Shown piece after piece: positions 1 to 64,000 of a DNA stretch of 64,000 nucleotides. Numbering within the stretch: position 1 is the first letter of the stretch; every line of letters starts with the position of its first letter. The stretch comes from Camelus dromedarius (taxonomy: Eukaryota), in NCBI RefSeq assembly GCF_036321535.1, contig NC_087436.1, forward strand, positions 52,826,001-52,890,000. The letters run 5' to 3'. The translations under genes and the position numbers were made by a program. The notes under the pieces are model-generated. The model searched no databases, had not been told where the DNA came from, and saw only the letters and a list, made by a program, of their open reading frames with translations.

Positions 1-3000
1 TCACTCACAGTGGATCTGCCTCTTGACGAAACCCTGACTGACATACTGGCAAAACTACACTGATGAGCAAGGGAACATCTCACACAAAATTCAAGGTACT
101 GGTGTCCTCTGGTGGGTAGTGGGGAGGGGAAAGCATTAAGGAGGGGCACACAGGGCACATCTAAGGCACTGGAATGTTCTTTTTCTTAAGACAGGTGGTG
201 GGGACACAAGCATTCATTTTATTAACATTATCAAATTGTACAAAATACCTACTACTCTATGTGTTAAGTTTTACAATTAAAAGTTGGAAATAAAAAAAAG
301 TTACAGTGAAAGGTTTCAAGCCAGAGAGTCCAAATCTTTAGGGAAAGTCAAGACACTTTAAAGGAGGAGGAGAAAATCAATCTCATGGCTCAAGGACAAA
401 GGCGCTGTTAGCTCCTGGGACAGGATCCCCGTGCAGAGAGGCAAAAGAGGCGGTCAGACCCAGAGACCCCGAAGATGAGGTGACAGACTGCTCATTCCGC
501 AGTCTGCGATTCTTTAAACAGCTCTGATTTAGAAGGAATTGATAATTATTACACATATATATTAGTTTTTCTGGATTTTGACTCAAACTATATGACTTTG
601 AGCAAATTGATTTAGGGCACTGTTACTTAGTAGAAGTCTAGATAATCAGAATATGGGATATCCAAGAAAGGAAATTCAAACCTGGATTCCAGAAGAATGT
701 ATCTGCATTTCAAATAGAGACAGGGACTGTGTCCTTGGGACTACATCAAACTGCTACCAAGCATCCACTGAAAACCAGGGCAGGAAGGAGGGGTGGAAAG
801 AAACATGGCGATGTCTGAAGAGAGCCCTTTGGAAAAACATTGCATGGACTCTCACTCAGCATTGAAATTCCTTAATGATTCTATTGTACTGCATGATGGA
901 ACATCTTAATGCAGCAGAATGCTACTATGTGTGTTATAGTTTAGCTACGTTCATTGAGGACTGATAAAATCTAAACCAGAATCTGTGATAAAGATAGAAA
1001 ATAGGTTTTGCAAGTGGATTTTTATCCAGAGAATGAAATGGCCACAGGATGGCAGTAAAAGGTAAGCGATAAGGATAAGCCATGTCTTTCACGGATCCTT
1101 AAAAGCCCTTAAAAGTGTTTTAAGATATACGAAGCTTCGAGTGGTTGAATATAACCTGGGTACTATTCTTAGAATTAGATCTAGAAACAAACAAAAACTC
1201 CTAAATACTAGAATTCTTCGACTAAAATTGGTTTCCTCGAGTGTTTTCCATGCCCAATTTATGATGATGACACCTTAAAGATTCCATGCCTCTTATACCT
1301 CTATCTTAAAGTTTGAACCAATATTATTACAAGTAAATTATAAAGTAACTAAGTTATGTCTTAAAGGGAATTCAAAAGTCTATGGCAAGCTTTCCACCTC
1401 AGTTTCCCTTGAGTTCTCCACCCTGGATGCTCTTCCTCTGCCCTCATCCTATTTCCAATCGAAGTCATTAATCAGCTCAAAAACACATTTTTAAAGGTCC
1501 TCTGCTCACTTTGAAAATGATCCTTGGATTCCAAATCTTGGCTTAAATCATCTGCCTGGTGAAATCTTCATACTCATAAATGTAAATGAAGCTCACTAAT
1601 GTACTCCCAATTTTAACTCTTCTGAAGTCATCACATCAGAGCTGATGTGCAAACAGCCAGTGAAGGAGCTTTAATACAAAGGAACTCTTATCAAAGGATT
1701 ATCAACTATGTGCTACATATGTAAAGCACACACTGGATTTCAAAGATTTTGTATGGAAAAAGGACTGTAAATTGTCTCATATTTTGCATATTGTAATAGA
1801 AATTATGATATTTTATGCATATCAGATTAAATGAAAACATTGTTAAAAATTTTTTTTAAAGAAATACCAAAGATAATCTTGATCAGGAGAACCATGAATT
1901 ATGGGACAAAGGTTGGGCGCAAGATGCATGTTCATTAATTTGTTCTACATAAATTTTTCCATGAATGCAAGGTGCCAGGCAGTGTGACTTGTGCTGGAGA
2001 GAGTGGTGGGAAAGAGTATTCACCCTCAAGGAGCCTACGTCTAGTTGGGACAACAGACAGGTAAATAGGCAAACACGAGGCAGTGACAACTGCTAAGGTA
2101 GAAAGTCAGTTCCTAGTGGGCACTAGAACGTGAACTCTCAGAGGGTAGGGATTTGGGTCTGTTTTGTTCGTTACCCCCATGCAGGAATGGCTACATCATT
2201 TGTGAGGCCCAGTGCAAAATGAAACTGTGGGGTTCCTTGTTAAAAAGAAAATGATTCAGCCAAATGTGGGACTCCTGCTGAGTTCAGAGGGTGTGAGGCC
2301 GCCCCCGCCCCATGCCTAAAACAGTGCCAAGCATCCAGTAGGCGTTCATTAAATATTTGTGAAAAGAAAGGAACGGAAGGAGGGAAGAAGAGCAGGCAGA
2401 GAGGGGGCCATGAGAGGTCTAAGAAAGACTTCGGGAGCTGGACTTCAGTCAGCCAAGATTCCCTGGGCAAGTTGAGATGGGAAAGGCAGAGTAGGACAGC
2501 CCCAGGGAACAAACGGAGTAAGAGAGAACGCTTTACTCAGAAGGAAGTGAAGTCCCACAAGAAGAGGGAGAACCTGGCTCACGGAGGAACTAGGGGTCAT
2601 AAAATTAGCTGGGTAATGCATATTAATCCACATTATTAAAAAAAAGAAAAAAAGAAGGGAAATATTAGTGTGTATCTTCCATTTTTCCATAACATTTTTA
2701 TCGGTTATATTATGCACATGTGTGCATGTATGTTTACTGGATCACAGTGCAAACGCTGACAATTATTTACTAGGTTAAGGTTACTGAAGCATGAAAGGCT
2801 AGAGCCGGAGGAGTGTGGTGTGAGCAGAGGTCGGGGGAGGTGAGGTGAGGGCAGTGAAATGAGGATGAGCCTGGAAAAGTAGCAGAAATTAGTTCAGGCG
2901 GGGCCTTGCACATCTCATTAAAAATTTAGATATCATTCTGATGGCATTAAGTCACCAAAACTTTTAAAACAAGAGTGACGTAATCAGACTGCGCTCAAAA

Positions 3001-3441
3001 ATTAGCTGCCTTTTGGAATGAACTCCCCACTCTGCGGCCAATCTTATCATTCCCAGGTTAAAAACCTTAACTGCCTTCCAACAGCTCTTGGAATAAAAAA
3101 AAGCAAATTTTTTTCTGGTTTCCAGGCCCCTTCTAAGGCTAAGGCCAGACCTCACCGGGGCTAACTCCCACCCAACCCACCTGACCCCTAAATGCCGGTC
3201 CTCTCCTGTCTGCTGGGCACCAGCCCGCCTCTGCCTGGGTGGTGCTGGGAACATTCTCTTGCCACTGCCCTCTGCCAGCCCTCTGCTTGGTGAATCCCTC
3301 CTTGTCTTTCTGGCTTTAGGTTAGAGACCCCCTGGGCTCTTCATGCTGCCTTTCTCTGAGCTCCCACTTTCCTTCCCATGTATTGAGATCCCAGAAGCCC
3401 TATCACACTCAGCGTTTGAATGGTTACTCGTTTAAAGTCTT

Positions 3442-3556
3442 GGTGGTAGAGTCGTGCTTAGCATGGACGAGGTTCTGGGTTCAATCCCCAGTACCTCCAT
3501 AAAAATAAACAAATAGATAAATAAACCGAATTACCTCCTCTCATCAAAAAATAAAT
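3442..3556 (+). mobile_element. 5'-truncated Vic-1 type SINE
   Basis: gtggtagag..tgcttagcatg..gaggttctgggttcaatccccagtacctcca then an A-rich segment; similar to the 5561 copy. Confidence 0.8.
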
Positions 3557-5209
3557 TCTCTGTCCCCACGCGGAGGCAGAGACGGTTGGTGGGGCCTCAC
3601 CGTATCATCTAACGCGCGAGCGGCCAGTAGGAGCGCCGACGAGCTGCAATATACTCCAGGAGCGGACATAAACACGGAAAACACATCTCCGGAAGCACAG
3701 GTTCCTAGGAAAAACTATGACCGCAACTCAGATGAGGTAAGAGACTGGAGATGGAGAGAAATGCACAGCTACAAGAGCTCTTCGGAATGCACAATTGACG
3801 GCATGCTCCTATATTTTCATGCTGGGCTAATTGCATTTCACCTGGCTGCTCAGTGCCTTCTCTGGCCTGGGTTTCTTCCTACAGAACAGCACTAACCGTA
3901 AAACTCCATTGAGCTAATGCAGTGGGAGGATTGTGACCCTGAAGAATTTATGAACCTGGAGCTACTCAGGACTGATGTACCCTCTCTTATTATTCTGGTA
4001 AGCTCCCCAGGCAAAGCAGGAAAGAAACCAAATGCTAATTCCTCTACTTCAGACAATAATAGCAGCTCAGACTTTGGGTTGGGGCTGGGTGCCTTTTTAC
4101 TTGAGAGACTATTTCCTTTCTCAATACCTCCCTCTGAATGTAAGGTCTGTCCTTGAGAAATTTCCTGCAACTCAATTGGTCCATAATTAGAGGAAGCAGC
4201 GTATCAGCGTCCTCCATCAGTGGGGATATCAAAAGACCCAACCCTGAGGATACCCTCCCTCCTGGCCATAAAGCTTGTGCAGGCCTTCCTCCTCACAGTT
4301 CTGAAAAAGGAATTCCAACTTACCTGTGACTCCGGGAAAGACACTGAAAGAATCTTATTTATAATCCCCAGAAACGTTTCTCAGATGGCTTTGCTCCCAA
4401 ATTCTCTAGCCTCCTCAAACTACTCTATACCTTTTTTCTTAAGCAAATCCCCCAAAACTCTCTTTCCACTCTCTTTTTTTCATTCCCTGCTCTTTATTAT
4501 ATAGACTTTGCTGCTCTCACTAAGAACCTTTCCCTTCTCTTTTTAACTAAGTCAGGGGTCCTGTGCAAGACTGCCAGCATGGCTGAGGAGTCTGTAGATG
4601 ACCCAAAAGCACCCAGGTCAAGGGCTAAAGCAGGCGATGATTTCCAACTGGGGCTCCTCTCATACCCAGAGGTCTACTGGGGTCTCCCAAGTCAGCTGGG
4701 CTTCACCTACCATGAGATTCTTTTCCAATTATTGGCTCAGAAGCAGGTGCTCCTCAGGACTGCCAGGGAGGGAGCAGAGGGAAGCTAACTGAGCACACAG
4801 TTCTCTCCCTTTTGGGGAGGAGGGCCGGAGAAAGGCTGAAAACACTCACAGGTGAATCATATTGTATGTGAAAATGAGTATAGACTCCTTATGCTTATAC
4901 ATTTTACATAATAATAAAGCCAAGTCAAACTTACAAATTCTATTTTAAACACTAAAAAGCAATACATTCAAATGTACCACTAGATTTGAGCTCTGCTACC
5001 ATTTCCAAAGAGCAGTAACCAGCATCTTGTTCTAAAATGTATTTGGAACCTCACAGTATTTAGAGACGTAATATCCATGCTGATTGATAGGAGAGTTTGT
5101 CATTTTTGATCATTTTGTGCTCTTTTTAAGGCACCCACACAGTTCTCCTCAGGTTCTCGTGTGATATTGCTCTATAATTCCTTTTGACTCTGCCAATAAT
5201 AATTAGTCA

Positions 5210-5830
5210 TTTATAAAGTGTCAGTTGGATCCTCTGAGAAGCAGATGTCAAAATAAGATAGAGGCACAAGAGATTTCTTGAAGGAAATGTCTGTGAAGGG
5301 AAAAAAGCAAGAGAAGGCAGGGGGAGCCTCCAGACCATGACAGAGGTCTGACATTGTGAAGAGAAAGGGAAGGAGAGATGGGGCAGGAAAAGCCTCATAT
5401 AGAAGCACAGTTCTTCAAAGTCTCAGCCAGCCAATGGGTGTCCCCAGCTGAATTCGGGCCAGCTCTGGTAAATACACTGTGATTGGGGATTGGTGGCGAG
5501 CAGCCTGGGGAAAGTGCAACCTCACATCCTGGTAAAGGCGGATCCAAAGATAATAGCTGGTGGGGAGGTATAGCTCAGTGGTAGGGTGCATGCCTAGCAC
5601 TCATAAGGTCCTGGGTTCAATCCCCAGGACCTCCATTAAATAAATAAATAAATAATCCTAATGACCCCCCCCCAACAAAATTTAAATACATACATAAATA
5701 AATCACAGAAATAAATAAAATTCAAACAAACAAACAAACAAAGGTAACAGCTGGCTGTCAGTTCACTGTGTTCTCCACTGTAGATTCTCTGAAAAGGACG
5801 CTGGAGCAGTGCACCTCCATGGCCACCACA
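5210..5830. mobile_element. MLT1 (ERVL-MaLR) LTR split by the SINE
   Basis: ttggatcctctgagaagcagatg...cacctccatggccaccaca. Confidence 0.6.
5561..5738 (+). mobile_element. Full-length tRNA-derived SINE, camelid Vic-1 type, inserted into an older MLT1 LTR
   Basis: ggggaggtatagctcagtggtag (A box), ggttcaatcccc (B box), (TAAA)n middle and A-rich tail; TSD caaagataatagctgg / caaaggtaacagctgg. Confidence 0.85.
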
Positions 5831-6555
5831 TACAGCTTAATGTAAATGACTATAAAACTCCAAGTGTTTATGCTTCCAAGGATGTTTGCTTATAAACTCT
5901 TGCACAGATATCTGCATTTTATATTTTATTACAAATTATAAAACATTGTATTTCAGAAATCATCAAACCTGTGAGAAATTTGGACAAAGGAAATCAGAGG
6001 CCTTTGATCAACTCCTAAGACCCTAAAGACTGCCAAGGAAGAAAGCAAGCATCCTCCCATATTTCCCTTCCCAGCCTCAGCCATCTCCCCGTGCTTCTGC
6101 CCTTCGCACGCTCTTCAGTATGCCCTCACTCACCAAGTGCATTGTGCAGTAGGGTCAAGCCAACCTCCCACCTAAACAGTGCCAGTCTTGTGGAGGGTGT
6201 GGTTTCAGAATAGATTATTCAACTTTTTCTTCACACCAATTAAATTTAAAGACCAAGTTCCATGCCTCAACTCAAATTTGCTGTGCTGTTCTGGTACAAC
6301 TAAAATATGTTCCCAATTGAGGTAATATTCAACAGTTTGAGAAAACTCGGTCAATTCAAGTCAGCCTCAGGTAAAAGTGGAATTTTTCTGGCACATTTAT
6401 GTATGTGTGTGGTACGTATGTATGTATTTGTGCTAGGAATATAAATAATAAGAGTCTTTGAATGCTTGAAGGAAAATGTATTAGAAATGCATATTTTGTT
6501 GGTTTTCTTTGGTTTGTTTGTTTTCTGATAATATCCCAAGGGGAGGATGGGGGCA

Positions 6556-6910
6556 GTATGTTAGTTCTGGCTGCTGTAACAGAATACCATAGACTGAATG
6601 GCTTAAAGAGTAAACATTTATTTTTCACAGTTCTGGAGCTGGAAGCCTGAGATGAGGGTAGGGTTCTTGGTGAGGACCTTCTTCCTGGTCTGCAGACACA
6701 GCTGCTTCCTTGCTGTGTCCTCATAAGGCAGACAGAGGGAACTAGCTCTCAGGTCTCTTCTTAGAAGGACACTAATCCCATAATAAGGGCCCCACCCTCA
6801 TCTACACCGAATTACCTCCCAAAGATCCCCATCTCCAAATACCATCACAGGGGCGGTTAGGGTTTCAACATTTATGAATTTGGAGGGGGTACATAACATT
6901 TAGTCCAGAG
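6556..6910 (-). mobile_element. MLT1A/B-like MaLR LTR
   Basis: ggctgctgtaacagaataccatagactg...aaggacactaatccca...aataccatcacagg. Confidence 0.8.
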
Positions 6911-8821
6911 CAAGCAGGAACACCACCAGGGAAGAGGCATGGAAAAGTCTTAATATTCTTACAGATACCTTTGAGATGAAGGCAATCCTAAGCCAAACAC
7001 AAAGCAGATGCTTTATTGTCAGTCCCCAAATGGTTAGTTACTGAGGCTACTCTGTGTTTTACCAACAGGAGCCAGGAACGTAAGTGAGTGAAGAAGGACT
7101 ACAGAGCTGTATCTGAATATAAGTTGGGAGGAATGGTGGCTGTGACAAATTAGAGAGAATCTGGCTCCCTTAAATAAGACAGCCACCGTTCATCTCCAGC
7201 CTTCTAAGAATTTAGTTTTGTGCATTTCCTGTTGCTTAATGGTAATAGGGTAGTGTAGGATTTTTTATGTGAAGTCTTCTTATGATTAAATGTTGGTTCA
7301 AAACAATATATAAAACAATCTTCTGGCCAAATAAATATGGCTATAAACCAGTTGTATTGCATAGGCCACTGAATTTCAGCCTGTCCTTTACTGCAATGCC
7401 TTTCCCAGAAATACTTATATTATAATGGCTTGTAAACCTTTAAAGGGAAAAATTCTGGCAAGTTAGATTTTCAGACTAAAGAAAGGGGAGGATATTGAAC
7501 ATTGTACCTTCTCAGGGCCCCCTAAGTCTCAGATGCACAGAACTGCCCATTCTAACAAGGTCTAAGACTAATCTTGGCTGGAAAACATAGTCTAAATGAA
7601 CGCTTTGACTTTCTACAAGAATCACATCCATCTTCCATAATAGTTTTATTTCATCACCCATGAAAAAGCACACAGTCATTATTTTGGTAAGCACTTCAAT
7701 TTTATTTAAAAAGTAAAGCCCTTGGCTTAAAAGGCGCTTTCTCCCAGTTGGTGTATTATAAGAATAACAAGCCTCCCACATTTGCCCTAGACCTCACATT
7801 TGCCTGGTCATGGCCTGTATGTGCTGTCAGTCACCATCCCTAATTTAAAAGGTACCAAGTATAAAGGAAAAAGTAATTATCTGTTCAAGGTCTGATTCTG
7901 TAGCTTAACTGCTTGAATGGCTCCCCAAAATTCCACTGGGAAGCATAGGCACAGAAGTGCTAGAGCATCTCATCTTTTCTGTTGAAAAGTTAAAATAGGG
8001 CATCTTATCACCATGGTTACAGAGTTCTGTGGGTAGTCTTGGTCCCTTCCCAACCAAAAAGATCAGCTAAGTGACCAACAGGGATTCTGAACTGCAGCTG
8101 CACTGACATGCTGATAACAGCAGAGGAGCTTGCAGGCAACCTGAGACATCTGGGAGCTGACATATGGCTTCACATAACAGGTCTACAGAAGGGGAAAAAT
8201 GTGTATTCCAATACTTACAATTGTAAAAATCAATGTGAACTTTGGCTTATTTTAAAAATTAGAAGATAAAGTATTCATTATAAATATGTATAGAAGGGTA
8301 ATTTGCATTGATATTCATCACATGTATATAAGATTAACAGAATTAAATTAAACCTGATAGAAGCAGAATGCATAGTGTTCCTTAAAATACATAAGTATAC
8401 TTGAATGTGTCCACAAACAGCTAACTAATATTGGGTATTTTCTACATGTGTTGGATGTTGTGGGTGATTCAAATGAAAGAGGTAACATCTCCACCTTCAA
8501 ACAGCCCATAAACTAATCAGAGATTTGTAAACAGAAAAATTACTAGGCAGCATAATAAGTGCTATGTAAATGTAATCTATAAATTGTTAGGGGACCCAAG
8601 AGGAAAGAATAATTGTTTAGGGAATTCCAGGGAGGCTTCTGAATGCAAAGCACATTTGAACGGGTTCTTTTCTTTCTTTTTCTCTTTCTTTCTTCTCCTT
8701 TTTCCTCTCCTCCCTGCCCCTCCCCCTCCTTTTTTGTCGATTTAAGTATAGTCAGGTCACAGTGAACTGTTTCTTAACAGAGGAGCCGGAAGATAGAGCC
8801 TGCGCAGTCCCAGCTGGGAAA

Positions 8822-8840
8822 GAGCGCCACCTGTAGGCAG
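8822..8840 (-). promoter_or_regulatory. CTCF-like core motif
   Basis: The minus strand reads ctGCCTACAGGTGGCGCTC, close to the CTCF consensus CCASYAGRKGGCRS, in a small GC/CpG-richer patch. Confidence 0.5.
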
Positions 8841-11244
8841 TGACGGTAAGAAGACCTTTGTGGTGGGAGCTCGGGGAGTGCACGCTCCACGGGCAAAAGC
8901 AGAAGTGGGGAAGGTTATTTGGAGTCTAAATAAGCAAAGCTTTTCATACTGGATTTAATACTGCAGGCAACAGGGAGCCAGTGGGACTTTAATCAGAAAG
9001 TAAGATGATCAAATTTAATCTGAGACGTCTTCGCTGCTGCCACATGGAGAAAGAACTAGAATAGTTAGAGACCCGTATCAAAAGTATAATGAGCACACTG
9101 GTCTGATGCACCAGCTTCTTTGTTGTTCAAAGACCTCTTCTTTTCTTAAGTAGGTATTTATAATAAAGAAAATTCTGAAAATGTACATATCAACTTTATA
9201 GTAGAACACCCATACCCCCCAGGATTTTGTGGATAGAAAAAGCATCTCATGTAACTTGGTATAGTCTCTTAATAAGAGAACAGTTTTAATTAATCTCTTT
9301 TTCAGAATTCTTAGACTAAAAGATTTGTTTGTTTGACTCTCATGCATTTTGCATTTCAGAACCTCGAAAAATATGCCTTGCCTAGAGCTCAAAGAGAGCA
9401 GAGATTATTTTAAAGACTTCCAAAAGAAAACCAAAAACAAACAGCAAAAAACCCCACAGCACTCTCTTGGAAATAAATTAATTCTGATATCTACAGCTTA
9501 TTCTTAGGAAGAGAAATAGGGAAATAATGCTACAGAATAAAAAGAGGGGAAATAAAGAAAAACAACAAAAGGGAATTCAAGGAGTATTTGAAACTGTTGT
9601 GCAGTGATCCCTAGGTGACAGTAAATATTTCCTACCTTCCTCCTCAGCCACCACTGACAAGTCATGAAACCTAGACAGGAAACCTAGACAATAATGAATC
9701 ACAGCCACATTCACCACGAATCATCAACAGACACAACTCTGGCAGCTTCTGTCAGCCTTGGGAGCCGGGAGGCCAAGACAAAAAGAATCCATCAGAGTTA
9801 TAAGAATACGGCTTCACCCATAAGCCCCAGGACAATTTCCTGCTGATTCCACAAGAGAGGATTACTGAATTTAATTTGGGAAAAAAGACACGATTAGGAC
9901 AGTATCTCCAGGTAATAGCCTAATCACCCACATATATTATCGATTATAGTGATACAACACAGTAATTTTCCCATTTCACAGGTGAGGTGACAGCTCTAGA
10001 GAAACTGAGTCATGTTCCTAAAGTCACACAGCTGGTAAGTGGCCCAAGCAGAACTGAATCTATGACTTCCTGATTCCAAAGCTTGTGCCATCAATCGAGG
10101 AGAGCTACCAACATAAGAGGGAATATCAAGGGCCAGTGGGGTAAGACAGTGAGTCCCGTAGTTTGGGGAAGAGAGAGACCCCTGTTTGGTCTGAAAGGTC
10201 AAAGAAGTCTTCACAGCAAGGTGGGAGCTGATCTGAGTCCTTTGTCCTGGATAAGTCAAAGGATGAAGAAAGCCCATTCCAGGTTTGAACGCAATAGCAA
10301 ACATGAAGAGATGTAAATCTGTAAGTGAGGTAAGATGTAAATTTGTACATGACCATCCACTTAATAACATATGTATTGTGCACCTATTATGTGTCAGGCA
10401 CCAGACTGGAGATGCAGTGGTAAACAAGAAGATAACGTGAGGAGAACATGCTTTGAAAATTGTTTTAAGCACCCCTGCCTTACAGGGTCTAGGTTAACCA
10501 ACATCATTATAACAAGAAGTTGGTAGAGAGAGAGAAAAAAAAAAGGCAAGGCTGTCAACATAATTTGGAGTTGTGAACTAATAAATTTATTCATGGTGAT
10601 GACAATTCTTATGTCATATCTCAATAGAAAATGCTTTTGAAGTGGCTTACAAAGATACCATATTGAATGGAACAAAATGTAAAAAGCGGATGAAATTAGA
10701 GTGAAGAGAATAAATACAAAAAATAAGAAGGTGAGGTATGGGCAGTCAAAAAGTTAAATACCTGTTGCAAAAGGCTGTAAATTTGGCTCTATACTTCCTA
10801 GCAGTCAAATCCTTCCCCCGTCCAAAAAAAAAAAAAAAAAAAAATCACCAGCAATACGGTCCCATAAGACAAAACAAGCCATTCAATTAAAATAAAAACA
10901 AAAATTAACTTCTGGTAGTAGGAGTAATGATAATAATAGCTAATATTTATTGGTTATCATGTACAGCTATAATATGGGCTTGACTGGTTTATACATAGTT
11001 TTTCATCTATTGCTCACAATAACCCCACGAGATGAGTGCTATTATAGTCTCCATTTTACAGAGAAGAAAACCAGGCCTTACAGAATTGAAGCAGATTTCC
11101 CAAAATCATCTCATCGGTAAGGGCTGGCAACCTCCGATCAAGTAAATTCCTTGCCTACCTCAAGCCCAGGGACTAACCACTAGGCTGCTACATCTTAGAT
11201 AAAATTTCCCTGTAAGTCCACAAGAAAATAGACCAAGCGGTGAA

Positions 11245-11410
11245 GAATAGTGCATTTCAGACTTCAGTGTGCATGTAAACCACCTGGGAATCTTAAAATG
11301 CAAGTTCTGATTCAGTAGATTCTGGGTTGGGGCTTGAGATTCTGCATTTCTCACCAGCTCCCCGGAGCTACTATGCTGCTGGCCCAGACCACACTGTGAC
11401 GGGTAAGGCT
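11245..11410. mobile_element. MER5A-like element; others at ~19970-20110, 20315-20460, 36960-37120, 37800-37995 and 60615-60790
   Basis: cacctgggaatcttaaaatgcaagttctgattcagtagattctgggttggggcttgagattctgcatttct. Confidence 0.75.
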
Positions 11411-13519
11411 GTAGGGAACCATATACCAACAGGTTCGAGGGGTTCTAGCACACAGAACCCCTTTAAAGAAGGGAATGACCGAGAACAAAGCATTTCAATA
11501 AAAGCATCTCTTTTTAACAACAGAAGTATACAAGGAATGCAGACTGGAATGGTTTATCCTAACCCAGGAATTTAAAATATCTAGAGAAAAAAATAGGTAA
11601 TAATAGACTAATAATATACATACCTCATGTTCCTACTAGTCTGTCTTTAATTGCAACAAAATTGTAACTAATCACTTCAACTAGAGACTGGTACTGCTGC
11701 CTAGATCTCAGTGAGGTGGGCGGAAGTGCTAATTACACACAGGGCTCTGAGTGACTGTGAGGAAGTAAAAAAAGGCCAAAGCCAAGGGAGATTCGGAGGG
11801 AAAGGGAAATGGCCTCCTATTTTTATGTCTAGAAGACAGGCTTTTCTAAAACAACTGCCGCGTGACAGCATCCGAGATAAAGAACTTCTCTTCTCAATTA
11901 ACAAAGGATGGGAAAGGGCTTCTGAGACTGCTGCTTCAGCGCCTACGATTTTTGAACAAAAGTGCATATGTTCAATCACTGTTTTGCTTTTAATTTAGAA
12001 TCTGTTGCCAAGGAAACATCAATATCTAAGCACATTCAAGGTAAATCTTTCTTGCTCCTGTTTTTGAAGTGAATCGTTTAGCAAGGTAGCAAGGAGTTAG
12101 AGAGGCAAGTTTGTTAGGTTTAATCGCAGTCAGTGTGTCCGTGATAAATCGGCGGGACCTCCTGATGCTTCCATTTCTTTACCCATAAAGTAATTATGAT
12201 TATCTTATACTCTCTCCAATTTATTTCTGGGGTATGATCCCTTTATCTGACATATAGTTTGTCATCTCTTTACGTATGGTTAGGAATCTATAGATTCAAA
12301 GTCTTCCGTGTGATTACACAGGGAAAGAAGGGGACTAAGAACCTCTATTTTCTCCCTTAGTCACGCAAAGCCAATACTCATGGCTTGCCAAAAGGAACTG
12401 AAGCAATGGGAGAGCAGAATGAAGTTTTTAAAAATCCTGTCCCTACAAATACAGTCGTCTCTTGGTATCTGCGGGGGACTGGCTCCAGGGCCCCCCACGA
12501 GATACCACAATCTGCGGATTTTCATATACGCCTTACATGAAAGGCGTAGTACAGTCAGCCTTCTTTATGCGCGCATGCAGAACCCGCGGTTGCACGGGGT
12601 CATGGTGCTGCGGCACGCAGCCTAGAAAAGCCACAAGCTGAGGTGTTTCCATCAAGGTCCTTCTGGGTCATTGGTCACAAGGTAGATGATCACAAAGAGG
12701 GACAGATTCTGGCAGTGTGCCCCAGAAGCTTGTGCAATTTGAGGGTTTCCTTTAGAAGAAAAATTCAAACTTATGAATTTAAAAATGTATCACCAAATAA
12801 GAAAGAAAATCGCAAGTAACACACTAGAAACTGACGCATAGCATAAGCATCCATAAAAACATAACATAATTATATTGACTTTGTGACATACTTCTGTTAG
12901 CCTTTTTTTCTATTTTTTGGACTTCATACTTTTGAAGCACCTTTTGTATGACAACTATTTTATGATTTCCATAGAGAAAATAGAAGGACTTCAGTATCTC
13001 TATAAGCAGGATTGTTCAAAATTCACCTTATTGATAGTTTAGAAAAGCTTTCAGGCTTGACCCTCATTATTGGTGACTATCCATGAATTTTTAGGATTAT
13101 GATCAAAGCTTTGATCATTTCTTCAATGTGAGCTCTAGGGCTTAAAAGAATTTTCTACCAGTTGCATCCAGTTCAGTACATATCAAAACTAGTCCTCCAC
13201 TACTCACATACTTCTGAGGCCGGATACTGCTCACACACTCAAAAGCTTGACAACGCCTCTGGCTTTACATCTGCACAAATCACAGTGGGCAGCTGGAGTT
13301 TTCCCAGAAGCCATTCTGGTTTGACCAGCTCTGTTTGGATCATTGAAAGCTGCCTATTTACTGTTTAGACTTGTGCTATTAGTCTATCCTAAATCCCTCT
13401 GAGAATGTGGCCACATGGGATAGTTCACCTCCAGGAAATCACAGACAGGCTCTTTTGGGGGCTTTAAGTGCAGTACATGCCGCATTAGGTGCCCAACACC
13501 CCTTCACAAATACTTCCAA

Positions 13520-14260
13520 ACAGATGTGCTCCCCATTATTACTCATCAGAGAAATGCAAAATGAAACTACTATAAGATAGCACTGTTACACTGACTAGAA
13601 GAGCTTAAATTTAAAGACTGACAGAACCAAGTGTTGGCAAGGACGTGGAGAAACCGGAACTCCCAAAAACTGATGGGGAGAATGTAAAATTGGCACAGCC
13701 ACTTTGCAAAAATGTTTGGCAGAGCTAACTAAAGTTAAATGCATATATTCTGTATAACCCAGCAGCTCCATTCCTGGGCAAACATCCAAAAGAAATGAGT
13801 GCTTACAGTCATCAAAAGTCATGTACAAGAATGCTCATAGGCACTTTTTTCATAATAGCCAGAAACTGGAAAGAAACTACTGCCCATCAAAAATAGAAAG
13901 AGTATATTGTGGTATAATCATACAATAGAATACTACATAGAAATGAGAATGAACTTGGTCAACTGCTGGCAACAACAGGATAAATCTCACAGACAGGCAT
14001 GATGAAAGAATGCAGACACAACAGATTATATAGCATAATATTTACACTAAATTTACAAGCAAATATGACAGCATTCACAAGCAGGTAAAATTACTCTGCG
14101 TGAGAGAGAACAGGATAATACTGTTACCTGAAAGTATTGACTAGGAAGGAAATCTGCATCTTCAACAGAGTGGTGGCTAGGCAGGTGCTCTGCATGTAAA
14201 ATTCATTGATTGTAGACTTAAGATTTATGTACCACAAATGTATACTTTGAAATGTTTTTT
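13520..14260 (+). mobile_element. Old L1 (L1ME-like) 3' fragment
   Basis: catcagagaaatgcaaa...ccaagtgttggcaaggacgtggagaaaccggaactc...acccagcagctccattcctgg. Confidence 0.75.
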
Positions 14261-14265
14261 ATATT

Positions 14266-14750
14266 GACAACAAGGCAGACTGAAACAGCACTAAAAACAT
14301 TGACCAGCTTAAACTAGTTTTGCATCCTAAAATACATTGATAGGTTAATCAAACTCTGAGTTATTTTACAGAGGCACCACCGTGCATGTGCAAGATGGGT
14401 ACCCTTGTCTCCAGGATGACCCTGGAACCAAGAATCTTCAGTCTATGGAGCTTAAAGAATAGAAGTATTGCCACTCTTTACAAAGCGAGAAGTTCTTCAG
14501 TAAGGAAAACCTGGCTTCCTGCAGCACGAATAGTTCATAGACTCAAGACTAGCCAGTCAGCTTCCAAGTTTGAAATTCTCCTAACCCTTTAAATTTCACC
14601 CCGAACCTTGGGTTATGGAGACATATTTGAGAGCCTTGCCTCTTGTCTTCTTGCTGGTCAATTTCACAATAAAGCTCTTTCTTTTCTCAAAAGCAAGTGG
14701 CATAGTATTGGCTTCTGTGTGCACTGGGCAACAGTCCCTTGCTCTGTAAC
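14266..14750 (+). mobile_element. Solo ERV LTR
   Basis: TG start, internal aataaagctc poly(A) signal and ...gctctgtaaca end. Confidence 0.6.
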
Positions 14751-16169
14751 AAGACCTGCCTTGAAGAGAAAAAGGATCAAGATATCAAAACAGCTAAACA
14801 AGGAATCTGGGAGCATCTAGAAGGGAGCAAAGTTTCAACCACTATGATTGGAGCATACAGGAAGAAGGAAGGAGGTCAGTAGAGTCACAGTGTCTCTGAG
14901 CCAACAAAAATATACAAGTTCTCTCCCTCTCTCACTCCCTCTCCCTACCTGCCTCTCTCCCTTGCTTGTTTCTTGCTTTTCCCACTTGAATCTTTCCCCA
15001 GCTACAGAAAGGAAAGGTAGAGCATTGCTTTGGCTTCAGGGGATTCCTGATCCTACCTTCTCTCTGGTTTTGCAGGAAGGGTTCGACTTCAACCCTAATG
15101 GATTGGCCGGTCAGGTCCTATCTAACACTCAAGTGATGTAAAAGTCAAAATAAAAGTGGTTTTATAGCAAGTCCTTATATAGCCTTTCTAATTGTTACAC
15201 TTTTTCAATTATTTTACTTGCTTTATTTCAGCAACAATGAACTATTAAAAGACATTATTTGCACTCTAATGTAAACAAAATCAATAATAGTTGGAGATGC
15301 TTATAGAAGTCATCTGAAAGTTTTTTTTTGAAAAATAAATTAATGCTAATTTAGAGGTGATTTTTATGATATATCTTCACAGTGGCAGGTTTTGTTTGTC
15401 ACTGTCAGAAGCCTTTGAAATATTACTGTAGAATGCAATGCAGTAAAGTGGGTATCACTGTGAAGGTAAAAAATGCACATTTACATGATGGTCGAAATTG
15501 TCCTAATATTATGCAAATTCATGGCTCAAGATAAAATTTTCAAAGTTATGTCTCAAACAAAATAGGCTGAAATGACAACTACATCGTCCTGGAATATGTA
15601 AGGGGAACCTGACAGGAATACTTACCAAGATCCCAGTGAAGAATTTGGTTTGTGGATTTGGGATTTTCTACATTGAAGAGTTTCAAATTGCCTCATAAAA
15701 TATAAAATCAGGAGAAAAAAACACCTTTGACCATTTTATCTACACCCTTTAAAAGTTTATGTGTTCAAGTTTGGACAAAGAGCTTGAGATTCAGTCATCG
15801 TGTATGTGCAGATAGAGTAAACTTGACACTTCAAAGCAAAACAAGTATTTTAAACACAGCTGAATCATTTTGCTGAATTTTAATGTGGCACTTTTGTCAT
15901 CCTCACATTATTTCTGAATTTATATTCCCAGGAGAGAATTTTGCTACAACCTAAGTGCAATAAATACAGCTCACTATATTTATGGTTAAAAATACCCCTT
16001 TAAAGGATAAGAGTATGTAGCTTGTGCTTAAAAAAATAATAATAATATTAGGGCTGAGTTGTTGGGTAAGGGCTGTTCTCACTGTGTACTAGTAACAAAC
16101 CCATGTACTAGCTCTTGGAGCATCTTTGAATTTATTAGGAAGGAGATATTAATGATTCGGGGGAATAAT

Positions 16170-16390
16170 GTTAGACAAACTAGTTAAGAAGTTCAAAACC
16201 CTATTCTACCACTCACTCTATGACCCTGCACGTATTACTTAACTTCTCCACACCTCTGTTTCCACATCTGTAAAATGGGAATGATAATACTACCCGCCTT
16301 ATAAGGCTTTTACAACGAGTGAAGGCTGACATACTTGTAAAGCAGTTAGGAAAATACCTTCCACAGGGCAGGTGCTCAATAACTGTGAGC
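16170..16390 (+). mobile_element. MIR; others at ~9960-10085, 10930-11130 and 51660-51950
   Basis: MIR core acttaacttctccacacctctgtttccacatctgtaaaatgggaatgataata. Confidence 0.75.
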
Positions 16391-16549
16391 TCTTAATACT
16401 TCAACCTTTTCCCTTTTGTTGATAATATTCACAGCCTTTTAATTTTTGCCCATAAAAGCCTTTCTGTAAGACAAAAAAAAATGCATACAATAAAATACCA
16501 TAGAAACTTAATAGAGCAGAAAATTGAAATGTGGAGAGATGAAAACAAG

Positions 16550-16555
16550 TTTATT
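16550..16555 (-). promoter_or_regulatory. Candidate polyadenylation signal of the Sel1-repeat gene
   Basis: AATAAA on the minus strand about 400 nt after the stop; a second one at 16131-16136. Confidence 0.4.
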
Positions 16556-16956
16556 TTAAGCAGAATATCACATGATGAAGCTAATGATGAGTTTAGTTCC
16601 TTCACAGGGGATCTGTGGGTGCCAACTCTCACATCCAAGAAGCCAGATCTCTGGTGTGACAGGTTTCTTCCTTCTTTCCCTCCCACCACTTCAGAGAATG
16701 CTTACTGGCTTGAAACTTAGCAGTAACGAAATCCAAAGAAAATACTCCTCCATCCAGAAGAGGTCAAACTCGGGTCTCAGGAAAACATGTAAACGACACC
16801 TTGCATAAAGGACTTTGAACAGCCGATTGAAGGCGCAGCAGCGTATAAAACTAACTAAAAGCCACTTCCACTGACAGTTCCACAAAGCAGTGCAGGACCA
16901 CAATGGACAAGTGAGAGTCACATTTTCTATTCCAGAAAGAGTATGCAGGATACACA

Positions 16957-17089
16957 TTAGTGTTTATAAAAACTCCCCGTTCTTTTAGTTGGCAAGAGCT
17001 TGCTTTTTGTCCCGATAACATTCTCCAGAAGTTCCTGGGCTTCTTGGATCCCCTGTCTTGCAGCAACATTAAGGAGCATCTCTACGTCC
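16957..17089 (-). CDS. Exon 5, coding part: end of Sel1 repeat 2, capping helix and stop
   Basis: Acceptor taactgcctttcctAG. Encodes (G)DVEMLLNVAARQGIQEAQELLENVIGTKSKLLPTKRTGSFYKH; TAA at 16959-16957. Confidence 0.88.
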
Positions 17090-20000
17090 CTAGGAAAGGC
17101 AGTTACTTAGTAGTGTAAAGAAAGAGTACACCAAAAGAACCTGCATGTCCAAGTGTTTAGGCTAAGGGCCAGGTTAACACCTGTTTAGACTCATTCTAAG
17201 GTACTAAGGGAAACACATGCCATTTCACCTGGGTTTCATCATGAATGTCTTCATAATAAAATCAAAGCTACCCTAAGAAATTGTATTACAACATCAGAGT
17301 CCAGCTGGACACTTTGCCTTATTTAGGAAAGGTTTTCCTAGCCAAGACTCTTAGGTAATGTCTGACACACTCCTCTCTTGCAAGCAAATTTTGTATTTTG
17401 GTTTGGGGTTGGTAACTGGAGAGGGGCTCCATTCAACCTACCATCAGTCAGTTGTAAAACTGCCAACCAGCAGCTGTAAAAGAGAACATATTGACTGCAC
17501 CATTTTGAGTTGGTGGTTTCAAAATGGTCATTTCAAAGTTTCATTACCAAGTAACGCATGCAACCAATAGCCCTGAGTATTATACCAATTTCCAAGACTC
17601 ACCCCATCTTCCAGCCCTTCACCGAGACTCCCTCTTTCTGAACCTTGCCTCCTCCTCAGCTTGAAGGAGATTAAGGGATGGAGTTGCGGGAGGGGGTTGT
17701 ACACATTACTTGGCAATGGAGTATATGTCAGTTACATTGCTTAAAAAAACAAGCTGCAGGTTTAGTGGTTTATTTGATGGGCCCTATCAAATGTCTCTGA
17801 CTCAAAATAGCTGCATAAAAATATCACAAACTATGAACTATTCGAAAACATTAAGAAAAACTTCCCCAGAGAAAATAGAAGTATTTCTCCTGATAACTGT
17901 GAGTAATTAGAAGAGGATTAGTCCAACAAACACAAGGGGAATTTGTACCCAAGGAGGGCTGTCCATCTTCATATTCTTACTTGTTCCATGCTGTTTATAA
18001 GAAAATGCTCTAAGGCTGTAAAGATGGTACTCCAGGGAGCTGAGAAATTCACAGGAGACCGTAAGGATCATGGAATAACCTGGCCTTTCATCTCGTGCTT
18101 GTGGACCTTAAGAATGTATTCAGTGGGCTTTATGCATGTGCATGAATCTTGGATTCATTTGCTTTGTACTTTTATTATAACTCATAGCCATATAAGTAGA
18201 TAAAAAGGCAAGTGTGGGAAGTGAACTATATATAAAATGCTTTTGTCTGTCAATTGCAGGTAACATATGGGGGCAGGTTTAGAAAGAATGTCATCTCAGC
18301 TGGAAGGGAGAAGACAGCTAGTTTCCTTACCCTACTGCCATGGATCCAGTCATGTTTTTCAGTTTTCCTACTGCAAGGTTAAAGGAAGCATGAGGATGGT
18401 CTTGCTGGGAGGCTTGTCTGAAAAAGAAAGGAAAAGGAAAGGGGAGTGGTGATGGGGTTGGGGAGGAGTATGCAGTAAAAAACAAGGAAATAATCTTATG
18501 AAGATGCACCCCCTTAATAAAACCAAGGGCAGTGCCAATACAGATATGTAACCATTACTGGAAACCATTACTTCCATCATACCATATATCTGGACAAATG
18601 TTAATAGGCCTCTTTCATTAAGAACAATGTATCTTACTTGAAACAAATACAATACTTTTTAAAAAACTGATGTTGTTAGAATACTTAAATCACTTATTTG
18701 TTCCAAACCTGTTCATCAGCTTTTCCAAATATTAGAATAATTTTTCTCTCCAAAAGATACAGGAAATCAGAGGACCATCTGGGAATGTTAAGAATTCAGT
18801 AACATGTAGCTGATTCTTAAGCACTATTTCCAGTTGCTGAACTATAAATGTAATATGCCAGAACTTTACAACAGAACTTTCCCCAAAGATGGAAATGTTC
18901 TATGTCTGTGCTGCCCAATACAGTAGCCACTAGCCACATGGGGCTACTGAACACTTGAAATGCAGATAGTGCAACTGATGAACTGAATTTTTCATTGTAA
19001 TTCATTTAAATTTAAATGACCACATGTGGCTAATGGCCATCATGTCAGACAGTACAAACTATATAATTATTGCCTTGTTACTTTGCAGTTCTTTTCCTAT
19101 TAATTGTAATTGGGGGAAAAAAAGTTGCCCAAAATACAAAAAAAATGTACAAAGTTTACTATTTTTAACACACAAACATTCTGAAAAGTGAGTAGGAACA
19201 TAACCATATCCAGTAGAAAAGCAGGCAGACTGCATGAATAGGCTTTTTGCAGGAAAAAGAAAAAATTTAAATTACAATAGATATTTAGAAAAGAAAGCTT
19301 CACAACTGATCAAGAAAAAAATGGAATGAGGCACTTTTTGTTGTTATTTGAGTTGGCAAATACAACAAATAATTAAAAATAATATTCATAAGCTGATGAA
19401 CATTTATACTAGAGTGAAATTGGACAATTTTCAGGATAGTTTGGTAACACATATCAAAAGCTTTAGAAATGATGCTTGTCTGACCTGGTAATTCCATTTT
19501 TAGTGATTTTTTTGTTTAGTAAAGAAATAATCAGATGTGCAAAAAGATGTATATGAAAGGCTCTTCCCAGCAGCAGTCTGTGATAGTAAGAAACCAGAAA
19601 AAGGACTAAGCAAAAACAGTGAAATATTCAAGGAAACTAAGGTATATTATACATACATTAATTGAAAAAAGTCTACAAGAATCCTCACTGAAATGTCAAA
19701 AGTATTTTTTACTGTGCTATGATTCAGGTGATTTTTGGTGTTTTCAATATTTTCCTCATTAGGCATAAGTTATTTTATAAGTCATAAACTATAAAATCTA
19801 TTTTTAAAATACACTGGGGGGGGGATCTTGCCTTTGTGATGCTTTTCCCACCCCATTTCTGACAGTGGAATCCATCACTGAAAGATGGAACAATTTTCAA
19901 ACTGCTCTTTAATTGTAAGGTCCCATGTAAGGAAGGCCCGGCTTACAAATTACTGTTTTGGGCAACACTTCCAAAACTTTAATGCAGAATCTTGTTAAAA

Positions 20001-23000
20001 TGAGGATTCTGCTTCAGTAGGGCCAGGGTAGGGCCTCAGGTGCTGCATTTCTAACCAGTGCCCACCTGGGGAAGCCAGTGCCACAGGTGTGTGGCCTCCA
20101 CTCAGCAGCAAGGGCTTCAGCTAGGTACACGTGAGCACAAACCTCATGTAGCCACTCTGGAGCTGTGTCATTCCATCCATGATTCTCAAAGGTACTTCTT
20201 CTGCTGGCAGGTGATCTTGATCAGAATATCCATTTCAAACTTCATATTGAAGTGTGTTACTAAAACAGTTTCCTCTGCTGGTTTGCGTTCACTTTATAAA
20301 CCAGTGTAGACTTCTAGAGTAGTGGTTGGACCTGGCTGCACAGCACCGTCACCTGAGGAGCTTTTTCTGCACAATTCAGCCGACCTGGAGCTGGGCGTTA
20401 GCATGTTTCAAGAGCTCCCCAGGGGATTCTGCTGTGTAGCCAAGTGTGTCACCCACTGGTCTAGCGAGAAAAATGGGAACATCTGAGAAGGATGGTCTCG
20501 TCAGTACACGGGCAATGCCAAAACCATAGCCGTGCTCACTTTTCTCGCAGATAACCAGACACTTCCCAGAATCATGAGACTCTGTATCAGCATTACCTAA
20601 CAGAAATATAATGCAAGCTGTGTGTAATTTTAAATTTCCTGATAGCCACACTAGAAGTTTTAAAAGAAGTAACTAAAATTAATTTAAGTAATATATCTTA
20701 TTTAACTCTATATATCCAACACATAATTATATCCACCATTCAACATGAAATCAATATAAAGAATTCTTAGTGAGATATTTTATATTCCTTCCTTCTTAGG
20801 AAATCTTGGAAATTCAGTATGTACTTTACATGCACAGCACATCTGCATTCAGACTAGTCACATTTCCAGTGCTCAGTGGCCTATGTGACTAGTGGCTGGC
20901 ATATTGGACAATATAGCTTTAGAGAGCACTGCAGCAAAATGCCACCTTGGGGGTTTCCACTTTTGATTAAATTGAGACTTCATGAACCCAAAGCCAGCTC
21001 TCTATATTAAGTGACTTTGGCTTTCGACCTAACTTGTCCTTGCTTTCTGCCACAGTCTCCATGTAGAATGGAGTTTCTAACATCTCAGAGCTTATTTATT
21101 TCCATTCTCTAACATTTGGAGTGTCAGACAGAGTGTTCAAGTGTATGTTTCCAAAGTTATTCCTACTTTCTGAAACTGCAGATATAATATGAACTATTTT
21201 TCTGTGAGGACTCAACAAGCCGATGCTACACAATCAGAGCCACAGAAGCTGCCTGGGGAAAATTTTGCACACTGAATACAAATCAGTTGAATAAAATTTA
21301 GAGCAAAAGATGGAATAAATGAAAGGTAAGATGTATTTCTACTTTTAAATTTCATGTGAATATGTCTCTTATGATCACAGGAGCTCAAAACTTTAATAAA
21401 CAAGGTAATGCTAATACAGAGCACTGTTAAATTATTGATGTTCTGAATCTTGACCTAGACGGTACATATTCTCCAAATTAGTTCCTTTAAAGCTAATCTA
21501 TTGTTTGCTTACACTGTGTAGACTTCTTTTATTTTTAATTTTTACTTTTTGGAGCAGAAGAAGGTTTATTGCAGGGCTAAGCAAGAAGAATGGGTGGCTC
21601 ATGCTTGAAAACCCCAAACTCCTAGGCTTCTTTTAAATGCATCAGCCACATCACCTGCATCACTACTCTTACCTCACCATCAAGTGGAAAAAGTAAAGAA
21701 GTTACCAAGACTTTAATATTAAGAAACTTTACCTTATTTTTATTATAGGGGAAAAGCACCAAAATCATAAGATTCTGTATTTCAGCACTTTCTCAAGTGA
21801 TAGCTCTAGAGTTTTGCTTTTGGCAAATGTCGTCTTTCTTACCTAAACCAATGCATTGCCATCTCTTCATCCTTCACCACACCAGCTCCTGGGAAAAACC
21901 AAAAAGTATCATAGAAAAAAAGGGACTCAGTTAACTGCTTGATACTAAAATCTTCTATGAACCTATAGATACAGAAACCTAACCAGTAAACCCCTCCCTG
22001 TCCCTTTCAACTAGTAGAATGAGCACCAGAGGAACAAAGAAGTTACCTTTCAAGTATCTCTGGCCAACAATATGCTGAGCACTGGGGTACCCAAAGTGAG
22101 CATAAAGATGTGCCACATGGAAATGGAAGCTCTGGGAAAACAGCCAGATGTAAAGCAGAGAAATGACGCTTCCCATTATGACCAAGAGCTGCAAAAAAAA
22201 AAAAGAGAGAGAGAAGAAGACAAATAGTGTGAGGATATACTTCAGATATGGTTCAGATGTAGGAGGAATGAGTATATTCTATGAGAAAGGCATTTCAGGA
22301 TGAGATGCATGTGATTTAAAGATGAAGGGTGTCCTTTATAGGTCTCTGTTGTATAGGGGAAAAATGTACTGTCACTAGTCTTTTAACTTATTTTCAGTCA
22401 TTCTGACATGTACTTTTTCTGAGTGGTGCAATATAACTGGATTGGGTAATTAACTAGGATTGCAAGCTGACCAATAAGATCTTGGCTGTTTATAAAAGGG
22501 AAAAAATGGAGACAGAAACAAAAGAGGGTGTAGAAAATAGAATATGTTTGCCATTTCGGCAGAAATATGGGGGCAGTTCTAAAATGGGAGGGAGGTCCTG
22601 CCCTGCTCTGCCACGGTCTGGAGAACCCATAGCCCTGGTCCATTTTTGCAATACTCTCAGCTGATTCTACAGAAGTGAAAGACCGTCAGATGGTACTTCC
22701 AGCTTCCTCCCTAAAGAGGTCTGGGTGAGCCAGCGGGCCTTCAGAAGATGAAGGAAGTTGGGAACTCACAGTTTGCTTAGGGCTGCCATAGCAAAATATG
22801 ACAAACCAGGTGGCTTACACAACAGAATTTGATTTCCTCCGCATCTGTAGCTGGATATTCCAGATCAAGGGGTTAGCAGGGCTGGTTTCTTCTTTCCCTT
22901 GGACTTATAGATGACTGTCTTCTCCCTGTCACTTCTCATCATTTGTTCTCTGCACATCTGTCTCCAAATTTCCTCTTCTAATAAGGACACAAATCATGTT

Positions 23001-24145
23001 GAATTAAGGCCCACCTTAATTATCTTATTTTAGCTTAATTACCTCTGTAAAGATCCTGTCTCCAAATACAGTCACATTCTGAGGTACTTGGGGTTAGGAT
23101 TCTGACATATGAGTTTAGGAGGGACAAAACTCAACCCACATCGGTAGCCTAGGCTGGCAGTAGGGGGATAGATTCTGAAAGAACTGGTGCATTAGCAGGA
23201 GCTTTGACATCAATATTCTCTAGCAGCTCTAACATGCCACTCAGCTCTCCTCAAGAAGCCCTCCTAAGTGAAGTCCTTTCCCATCAGTAGCTTATACACC
23301 AGGAATGGATTGATGCCCAAACAAGTTTATATTGTCCAACAACTGAATCAGCATGGCCATTACTGGTTCCAGAAACGTGGCAAACACTTTCTGAGATGTC
23401 AGTTCAGCAGGTATCCATGCCTGACAGGGAACTACATCCTGTGGGGCAGACTTGAAATGCAGCAAGACCACAAAGTGCTCCAGCAGCACGGACGGTGCAG
23501 GGGCCCCAGGCCATCTCCTGGCCACACTCAGCTGAGTAGGAAGGAGCTTATACATTGAGAAAAAAAAGTACAGTGGGGTTGACAACTTCCCTTTCAGATG
23601 TGATTCTGCTTCTAAGAGAAGATAAGAGTGCAGCTTCAAACCTGAAACCCCAGCTCTCCAGTGCTGCCGTGAAAGGTAAAGTTCTATCACTGATTCCAAG
23701 ACCAAGAGAGGAGCTTGGAAACAGACTTTTTAACTTCACTCTTTCAGCCAAACAAACCCATCAGGGATTGAAGACTTGAAGAACAGAAGGGGTTTTGCAG
23801 ACTTTAATTTAGAATCACTGTAACTATGAAACAAAGATCATTAAATATTTTTATTGTCACATTGAAGATACAAGAGAGAAGAAAATAGCATAATCCAATA
23901 TGGACAAAATTATAAGTTATAAATAGAAGTTATAACTTATAATTTTGTCCATATTAATTAATATAAGTTATATTAATTAATATAAGTTATAACTTCATAC
24001 TTACAAGTTATATATTATTATGTATATTATATATTATTCTAAATAATTTCCATAATATAATTTCAACTTTGACAACATGTCTCTTCTGTCATTAGGGAGT
24101 TGTTGGTCATTCACAAGAACGTATGGCAAAGTCTTCGGGTCAACC

Positions 24146-24179
<34 letters not shown>

Positions 24180-26856
24180 TGTCTTAAGGGGCATTTTAAA
24201 TTTTTTATCCTCTTATTAGGGCATCCAAAATCATCTCTATTGATTCTGCTTCATGAACAGATGATCCTGCACATATTTCTATATGTTACAAGGTTTCACA
24301 GCAGATGAGTGTCTGTTTTGAAACTCCTCAAATCCTTTTTGAAATTATTTAATTTATTCAGTATTTATTTTGAATGTGTCTGACACTGTTCTCATCATTG
24401 TGAATAAAAGAGTGAACAAAAGAAGCAAAATTCACTGGCCTATTGTAGCTTATATTATATTTAGGGTGGAAAATGAAGGAACAGACAATAAATTAAAAGT
24501 AAGTAAAATGTGATGTATTGGATGGTAATAAGTGCACAGGGAAAGAACAGAAGGAGACTAGGGAATGATGTAAGGCAGGGCGTACAGGTTTTAAAAGGAT
24601 GGATGAAAATGGTGAGCCAAGAAAAATAGAAAAGGGATGTGTGGTTGCAGCTCTGTCTAATGGTGTGAACCCCAATGAGCATCACAGGATGTCCAGAAAG
24701 ATTTGAGAGAAGTATATCAGCAAAAAATACTGCCAGCTTTAACCCAAAGGGACAGAGATGATACAAAATGAAAAGAGGTCACTGGACCCCCAGTTTCCTA
24801 CTTGCAAGATGCAGGCTAAGAAAACTACTCACTTGCAAACACATGCTACCTGTCATGAAGAAAGGAAGGATGAATCAGAGAGTGGAACCAAGAGCACAGA
24901 GGATGGACCCAAAAGCCATGGAGAATCATCCCCAGACCTCAACCAAGGAACTTCCAGTCTTTGCCTGGCTAGACCTCAGAACTGCTTTGGACTGAGAACT
25001 CCTTTGTGGCTCCCATGTTTCCCCCTTTTTGAACTGAAATGTTTATGGGAGTTTTCCATGCCCGTCCCACCCATATTGGATGTGTGGAGTCAGATGCCTT
25101 GTCTCTATCGTCTCATAGGTCACAGATAGAAACTGTATTCAGGGAGTTGTGCTCAAGGAACAATATATGGAGAGCCTCATTCACACCAGCGATTTTCAGA
25201 GCCACCAGAAGCTAGGAGAGAAGCATGGAGTGGATTCTCCCTTAGAGCCCCTGGATATAACCAAACCTACCGTTGACTTAATCTCAGACTTCTGGCCTCC
25301 TGAACTGTAAGAGAATACATTTCTGTTGTTTTCAGCCACTCAGTTTGTGGCAAACCTTTATTACGGCTGCCCTGGGAAATAAAGACACCCTCCACAACAA
25401 AGGCTAGGCAGGCTTACTGTTTGTTATAAAAGATTTGGATTCCCCCAAATCAGGGTTCCTATGCTGTAATTTGACCTGCAGCACGTGCAGTGTAACCTGA
25501 CTTTACTGCCATCACCCCGTGGAAACTGGTGCAAATACTGATACTCTGGATACTGCTATCGCTGTAAAAAACAGCCCTTTATCTCTGACCCAACAGCCTC
25601 ATGGCTTTTGCCAGCATCCATGAAACTGTGGAAGGTTGACTTGTTATCTTACACACAGGTAAAATCTCAGACTCTATAGATCTTCACAGGGCCCTCAGAA
25701 CTAACTGATGAATTGATGCAAAGAGTAAGATAAATAGAAAAATCAAGGATAATCTCAAGGTGCATGACCTGAGCAACAGGGTGAATAGCAGTTCTATTTC
25801 CTGAGATGGGGCAGAGTGTGGGGGAAAGAGGCATCTCGTATCTTCATATTCTGTGCTTTGATTATTCCCTGAACTTACTGAAAGCTCTGTATAGTTAAAT
25901 CAGCACCCGCAGTGCACTTAACTGTTCTAACACTCAGCTTACATTTCTCTATGTTGTCTCCCAAACATGACGCTTGGACATTTGTTAAAAATCAAAAGCA
26001 ACATATCTACATCATATCTATTAAAATCTATCTCATAGCTATTCCATTTAGAAAAAAAAAAACAAGGTTTGTCGTCTGCAATTTTATTTGGGTGCACTGC
26101 TGGCACATATGGTCACTAATTCCTTGTCTTAAGCATTTACAACCCATGTTGTAATACCACTCTTTCTGATTACTCTGATCACTAAATATCATGATCAATA
26201 AATCAGAAATTCACTTAAAGTTGCTGTGGTCAAGTGGCTTTGATTTTTTTACCTTTATCAATGGTGTTAGTTGCCAATGAGTTTGCTGCTTTAAGATCCA
26301 GTAAGGACAGATCATGTCACATTAAAAAATTGGGCTATTAAAACTCCAGCTATAGGAGTTCTGTGAATTATCAAATATCTTATCTGGATATTCCCTCTCC
26401 TTCTCATCTCCCCTTCCTTTTCCTATCTTTTCTTCCCTGCCCTCCCATCCTTTCCCACCTTGGAGATGTCAGTGAGTCCAGAGTCCAAGCAAGACCAGTG
26501 GTAAGGGGGTGGGCGCAGAGGAGGCTACTGAATGGTTGGAAAATTGATTGCAATGAGAAAATTGGTTAAAATGAGGAAACATTGTAAGCATTGAGCATAT
26601 AAGGAAATATATTGAAGATAACAAAAACCACATTTCTTACTGTCAAAGAGGAATTTACAACATATAAACAGCCTGCTGGAAAGAATTCCAAGGCATAGGA
26701 TTGAACTTAAAATTTCAACTTGAAATCAAGTTTAAAACACATACACACACACACAGTTATAATTGTATGTGTATGTGTACACACATGTATATGCCTATAT
26801 ATATATATAGTTGTAAAGCTGTATAGTTGTGTATATATATAGTTGTAATGTATATG

Positions 26857-26902
<46 letters not shown>

Positions 26903-28222
26903 TAAATTTCTAGCTCTCTTCACTGAAAAGGCCTGGATGCAGTGACATCTCAGTAGTAATGATCACATTGAACATCCACATTGAGCACTCAGATATTTAT
27001 TTCTAAATACTATCCTCCCCTGAAGAAACCAAGTTTCCTTTAAGAAATGGCTAATTCCAGGGCTGGAATATGGGATTAATAAAATATGGAGTGTATCGTT
27101 ATCCCTGAAAATAATGTTTAGCAAATGATGGGCACATGTCAAAAGGATACAGAAGACAGCTTGAAGAAGACAGAAGAAGGAGTCCCACTGGCCACATCTG
27201 GGACCATTTCTGCATCACAACAAATAATGAGATGATCAGATTTAAAACCACTAACTAAAATTGGAATCCATGAGTCCATCCTGAAGCAAACAAATAGGGA
27301 GAAGGGAAATCTCTTCCTTACAGGAGAATGCCGACTAATAAATGTAAAAAGAGTGATGCAAATAAGGAGTCACCATTTGGCAGCCCTTAGTGTGATGGTT
27401 GACTGAGGTAGAAGTTACAAACAAATACTAAGGCTGATGTGGGAAACCTGATGAAGAACAGACTATTAGTGTAGAATCTTAGAATCCCTGCATACAAATG
27501 TGACTTGATTATTAAAGGAAAATTGAGGACCTTACAGTGGAAATCAGTAGACACAAATGTAAGATCAAAAGGTAGAACAGATCAACATTGCATGGCTTCT
27601 GATATTAGGCACTAAGACGACCATGGTATCGTGTCTGTGATGTTCCTGCTGAGAATGCAACACCAGACATTTCTGGTCACGGGGAAACATCAGACATACC
27701 CAGGTTTAGGTTCATCCTGTAAAATAAAAGTCACATATTCTTTACAAATCAGGGTCTTGAGAGATAGTGCAGTACCAAAACCGTTCCAGATTGAAGGAAT
27801 CCAAAGAGACATGACCATTAAATGTAATGCAAGTTCCTAGACAAAATACTAGACCAAAAAGGGAAAAGAAACATGGCAGGGGGCAGTTGGCAGAATATAC
27901 ATGAAGTTTGTAGACTTCCTGGCCATGTTCAGTCAATGTTGATTTTCTCATTGGCTGAACTGTCTGTTGTTACAGTAGCAGAGTATTCCAGTTTCGGAGA
28001 CATATAACTGGAGTATTTAGGAAGTGGTGGGGCATCAATTCAATGGAGGAGAAAGAGAGAGGAGAGAGAACAAATACAGTGAAGAGTTATCTGACCACTC
28101 ACCCAGACAATGAGCTTTTGTACTATTCTGACAACATTTCTGTAGATTTGAAACTAATCCCCCCCAAATTTTTTTAAACATAGAATAAATCAGAATTCTT
28201 TAAAGATATGTATATACATATG

Positions 28223-28256
<34 letters not shown>

Positions 28257-31200
28257 GATGGATAAATAGATAGAAAAGAAAGAAAGAGAGAGAGAATTGG
28301 TTTATTAATCTCATCTGCAAGCTTTTTCTGTTTCTAGATGTAAAATTCATTTGGATCAAAAGCGTATGCAGGTTAACCTATAGAGAACACCTACGCCATT
28401 TCCCACAATCTGCATACCCAAATGGCAAGATTGATAAATCAAAGTCAAACTGTGGCTTTGTCACTGTCATCTGTAGTTTTATGCCATCAATTCAAAGCAA
28501 TGAGTCTATGTCTTTCCCCCAATAAATCTATGACCATTTCAATTTTTTTCCATTTTAAGAAGTCTCCATTTTCTTCTTGTAGGCACATAAATGCTACTTT
28601 CTTGTATTTCCCCTTTATTGATTGACACTTGAATTTTTTCACATGTCCCTCTTTTATCTGGGTTCATATGGAAGTAAAATTATAACTGTGGTAAGTACTA
28701 GAGGGAAACTGTAAAATAAGGAGGTTCATTTCTTCATTTTTTTGTATCAAAGAGCAAGGATTAGTTTTGGTAAGATGAGGCTGGAAAAGGAGACAGAGGG
28801 CAAATTCTTAATCTACAAAATGTACCGGTTATCTCTAGTTTGTCCTCAGCTTCCATTAAGGGAATCCAGTTTATGACAATCAAGTATTTACTGAGAAATG
28901 TAAAATACACAAAAGCGTAAAATACATTGGTAATGTATGAAATGAAAATAGCTTCAATTACAAAAAACACGTAACAACCTGAGATAAGAGTTTCGCCTTT
29001 GCCTTTGCAGTGCCACCGTGGCTGCTGGTCCAACTAGTCCAACTCGACAGTCATGCTCGTGAGCCACTAAAAGGCTGAAATCTAACAGCATATTGCTCAG
29101 CTTTATGGAAGGAAACGGGACAGGAAATTCAGTGAGTACAGTTCCCGCGTCTCCTCGGAGGCCCAGAGCCACCCCTCACCCGCAGTGTGTCGGGCCGCCA
29201 CAGAGCAGGTGTGTGTGGTCACCAGGCCACATCGCCCTCCCTTTCCCACCTTTTAAACTGTTCCAGTCACATCAGCCTAAAGTCTGCCGCCCAAAGCACA
29301 GAACCCCCTGCCCAGGTGCAGCTGCACAGACCAAGGGTAAATAAGGCAAGACAGACACAACAGTCCACATTTTGTGTTAACTCTGCCATGGCCGAGGAAA
29401 TGGTGCTGTGAGAAGACATCCCTCGGCGGGCCTGGATCAGCCCTAACCTGCTGTTAACCCCTTACTCACATCCTACTACCTTTCACATCCTCGACTCTAG
29501 TAAGGAACCAATCAGCAGGTAAATGGGAGGGAAAAGATACTCTGGAGTTAAAAGACAAGATCCTGGGGACGTGCAGCTTCTCCAATGAAGTGTGTGCCTC
29601 CTTCTCTCCTGGCTGCTGCCCTGTCTCCTACGTGATCCTATGTATTCACCCTTCCTGAGAGTGTTCAGCCCGGGAGTAATGGGAGGTGTTCTGCACAGAC
29701 TTCCTGAGTGACAGATGTGGTCTTCCTGTTGGAAGAGGAAGCTGATAACAGCGTCTGTAACCCACGTGTGTGTCTGTGTGGCAGAGAAGCCTGGTCCTGG
29801 TTAACATCGGGGGAGTGAAAGCTTAGGGGAACATACCAGGAATGTTGAAAACCCCTGTTAGCTAAAAGAGAAATCCAACAGCCAGTTACAGGAGCATTCA
29901 TTCATGAGTGCCCCTTCAATCATAATTGTACAGAAAGAAGGCTAAAAACATAAGTCCAAACTAGGATGAAATTTGGCATTTTCTTCTCCTATCAATTAAG
30001 TAATTCTAGTGACCGTCGTATTTTTAAAATTGGTTCAGTAGTAAAAAGGACATGTCTGTATTTCATATTTTTCCAGCCTCATCTTACCAAAACCAGCATG
30101 TTTGTATTTTGTCTGTTGGGTACTTTTACAAGGGAGTGACACTGATACTTGAGACCAGTTTAATGTTAGGGACAAGGTAGAGATTTCATACAAGGGATTT
30201 ATTTATTGTTCTCTCCCTTGGGGATTGAAATCATTTCCCTATCTTAAACTATGTGGGTGCATTTCTGGACTATTTAATAGGTATTTAGTCAGGCAGCTTC
30301 AAAGGTACTTTCATGTAAGGCAATTTCATATTTTAATTTCATATTTGAATGATGAAAAGGGTAATCCCATATCCGTTGCCTGTTTAATTACCAGCCACTA
30401 ATGCTTGGCCACTAGTTCTTAAAGAGCAGTTCGTTTTCTGCAAAACTTCAGCTCCTTCCTAATTGTCAGATTCATGGTTAAATATCAAGCAATAAATATA
30501 TAATCATGTATGCTCCCTCCTGAAACCCCATTAAGTTGGCAGGAAACCAATGAGAGAGAGAAGATAGGAAAACAAAAAGATAAAAGAGAATTAGAGTGTC
30601 TTTCCAGGAAATCTGATGTCCAAATAATAGGCATTCCATAAAGAAATAAGAGACTATGAAAAGGAGAAAAGTATGAGTAAGTGATCCAAGAAAATTTCCC
30701 AAATCTGAAATGACAGGAGTTTCCAGACTGAAAGGTCACACTGTGATGAAAGAAGGTGTCTAGCTCTAAGGGAAAGAAAAAAAATTACATAAATACATAA
30801 ATCACTGAGAAACTTCAGAACAGTGGCTACAGAAAAGAAGAATCTAAAAATTTCTGAGGGCAGAGAGGGATGTAACGAAAAGAAAAGAAAAGAGGAGAGG
30901 AGACAAAAAAGGGAAGAAAGTAAATAAGAAAAGAAGGTCACATACCAAGAAGCATGAATCACAGTACACCAGATGTCTCAGCCCCAAAGCTGTTACCTGA
31001 AGCACACTAGAACAATCTCTTCAAATTTTAAGAATAAATTATTTGAAACCTAGAATTCTACACCAAGTCTAAATATAAAACAAGTGTGATGGAAGAATTA
31101 GGACCCTTTCATTTTCAGATATTCAGAGGTCTGGAAGTCTACCTCTCATGCAACCACGTAGGCAGCTGCTAGAGGATGTGCTCTCCCAGAACAGGAGAGT

Positions 31201-33947
31201 AAGCCCAGAAGGAGGATGTCTCAGGGGCTGAGAATGAAAGCTCCAGGCCAGGAGGAAGGCGGAGGGAATTTCCAGGATGATGTGATGAGAAATCCCAGGA
31301 AGGCCACTGAGAGGCAGGTGGAGAGGTCAAGGTGGAGCAGCAGAATGGAAAGTGTGTCTCCAGGAGGATGGGGAAACTGAGAGGTTATCCAAAGTGTTTG
31401 ACTATATTCAGAGGAAGGTAATACTTTGTGAAGACGCACAGGATGAATTAGACATGGGCATATGGAGAACTAAGCCAAAAAGGGAAAAAAAGATGGAATT
31501 ATAACTACCTAGACAACAAAGTTGTGGGAGAAAGGAATTATAATCATGATATTGATGGAGTTCAGGACAGGGTACCCCAAAATATGGCACCTGGGCATAT
31601 TGAATATTTTAAGCTAAAAAAGTCTGAGAAAACAGAAGAAGCAGGACAGTCTCTTTGACGTTCCCCGGCCCTTCTCTGCTGAAGCAGGTGATGAGACCCC
31701 CATGTGGGAGGCGCCCTCCCTATGCCTGCAGGAAAGGAGCATCCTTGTCTCTGAGACCCAGAATCCAAGTGAACAGGTCGGCTCAGTTTCCCCCAGTTAC
31801 TACACTTACCCCCACCCTCTGTCCTCTCATGCTTCCCCACCACTGTCTACTCTTCATCAGACCCAGCATCCAAACACTCAGGTTTAACCATTTCTTCAGG
31901 TCTTTATTTCCTTTTGAAGGCTCCCATGTCAGGTAACATGTAATACATTTGCATGCTTTTTCTCCTATTAGTCTGTCTTTGTGAGTTCAATTTTCAGACT
32001 CAACCAAGGACTTGAAAAGGGTCAAGGAAAAGTTTTTCTCCCCCTACAATAGACTACAGGGGTCAGCTGTGATAAATATTTAAATGGCTGTAATAATGAA
32101 AACTGAATATTGATTTAGTCAAAGATGAAGCTGTAGTTATATTAGAAAGAAGAAAGGGTAACTTTGTGTTTGAGGGGCAGGAGGGCGGGGGTTAGGAACA
32201 GGAATTGATCAATAGTGTATAAATTGAACAAAACAGCCTTAAATGACTGTTATTTAGAAATACAGCGGTGACGCCAGAAGAAAATCTACAAGTTGAAAGT
32301 GGCTTCTGAAGAGCAATAATCAGAAGGAAGCGGGAGAGGAGCGCTGTTTTTGAGCTATAAGCCTCATAAAAAGTTGATTTTTTATGAACCTGTGTTTCTG
32401 TATCGATTTGAAAATAAAAATTGAGTTTAAAAAGAAGAAAAATATCACTTTATCTTCAGAGACTCCAATTTAATTTATCAGTAATGACAAATGAATATTT
32501 CTTTGATGGGTTGACCTAGGAAAATAAGTATTGAACAAGTTTAGACGCTTGTGACTTCCTACTGGCACATGCTAAGGATATAACGAGTCACAGTTAGCAA
32601 TACTATTAGAATACTTTCCGAGATACGACAGTCCCATCTTGAATACCATCCCTGTGTAACTGTTCTGCCAAAATTAAACGGTGCTGCTAGCTACAGAGTC
32701 CTACTTGCACCCAGCAGCCCACCTGCCGGCTGCTACATGGACCAATTCAGGTTTGAGCAGAGTGTTTCATCGTTCATTGTCATCGTGGCATGTTTGTCAC
32801 AATTGTTCCGATTTAATCTCACATTTATAGCAATGAGGACTAACACCGTGCTGGCATTTAGTTAACTCAGCTATAAATGCCAAGAGCCATGGATATTTTG
32901 ATGAGAACTTTCTGCTGTACCATTCTGGTCAGTTTTAAATAGTGGCAAATCATAGGTATTTTGGTGACAATATCAATTTTAAAGTGCTGAGAACTCAAAA
33001 GATCTACTGCTGAATTATTAACAATTGGTATTTTATACAGACTAGATACAAGACAAGATAGTATTTTATACAGACAATATAAATTTATCAGCACTGTGCA
33101 CAAGAGGGAGATGTGTAGTTTCTCCCAGTCTTTTTTTTTTCATCAGTGAATTTTCATGTGGCTGGTGATAATTCACCCAAAGCAGATAGGAAAGCTTGGA
33201 TGTAACAACAAAAAACAAAGAGTAATCTGTTTCTTTTCACAGTCCAGGCCACCCATACCATTCAATCTGTACAAGTAAATCACAGCCATTTTACATTTTC
33301 ATTTGGGTTCAGCTGTAATTACTCAGCAATGAATTAATGAAATAGGCCAATTAAGGGAGGACAGCTTCCTAGGAATCATCTACTTATCTTGTCGTTAGAG
33401 AAAAGAGCCCTCTCCCGAGGCAGGATCAGGTCCACTCCTGGTATATCCAGCAAGTTCTCAGTGATCTGGACTGATCCATAGAAGTCGTTTTCAGGTCAGA
33501 ATCAAAGACTAGATTGTAAGTCAATGGAAAACTGAACTTCTTACTTATGTTTCAACTAATGGATAGAAGAGAGAGTTTAAAATCTTCCACATAATATCTC
33601 TGGACAATACACAAGATATGATAACAGTGGTTGTGTCTGACAAGGAGGCTTTGGGGAGTGGGTTAGGAGTCACGGGTAGGAGCCAGTGCTAGGGAGTTGT
33701 AGGCTGCCTCTTACTACGCAATTCTTGAATTTTGCACCATATGCATATGGTGTAAAAGTTTTTTTTTTAAACTAATTTTTAAAAACATGATATGTGAGGG
33801 TATATCTATAGTCTTATAATCTTCATATAAATTACAATAGTTTCTGTTCAAGAATATTCCATACAACTGAGTCCTACATTAACATATTCCATAGCTTTTC
33901 TTCTTGTGAGTACATTACAGGTTCTCCCTAACTTCCTTTGGTTTCTG

Positions 33948-33978
<31 letters not shown>

Positions 33979-35626
33979 TTCACAGCTGGGAGCTGAAGTT
34001 TTATGCTCTCTAAACATCCTTCTGGTTTCTTGCTTTAGGGATTATCAAGTGTGCAATGTCTATCAACTAAGACAAAAGAAATGCAGAGAGGCAGAGTGGT
34101 AGATTTAAATGGAGCTGTGAGGAGTAATACAAATCGAGACCTGTATCATTAAAGATCCTGAAGTTGTATTTCTATATGTGTGTGTGTGTGTGTGTACATA
34201 TACATATATATATATATATATATATATCTGTGTATATATAATTGAATCACTATGCTGTACAGAAACTAATACAACATTGTAAAATAGCTAAAATTCATTT
34301 TTTTTAAAAAAAAGGAAAAAAGTTTAAGTAAAATTTTGCACTTATTTAAAGTTCATTCCACATGGCCCTGATCTCTAAACTTATATAAAAATACAAAATA
34401 TTCATGAACGATCTTGATTATAATGAAATTAAAAATAAAAGCAACAGCCCTCCATATCCAGCAGTATGTTATGAGTAAACTGACCGAAGGTCTTGCTAAA
34501 AAGAAATAAAAACAGTGGATAAACACAAAAGTAAAAATAATAAAAAAAAAATAAAGTTGTATTTCTAGCTACAGTAGATGTCTAAAATAAGAATGAATTT
34601 GCACTTTTTCATCTATTCATAAATACGTTTTCTTTGCTTTCCCATCACAAAACTTCTGGCATTCCCTCCTCCAACACCTCTGCAGCCCCCATCACTTTTA
34701 TTTACCTGTGGTTAAATAATCCACTAATACCTCAGGGTAACAGTATGTCAAAATATTAGTGAGCTGAGAACACTAATTGCAAGCAAGTCTAATAGTAGAT
34801 TTTTATTCTTCTCACAGTTCCAATTTTTTTTAAGCTCTAAATTTTCGGTACCAAACAAATTTTCAAGATAGAAGTTAACTGAATTTTTATACATTAACTG
34901 AAATTTATACTAGTCCTCTAATTTTCCAGCTAAGTTTGTATAAATTAGACTGTACATATTTGATTTCTAGCAGCTGACTAAAAAGTGGAAAAATGTAAAG
35001 CTAGCTCTCCGATATCAAATAATCAACTAAATTTTAATGAGTTTTTGTTTTGCGAGTTCTTTATGTGTTTGCTTGCTTTCAAATAAATTAACAGGTTAAT
35101 TCAGGAAGTCCAAATTTGTGTGTACATATAAATTTTGAAAATTTTTTGATGCATATAATCTTGAATAAATCTATCTTCAATATATTTTCCAAGAAAACTG
35201 AAATATTTCATCTATACACTCTTAAACCTGGAGCATTGTGGAAAAACACAGTGTGGTCTCTGTTTTATGTAACTGTCATTTACGATTGACAGCGTTTCTC
35301 CCTCGTTTCCGGTTCGGTCCTGTGTTCTGGAATTGAGCCCTTACCTCCCATGTGTGCCACGAATCCCGAGTGTGCACCTTATTCTTCCGGGGCAGATTTG
35401 CTCCCAAGGCATACATATCACTCGTCTGGGGTCTTCTTTTCTGCTTCTGAGACAGCAAAGCCTTCACCTCTTTCTTCCCCAGTTGGCGTCTCTGTTCTGC
35501 CTGCGCGCTGGCGGGAGTGGTTGGGTAGTGGACGTCTGTTTGCCGTGTTTGGCCCCCTGAGGGCTTACCGTCCAGGGGCCCCTGCTTCTCCGCCCCTACC
35601 TTCTGCGGATGCCTCTTCCCGTTCAT
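16957..35626 (-). CDS. Spliced gene for an uncharacterised single-pass membrane protein with two Sel1-like repeats (~229 aa); join(35626..35345,22188..22047,21888..21843,18417..18331,17089..16957)
   Basis: Manual splicing gives one open frame: MNGKRHPQ...RDSWHTWE|LLVIMGSVISLLYIWLFSQSFHFHVAHLYAHFGYPSAQHIVGQRYLK-G-AGVVKDEEMAMHWF-R-QASQQDHPHASFNLAVGKLKNMTGSMAV-G-DVEMLLNVAARQGIQEAQELLENVIGTKSKLLPTKRTGSFYKH*. All introns GT-AG, phases 0/1/2/2. The Sel1 consensus (AQxxxGxxYxxGxGVxKDxxxAxxWFxxA) runs across the junctions. The start codon is uncertain. Confidence 0.85.
18331..18417 (-). CDS. Exon 4 (87 nt): end of Sel1 repeat 1 and start of repeat 2
   Basis: Acceptor ccttttcctttctttttcAG; donor AGG|gtaagg. 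Encodes (R)QASQQDHPHASFNLAVGKLKNMTGSMAV(G), phase 2 to 2. Confidence 0.9.
18855..19055. mobile_element. MER3-like hAT element; a related MER33/MER3-like copy lies at ~20590-20915
   Basis: gatggaaatgttctatgtctgtgctgcccaatacagtagccactagccacatg. Confidence 0.75.
21843..21888 (-). CDS. Exon 3 (46 nt): core of Sel1 repeat 1
   Basis: Acceptor tttttggtttttcccAG; donor TAG|gtaaga. Encodes (G)AGVVKDEEMAMHWF(R), phase 1 to 2. Confidence 0.9.
22047..22188 (-). CDS. Exon 2 (142 nt): predicted TM helix plus start of Sel1 repeat 1
   Basis: Strong acceptor tctctc(t)n-gcAG; donor AAG|gtaact. Encodes LLVIMGSVISLLYIWLFSQSFHFHVAHLYAHFGYPSAQHIVGQRYLK+G, phase 0 to 1. Confidence 0.9.
22770..23140 (-). mobile_element. 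MLT1B/C-like MaLR LTR
   Basis: agggctgccatagcaaaatatgacaaaccaggtggctta...ccaaatacagtcacattctgaggtac. Confidence 0.8.
23897..23988. repeat. Perfect 26-bp inverted repeat (7-nt spacer) followed by a 19-bp direct duplication
   Basis: aatatggacaaaattataagttataa (23897-23922) / ttataacttataattttgtccatatt (23930-23955); atattaattaatataagtt twice (23951-23988). Confidence 0.95.
24640..25690 (+). mobile_element. Cluster of MaLR internal sequence, MLT1 LTR part and another LTR fragment
   Basis: gccaccagaagctagga...cagacttctggcctcctgaactgtaagagaatacatttctgttgttt (MLT1 3' half) flanked by other LTR-like sequence. Confidence 0.55.
26480..28170 (+). mobile_element. Old L1 3' region (L1MC4/5-like)
   Basis: Similar to 55150-56450 (e.g. 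cacatgtcaaaaggatacag...cccactggccacatctggga). Confidence 0.55.
30470..32440 (+). mobile_element. HAL1 / L1 ORF1-like relic interrupted by an LTR
   Basis: A-rich ORF1-like tracts (ccaaataataggcattccataa, gaaaattttcccaaatctgaa, aaacctagaattctacaccaag). Confidence 0.55.
31553..32048 (+). mobile_element. Solo ERV LTR (MER34-like)
   Basis: TG...CA ends (tgatggagttcaggacagggtaccccaaaatatggcacc ... ttctccccctaca); near-TSD atat/atag. Confidence 0.7.
34175..34553 (+). mobile_element. Short L1 3' end carrying a ~200-nt 3' transduction
   Basis: L1 3'UTR (tgaatcactatgctgtac...ttgtaaa) and A tract, then non-L1 sequence, AATAAA at 34505-34510 and a second A-rich tail. A 14-bp TSD aagttgtatttcta lies at 34161-34174 and 34554-34567. 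Confidence 0.75.
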
Positions 35627-35696
35627 CCTCCCTCCAGGCCCCAGCTTCACTGGGTAGCTGGTTTTTCTCCTCTGATTTATGCCTGGGGTAAAGCAG
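35345..35696 (-). CDS. Exon 1 of the Sel1-repeat gene (352 nt): basic low-complexity N-terminus ending ...HTWE
   Basis: Acceptor ttctctggttcttatctttaaaagacAG before 35696; donor GAG|gtaagg after 35345 in phase 0, matching exon 2. Locally CpG-rich and open throughout (ORF track 35276..35800). First in-frame ATG inside the exon is at 35626 (aggATGa). Confidence 0.7.
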
Positions 35697-36159
35697 CTGT
35701 CTTTTAAAGATAAGAACCAGAGAACAGAGATATCAAACAGACATGAAGAATAACCTAGGAAGGACAAAAAGCCCCCTTTCCCTAAAAAGAGCTGTTTCAT
35801 TAGCTCTTTTCATGCTGAACACCCAGATTTATTTCCCTTGTCCCTCAGTTTGAACAACCCAAGTCAAACTACCTCACAGGAAGGAAAATAAAACAGGAAA
35901 AAAAGCTGTTTTTACCAAAGTAATAAATATAAAAGGTGACTAACTAGAATCTTCTACATTTTTAGTAACAGTTAGAATTAAAGTTGTATAATAGTAAGGA
36001 GGTGGTTTTGCTCAAAAACGTAAGATAAAAGATAGGATTAAAAGATGAATCAGAAGAAAACGAACTGTGAACACCAAGGAAAAGTGGAAAGCAAAGTTAA
36101 AGTAAGCTAGAAATCATGAAGCAAGTGTCATACATAAATTCAATACATAGAAACGAAGT

Positions 36160-36526
36160 GATTTGTGCCTCCGGACCCACAAAACGGAGGTCACCCCAGG
36201 GGCCCGGCCCATGTCACAAATCTAAACCTAAGTGAACCTGCACTTACGGAAAACCCCTGTCAAGGAAACCCTGCGTATGATGATCACCATCCTGCAACTC
36301 AGCTTTAGCAAGCTCAGCTAAGAAAATAGGGCCTGCTGGCCTTGCCAGGAAATCCCCAACCTCCTGTTTCTGAATTCCTTCTTCCAATGCTCTATAAAAA
36401 CTTGCTCTTGCCCCAAATCCCTCAGGAACTGCTAGTGAGGTACCATACTCCCCAAATCCATGGATTGCTTCCCTTGAATAAAAGACATCAAATTCTTTAC
36501 TAAGTTGTTTTGGTTTGTCATTTGAC
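36160..36526 (+). mobile_element. Solo ERV LTR just upstream of exon 1, in the opposite orientation
   Basis: LTR layout: ctataaaaa TATA near 36392, aataaaa near 36478, then a GT-rich U5-like end. Confidence 0.55.
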
Positions 36527-38321
36527 TATATATATATATTTGGGCAGGAAAGGATAAATCAGAGTTGAGTGGTTCCACTCACTGAGCAGGAGAAACCCTG
36601 TGACTCAAAAGTATAAGTGAAGTGGCAGCTGCCACCCTACTTGTTCCTTCCCTCTGGAGAGCAGTGGCCCCAGAAGATTCAAGTATAGAAGAGATGGTCT
36701 GGGGTGAGAGGATGGTCCCTTTGTTTCCCTGCATATTCCTTAAGGGTAGAGTTACATCACAAATGTTTGTGCAATGAGAACTGACCTCTCTCTTCTACCC
36801 ATAGGATGTAAATTATAATGTAATAAAGACTAAGGTCAACACATACTCTGTATAGGAGTTAAATGCAATGAGCTTTGGTGTCAAATAGCCAAGGTTAAGA
36901 CATTGTCTGCCTGCCTGCCACATGCCGTTTCGTGATCTAAGACGTTGCTGCTCCATGTATGATCAGCCAGCCAACAATATTGGCCTTCACCTGTGAGCTG
37001 ATTAAGATGCAGAATCTCAGCTCCCACCCAAGACCCACTGAATCAGAATGTGTTTATTAATCAGAATCCCAGGTGATGCTTTTGCACATAAAATTTTAGA
37101 AATATTAGAAATATTGGTCCAGGGTGAGCTACCTAATCTGCACATGCCCTGGCTTCCTCATTTATAAAATGGGAACACTAGTACTTACTCCTATCATTGT
37201 GGAAATTAAATGAGGAATACATGCAGAGGGATAGCAAATGTCCAATAACTATTAATAAAGACAAGTCATAAAATATGGTGCAGGATTCTGAAATTGAATT
37301 CTATGCTCTAGTGTGCACACAATTAAATGTAACTAAAGCTGGGTTTTAATTCTACATGCTAACTGACTTTTATGACCATTTTCCCAAATGAAATAGTCAT
37401 TTAAAAATGAATAGTTTCAAAAGGGCCATCCATACTAATTGCCTAGCTAAGCAAGTCACTTTAGTTTTCTGCAAATCAGTTTCCTTATCTGAGCAGAAGA
37501 GTAGTTCAGCTAAAGTCCTTGCTAATTCCAAAATTTTATTTTATGGTATTTGCTGTGAAAACAGATATCCCCATTCACTGATTAATTTGTCATGTCACAA
37601 ATTGGGTGGAATGATGGCATGATACTTAGCCTTTCTGTTTATGAGTATTTTAACTTAGAGGGAAGGGAAAAGAATAAAAAAGGAAGCATGACCAGACTAA
37701 AGGCAAAACCCAAAGGAGGGACTGAGAGGAATTTTGTGTATTTCTGATTTATTTTCCATAAATATCAGCTCTCTAAGGCTGCAAGCAATTAAGTATGTTA
37801 AGTCAGAGATTCTTAAACATTGTGGTGCATAAAAATCAGATGATTCTCTTGTTTAAAAATACTAATTTCTGGGACCCCATCTCTGGAGATGCTGATTCAG
37901 AAAGCCGGAAGAAAGAAACCCTGGAATTTATATTTATAACAAACACCCCAGGAAATTACTCCGTGGGAAGATTACAATTTGAAAGACACTGTGTTAGGTG
38001 ATTTTTCTCATGTCAAACACAGCTTGATTATTGCACATTAGATCATATAATATAAACATATTTCTTACTTACAAATAAATACTCAGAAGCATTCCATGCT
38101 GTTGTACGTAGGTAGAATTACTGACATTTGGGAAATATGAATATGAGTTTCAGCTTTGGTATAAGTTCATGTTAGGCAAGATAAGCAGAAGTTAAGCAAA
38201 TAATTTAATGTCTATGATTCTCTTTGCCCTTAATTACAAAATAGGACTGACATGAAACTCTCCTTGTAAGAATTACATGAAATAAGTACTTTAGAAACTC
38301 TAAAGCAATTTTAAACATAAT

Positions 38322-38475
38322 TTAAAAAAATACATTTATTTATTTACATTGTCTTTTGGGGGCAGGTGTAATTAGGCTTATTTTTATTTATTTATTTTTA
38401 ACGGAGGTACTGGGAATTGAACCCAGGACCTCATGCATGCTAAACACACACTCTACCACTGAGCTGTACTCCCCC
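38322..38475 (-). mobile_element. tRNA-derived SINE, camelid Vic-1 type
   Basis: Reverse complement of the same A-box/B-box body; TSD tttaaacataat / ttcaaacataat. Confidence 0.85.
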
Positions 38476-40774
38476 TTCAAACATAATGTTGATAATAATT
38501 CTTCAGCTCAGGATTCAAGTTTATTAAGTTCTTGAGGGCAGGGACTACATCTTTTAAATTTCTTTTAGTGGACAGCTATTGTTTCTGCCTAGCTAACATT
38601 CCTTCCCCCTTATTTTGGTAACAGAATCCTGACTTTCTTTTGGGAAACCTCTGTTCTTGCATTCTCAGTCCATGTTGTCAGTGAGGAGAACAGTGACTCA
38701 AGTCTGGGTCCAGCCATGTGCCTGTGACTGACCTAGCAAGCCAGAGCAGGCCTTTTCTCTCTGGCACCGTGATTGGCTCAGGAGTTTATAGGTGACTCAA
38801 GCCTGGCCAATGGGAGCCAGCCCAGAACTTTTGCTGAAACCACTGGGGAAGAGAACTCTTCTCGAAGTAGCTAAACCTCCAGCTAAACACAACCTGGAGT
38901 GATGTTCACCATCACATAAGAAGGCCTGAAAGGTTGAAAATGAAGCCAATGCATAAGAAAACAGAACCAAGGGTTTGAAACAGAAAGACATGTCCGATGA
39001 CACTGTTAATCATACCTAGACATTTCCAACACCAGAGCCTCTCTCTCACTCTCTCTCTCATTCCTAGGCAATTATCATGCAGCTGGAGATTTTCAACAAA
39101 TGTGGACTAATTTGTTTGCTAATGAGATAAAAATCCTTAGTCACAGATGACAAGGCAAGGAGGTTGTTCAAATTCATCATTGCAATATTTTGGTGATTCA
39201 TTCAAAAATAAGTAACACACACATATCTATAACTGAGAGGCTTTTTAATTTAATCAGCAGAGCAATCCCAAACATCTTGTTTAACTACTCGACAGTGAAA
39301 TTAGGCACGATACATAAATTATCATTCTTCTTTGTACACTTTGCCAAGTAATTCCCTTGCTTGTTACCAAAAGCCATTCCGTTTGAAGGATGAGTCACAG
39401 CCTGATTGTCTGGTTCAACTTTAAAGTCTCAGAACTCAGAGCTCTCTCTTCTCTTGCTCCTTATTGTTTTTGAGATCTGGAAACCGTCATTTACCCTCAG
39501 TTCTTGTATCAACTAGAATAAGGGGTTCACTAAGGTAGATTTGAGGTTTTCCTCTTTGTTCATATAGAGTCAAAAAAATTAAAAGGATGGCTTCAAGTGA
39601 ACAGCTCTTTATTCTTTTAACATGCTGCCATCATGTGGTTGCTTTGCTCATTCACATGCAAATATTTGAAAGATGATGTCCATAGTGATCCCTTTTTCAG
39701 CACCACGCCAAGGAAGAAGCCCCCAAAGAAAATGAAACCGAACAGAACACATGCTTCCCATGGCCTTAGGGCAGGGGATGGTAGAAAACATGTAAATTTG
39801 CCAAAGTTGTAAAATAAATATGCAATTTGCCAAAATGCAAGATGGAATATAGTAGGAACCTAAAAAGACTTAGACTAAGTGCAAGTGTAGTCTAAGTGTA
39901 CTCTTAGACTACAGTCTATTTTAATAATCTTAAGGCTGTCATTTTAATCATGCTATTTAATAAAATTTGCCAGTAATTGTTTGTACTCTTAATTTTTTGC
40001 AACATCTCAGCAATCGTCTCCATTTTAATTCTGAGGTACTTGAGACCAATAAAAAAAATTTGCCATATGTCTCAGTAACCAAAAAGCAAAAGCCAGGCTC
40101 TTGCTCATAGTTTTGTATAAAAATACCTTAGACTCGTGGAGCTGTCAGTAGTTTATACTATTGTTTCTGAGTCCTTTGAGGTAGAGAAGGCTGATGGAGT
40201 AGAGACGTTTCCATCAGAATTTTCTGACGCTAGGACTTCTCTTTATTACATTTTGCTTTATATATAGGTGCTCAAAAAAAGGTGGTTTCATTTGATTGGG
40301 TGAATCCATACGAAAATACTCATGAGTTTTGAGCTTTTGTATATGATTTCCTCTAGTCAAAGAAAAATTCAGTGAAATTAGTAGGATTAAGTTCTATTGC
40401 AATATTGTTGAACTGTTTCCAGAATAAGTTTTAGCACCTGGAGCACATTAGAGAAGTTGTGCTTTTTTAAGTTCTCAAAAAAAAAAAAAAAAGTTTAGTG
40501 CTTTGTACAGGACATATAACTACCAAACTCTACATATATATAATTGCCTTGATCATGTCTGCAAATTTTTCTTTAAAGAATATGACTACTATAGATTGGG
40601 TACTGAGAAGCCTTCTCAGGCCTGCCCTCATTTGAAAATCCCATTATCTCAGACTCCTGGCCTTTGGCACTGCTTTCTTCCCCAATTAGAAGCCAATACA
40701 GCCAAAAGAGTCTTTTACAGTCTCCTCTCCTCCTCTCCTAAACACAAAATTTTTATTAAGATTAACAACAAGAT

Positions 40775-41185
40775 TAATGTTGATTGTGCCCCTCTCAAAG
40801 TTCATATGCTGAAGTCCTAATCTGTAGTATTTCAGAATATGACCTTATTTAGAGATAGGATCTTTATAGAGATAGGCAAGTTAGAATGAGATCATGTGGA
40901 TGAGCTCTAATCCAATATGACTGATGTTCTTATAAAATAATGAATTTGGACACAGACACGTACAGAGGGAAGATGATGGGTAGACACCAGGGGAAGACAG
41001 CCATCTGCAAGCCAAGGAAAGAGACCTGGAACAAATGCTTCTCTCACAGCCTGCAGAAAGAACCAACCCAGATGACACCCTGATCTTGGACTTCTAGTCT
41101 CCTAGACTGTGGGACATTCAATTTCTGTTGTTTAAGCCACCTAGTTTATGCTACTTTGTTTCAGCAGCTCTTAACAAATGAATAC
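40775..41185 (+). mobile_element. MLT1B-like MaLR LTR
   Basis: aaagttcatatgctgaagtcctaa...gacaccctgatcttggacttctagtct...atttctgttgtttaagccac. Confidence 0.8.
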
Positions 41186-42549
41186 AATTAGTCTGGGGGT
41201 AAGGAGTTATATTAACATTTTTTAGGCCATGTGTCTCCCTATGGCTAGCCCTAACTTAATTGTTGTAATTCTAGAAAATACAAACACCAAAAAAAATTTA
41301 TTTCTTCTAGAATATGTTAGCATGTTAAATGATTTTTGAGAAGAAGTAAGCAGATAGAAAGAGACTGTAAAATTTAAAAATCAGAGTATTGTAAAGGTTT
41401 AAAAATTGGTACTTTAGGCATAAATTTTGGCTTTGGCAGCTATCTTATCACCTCTATCCTACTTCCTGTCCCAGCCAAACTCTGGTCAGGCAGTGTGAAG
41501 AGAGGACCAATTATTTCCTCGCTAAGCCCTCAATATTTCAGGCCAAGAGAAGAAGTAGAGTATTGGTCTTGATTCTCAAGAGGCAGTCTTTTAAAGACCT
41601 CTGCCCAGAGAAGGAGAAAATCAGCTGAGAACCACTGATGATAAATGTCTATCTTTTTGGCCATCTAGAATCTAAACACCTTTCTAGTTACAGAGCCTCC
41701 CCATCGTATGAGGCAGAGCCTGCCTCTGACCACAGAAGATGAACACGCATGAGACTGGTTTCCATAGCCTCCCTCCAGACAGAGCACAGACACCTGACCC
41801 AGGCCACAGACCAGACAGAGCCTGGACTAACTAAATCCGAAGCTATGGGTCCAAAGAAGCAAGGATGGCTCTAAATTCCTGGTAGAGGAGCCACTAGCAG
41901 CCACATCCATTTTCTGGGGTAACAGGAGCCACTGTGCCACCAGCAACCCCCGGGGTCTGTTAATGGTAGAGATCAAGACACAGAGGCTAGCGCTCAACAG
42001 CTGTGAGAGACTCATGATTCTGTAACATGACTCTACCCTCTAGTCATGGATGAGTAGCCTGGTTAAATGCCTGTCACAGATTCTAGAGCTGTCCCATTTG
42101 TGTTTAAATCCACAGTTTCTGTTGCTTCCAACTAAACATTCTGACACAAAGATTGTTTGTATTTTTAATTTATCATTTAATAAATATAACAGTATCTAAT
42201 TATTTTTCTTTTAACAAAATAAGGAAAGGGATCACAAAATTGTGCTCAGTAAATAGATACTCTAAATATACATTTAAATTCTCTACCAGTAGTTTAGAGA
42301 CGGGGGAAGAGGTAGATAGAAAAAGGAAGATAGAGAATAAAATGCAGAAGGGAAAATGATCATTAAATATTCCTCCAAATTCTCTTTAATTGTTTTAAGA
42401 TTAAAAACGTTCTGTCTTGATTTCCGATCATCACTTGATCTTTTACATAATTCAAAAAAGCCCATGTCAAACTCACCTTTATGATACCTATATAGAAACA
42501 CTGGCAGATGATACTAACTGATAATGAATAAAATGGAAAGACAAATAGT

Positions 42550-43310
42550 CTTTAAGCACATGAAAAGATGGCCAGCCTCACTGGCAATAAAAGAATGCAA
42601 TTTAAAACAATAGTGAGATACCATCTTTCATCTGTCAAATTGGCAGAACCCAAAAAGTTTGAAAATTCACTGTGTATTGGGTAAACATGCCCTTTTATAC
42701 TGCTTGTGGGGATGTACATTGGGACAATCATTTTTTGGAGGGTGAAATTTAGAAGTATCCATCTATTTAGAAGATCACACATGCACCTGCCCTTTGACAC
42801 AGCAACTCTATCTCTAGAAATTGGTCCTGTGGATGGTTACATACATGCACAAAACAAGAAAAGTAAAAGGATATTAACTGCAACAGCAATAGAGAACTAA
42901 TTAAGTCCATTCTGATACATCCAAACAATGGAATACTATGAAGCTGTTAAAATAAACCAGGAAGCTCTCCAAATGCTGCTATGGCAATCAGAGCCAAGAC
43001 TTGTTGGTAAATGGAGAAAAATGCTTTATTACGTAGTATGATACCATTAGGGAACAAAATAATTACAACAGCAATAATAACTATAACAGACATATATTTG
43101 TGACTATATTTATGTGTATATGCTTATGTGTGGGCAGAATATTTCTAGACATTCTCACTTAAAAAAACTGCTGATATAGGTAGTGATTGCTTCTGAATAG
43201 GGAAAATAAGTATCTAGGAAACAGGGTGGACAGTAGATGAGATGGATTGTATGCCTTTTGCACCTTTTGAATTTTATAATACGTTCTGTATTATTTATTT
43301 AAAAATTATT
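42550..43310 (+). mobile_element. Old L1 (L1ME-like) 3' fragment
   Basis: aagcacatgaaaagatg...aatgcaatttaaaacaatagtgagataccat; matches the ORF2 C-terminus and 3'UTR pattern. Confidence 0.7.
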
Positions 43311-46012
43311 TTAAAATATTAAGCATACACATGAATATATATAAACATACTAAATGACTTTTACTTAACTATAAAGAAATGTAAGCATAAAAAGATCTAT
43401 CAAAACCATAGAAATAAACAACAAAAAAATAACTTTATCAAGGATTGGATTTATGCAGAAAATATCCACAAACTTGTTTCTAGTTAACTAACCCACGTCT
43501 GTTGTTTTTTGCTGATACAATGTGACAAGTCGAGTTTCCTCCATGCATAGTTGCCTCTGAACCTAGATTTCACCTTAGGCCTGGGAGGATCTGACAAAGC
43601 AGAAATGGACTTGATCAAAGTCAAAGAACAAGGATGAAGAAGGTTTTCATGTGTTCAGAGGAGAAAAAGAGATTGGATACAGAATAAAGAGGGAGGGGAA
43701 AGGTCTTGAATCCATGAATAATGGTTATACACTGTGAAATCCTGGCTGTCTCCAGGACTTGGGGAGGAATATCGTTCAAACACAGAAACCAAAGCAAGAA
43801 TAAAGAGAGCTGCTACAGGGAATGGCAAGGTGGTGATATGTGTGTGCTGCCAGAGCTACACCGAAAGCTGACATTTCAAGCTGAAAGACACCTTAGATAA
43901 ATATACAATCTACCTAACTCTAATTTTCAAACTTGAAGAAACTGAAGCCTGGGAATGCTGTGATTGGCCCCAGTCACACAACCTGAGAGCAGCAGGATTA
44001 GCATAATAATCAGTGTCCCCTAACTCCCAGTCCAGTCCGGAGCTTTGTTTACCATATATTCATGCATTCCCCACCTCCCCATAAATGATCCTTTTATACA
44101 GCTGTTTTTTCTATTTTCAGTACAAGAGAGAGAAAATATACAGGAGTATTTTCTTGTATTCTGGTGGTTGTTCAGTCAAGGTTTCCGCAATTCCTGATCT
44201 TTCGATTTGGGACAACTCCTTAGGCTGGTCTCCAGTCCTGCAGACTAAGGATGAGTAAAGTGAGCCCTAGTTGGGTTAACCCTGTGTTCTAGCAAAGGTT
44301 GTTTTCAGTGCAAAGAACAGAAACCTACTCAAATCAGTTCAAATACAAGGAAAGCCAATGCTGGGGATTCAGGTGCGCTGCTCTTGGATTTTTCATGGCC
44401 TGAGGACAGGCAAGAAGTTAGGATACGGTTCACAGGAAATGGAAAGTTGGGAAGCAAAAATGTCTCCTATACTCTTTCACTTTTGTTTGCATCTGACCAG
44501 ACAAAATCTGCAAAGAATAGGTTAAATTCCATCAGTTGAATCTTAAAAAGCCATTGTAGGAAAACAGAATGGGTAAAACATGGCTCAGACACCAGCTATT
44601 ATTTAAAAAAAAAGGTCAAGATTTTAGCTAAAACTTTAATATGAATTAACAGCATATTAATAGAAGTACAGGGCCTAGAATGAGGAAAGTAACCCTTTCT
44701 GTATTATTCATATCATATCTGGAATACTCTGCTCTATTCTAGACACCAAGAGAAAAATAGAAAACTAAAAATATCCGATGAGCAGTGGTCAGACTGGTAA
44801 AAATTTTGAAAACCTAGCAAGAGGAATACACTGTTCTCTTCAAATATTTGAGGAGCAGTCTATAGTCAGGGATATTCTGTGAGGTTTTGAGGAACTAGGA
44901 TGGATTAGTGGAAGTCGTGGAAATGGAATAGTCTGTGGTGGGTGGCTTTCAGGGTCACAGAGGGGAGATGTGAACCTGGGATGGATAGCCATATGCTTTA
45001 TTGAGACTTTTCAAACACATGGCCCAATTCAAGGGAAAAAAAATCATAGGATTCATATTTTTAATCTCAAAGTAGCTTTCTTGAATTCCACTGGGGACTT
45101 TTTCTTTTTTTTATATATATAACTTAGATTACATTCTTAAACAAACAGCAGAATGTTGGGAAATTTTAGTATTTCTTTGTAGGCATTAAAATGTTAACAT
45201 ATGGACATGTTTGCAAAATAGCAACTTTTTAACTCCTTACATTGGTATAACACTTGAATTCACAAAATGCCCTTACATGAATTATTTTATTCTGGAAACA
45301 TCTCTGCAAGGTAAATATTACTATCACTAGAAAACACCCTTAGAGAGACAAGATGACTTGCCAGAGATCCTTGCAAATGAGGGTAATGTTCAAGCATTAC
45401 CTATTTTTTCCATTCAGTGGAAATGTAAATGATCAAGATGGATCATTACGTGAGACACAGATTCACTAAAAGACTGAGACCTAATCACAGGGCTATAGAA
45501 CACATCCCCTATCCCAACACCTTACCACTATATTACTAAAGTCCTATTTACAGCAACTCCTTTTGCCCAATACACCATATCCAGCTATAAAGAAAAAAAA
45601 TTACAAGGTACACTAAATGGTAAAAAACACAGTTTGAAAAGACAGAGCAAGCATCTGAACCAAAGATATGACAGAGATATTGGAAATATCAGACAGAGAA
45701 TTAAAAACAACTATGATTAATATGCAGAGGTCTCTAATGGATAAAGTAGACAGCATGCAAAAACAAATGGGCAATGTAAGCAGAGAAATGGAAATTTAAA
45801 GAAAGAACCAAAAAGAAATACTAAAGATTAAAAACCACTGTAAGAGAAATGAAGGATGCCTTGAATGGGCTTAACAGTAGCCTGAATGTGGCTGAGGAAA
45901 GAATCTCTGAGCTTGAAGATATCTCAATATAAAGCTCCAAAACTGAAAATCAAAGAGAACCCCCCCCCAAAAAAAAACCCAGGATATCCAAGAACAACTA
46001 CAAAATATGTGA

Positions 46013-46014
<2 letters not shown>

Positions 46015-46106
<92 letters not shown>

Positions 46107-46107
46107 A
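46015..46107. repeat. Compound (TC)n(TA)n microsatellite inside L1 ORF1; others are (TG)n at ~24147-24182 and ~33948-33976, (TA)n at ~26859-26898, (GATA)n at ~28225-28272
   Basis: Directly visible. Confidence 0.95.
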
Positions 46108-48260
46108 TACCAGAAGGAGAAGAAAGGGAAAAGGACAGAAGAAATATTTGAAATAGCAATGACTGAGAATTTCTCTTAATTAATGTCACATACCAAACCA
46201 CAGATCCGGGAATCTCAGAGAACACCAAGAAGAATAACTGCCCCCCAAAAATGATAGTTAGGCATATCGCCTTCAGACTACAGAAAATCAAAGATAAAGA
46301 CAAAATTCTGAGAGAAGCCAGAGGGGGAAAACCACTTACTTACAGAGGAGAAGAGATAAGAATTACAGCCAACTGCTCCACAGCAACCATGCAAGAAAGA
46401 AGAGAGTGGAGTAAAACATTTAAAGGGCAGAGAAGAAATCCCACCAAGCTCAAATTCTCTACCTGAATAATTATTCCTCAAAGTGAAGGAGAAAGAAAGA
46501 CTTCTCAGACAAACAAAAATTGAGGGAATTTGTTGCCATTAGGCCTGGTTTACAAGAAATTTTAAAATAAGTTCTTTAGAGAGAAGGAAAATGATATAGG
46601 TTAGAAACTCTTATCTACATGAAGAAAAGAAGAGCACCAGGAAAAGAATAAGGCAAGATTAAATAAATACTCTTATTTTTCTTATTCTTATGTGATCTAA
46701 CAGATAATAGCTTTTATCAAAATAATTAGCAATGATGTATTATATATGTATATATACATATATATGTTTATATATGAGTGAAATGAATGACAGCAATGAT
46801 CCAAGGGATGGGAGGGAGGGGTTGGGATTGTTTTGCTATTATAAGGTATTCACATTACACATAAGCTGTACAGTGTTATTCAAAAGTGAACTGAGATTAG
46901 TTGTAAGTGTATACTGTAAACTCTACAGTAACCATAAAAATATTGAAAAAAGAACAACTGATATGCTAAGAAAGGAGAGAAAATGGAATGATATAAAATG
47001 CTCAATTAAAACCACAAAAGAAAGAGAAGAGTGGAAGACAAAATTGGAGCTAAGAAGGGCAACAAATAGAAAATAGTAACAAATATGGTAGATACAAATA
47101 AAACTATATCAATAATTATTTTAAACATCTATGTTCTAAATGCTTAAATTAATAGACAGTTTTGTCAGAATAGATCAGAAAAACAAGACCCAACTATACG
47201 TTGTCTACAAGAAAGCCACTTTAAACATAGAAACACATATAGAATAAAAGTAAATGAGTGGAGAAAGATATACCATTCTAACACTAATCAAAAGAAAGTG
47301 GGAGTAGCTATATTAATTTCAGACAAAGCAGAATTTAGACCAAGGAAAGTTATGAGAGGTAAAAAAAGGGCATTACATAATGAAAAAGGGGTCAATTCTC
47401 AAGAAGCTGTAACAATCCTTAATGTGTATGTGCCTAACAACAACACACCAAAAGATATAAGGCAAAAAGTAATAGAACTGCAAGGAGAAATAGATGAATC
47501 CACAACTATAGTTGGAGACTTCAAGACCCTTCTATCAGAAATGGACAGATCCACCAGGCAAAAATCAGTAATGCCATAGTACTCAGCAATATTGCCATGA
47601 TTTATAGATATAATGAACATCTATAGACTACTTCATTCAACAACAGCAGAATACACATTCATTCTTCTCAAGCTCACATGAACCATTCACCAAGGCAGAT
47701 CACATTATGAGCCATAAAACACACCTTAACAAATTTAAAAGAATAGAAATCACAAAAAGTTTGCCCACAGACAATGGAATATAAATAGATCTCAGTAACA
47801 GAAAGGTATCTGGAAAATCCCTCCAATTATGTTGCGATTAAACAACACACTTCTAAACAACACATAGGTCAAAGAAGAAATCTCAAGAGGAATTCAAAAA
47901 TGTTTTGAAATAAATGAAAAACAAGACTTAGCAAAACTTGTGGGAGGTAGCAAAAGTAGTGCTTAGAGGGCAATTTATAGCATTAAAATACATACATTAG
48001 AAAAAAGAAAGATCAAAAATCAATCATTCAAGCCTCCATCTTTGAAAACTAGAAAAAAAAAAAAAAGGAAGCAAATTAAACCCAAAGTAAGTAGAAGAAA
48101 AGAAATACTAAAAATTCCAGCATACATACATAAAATTGAAAACAGGGAATCAAAGGGAAAAAAATCAATGAAACTAAAAGTTGGCCCTTTGAAAAGATCC
48201 ATGATATCAATAAACCTCTAGCTAGAATAAGAAAAAGAGAAAGAAGACACAAATTACTAA

Positions 48261-48370
48261 TACAAGCATACCTCATTTTATTGTATTTTGCTTTATTGTA
48301 CTTCAACGATATTTCAATATTGCATTGTTTTACAAGTTGAAGGTTTGTGGCAACCCTGCACTGAGCAAGA
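48261..48370 (+). mobile_element. Tigger1-like DNA transposon end nested in L1 ORF2
   Basis: ta+caagcatacctcattttattg...ttttacaagttgaaggtttgtggcaaccctgca resembles the Tigger1 terminus and interrupts ORF2. Confidence 0.7.
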
Positions 48371-51300
48371 CACAATTTGTCAAATCTCACACAAGAAGAA
48401 ATAGACAATATGAATAAGCCTGTATTTACTAAAGAAATTCAATAAAAATTAAAAATCTTCAAAAAACAGAAGCACTGGGCCCAAATGATTCCACTGGTGA
48501 ATTCTAGCAAACATTTAAAGAAGTTTTACCAATTCTCTACAACGTCTTTCAGAAGATAAAAGCAGAGAGAATATTTCCTAACTCCATGTGGTTAGCATTG
48601 CCTCAACCCCCAAACTGGATGAAGACATTACAAGAAAAGAAAACTACAGATCAATACCTCCCATGAACATAGATGGAAATATCCTCAACAAAATATTATC
48701 TAAACAAATCCAACAGTGTATAAAAAGAATCATACATCCCAACCAAGTGGGATACATCCCAGGTATGCAGGGATGGTTTAGCATTCAAAAATCAATCAAT
48801 GTAATCCATCACATCAACAGGCTGAAGAGGAAAACATCATATCAATAGACGCAGAAAAAGCATTTTACAAAATCCAAAACCCATGATAAAAACTTTCAAT
48901 AAATTAAGAATAGAGGGGAGTTTCCTCAATTTAATAAAGAATATCTGCAGAAATCCTTCAGGTAACATCATACTGAATGGTGAGGACCTAGAAGCTTTCT
49001 CACTAGGATTAAGAAAAAATGCAAGGATGTACCTTCTCACCACTCCCTTTGGACTTTGTATTGGAAGTCTGAGCTAACTCAATAAGACCCCCCAACAAAG
49101 GAAATGAAAGATGTACAGATTGAGAAGAAGTAAAAGTGTCTTTGTTTGCAAATGGCATGATCATCTATGTAGAAATTCTGAAATAACTGACCAAAATTAG
49201 AACTAATAATAAAGTATAGCAAGGTCTCAGGATACAAGATTAACATACAACAGTCAATTGCTTTCCTATACACCAGCAAGGAACGAGTGAAATTTGAAAG
49301 TAAAACAAAACAACATTTGTGTTAGCACCCCAAAAATGAAATATCTGGGCATAAATGTAACATATAGAAGATCTATATGAAGAAAACTACAAAACACTGA
49401 TGAAAGAAATCAAGAACTAAATAAATAAAGAGATAATCCGTATTCATACATAGAAAAGACTCACTATCATCAGGGTGTCAATTATTTCCAAATTGATCTG
49501 TAGATTCAGCAATTTTAATCAAACTCCCAGGAAACTATTTTGTGAATAATGGCAAACTAATTCTAAGGCTTGCACTGAGAGGCAAAATACCCAGAATAGC
49601 CAACACAGTATTGAAGGAAAAGAACAAAGCTGGAGGACTGACACTAATGAACTTCAAGATTTACTATAAACCTTCAGTAATGAAGACAGTGTAGCATTAG
49701 TGAAAGAATAAACAAATAGATCAGTGGAACAGAACAGAGAGCCCAGAAATAAACTCACATAAATATGGTCAGCAATCGTTGATGAAGGAGCAATTGGAGA
49801 ATGGAGAAAAGATAGTCTTTTCAGTAGATGGGTGCTAGAAAGATTGGACATCCACGTGAAAATGAATCTAGACACAGACCTCACACTCTTCACAAAAATT
49901 AACACAGACCTAAATGTAAAATAAGATTTAAAAACTCTTAGAAGATTACGTAGGAGAAAATGTGGATGACCCTGGGCTTGGTGATAACATTTTAGACATG
50001 AAATCAAAGGCCCAATCCATGGAAGAAAGAATTGATAAGATGGACTTCATTAAAATTAAAATGTTTTGCTTTGTGAAAACCACTGTCAAAAGAATAAAGA
50101 CACAAGCCACAGACTGGGAGAAAATATTTGCAAAAGACATATCTGAAAAAGGACTGTTATCCAAAATATGCCAAGAAGTCTTAAAACTCAACAATAAGAA
50201 AACAAACAACCAATTAAAAATGGGCCAAAGACCTTAACAACCACTTCAGCAAAGAAGATAAACAGATGGCAAATAAGCTTATGAAAAGATATTCCACATC
50301 ACATGTCATCAAAGAAATGTAAATTAAAACAATAATGAGATATCACTACACACTTATTAGAATGGCCAAAATCCAAATGCTGGCAGGGATGTGGAGCAAC
50401 AAGAACTCTCATTCCCTGCTGGTGGTAATAAAAAATGGTACAGCCACTTTGGAAGACAGCGTGTCAGTTTATTACAAAACTAAATATACTATATGACTCA
50501 GAAACTGTACTTGTAGATATTTACCCAAAGGAGTTGAAACCTTTTGTCCATATAAAAACCTACACACAGATATTTATAGCAGCTATATTCATATTTGCCA
50601 AAACTAAGAAGCAGTTAAAAATGCCGTTCAGTAGGTGAATGGATAACTAAACTGTAGTACACTTGGAAGAGGGAATATTATTCAGCCCTAAAAAGATGAG
50701 CTATCAAGTCATGAAAAGACATAGAGAAAACTCAAACACATGTACGTAAGTGAAAGAAGCCAACCTGAAAAGGCTGCACGTTGTATGATTAGAGAGGAGT
50801 GGCTATGAATAGACAGAACACAGAGGAGTTTTAGAGCAGTGAGACTACTCTGTACAATATTGCATTCATGAAAACATTATACATTTGTCCAAACCCATAA
50901 AATGTACAATATCAAGAGTGAACCCTAATGTAAATTATGGACTTTGAGTAATTATGATGTGTCAACGTAAATTCATTAGCCAAAACAAAGGTACCACTCT
51001 GGTGGGGGATGGTTATAATCGGGGAGTGTGGGGGACACATGGGAAATCTCTGTACCTTCCTCTTAATATTGCTGTGAACCTAAAACTTCTCTTAAAAAAT
51101 TGCCTACCAATTGAAGAACAAAACCCATATATGAGGCTATGCCTGAAAGGATAGGGTATGGATAAAGTGTATTCTAGGCAGGGGAAACTGAATGTGGGGT
51201 AAGACACAGGTATAGAACTGACCATTAGTGGAGCCCCCTAAAGAGGTCTACATGGAGAAAGAATTCACCTAGGCTTGGGGATAATAAAGTTGGAGGATGT

Positions 51301-52300
51301 TTACATGAATGTTGTAAGTCATGGTGGACAGATTATTAGTGGCCCTGAAAGTCTGTTTGAAGAATTTGGAGATCATAGGTTATAAAATTCCCATTATGCC
51401 TTTATTTCATTTTAAGTATTAACAGAGATTACAGCCCCTGTTTGAAATGTCTCACTGGACAACCTTTAAATCATAACTAAATCTGAAGAGTTTCAACAGC
51501 TTCAGAGATGGGAAGCAGTATATGGAAGGAGAACCATGTGATAATTACAATGCACCTCTTTTTGCATACACGCTTACTTGATTTATAGCACTTTCATAAG
51601 AACTAAACTGTGTGAAAGCATGCATCATTGTCCATTTATAAACTATAAAACATAAGAAATAAAATATTTATGTAGCATTAAAACAATCCCAATGAAGTAG
51701 GGTAATGCTTGTATTTTACCTCCATTTTGCAGAACTGGAAACTGAGACTCAGAGAGATTAATTGACTCACCAGGCCAGTGGCAGAGCCAGTACTGTTGGT
51801 GCAGTGTAGTAGAAAGAGAACTAGTTCAGAGGTCAAAAAAGTGAGGTTCCAAAATAACTGTAATAGTAATTAGTCATGTGACCTCTGGAAAATAAGTCAT
51901 TTACCCTTCTGAGTATTAGTCTTTTAATTTGTAAGTTGCAGTTGGTAGTAAGACGATGACACTACGTCCCAGTAGCTGTGAAAGTAACTTAATGTTTCTT
52001 TGCACTTCCATGCTCATTTTTTCTCTCTTTTCTCCTTAACCTTTTCAATTTATCTGTTCCCCATAATTTGAGCAAACATGTGGTCTGTCACTAACTGGCT
52101 CTGCCTCTTGGGATCTCTTGGTATGGTCTTTCTTTTTCAAGTCCCCTTTTATCTAAATCAGTATTGATATTCTCTAGTTCAACATCCTAAGTCAGGAAAT
52201 ATGGTTGCCCTAAGTCAGGGAAGAATACACTCAAATAAAGACCCTAAAACTATGTCCTTGAGCAGCCAGACTAGGGAAGTGAACATTAGGAAAGAAGGGG

Positions 52301-52625
52301 ATTATTACAAGGTATTGAATACAGTTCCCTGTGCTATACAGTAGGACCTTGTTGTTTATCTGTTCTGTGTATAGTAGTCTGTATTTGCTAATCCCAAACT
52401 CTCAATTTATCCTTCCTCAACCTTTCCCCTTTGGTAGCTGTAAGTTTGTTTTCTATGCCTGTGAGTCTGTTTCTGTTTTGTAAGTAACTATATTTAATAA
52501 CTTGCAATAACCTATAATGAATAAGAATATAAAAATAATATATATGTATAACTGAATCACTATGCTGTACACCAGAAACTAATACATTTTTAAATCAACC
52601 ATACCTCATTTAAAAAAAAAGAAAG
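52301..52625. mobile_element. 5'-inverted L1 3' fragment (twin-priming structure)
   Basis: 52301-~52486 is antisense L1 3'UTR; ~52486-52625 is the adjoining sense L1 terminus with poly(A). Confidence 0.7.
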
Positions 52626-53819
52626 AAAAAAGAAACAAAGAAAGAAGAGAAAATGGGAGTTAGAAGTATTAATAGAGGAAGCACCACACAAATATTAGTT
52701 ATTCAGAAACTCCAGGGAGCTTTCTAATGCTTTATACATTGGGAAAGACAAGTTGCAGCGGGAAATTACCTTTTGGAAAATTCTAACACCTGCTCTCTAA
52801 TGTAAGTCACGAATGATAAATTATTTACGGATTCCATATACCAATACTCAAATTTTGCACCAGTTAAGAGAAAACCAGACCTTATTCTTAGACTTGCGCA
52901 GGTGTCTTGTGAGTGAAGATTCCATTTCTAGTATCTCTGCCCCATTGGGCAATTACCTGCACAATATACTTTACCATTTAATGACTTGTATACATTTTAA
53001 GCTCTTTTTGTGAGATAAAAAGCCCATACATTAATCTGCTTTAAGATATAGAATTTTAGAGTTGGCAATTATCTTTGAGTTAATTCAGACCAACTCCTTT
53101 ATTTTATAGCCAAGGAAGCAGAGAGTCTTAAGAAGTACAATGACTACCCCAAGGTCCAGCAGCTGGCTGAAGGTAATGACAGTGCAGGGCCTCGAGTTTG
53201 ACTTGGCTCTAATACAAACAATAGCACTTTATTTTCTGATGATTCTTATAAATGGAGTTTTTCCATATGTACATTTCCCAGATAACTAAAACTTAAGCAC
53301 TAAATAATTGTCAGCCATTTTTTGAAATCCATCTAATGTGTGTATTTTATACCTTCCTGCTTTTATAGACAAAGTAAATGGAACTTCACTTTGCCTTTCA
53401 TGGATGACTCATTCAGCTTTATGAGTGTTGCTGTGTTATTATAAACAGAAATCTTAAGAGACTATTGAAATATGAAAAGCTTGGTCGATAGTAATTCTCT
53501 GTGTCTCAGCAAATACTCTGTAAATGTTTGTTAGTGGATTGGTTCTGTACTTTGGCCATCATATTCATCACATGTTAGTAAACGTTACTTTTCAATGGTT
53601 CAGCTTTTCCTCATTGTCCCCCACATCCCTGTCTTTTCAGATGTGTGGTCTAGGACTTCCTAGTCACTAAACTTGATTGTGCATGAAAATGTTAGTTCCT
53701 GTGGCCTGAGGGTGACTCAAATCCTCTTTTTCAGAGCAAGGGATTGAGATTCATGGCAACTATTTTCTTCAGGGGCTTAAAAACAAAAGTTGGTCTGATT
53801 CAAATTGAAGGCTAATTCC

Positions 53820-54170
53820 AGATTGGCATGGATGTCTGTGTCCCTCCAAAATTCAGACGTTGAAATGCTAATCCTCAAGATGATGGAATTAGGAGGTGGA
53901 GAATTTGGAAGGAGATTATTAGGTCATGAGGGCAGAGTCCTGAGGAATGGGATTAGTGCCCTTATAAAGGGACTCCAAACAGATCCTTTCCCCTTCCACC
54001 ATGTGGGAAGGACAGAGCAAAAGCCAGCTCTCTGCAACCCAGAGAGGGCTTTCGCCAGCGCCTGACCACACGGGCACCTAGATCTCAGACTTCCCGCCTC
54101 CACGACTGTGAGATCGAAATGCTTGTTGTTTATGAGGTACCCAGTCTGTACCGGGTGGACTAAGAGAGCA
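53820..54170 (+). mobile_element. MLT1A-like MaLR LTR
   Basis: tgtgtccctccaaaattcagacgttgaaatgctaatcc...aatgggattagtgcccttataaagg. Confidence 0.8.
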
Positions 54171-54221
54171 TGGTACCATGACATACACATATTATTTTTG
54201 CTTATTAAAAAATAATTTCTC

Positions 54222-54345
54222 ATGGAAGAGAATCTGAAAATATATGTATTTATATATGTGCATATATACGTATAACTGAATTGCTTTGCTGTAGACCTGA
54301 AACTCACATTGTAAATCAACTACACTTCAATAAAAAAACAAAATT
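54222..54345 (+). mobile_element. Short L1 3' terminus
   Basis: tataactgaattgctttgctgtagacctgaaact...ttgtaaatcaactacacttcaataaaaaaa. Confidence 0.75.
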
Positions 54346-54449
54346 TAAAAATAACAATTGCTCAACTTTCTCTTCTCCAACCACGCCCTTTCATGTGCCT
54401 TCCCTCCCAATCCCCTTCCTCTTTCTGAACAACTCAGGCCTAAAGATGC

Positions 54450-56450
54450 TAGGTGAGGAGGCAGGGATCCACATAAAGGGACTGATTTGCATGCGGTGTC
54501 AGAGCCCACGAGGAATGAGAAGAGCATCCACATTGGGAAGTGGTGGTCCAGGTCATGGTGTCGGAGCGTGAGAAGGGTGAGGGGGGCATCCATGCAGGGA
54601 TAGGGGCCTGGAGGGAGATGTCAGCTCCCAAGTGGAGTGAGGAAGACCTCCACGTGAGGACAGAGTCCCGGCATGGGGCCTTGGAGCCCAAAAGAGTAAG
54701 GTTGCCATGCTGGAGTGAAAGCAACCTGGTATCAGGTGTTGGAGTCAGAAACTGGGTGAGGAAGGCTTTCAAATGAACCTGGGACGACAGCTCAGGCAGG
54801 GATTCGGAGCCCGAAGAGGATGTCCACACATGGGGTCTTTGGTATAGGGTTTCAGAGCCAGAGTGGGTTGAGGAGGGAATCCACATGGGGGAAGAAGACC
54901 CAGATGGAATTGTCAGAGCTCAAACAGGATAAAGAGGCCATCAGCACAGAGAAAGGCTCAGTGCAGGGTGCTGAAGCCCAGGAGAGGTGAGCAGATCATC
55001 TGTGCAGGGGAAGTGACCTGGCCGGGTGTAGATAAGCCTGAGGGAGGAATGTGCATTTGCAGCAGGAGGAAAGTAGCCTAGTGCAGGGAATCAAAGCCTA
55101 GGCCTGGGGCTGGGATGGGGGTGCTTCACATGGGGCAGGGGCTGCAGCAGATGGATCAAAGAAACGTGACATGGAAGAAAACTAGAATGAATTCTGTGTT
55201 GTTTGATTGGAATTGAAGGTATCAAACTCATAGATACTTATAGATGGCTGTGGGAATTAATGCAGTTGTAAATATGTGCATGTGTGTTTATATATCTGTG
55301 TGTATGTAGCTGTGTGTGCACATGTATATGCCACATAGTATATTCCCTCTCTATAACCACTGATAAGGCCCTGGAGCAGTGATCACTCCCACTGCCACCC
55401 CACTCCCAACAGCAATTGGCACACCAAGCACCTGGATCATGGCTTATACATCAGTCTCCAACGAAAGGGATAAGGGCTCTTTGAAAAAATAACTGATTCC
55501 AGAAATAGGATTAGCAAAGCACAAAATGAGCCTGGGTGTCTTTTCCTCCCAAAGAAATGCTCCAGAGAGATAGGAACATGTCAAAAACACACTGCATCCG
55601 CTGGAAGGGGCTCCTACCAGCCAAATCTGGGAACATTAGTCACAAGGGTAAACAATGGTAGTAAAACTTACAATGCATTGAATAAAATAAGAAATCATGG
55701 ATTCAGCAATATAGCTAGCTAGCTAGATGATAGATAAAAAGTTTGATAAGAAATAGAATGAGGAGCAAAATTTCAAAGCACCTCTCCATAAAACACGTAT
55801 TACAAAAAGAAGACAAATAACTTCACAGTGGAGAAACCTGGCCATCTATCCCTTAATCACCTGATCCAAGTAAATGGCATCAATATTGGGACAAACTGAA
55901 ATCATGAGCCACCGGAAAGAACACATTGAGAACAGAGCATCATCTCTGTGATATTCCCATTAAAGCTGCAGCATCTGAACATAATCATGAGGGAACAACA
56001 GACAAATTCAAACTGGGAGGTATTTTACAAAATAAGTGGTCTATAATCTTAAAAAAAGTGTCAGTCATGAAATTCAAAGAAAGGCTGATGGATTATTCCA
56101 GTCTGAGGAAGAAAAAAACAAAACATGGCAGCTAAATGCAATCCATGATTCTATAACTTCATCCGTTTGCAATAGAGGACATTTTTGAGGCAAATGGAGA
56201 AACTTGAGTGGGGTCTGTGGACTTAATGTGGATTTGATGGTAGTGATGTAGGAATGGTAATGTCCTGGTTTTGATTGTTATCCTGCAGTTATGTAGAAGA
56301 ATATCCTTGTTTGTAAAGAATATACCTCAAAGTATTTGGGGGTGATGGGTATCAGGTCAGCTACTTACTGTGAGATGGTTTACGGAATAAAAGAGTTCTT
56401 TGTATTGTATTGTAATTATTCTGTAAGTTTGAGATTATTTTTTTAAATGT
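54450..56450 (+). mobile_element. Old L1 3' region (L1MC4-like) with its degenerate G-rich ~50-bp tandem array
   Basis: Repeated gtgtcagagccc...gggtgaggaggg.catccacatggggg units at 54450-55150, then typical old L1 3'UTR sequence. Confidence 0.6.
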
Positions 56451-57089
56451 GTGTGTATTTTAATACTTATCTGTTCATGGCTCAAAAGTCACCTTCTCAG
56501 TGAGGTCTTCCATGACAATCCCTCTAAAACTGCAGCCTCTGCCCAGCACTCCACATTCTCCCATCCAGACCTGTTTTCTTCATAGTGCTTACCCTCAGAC
56601 ATTTGATATAGTTTACTTGTTTGTTCTCTATCTGTGTCCTTACCCAACTCCATCTCATTACAAGAATGTAAGTTCCTTAAACGCAAGACTCTGTTTTTGT
56701 TCACTGTTGTAAACCACTGTCTAGAATAGTAGCTAATATATGATGAATTTTCAAGAGATATTCATTGTGACTGAATGTAGTCGGTTGTTCAGAAACAGAC
56801 TCTATTTTTGCTCTATAAATTGGTGGCTCTTTGATCAAAAATTCAGAAGGCATTTTGTTCCATTAGTAAAATGGTCTAGGTATATTAAATAAGGTAGGGG
56901 ATTAAGGTTTCTTAGAACCAAATTAATTCTCTCATCTCAACTTCTAATTAAAAATAAAATCCCAGAAGTAAATATATGAGTAGATATCAATAAAGCAATA
57001 AAATATATCTCACAAGTTTGTAAAAAAATATATCACCATATATCTCACATATTAACATGTGGCTTATTTAAAGTCATCCTTATCTTGTA

Positions 57090-57515
57090 CATGGATGGAT
57101 GAATGAATAAAAAGAAGTGGTATATACATGCAATGGAATATTACTTAGCCTTAAAAATGAAGAAAGTCCTGCCACTTGTAACAACATTCATGACCCTGAA
57201 GCGCATGACACTGAGTGACATAAGCCAGTCACAGAAGGACAAATACTACACAATCTCACTCACATAAGGTGTCTAAAATGGGCAAACTCCTAGATGCAGA
57301 GCACTGATTGCCAAGGGTAGGGGGCAGGGGAAATGAGGAGTTGCTAATCAACAGGTATAAAGTTTCAGTTATGCAAGATGAATAAATTCTAGCCATCTGT
57401 TGTACAACATCATGCTTATAATTAACAATATTGTATTGCACACTTAAAATATGTTAAAAGGGTAAATTTCTTATTAAGAGTTCTTAGTGCAATAAAATAA
57501 AAATAAAAATTTAAA
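57090..57515 (+). mobile_element. Old L1 3' end (L1MA-like)
   Basis: atggatgaatgaataaaaagaagtggtatatacatgcaatggaatatt...gtttcagttatgcaagatgaataa...aataaaataaaa. Confidence 0.8.
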
Positions 57516-58249
57516 AAAATACATACCTTGCTTATATTCGGATTTTGTCACACAGTTGTCAATATACACAACTCCCTGAATATTAATTATTTCTTAATAG
57601 TCCACAGACCACTCTTTCATTAAGTCAAAATTTTGCCTCTCTAATATTTGTGAATTTCACTTATATTGAAAATGACTGTTGAGTATTATATTGAGTCTTA
57701 GAAATTTAGCACCATTATGCATATTTAAGCTGATTTTGAATAGAGTTACAAATTAGCATCAATAATTTATGGCAACTTTAAACCTTACTGGTATGTAGAT
57801 ATGTATTTTTAATTCACTATCTCAAATATTGGTAACATTTAAAAACATCTGTGTTTCTCCTCTATCATATAACTCTAACACATAGAAATTTGACTTCTTA
57901 TGTCCTGGAAATATGCATCTTTTTTTAGAAATAGGGCTGCTTGTTGACAACATCACATATCTACAAGGCAATTCTGAAACCAGGGCAATGAAACAGTTTC
58001 TTGTGTAATGAAATATGGTTTCCCAGTAACTCTTAGTGTCCACTTTTTTGCTTTCTTGTGTGTGTTCCATTTGTGGCTTCAGATGTGCTCATAAACTAGT
58101 ATGATAATCACCACAATTGCACATGGTAGCTGAGGAATAATTTTCAATATTGTGTAATTCATATTACAGTTGAATATGTAAGTCTAAATATGGCACCAGT
58201 CAAGTGCACTATCAATTCTTTATACTACTATACAGATTTACACATTGCC

Positions 58250-58860
58250 GTAAGAGACAGCACAAATTGCAATAAAGATGATGCCAATGAAATTTTAAAT
58301 ATTTGTAAAATCTTATAAGGTAACAATAATTTATCATATGCAAACCAATGACAACACTTGAAGTAAAATTCATCATTCATTACCAAATCTAAGTGTTACA
58401 TTAAGAACTATATTAAAAATTCAGATGTTACTGCCTCAGCAAAATTTTGCCCAATTAAAATTCATTTTGAAAACTATTCAAATGTTTTGATGAATCAAGA
58501 AATATCTAATTTGGCATACTGTCAACATATATCAAATGAAAATCTTGATCATAACATAATTAGTGACATTTCTAAAATGAGAGCAGGAATAATTATTATG
58601 GAGTAAATAAATAATGATTTATTAATTACATATATCTTTATTTATACTAACTAAAAATCACTGGTCCATCAACAAAAGGCCAGACGTGCCAACCATAATT
58701 AAAATCAGTCATCCTTCACATATTCTAACTTGGAGTTAAATAACAGCGATTCAAAATTTTTTTTAATTTTTGTCATCATAATTTTTCCAATGCAGAGAGA
58801 CAAAAGATATTTTATTTAACAAAGCTGGCTTAATTTTTAACATATCTATGTTCAGGAATA
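58250..58860 (+). mobile_element. hAT-family (Zaphod/Tip100-like) transposase relic
   Basis: gttactgcctcagca...aattaaaattcatt..aaaactatt...atgaatcaagaa..atctaatttggcatactgtca resembles the decayed hAT C-terminal dimerisation motif (VTxASAERSFSKLKLIKNYLRSTMxQERLSNLAILS). Confidence 0.5.
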
Positions 58861-61039
58861 TAGTATATGTATTCCCAAAAGTGCTAGGGTTTGATTTATT
58901 CAGTCATTACATAAATGTATGAAGTAAGTATTGTTTCATTCACAAGGAACTGAGAATTTGTATCTTATTTACCTGCCTCATTTAGAGTTTATCAGCTGTC
59001 ACAGTTTGTGATATTAAAAAGAGATGACTCCCCATACTAAAGAATCCCATTGAAGATGCAAAAGAAAATGCAATAATAGGATAATAATAGAAATTGGTTA
59101 CTCATCAAGATACTGATATCTGTATTGTTTTATTTCCTGTCCTACATAAACAGTATACTTCTTAGTGCTTTATTATAATCTAATAAATCTAATCTATTGA
59201 TACTAATAGAATTATTGCATATATCATGTCAGACATTATTATGAATTTAAAAGATTCTCCCAGAACTGTTAGAAAATAGTTGACTTATTATATTATAACC
59301 ATTCTATTAAAACCTTAGGGATGTGAATCTAATAATTAGAGTTGTATATTGACAAAGTTTTGTCCCATTAAATAGTTAAATAAATTGGTGATGAAGATGA
59401 CAGCTTTTATCTTGACCCAGATATTTTTGAGACTCCCTGTCTCTAAAGTATACCAACATTCTTAAATGTGAATTATTCTAGACTCTTAGATAATAAAAAC
59501 ATATTTGAGACAAGCTTTATTATTGAAATATATGTTTATATTGTTTTATTGCCACATCTCTTTCTTCCCCAGAGTATCTCTTCTATATCAAGTAAATTTC
59601 CTATGGCTTCCTGGAAATGTATATATTCTATATTTTGAAGACTTCCAGGGCACATGAACCCCATCTTCTCAATAATACAGACAGTTTCAATACAGAGTAC
59701 AGAAGAGCATCAATAAGATGTGTTTCTACTGGAGATGAGTGCGGAAGAATGGAAAGGATGCTTGAGGGGAAGATTAAAGAAAAAGGAGACATAGTAATTG
59801 ATGTAGGCTTTTGGAAAGAGCAAAGGTAGCTGCAATCTGGAGAAATCTAGGGAAAGAAAAGAGATGTGTAAAGGGTGTTTTATGAAGTTTGCCATGTGCT
59901 TTGCTATTTAAACTCACCCTCCTTCAATTTATAGCCTTAAAGTGAGTTTAATTTGTAGGTTGTAGTCTTTTCTAATGTCACTGAAAAGAAAGACTTATCT
60001 ATTAAGATAAAATGTTATCCAAATCATTTACTATCTGAAATCATCTCTATGCACAAGTTGTACATGGAAATGTGTGGAGACAGTAGAGGGCTTAGGACAA
60101 AGCCCTGGGAAACTGCCATCCTGCAGTCAGGTAGTGAAGAGGCTATTAAAATGACAGATGGAGAGGAAAAAGATCAACCCCATAGATTCTGGAAATCAGG
60201 AAAAGACCGTGTTTGGAGCAGAGTGGTCATGTCCCTGAGAGGTAAGAAAGAGGCAAAGAACTGACCCCTGGGTTGGGCAACATGACAACATGGACAAGAG
60301 CATTTTTGGGGGCCTGATGGGAAAGAAACTCAGTTATAAGCGGGTTGAAGAGAGACTTGGAGGCGAAAACAAGAGACAATCATCTGCATAGTAAAGTCTT
60401 ACAAGAAGGTTTTCAGCGGGGAGCAAAGAAAATGTGGCTGCTGGAGGGAGGCCTATGGGAGGAAGAGGAACTCTTTCTTACCTTTAACCAGAGAAAAGCA
60501 GGACAGATGGGTGCGGATGGGGGAAAGGGACACATTTTGGCATTAGTAGGAGGAGCAGGTTTTCATGAAATGAGGTCGTGGATTGAGATGGAGGGTGCAG
60601 AGGTGGGTTAGGTTACTGATTCTTAAACGTAGCTGCACACTGGAGTCACCTGGCAAGTTTTAAGTCATGCTTGTGCTTAGATCCAACCCCCAGAGATTCT
60701 GACTTAATTGGCATGGGGTGAAGCCAGGGTGTTATGAGTTACCATATCTGCCCAGGTGATCTAATAGCAGCAGATTTTGGGAACCACCGGGTAACATTTT
60801 TGAGGATAGAGAAGGTATTAGGCATCCATTAGTTGCCTAAATCCAGACCACCTGCTATGTGGAAAACAAAAGGAATAGGACTCATTTCTTGCTTTCAAGG
60901 ATTCTACAAATCTGTAAGAAATCTAAAATCTGTTCAGGAAATATGAAAATAATTTAGGAACATTAGCCACTTTAAACATATTAAAGAAAGTAAGTTACAA
61001 ACCTATTCAATTATGCAGAATAAGGGGAAAAGGGATCAA

Positions 61040-61822
61040 TTTTATTTATTTATTTATTTACTTGCTTACTTATTTACTTATTTATTCAATTGAAGTGCAG
61101 TTGATTTACAATGGTGTTGTTAATTTCAGGTGTATACAGCAAAGTGATTCAGTTTTATATATATACTTTTTCAGATTCTTTTCCAGTGTACATTATTATA
61201 AGCTATTCAATATAGTTCTCTGTGTTATACAGTAGGTCCTTGTTGTTTATCTATTTTATATATAGTAGCATGTATCTGTTAATTCCAAACTCCTTATTTA
61301 TCCCTCCCCTCCCAACCCCCTTCCCCTTTGGTAACCATAAGTTTGTTTTCTATGTCTGTGAGTCTGTTTTGTAAATAAGTTCACTTGTATCATTTTTTTA
61401 AATTACACATATAAATGCATCATATGATACTTGTCTTTGTTTGACTTACTTCACTTATTATGATAATCTCTAGGTCTCTCCATATTATTGCAAATGGTAT
61501 TATTTCATTCTTTTTTACATTACATTCTTTTTATATATAAAATGGAATACTACACATCTTCTTTATCCAATCATCTGTTGATGGGCATTTAGGCTGCTTC
61601 CACATCTTGGCTATTGTAAATAGTGATGCTATAAACCTTAGGGTGCACGTATCTTTCTGAAATAGAGTTTCCATCTTTTCCGGGTATATGCCCAGGAGTG
61701 GGACTGCTGGATCAACGGCAACTCTGTTTTTAGTCTTTTAAGGAACCTCCATACTGTTCTCCATAGTGGCTGTACCAATTTACATTCCCATTAACAGCAT
61801 AGGAGGGTTCCCTTTTCTCCAC
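61040..61822 (-). mobile_element. Truncated artiodactyl-type L1 3' end
   Basis: (TTTA)n tail, antisense L1 3'UTR and ORF2 C-terminus; approximate TSD ggatcaatttt / ggatcagtttt. Confidence 0.85.
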
Positions 61823-63030
61823 AAGTGGATCAGTTTTAGAGATGATGGTTCAGGGAAGCAATATGAACAAAAGCAGATGATCAAGGAAAATATGGGAAAA
61901 CATATTTCTGGGGAACTGAGGGACGGGGTGGGAGAGAGAGTTTTCACCATATACTTTTGTTTCAACCTCTTAAATGGTGAAACATGTAAAAATTTAACTT
62001 TTCAAAAATAAATAAATAAACTTTTTAATGGGAAAAGATCAATCTGGATTGAAAGACAAGAATAGTGAAAAGTGAAGGTAAGGAAATACAGAGGAGCCAG
62101 TTGATAAAGTACTGAAAGTGCTAACAGTATCCACAGAAATACAATGTTTTCTCTGTCATTTCATCTTGAGAGGCAGAATACTAGTTTAAGTGGTAACATC
62201 ATAGTAGTGAAATGAAGCTTAGCAGGCACAAAGTAAAAAGCCAGTGTGGAATCCTGTGTTTGCTGAGCTGATCTAAACTTTCTACTGATAGAAAATGTAG
62301 AGTCAGATGAAATATGTTTCTTATTGCTGTTCATTAGGAAAAAAAAAATTGTTTGTTTCAAAGAACTTTGTAGCCCTTAAGTCATTAATCACTTTAAAGA
62401 AATATTCATGTTCTTTCATGTGGCTTCTTTTGCTGAAGAGAGGGTAGGGGATAAGGTTAAGTTTTCTTCAATTCTCTTGTCATGATTCACAATTACATTG
62501 TAAAGCAACTTCTCATTAATGCAGGATGTTTAAGTGCCTTAGACAATTTAGAGAAAAGCTGTGTTCAAGGGCATAACAACACTGAGTATTAACTGTAAAC
62601 TGAAATGATAAATTGCTGAAAACAAGCTAAGTCAGTTAATGTGGCCTATTGCTCCACAGTATGATAGTAAATACTGTAAGTTTTTCAATAGGTGGAACTA
62701 TGTTAGGTGCTGAAATAAAACACACAAACACAAAACTTGATATGTTAAAGATAAGGCATAAAACAGTGAAACTGAGGTAATATTCTGCATTATGAAATTA
62801 TCATTTCTTTACTCTATCTTTTAATGGAAAATTTTGATGTATTTATTTGCTTTGTTTTTTAAAATTCATTTAGATAGTTTTTCACCTTTGTAAAGTAAAA
62901 ATAGTCACATGAAATATTGCCAGTAGTCATTCTCCATGCTAATAATGTTTTCTTGGTATAATGCTTAAAAATAATAGAGTTGAAAAAGTACTTCACAGAA
63001 CGCATGCAATCTTTACAATAACCGTCTTAC

Positions 63031-63220
63031 CATTCCCATTTTGCCCAAGAGAAGTGTAGTGGTCACAGACGCTGATTTGATCGATGTCTCTTAGCTGCGA
63101 TGTGTCGATGTCAAATTCACAGTATCTGAATTCAGTTTTTCTCCTCTTTCCACTATTGCCTCATTGCTCCTTATCTTTTGTGGTCCACATTGGTACGCTG
63201 TGAACGCTTGTACAAATTCC
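63031..63220 (-). other. Candidate exon (190 nt): a 5' UTR exon of the Sel1 gene or the terminal exon of a neighbouring minus-strand gene
   Basis: Long T-rich tract then catgcAG before 63220; ATG|gtaaga after 63031. Locally raised CpG in non-repetitive sequence. Every frame contains a stop. Minus-strand AATAAA at 62842-62847. Confidence 0.45.
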
Positions 63221-64000
63221 CTGCATGTTATTTTAGGATAGCCAAAGCAAAACAAAATTAACAACAAAAACATTTACATAGATAAACTTGTCTATTAAAG
63301 GCAGTTGAGCACAATGTCAAACAATAAAGTATCCTTTACGTGGTAAAAAGAGAGTGGCTGAGAAGCCAGCCTGGTGCATTCAAATCAGATACTGGGGTTG
63401 CCCTTTATTAAAAAAAAAATTTTAAGGACAAAACATGATGCAAAACATAGTTTTGGCCCCAAACAATGTTGAGGCCAAATGTGTTAGACTTAAAACTTTG
63501 CATGACTACAAAGCAAAGTTTACAATTTTTTTCCTCCCCTACATGAAGATACCACCTGTAGCAGTTTCATCACCATTAAAATTTTTTTATTGAACTTTAA
63601 CCAGAATTTTCAAAATGTAAATATTCAATTTCAACAATGTTTTGCCATACTGGTTATCTCTCCTGCCTTAAAAAAATTCTTATTTTGGCTGGAACATTTT
63701 AAAGGAAATTCCAGAAATTCTTTCATCTTTCCTCTAAATATTTTAGTGTACGTCTTTAAAAATAATAAAATAAGGGACATGTCTTTGCATAACTAAATGC
63801 CATTATTTTATCTAATAACATTAACAATAATTCCTCAATATTATCTAATGCTAAGTTCACATTCAAATTTCCCCAGTTATCCAAATTAAAAAAAAAACAA
63901 AACAAAATTGTGGACAAAAATCGCAGCTTCCAAACAAGGTACACACACATTATCGGGTTGTACTGTCTCTTAATTCTTTTTTAAAATCTCTTAATCTAGA

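Follow-up and report, generated by a model that had tools for sequence, protein, structure and literature searches.

A five-exon dromedary gene encodes a member of an unstudied animal family of Sel1-like-repeat proteins with a predicted membrane anchor

Introduction

Does a 19 kb locus on dromedary chromosome contig NC_087436.1 carry a working gene for a small Sel1-like-repeat protein, and if so, to which family does its product belong and what might it do? A sequence-only reading of the surrounding 64,000 nucleotides (the whole stretch that was analysed, here called the window) had proposed such a gene in five segments, and had suggested that its product might be an uncharacterised family member, poorly annotated or lost in human and mouse. 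We examined the gene structure, predicted fold, family range and probable topology of the product, and weighed competing explanations of its function.

Results

An intact five-exon gene on the minus strand

The locus is a real, intact five-exon protein-coding gene of Camelus dromedarius on the minus strand. All five exon segments lie where the sequence-only reading had placed them (35696..35345, 22188..22047, 21888..21843, 18417..18331 and 17089..16957), and the GT-AG splicing it proposed was borne out, as every internal border has the form AG...GT. The four donors resemble the consensus (GAG|gtaagg, AAG|gtaact, TAG|gtaaga and AGG|gtaagg), and the 20 bases preceding each of the four acceptors are 65-100% pyrimidine. 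The phases agree, and the joined segments give a single frame of 229 amino acids open from ATG to TAA. Coding does not start at 35696 as had been supposed: the ATG is at 35626 and 35696 merely falls within the open frame, with the nearest in-frame stop upstream of this ATG at 35812. The features of the gene are as follows.

35345..35626, minus strand: exon 1, coding part; residues 1-94, a basic and poorly conserved N-terminal region; ATG at 35626-35624
22047..22188, minus strand: exon 2; residues 95-141 plus 1 nt, with the hydrophobic transmembrane stretch LLVIMGSVISLLYIWLFSQSF (about 22126-22188)
21843..21888, minus strand: exon 3; 46 nt that encode the loop and helix B of Sel1 repeat 1 (GAGVVKDEEMAMHWFR)
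18331..18417, minus strand: exon 4; 87 nt that complete repeat 1 and encode helix A of repeat 2, with an N-M-T sequon
16957..17089, minus strand: exon 5, coding part; encodes helix B of repeat 2, then the capping helix QEAQELLENV and the C-terminal tail; stop codon TAA at 16959-16957
16530..16956, minus strand: probable 3' UTR, from sequence alone; AATAAA at 16555-16550, 401 nt past the stop
12652..12749, minus strand: alternative terminal exon, predicted in an older camelid isoform (P0003, 158 aa)

The 229-aa open reading frame is identical, letter for letter, to a database protein (P0001) that RefSeq names "uncharacterized protein LOC116156332 [Camelus dromedarius]". Dozens of other animals have a prediction of this same exon-joined protein, which places the gene far beyond chance, as had been argued from the sequence. 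Exon 2, where a His-rich helix (FHFHVAHLYAH) and the first helix, A, of Sel1 repeat 1 are also encoded, matched 42 proteins when translated and searched alone. The introns flanking exon 3 are read through, at the same positions, in a cat model (P0044) and a bird model (P0076). For the alternative terminal exon, tblastn gave 100% identity over P0003 residues 128-158, with AG before the exon and a stop at its end.

The gene is single-copy, in that its protein matches no other locus in the dromedary genome. Exon 1 maps to C1:52861342-52861626, and the other Sel1 matches lie on other contigs (C3, C5 and C22) or 52 Mb away (C1:104.9 Mb). As no Sel1 match lies nearby, we rejected the possibility that the segments belong to SEL1L3, LRP2BP or a further Sel1 gene. 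The neighbouring open reading frames are of the DDIT4 family on one side and H2A.Z and DnaJ on the other; set against what we take to be the human gene order at 4q23-q24, this context suggests synteny with that region. A Pfam scan of the 46 window open reading frames of at least 95 aa found only an L1 ORF1 fragment, with no second gene seen. Bacterial contamination or recent transfer is ruled out by the introns, the vertebrate genomic context and a species-like tree. A fusion with a mitochondrial carrier, as in an elephant-seal model (P0022), is ruled out likewise, as no such sequence matched the window.

The start codon and the state of the camelid locus

The start methionine of other amniotes sits at residue 54, where the dromedary has GTG (35467-35465). 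Since camelids lack this start codon, the true N-terminus is uncertain, and further in-frame ATGs are available at residues 1 and 71. The loss could indicate a decaying camelid locus, where the predicted expression or translation of the open reading frame has ceased. Exon 1 shows only a weak CpG signal (observed/expected 0.55-0.64), and the alpaca prediction is altered at near-invariant sites (HPH to HAH, and Trp to Gln in a helix), which could reflect either relaxed constraint or sequence errors. However, no stop interrupts the five-exon reading frame in the dromedary, the alpaca or the Bactrian camel, whether wild or domestic. Only 3 of 229 residues distinguish the dromedary from the other camels, none of the four splice-site pairs is disrupted, and the camel branch in the family tree is short (0.027). 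We therefore consider decay very improbable.

Evidence of transcription comes from relatives. Cattle records exist (NP_001077136.1 / AAI34779.1, LOC511175), of accession types that are presumably cDNA-based, and a 1,225-nt Logan contig encodes a full 170-aa bovid protein (P0164). This contig is too short to hold introns if these are sized as in camel. In a look-up of sequencing runs, some of the 3' exon and UTR was present in 19 of the 24 runs listed. Only one is recorded as RNA, with a share of 0.30 of the sampled last-exon and 3' UTR words, and the rest may be DNA, so we do not count the look-up as evidence of expression.

A compact two-repeat Sel1 fold

Pfam Sel1 (PF08238) matched residues 129-164 at 35.0 bits, against a cut-off of 30.7, over profile positions 1-36 of 36, and all five orthologues scanned also passed the cut-off (33.7-45.7 bits). 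Of the two 36-residue repeats that had been described, Pfam calls only the first, but both are present: the second is backed by AlphaFold2 helices at 165-176 and 185-197 with the capping helix after them, and the profile matches to SEL1L and DELE1 span both units. In the AlphaFold2 model, residues from about 87 to 217 are confident, with a mean pLDDT of 88-98 per 10-residue block over 91-210. The predicted order is a transmembrane helix (87-110), a His-rich helix (112-125), the two repeat helix pairs (129-141/149-161 and 165-176/185-197) and the capping helix (201-217), mostly at pLDDT above 90; helices 87-110, 112-125 and 129-141 all exceed that value. The capping helix QEAQELL had likewise been recognised correctly. 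The model thus has the tandem antiparallel helix pairs, about 36 aa per unit and at least two units, that define the Sel1-like-repeat fold.

Foldseek returned 14 PDB matches at E <= 0.001, Sel1-repeat proteins throughout, and a PDB profile search returned 22, also Sel1-repeat proteins. Together, Pfam, AlphaFold2 and Foldseek uphold the description of the product as a Sel1-like-repeat protein with a hydrophobic anchor. The nearest ESM Atlas clusters were eukaryotic Sel1 (scores 0.92-0.95), most commonly from Arthropoda, Chordata and Platyhelminthes, which we treat as a lead only. Homodimer prediction with residues 84-220 gave scores of 0.13 and 0.15, where the mark was 0.32, and neither supports nor opposes self-association.

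An unstudied animal family

The camel gene is the camelid orthologue of an unstudied, vertically inherited animal gene family. Its orthologues, about 120-230 aa long, are present in mammals, sauropsids, amphibians, lungfish, sharks and sturgeon, and among invertebrates in molluscs, an annelid, a brachiopod, a flatworm and barnacles. Over the core (residues 111-217), identity to the camel protein is 85-93% in placentals, 63-71% in sauropsids and 43-52% in molluscs, barnacles, brachiopod, flatworm and annelid. Column conservation reaches 0.74-0.77 in the His-rich helix and repeat 1, compared with 0.42 in the N-terminus. An alignment of 59 sequences has 18 invariant and 19 near-invariant columns, every one of which is kept in the camel protein, as is the family signature of one hydrophobic helix with, immediately after it, HFHV..YA..GY..AQH.VGQRYL.G.GV...AM.WF..A...GHPH..(F/Y)N.A.G. 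A quick maximum-likelihood tree tracks the species tree, with support of 100 for the vertebrate/invertebrate split, 99 for placentals and 89 for mammals, and groups camel with artiodactyls.

No primate, mouse or rat protein was found among the 42, the 81 or the 120 listed of 357 matches; squirrel-family rodents are present among the matches listed. The proposal that the family is poorly annotated or lost stands in part, as human and mouse are absent among the annotated proteins listed, but RefSeq already predicts the dromedary protein and holds a cattle NP_ record. All names in use are automatic: 'uncharacterized protein', 'EsiB-like', 'YbeT-like', 'DELE1-like' (one lungfish orthologue) and, twice, 'SEL1L2...' (pig and cat entries). 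A full-text literature search, which included LOC116156332 and LOC511175, found no paper on the family; such identifiers could sit in supplementary tables, which lie outside that search. These names and this search agree with the earlier view that the family is uncharacterised. A profile search of 1.84 billion representatives gave 174,000 matches at E <= 0.001. The best 150 of these were all long multi-stretch proteins (595-6337 aa), which outscored the short orthologues, and the search therefore does not inform the family range.

Topology and candidate function

The product combines a variable basic N-terminal region, one predicted transmembrane helix and a compact alpha-solenoid directly after it. 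The 15 residues that precede the helix contain 2-6 Lys/Arg in most sequences, and those that follow contain 0-1; some bird sequences lack this charge bias. An N-x-S/T sequon in an exposed loop of repeat 2 is present in 34 of 36 vertebrate sequences. It is missing in both sharks and in all 23 invertebrates, and glycosylation is thus not essential to the family. All 23 invertebrate sequences carry a C-terminal C-x4-C, which vertebrates lack and which would suit a disulfide outside the cytoplasm. From these sequence features we infer a type II (N-in, C-out) membrane protein, whose Sel1 domain would lie in the secretory-pathway lumen or outside the cell.

By analogy with other Sel1-repeat proteins, the domain may then act as a membrane-tethered binding module, with family-specific polar and His residues, invariant or nearly so (H116, H118, Q132, H133, Q137, R138, H164 and N170), as candidate contacts for a conserved partner that would be held or regulated, possibly in a pH- or metal-ion-dependent manner. 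The best explanation, which we judge probable, is an intact single-copy gene of an animal family whose product is a type II membrane protein carrying a tethered Sel1 binding module.

Two other explanations are each distinctly less plausible. The protein may instead be a soluble, secreted or luminal Sel1 protein whose hydrophobic stretch serves, in place of a stable anchor, as a signal sequence that is cleaved or N-terminal, at any rate in the short isoforms. Many models of 117-136 aa start at a Met inside this stretch, among them the cattle NP_ record (P0019, 126 aa) and two camel models (P0144/P0147, 131 aa), and first exons differ among predicted isoforms (P0002, P0004 and P0153). However, the short models may have missed exon 1, full-length mammal, reptile, bird, amphibian and invertebrate models have 40-90 residues ahead of the hydrophobic segment with the basic flank conserved, and AlphaFold2 gives a continuous 24-residue helix at 87-110, all of which leaves a signal sequence improbable.

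We regard as similarly doubtful a metal-handling membrane protein, in which the His-rich domain, with the invertebrate C-x4-C, mainly binds Zn, Cu or Ni, or senses pH. The 107-residue core holds 5-10 His in vertebrates and 11-17 in invertebrates, H116 and H164 show no variation and H118 and H133 almost none, and the weak fold match COA7 (Foldseek rank 46) is a Sel1 protein with a cofactor-linked role. Against this, no tool matched a known metal-site motif, the Cys pair is missing in vertebrates and H121 and H125 vary. To our knowledge, every Sel1 repeat characterised so far is a protein-binding module.

Comparison with known Sel1-repeat proteins

The top sequence and fold matches are small bacterial Sel1-like-repeat (SLR) proteins (EsiB/c5321 of E. 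coli, LceB and LpnE of Legionella, SLR proteins of Oxalobacter, HcpB/HcpC of Helicobacter and MotX of Vibrio). They fill Foldseek ranks 1-11, and their high PDB profile scores (189 bits for 6ok3, 167 for 4bwr and 144 for 8sxq) are sums over many repeats. This likeness explains the automatic names 'EsiB-like' and 'YbeT-like'. However, the bacterial proteins are secreted or periplasmic and lack a eukaryote-type anchor, whereas the camel gene has four spliceosomal introns, vertical descent and family motifs common to animal sequences only. The similarity is at the repeat level and is not orthology.

Among animal proteins, SEL1L scored highest in the PDB profile search (76 bits, one stretch spanning both repeats), and it was also matched by Foldseek (9og0_C, E 7.6e-4, rmsd 1.7 over 86 columns). 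SEL1L / Hrd3, the ER-luminal adaptor of the HRD1 ERAD ligase, is likewise a membrane-anchored Sel1-like-repeat protein, with luminal repeats such as are predicted here. However, SEL1L has about 794 aa, many repeats in a long multi-cluster ectodomain, extra domains and a C-terminal anchor, whereas family proteins have 165-229 aa, two repeats with flanking helices, an N-terminal anchor and a separate single-copy locus. With 229 aa, one Pfam domain and an anchor N-terminal to the repeats, the camel protein is not a SEL1L / Hrd3 orthologue but resembles it at the repeat level, and nothing we found suggests that it is an ERAD component.

DELE1 (39.8 bits) and LRP2BP (41.3 bits) share the Sel1/TPR-like repeat in the PDB profile search, and EEF2K and COA7 are weak fold matches by Foldseek. 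These four differ from the family protein in size, architecture and probable compartment, as SEL1L2 and SEL1L3 presumably do. The expectation that the protein corresponds to none of the named mammalian Sel1 proteins therefore held, since SEL1L, LRP2BP, DELE1, EEF2K and COA7 match at the repeat level only.

Discussion

What is new here is an unstudied family of the known Sel1-repeat kind; what was already known is its automatic RefSeq predictions. It would be the eighth type of Sel1-repeat protein in mammals. As a smaller practical gain, a family name should replace 'secretory IgA-binding protein EsiB-like', 'YbeT-like' and 'SEL1L2', which are misleading.

A bolder extension of the type II reading, which we consider unlikely, is that this ancient bilaterian gene encodes a His-rich type II mini-Sel1 on which a conserved membrane machine would depend as its luminal or extracellular cofactor, as HRD1 does on SEL1L. 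The gene would have stayed single-copy and strongly constrained for more than 500 million years and been lost in separate events in primates and in mice and rats, with further losses perhaps in teleosts, insects and nematodes. Such losses, if true, would explain how the gene escaped functional study.

Human, mouse, fly, worm and zebrafish supply nearly all functional annotation. None is among the family members listed, and the apparent absence of the family from these species makes it a blind spot in annotation. The family has been kept under strong constraint in livestock, carnivores, birds, reptiles, amphibians, sharks and molluscs, and finding its partner could expose a difference between humans and most other vertebrates in some membrane or luminal process.

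Gene structure and existing annotation

Three exon-bearing regions of the window were read on the minus strand, and the segments of the Sel1-repeat gene LOC116156332 were joined by script from their coordinates, as follows:

35696..35345, minus strand, segment 1
22188..22047, minus strand, segment 2
21888..21843, minus strand, segment 3
18417..18331, minus strand, segment 4
17089..16957, minus strand, segment 5

AG and GT flank every internal exon border; the donor sites are GAG/gtaagg, AAG/gtaact, TAG/gtaaga and AGG/gtaagg, and the 20 bases preceding the acceptors contain 65-100% pyrimidines. The spliced sequence forms one open frame of 229 codons from the ATG at 35626 to the TAA at 16959-16957, with the nearest in-frame stop upstream of the ATG at 35812 and an AATAAA 401 bases beyond the stop codon. 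The intact borders and single frame bear out the sequence-only reading of five GT-AG-spliced segments encoding a stop-free protein of about 229 residues. Its coordinates were exact for all other borders, but 35696 lies upstream of the actual coding start.

Exon 2 translates to 47 residues; in a collection of 5.8 billion proteins this peptide had 43 candidate matches, 42 of them at E <= 0.01. The top match was P0001, the 229-residue "uncharacterized protein LOC116156332 [Camelus dromedarius]". The spliced open reading frame is identical to P0001 at every letter, so our gene model is the same as that of RefSeq. The 90% cluster of P0001 also holds 229-residue predictions from two further camels and a 224-residue alpaca prediction. 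A literature search of article full texts found no paper on this family. The earlier suggestion of an uncharacterised family member is in keeping with this, although RefSeq already predicts the exact protein. The product is an unstudied Sel1-repeat protein that databases already carry in predicted form.

An older predicted camelid isoform, P0003 (158 residues), splices from a weak GT within exon 5 to an alternative downstream exon at 12652-12749 (minus strand), which matches its residues 128-158 at 100%. Within intron 1, the minus strand at 23286-23393 and 32769-32840 weakly matches the N-terminal part of a fused sheep model, P0091 (55% and 75% identity); these may be alternative first exons or spurious.

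Genomic neighbourhood

The window lies at C1:52,826,001-52,890,000. Among 46 window ORFs scanned with Pfam, the only hit was an L1 fragment, an ORF1 RBD-like ORF at 46167-46463 (plus strand; Transposase_22 at 23.6 bits, cut-off 22.4). The flanks, 100 kb per side, gave 169 ORFs of at least 90 residues after complexity filtering, and the longest 60 were scanned. Three flanking ORFs were of note:

C1:52,728,640-52,729,221 (L005:2640-3221), plus strand, RTP801_C ORF, 150.7 bits; two DDIT4 chains its sole PDB matches
C1:52,900,767-52,901,138 (L016:767-1138), plus strand, H2A-type ORF, 77.8 bits to H2A.Z and about 36 to canonical H2A
C1:52,932,798-52,933,154 (L019:2798-3154), plus strand, DnaJ ORF, top PDB match DNAJB12

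The first, about 114 kb past the 3' end of LOC116156332, is probably the DDIT4L orthologue. The matches of the other two, about 39 and 71 kb past its 5' end, suggest H2AZ1 and DNAJB14. Unusually many long ORFs surround the H2A.Z-type ORF in L016. Human DDIT4L, H2AZ1 and DNAJB14 lie close together at 4q23-q24, and a human orthologue or its remains would therefore be expected between DDIT4L and H2AZ1.

Fold and membrane topology

Pfam Sel1 (PF08238) matched residues 129-164 of the spliced peptide at 35.0 bits, above the cut-off of 30.7, confirming the family assignment; five orthologues scanned together with it scored 33.7-45.7 bits. An AlphaFold2 model built with a 59-sequence alignment had a mean pLDDT of 78.2, with 10-residue blocks between 91 and 210 averaging 88-98 and low confidence for residues 1-86. 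Helices were modelled at residues 87-110, 112-125, 129-141, 149-161, 165-176, 185-197 and 201-217, the first containing the hydrophobic stretch LLVIMGSVISLLYIWLFSQSF. The predicted architecture comprises a membrane helix, one additional helix, a pair of Sel1-like units and a final cap, in agreement with the anchor, two repeats and capping helix first proposed.

The 14 PDB matches that Foldseek returned at E <= 0.001 were Sel1-repeat proteins without exception, including Legionella LceB, Oxalobacter proteins, E. coli c5321/EsiB and SEL1L; DELE1, MotX, HcpC, EEF2K and COA7 were placed lower. A profile search of PDB sequences gave 22 matches, again Sel1-repeat proteins, among which SEL1L (76 bits) and DELE1 (39.8 bits) span both repeat units. 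Bacterial profile scores are high because many repeats sum, and likeness to the bacterial proteins behind NCBI pipeline names is at the repeat level only. Further Sel1 matches in the dromedary genome lie on contigs C3, C5 and C22 and at C1:104.9 Mb; these locations rule out that LOC116156332 is the exon set of another Sel1 gene.

In most sequences, the 15 residues ahead of the membrane helix hold 2-6 Lys/Arg, against 0-1 behind it. An N-x-S/T sequon in the repeat 2 loop is present in 34 of 36 vertebrate sequences (both sharks are the exceptions) and in none of 23 invertebrate sequences, and a C-terminal C-x4-C occurs in 23/23 invertebrate and 0/36 vertebrate sequences. These features appear consistent with a type II (N-in/C-out) anchor, which would place the Sel1 domain in the secretory-pathway lumen or outside the cell. 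A rival reading is that short isoforms give rise to a secreted product. In the orthologue alignment (A2), the invertebrate C-x4-C is mostly C-x-x-G-G-C, and a LPYGGKVYLARKKK motif preceding the membrane helix is common to invertebrate members and absent from vertebrates, which for their part gained the repeat 2 sequon.

Distribution and constraint

With residues 95-229 as query, 81 of 108 candidate proteins passed E <= 0.001, and a 23-member profile matched 357 at E <= 1e-10 among 5442, of which the best 120 were listed. Listed orthologues came from the following groups:

Placentals: artiodactyls, whales, carnivores, bat, elephant, manatee, sloth, squirrel-family rodents
Other mammals and sauropsids: marsupials, platypus, birds, crocodilians, turtles, squamates, tuatara
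Amphibians and fishes: caecilians, frogs, one lungfish, two sharks, sturgeons
Invertebrates: many molluscs, one annelid, one brachiopod, one flatworm, barnacles

No primate, mouse, rat, teleost, insect or nematode orthologue was among the matches listed (best 120 of 357 in the profile search), and annotated primate, mouse and rat proteomes apparently lack the family. Several squirrel-family models (P0023, P0028, P0087) are truncated or enter intron sequence past exon 4, unlike the intact Urocitellus model; the broken models may reflect noise in the annotation, or else an early stage of decay in the lineage of rodents and rabbits.

The 59-sequence alignment has 18 invariant and 19 near-invariant columns. 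Over residues 111-217, placental sequences are 85-93% identical to camel, marsupial ones 71-72%, sauropsid ones 63-71% and invertebrate ones 43-52%. The His-rich helix and repeat 1 reach a mean column conservation of 0.74-0.77, whereas the N-terminal region has 0.42. A maximum-likelihood tree of the core (quick-tree supports) splits vertebrates from invertebrates (100) and recovers mammals (89), placentals (99), marsupials, afrotherians, carnivores, birds, turtles and squamates. Searched against its own genome, the protein matches its own exons alone. Taken together, these sequence comparisons show that the gene is single-copy and vertically inherited, with long-term purifying selection acting on its protein sequence.

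Residues H116, H118, Y123, Q132, H133, Q137, R138, M153, F156, H164 and N170 are invariant (H118 and H133 nearly so) beyond the needs of a generic Sel1 consensus, and would make up a putative binding surface. Histidine is unusually abundant in the core: of its 107 residues, 5-10 are His in vertebrates and 11-17 in invertebrates; a chiefly metal-binding role is a further rival reading.

Decay in camelids was also weighed: camelids have GTG (Val) at residue 54 (35465-35467, minus strand), where other amniotes start with Met (MKP..RSQ), and the alpaca prediction is altered at near-invariant sites, but the open frame in each of four camelid species, the undamaged splice sites and the short camel branch in the tree speak against it. 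The camelid frame is open upstream of residue 54, with the ATG of the annotated 229-residue form 53 codons upstream and another Met at residue 71, so the annotated start of the camelid protein is provisional. Of 135 core residues, about 7 differ between alpaca P0143 and P0001, near-invariant ones among them (HPH to HAH and a membrane-helix Trp to Gln); P0143 also has a 5-residue N-terminal deletion.

Transcription and proposed function

The sole RNA-recorded run among the sequencing runs listed has 0.30 of the sampled last-exon and UTR words and does not count as evidence of camelid expression. The cattle cluster includes NP_001077136.1 and AAI34779.1, accession types which we take to stem from sequenced cDNA. 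A 1,225-nt Logan contig codes for the entire 170-residue bovid protein P0164, and therefore derives from a spliced template if bovid introns resemble the camel's 18.7 kb span. These cattle records and the Logan contig count as evidence for transcription of orthologues in relatives of the camel. The intron-read-through models of cat (P0044) and bird (P0076) have introns at the same codons as camel.

A homodimer structure prediction gave no verdict on self-association. The product lacks the defining size, repeat number and anchor position of SEL1L/Hrd3, and we liken it to a miniature SEL1L-type membrane Sel1 adaptor, with function inferred. To our knowledge, every characterised Sel1 repeat is a protein-binding module; because of this, the product is best interpreted as an adaptor tethered to the membrane, which would serve a conserved partner and whose binding may be pH- or metal-dependent.
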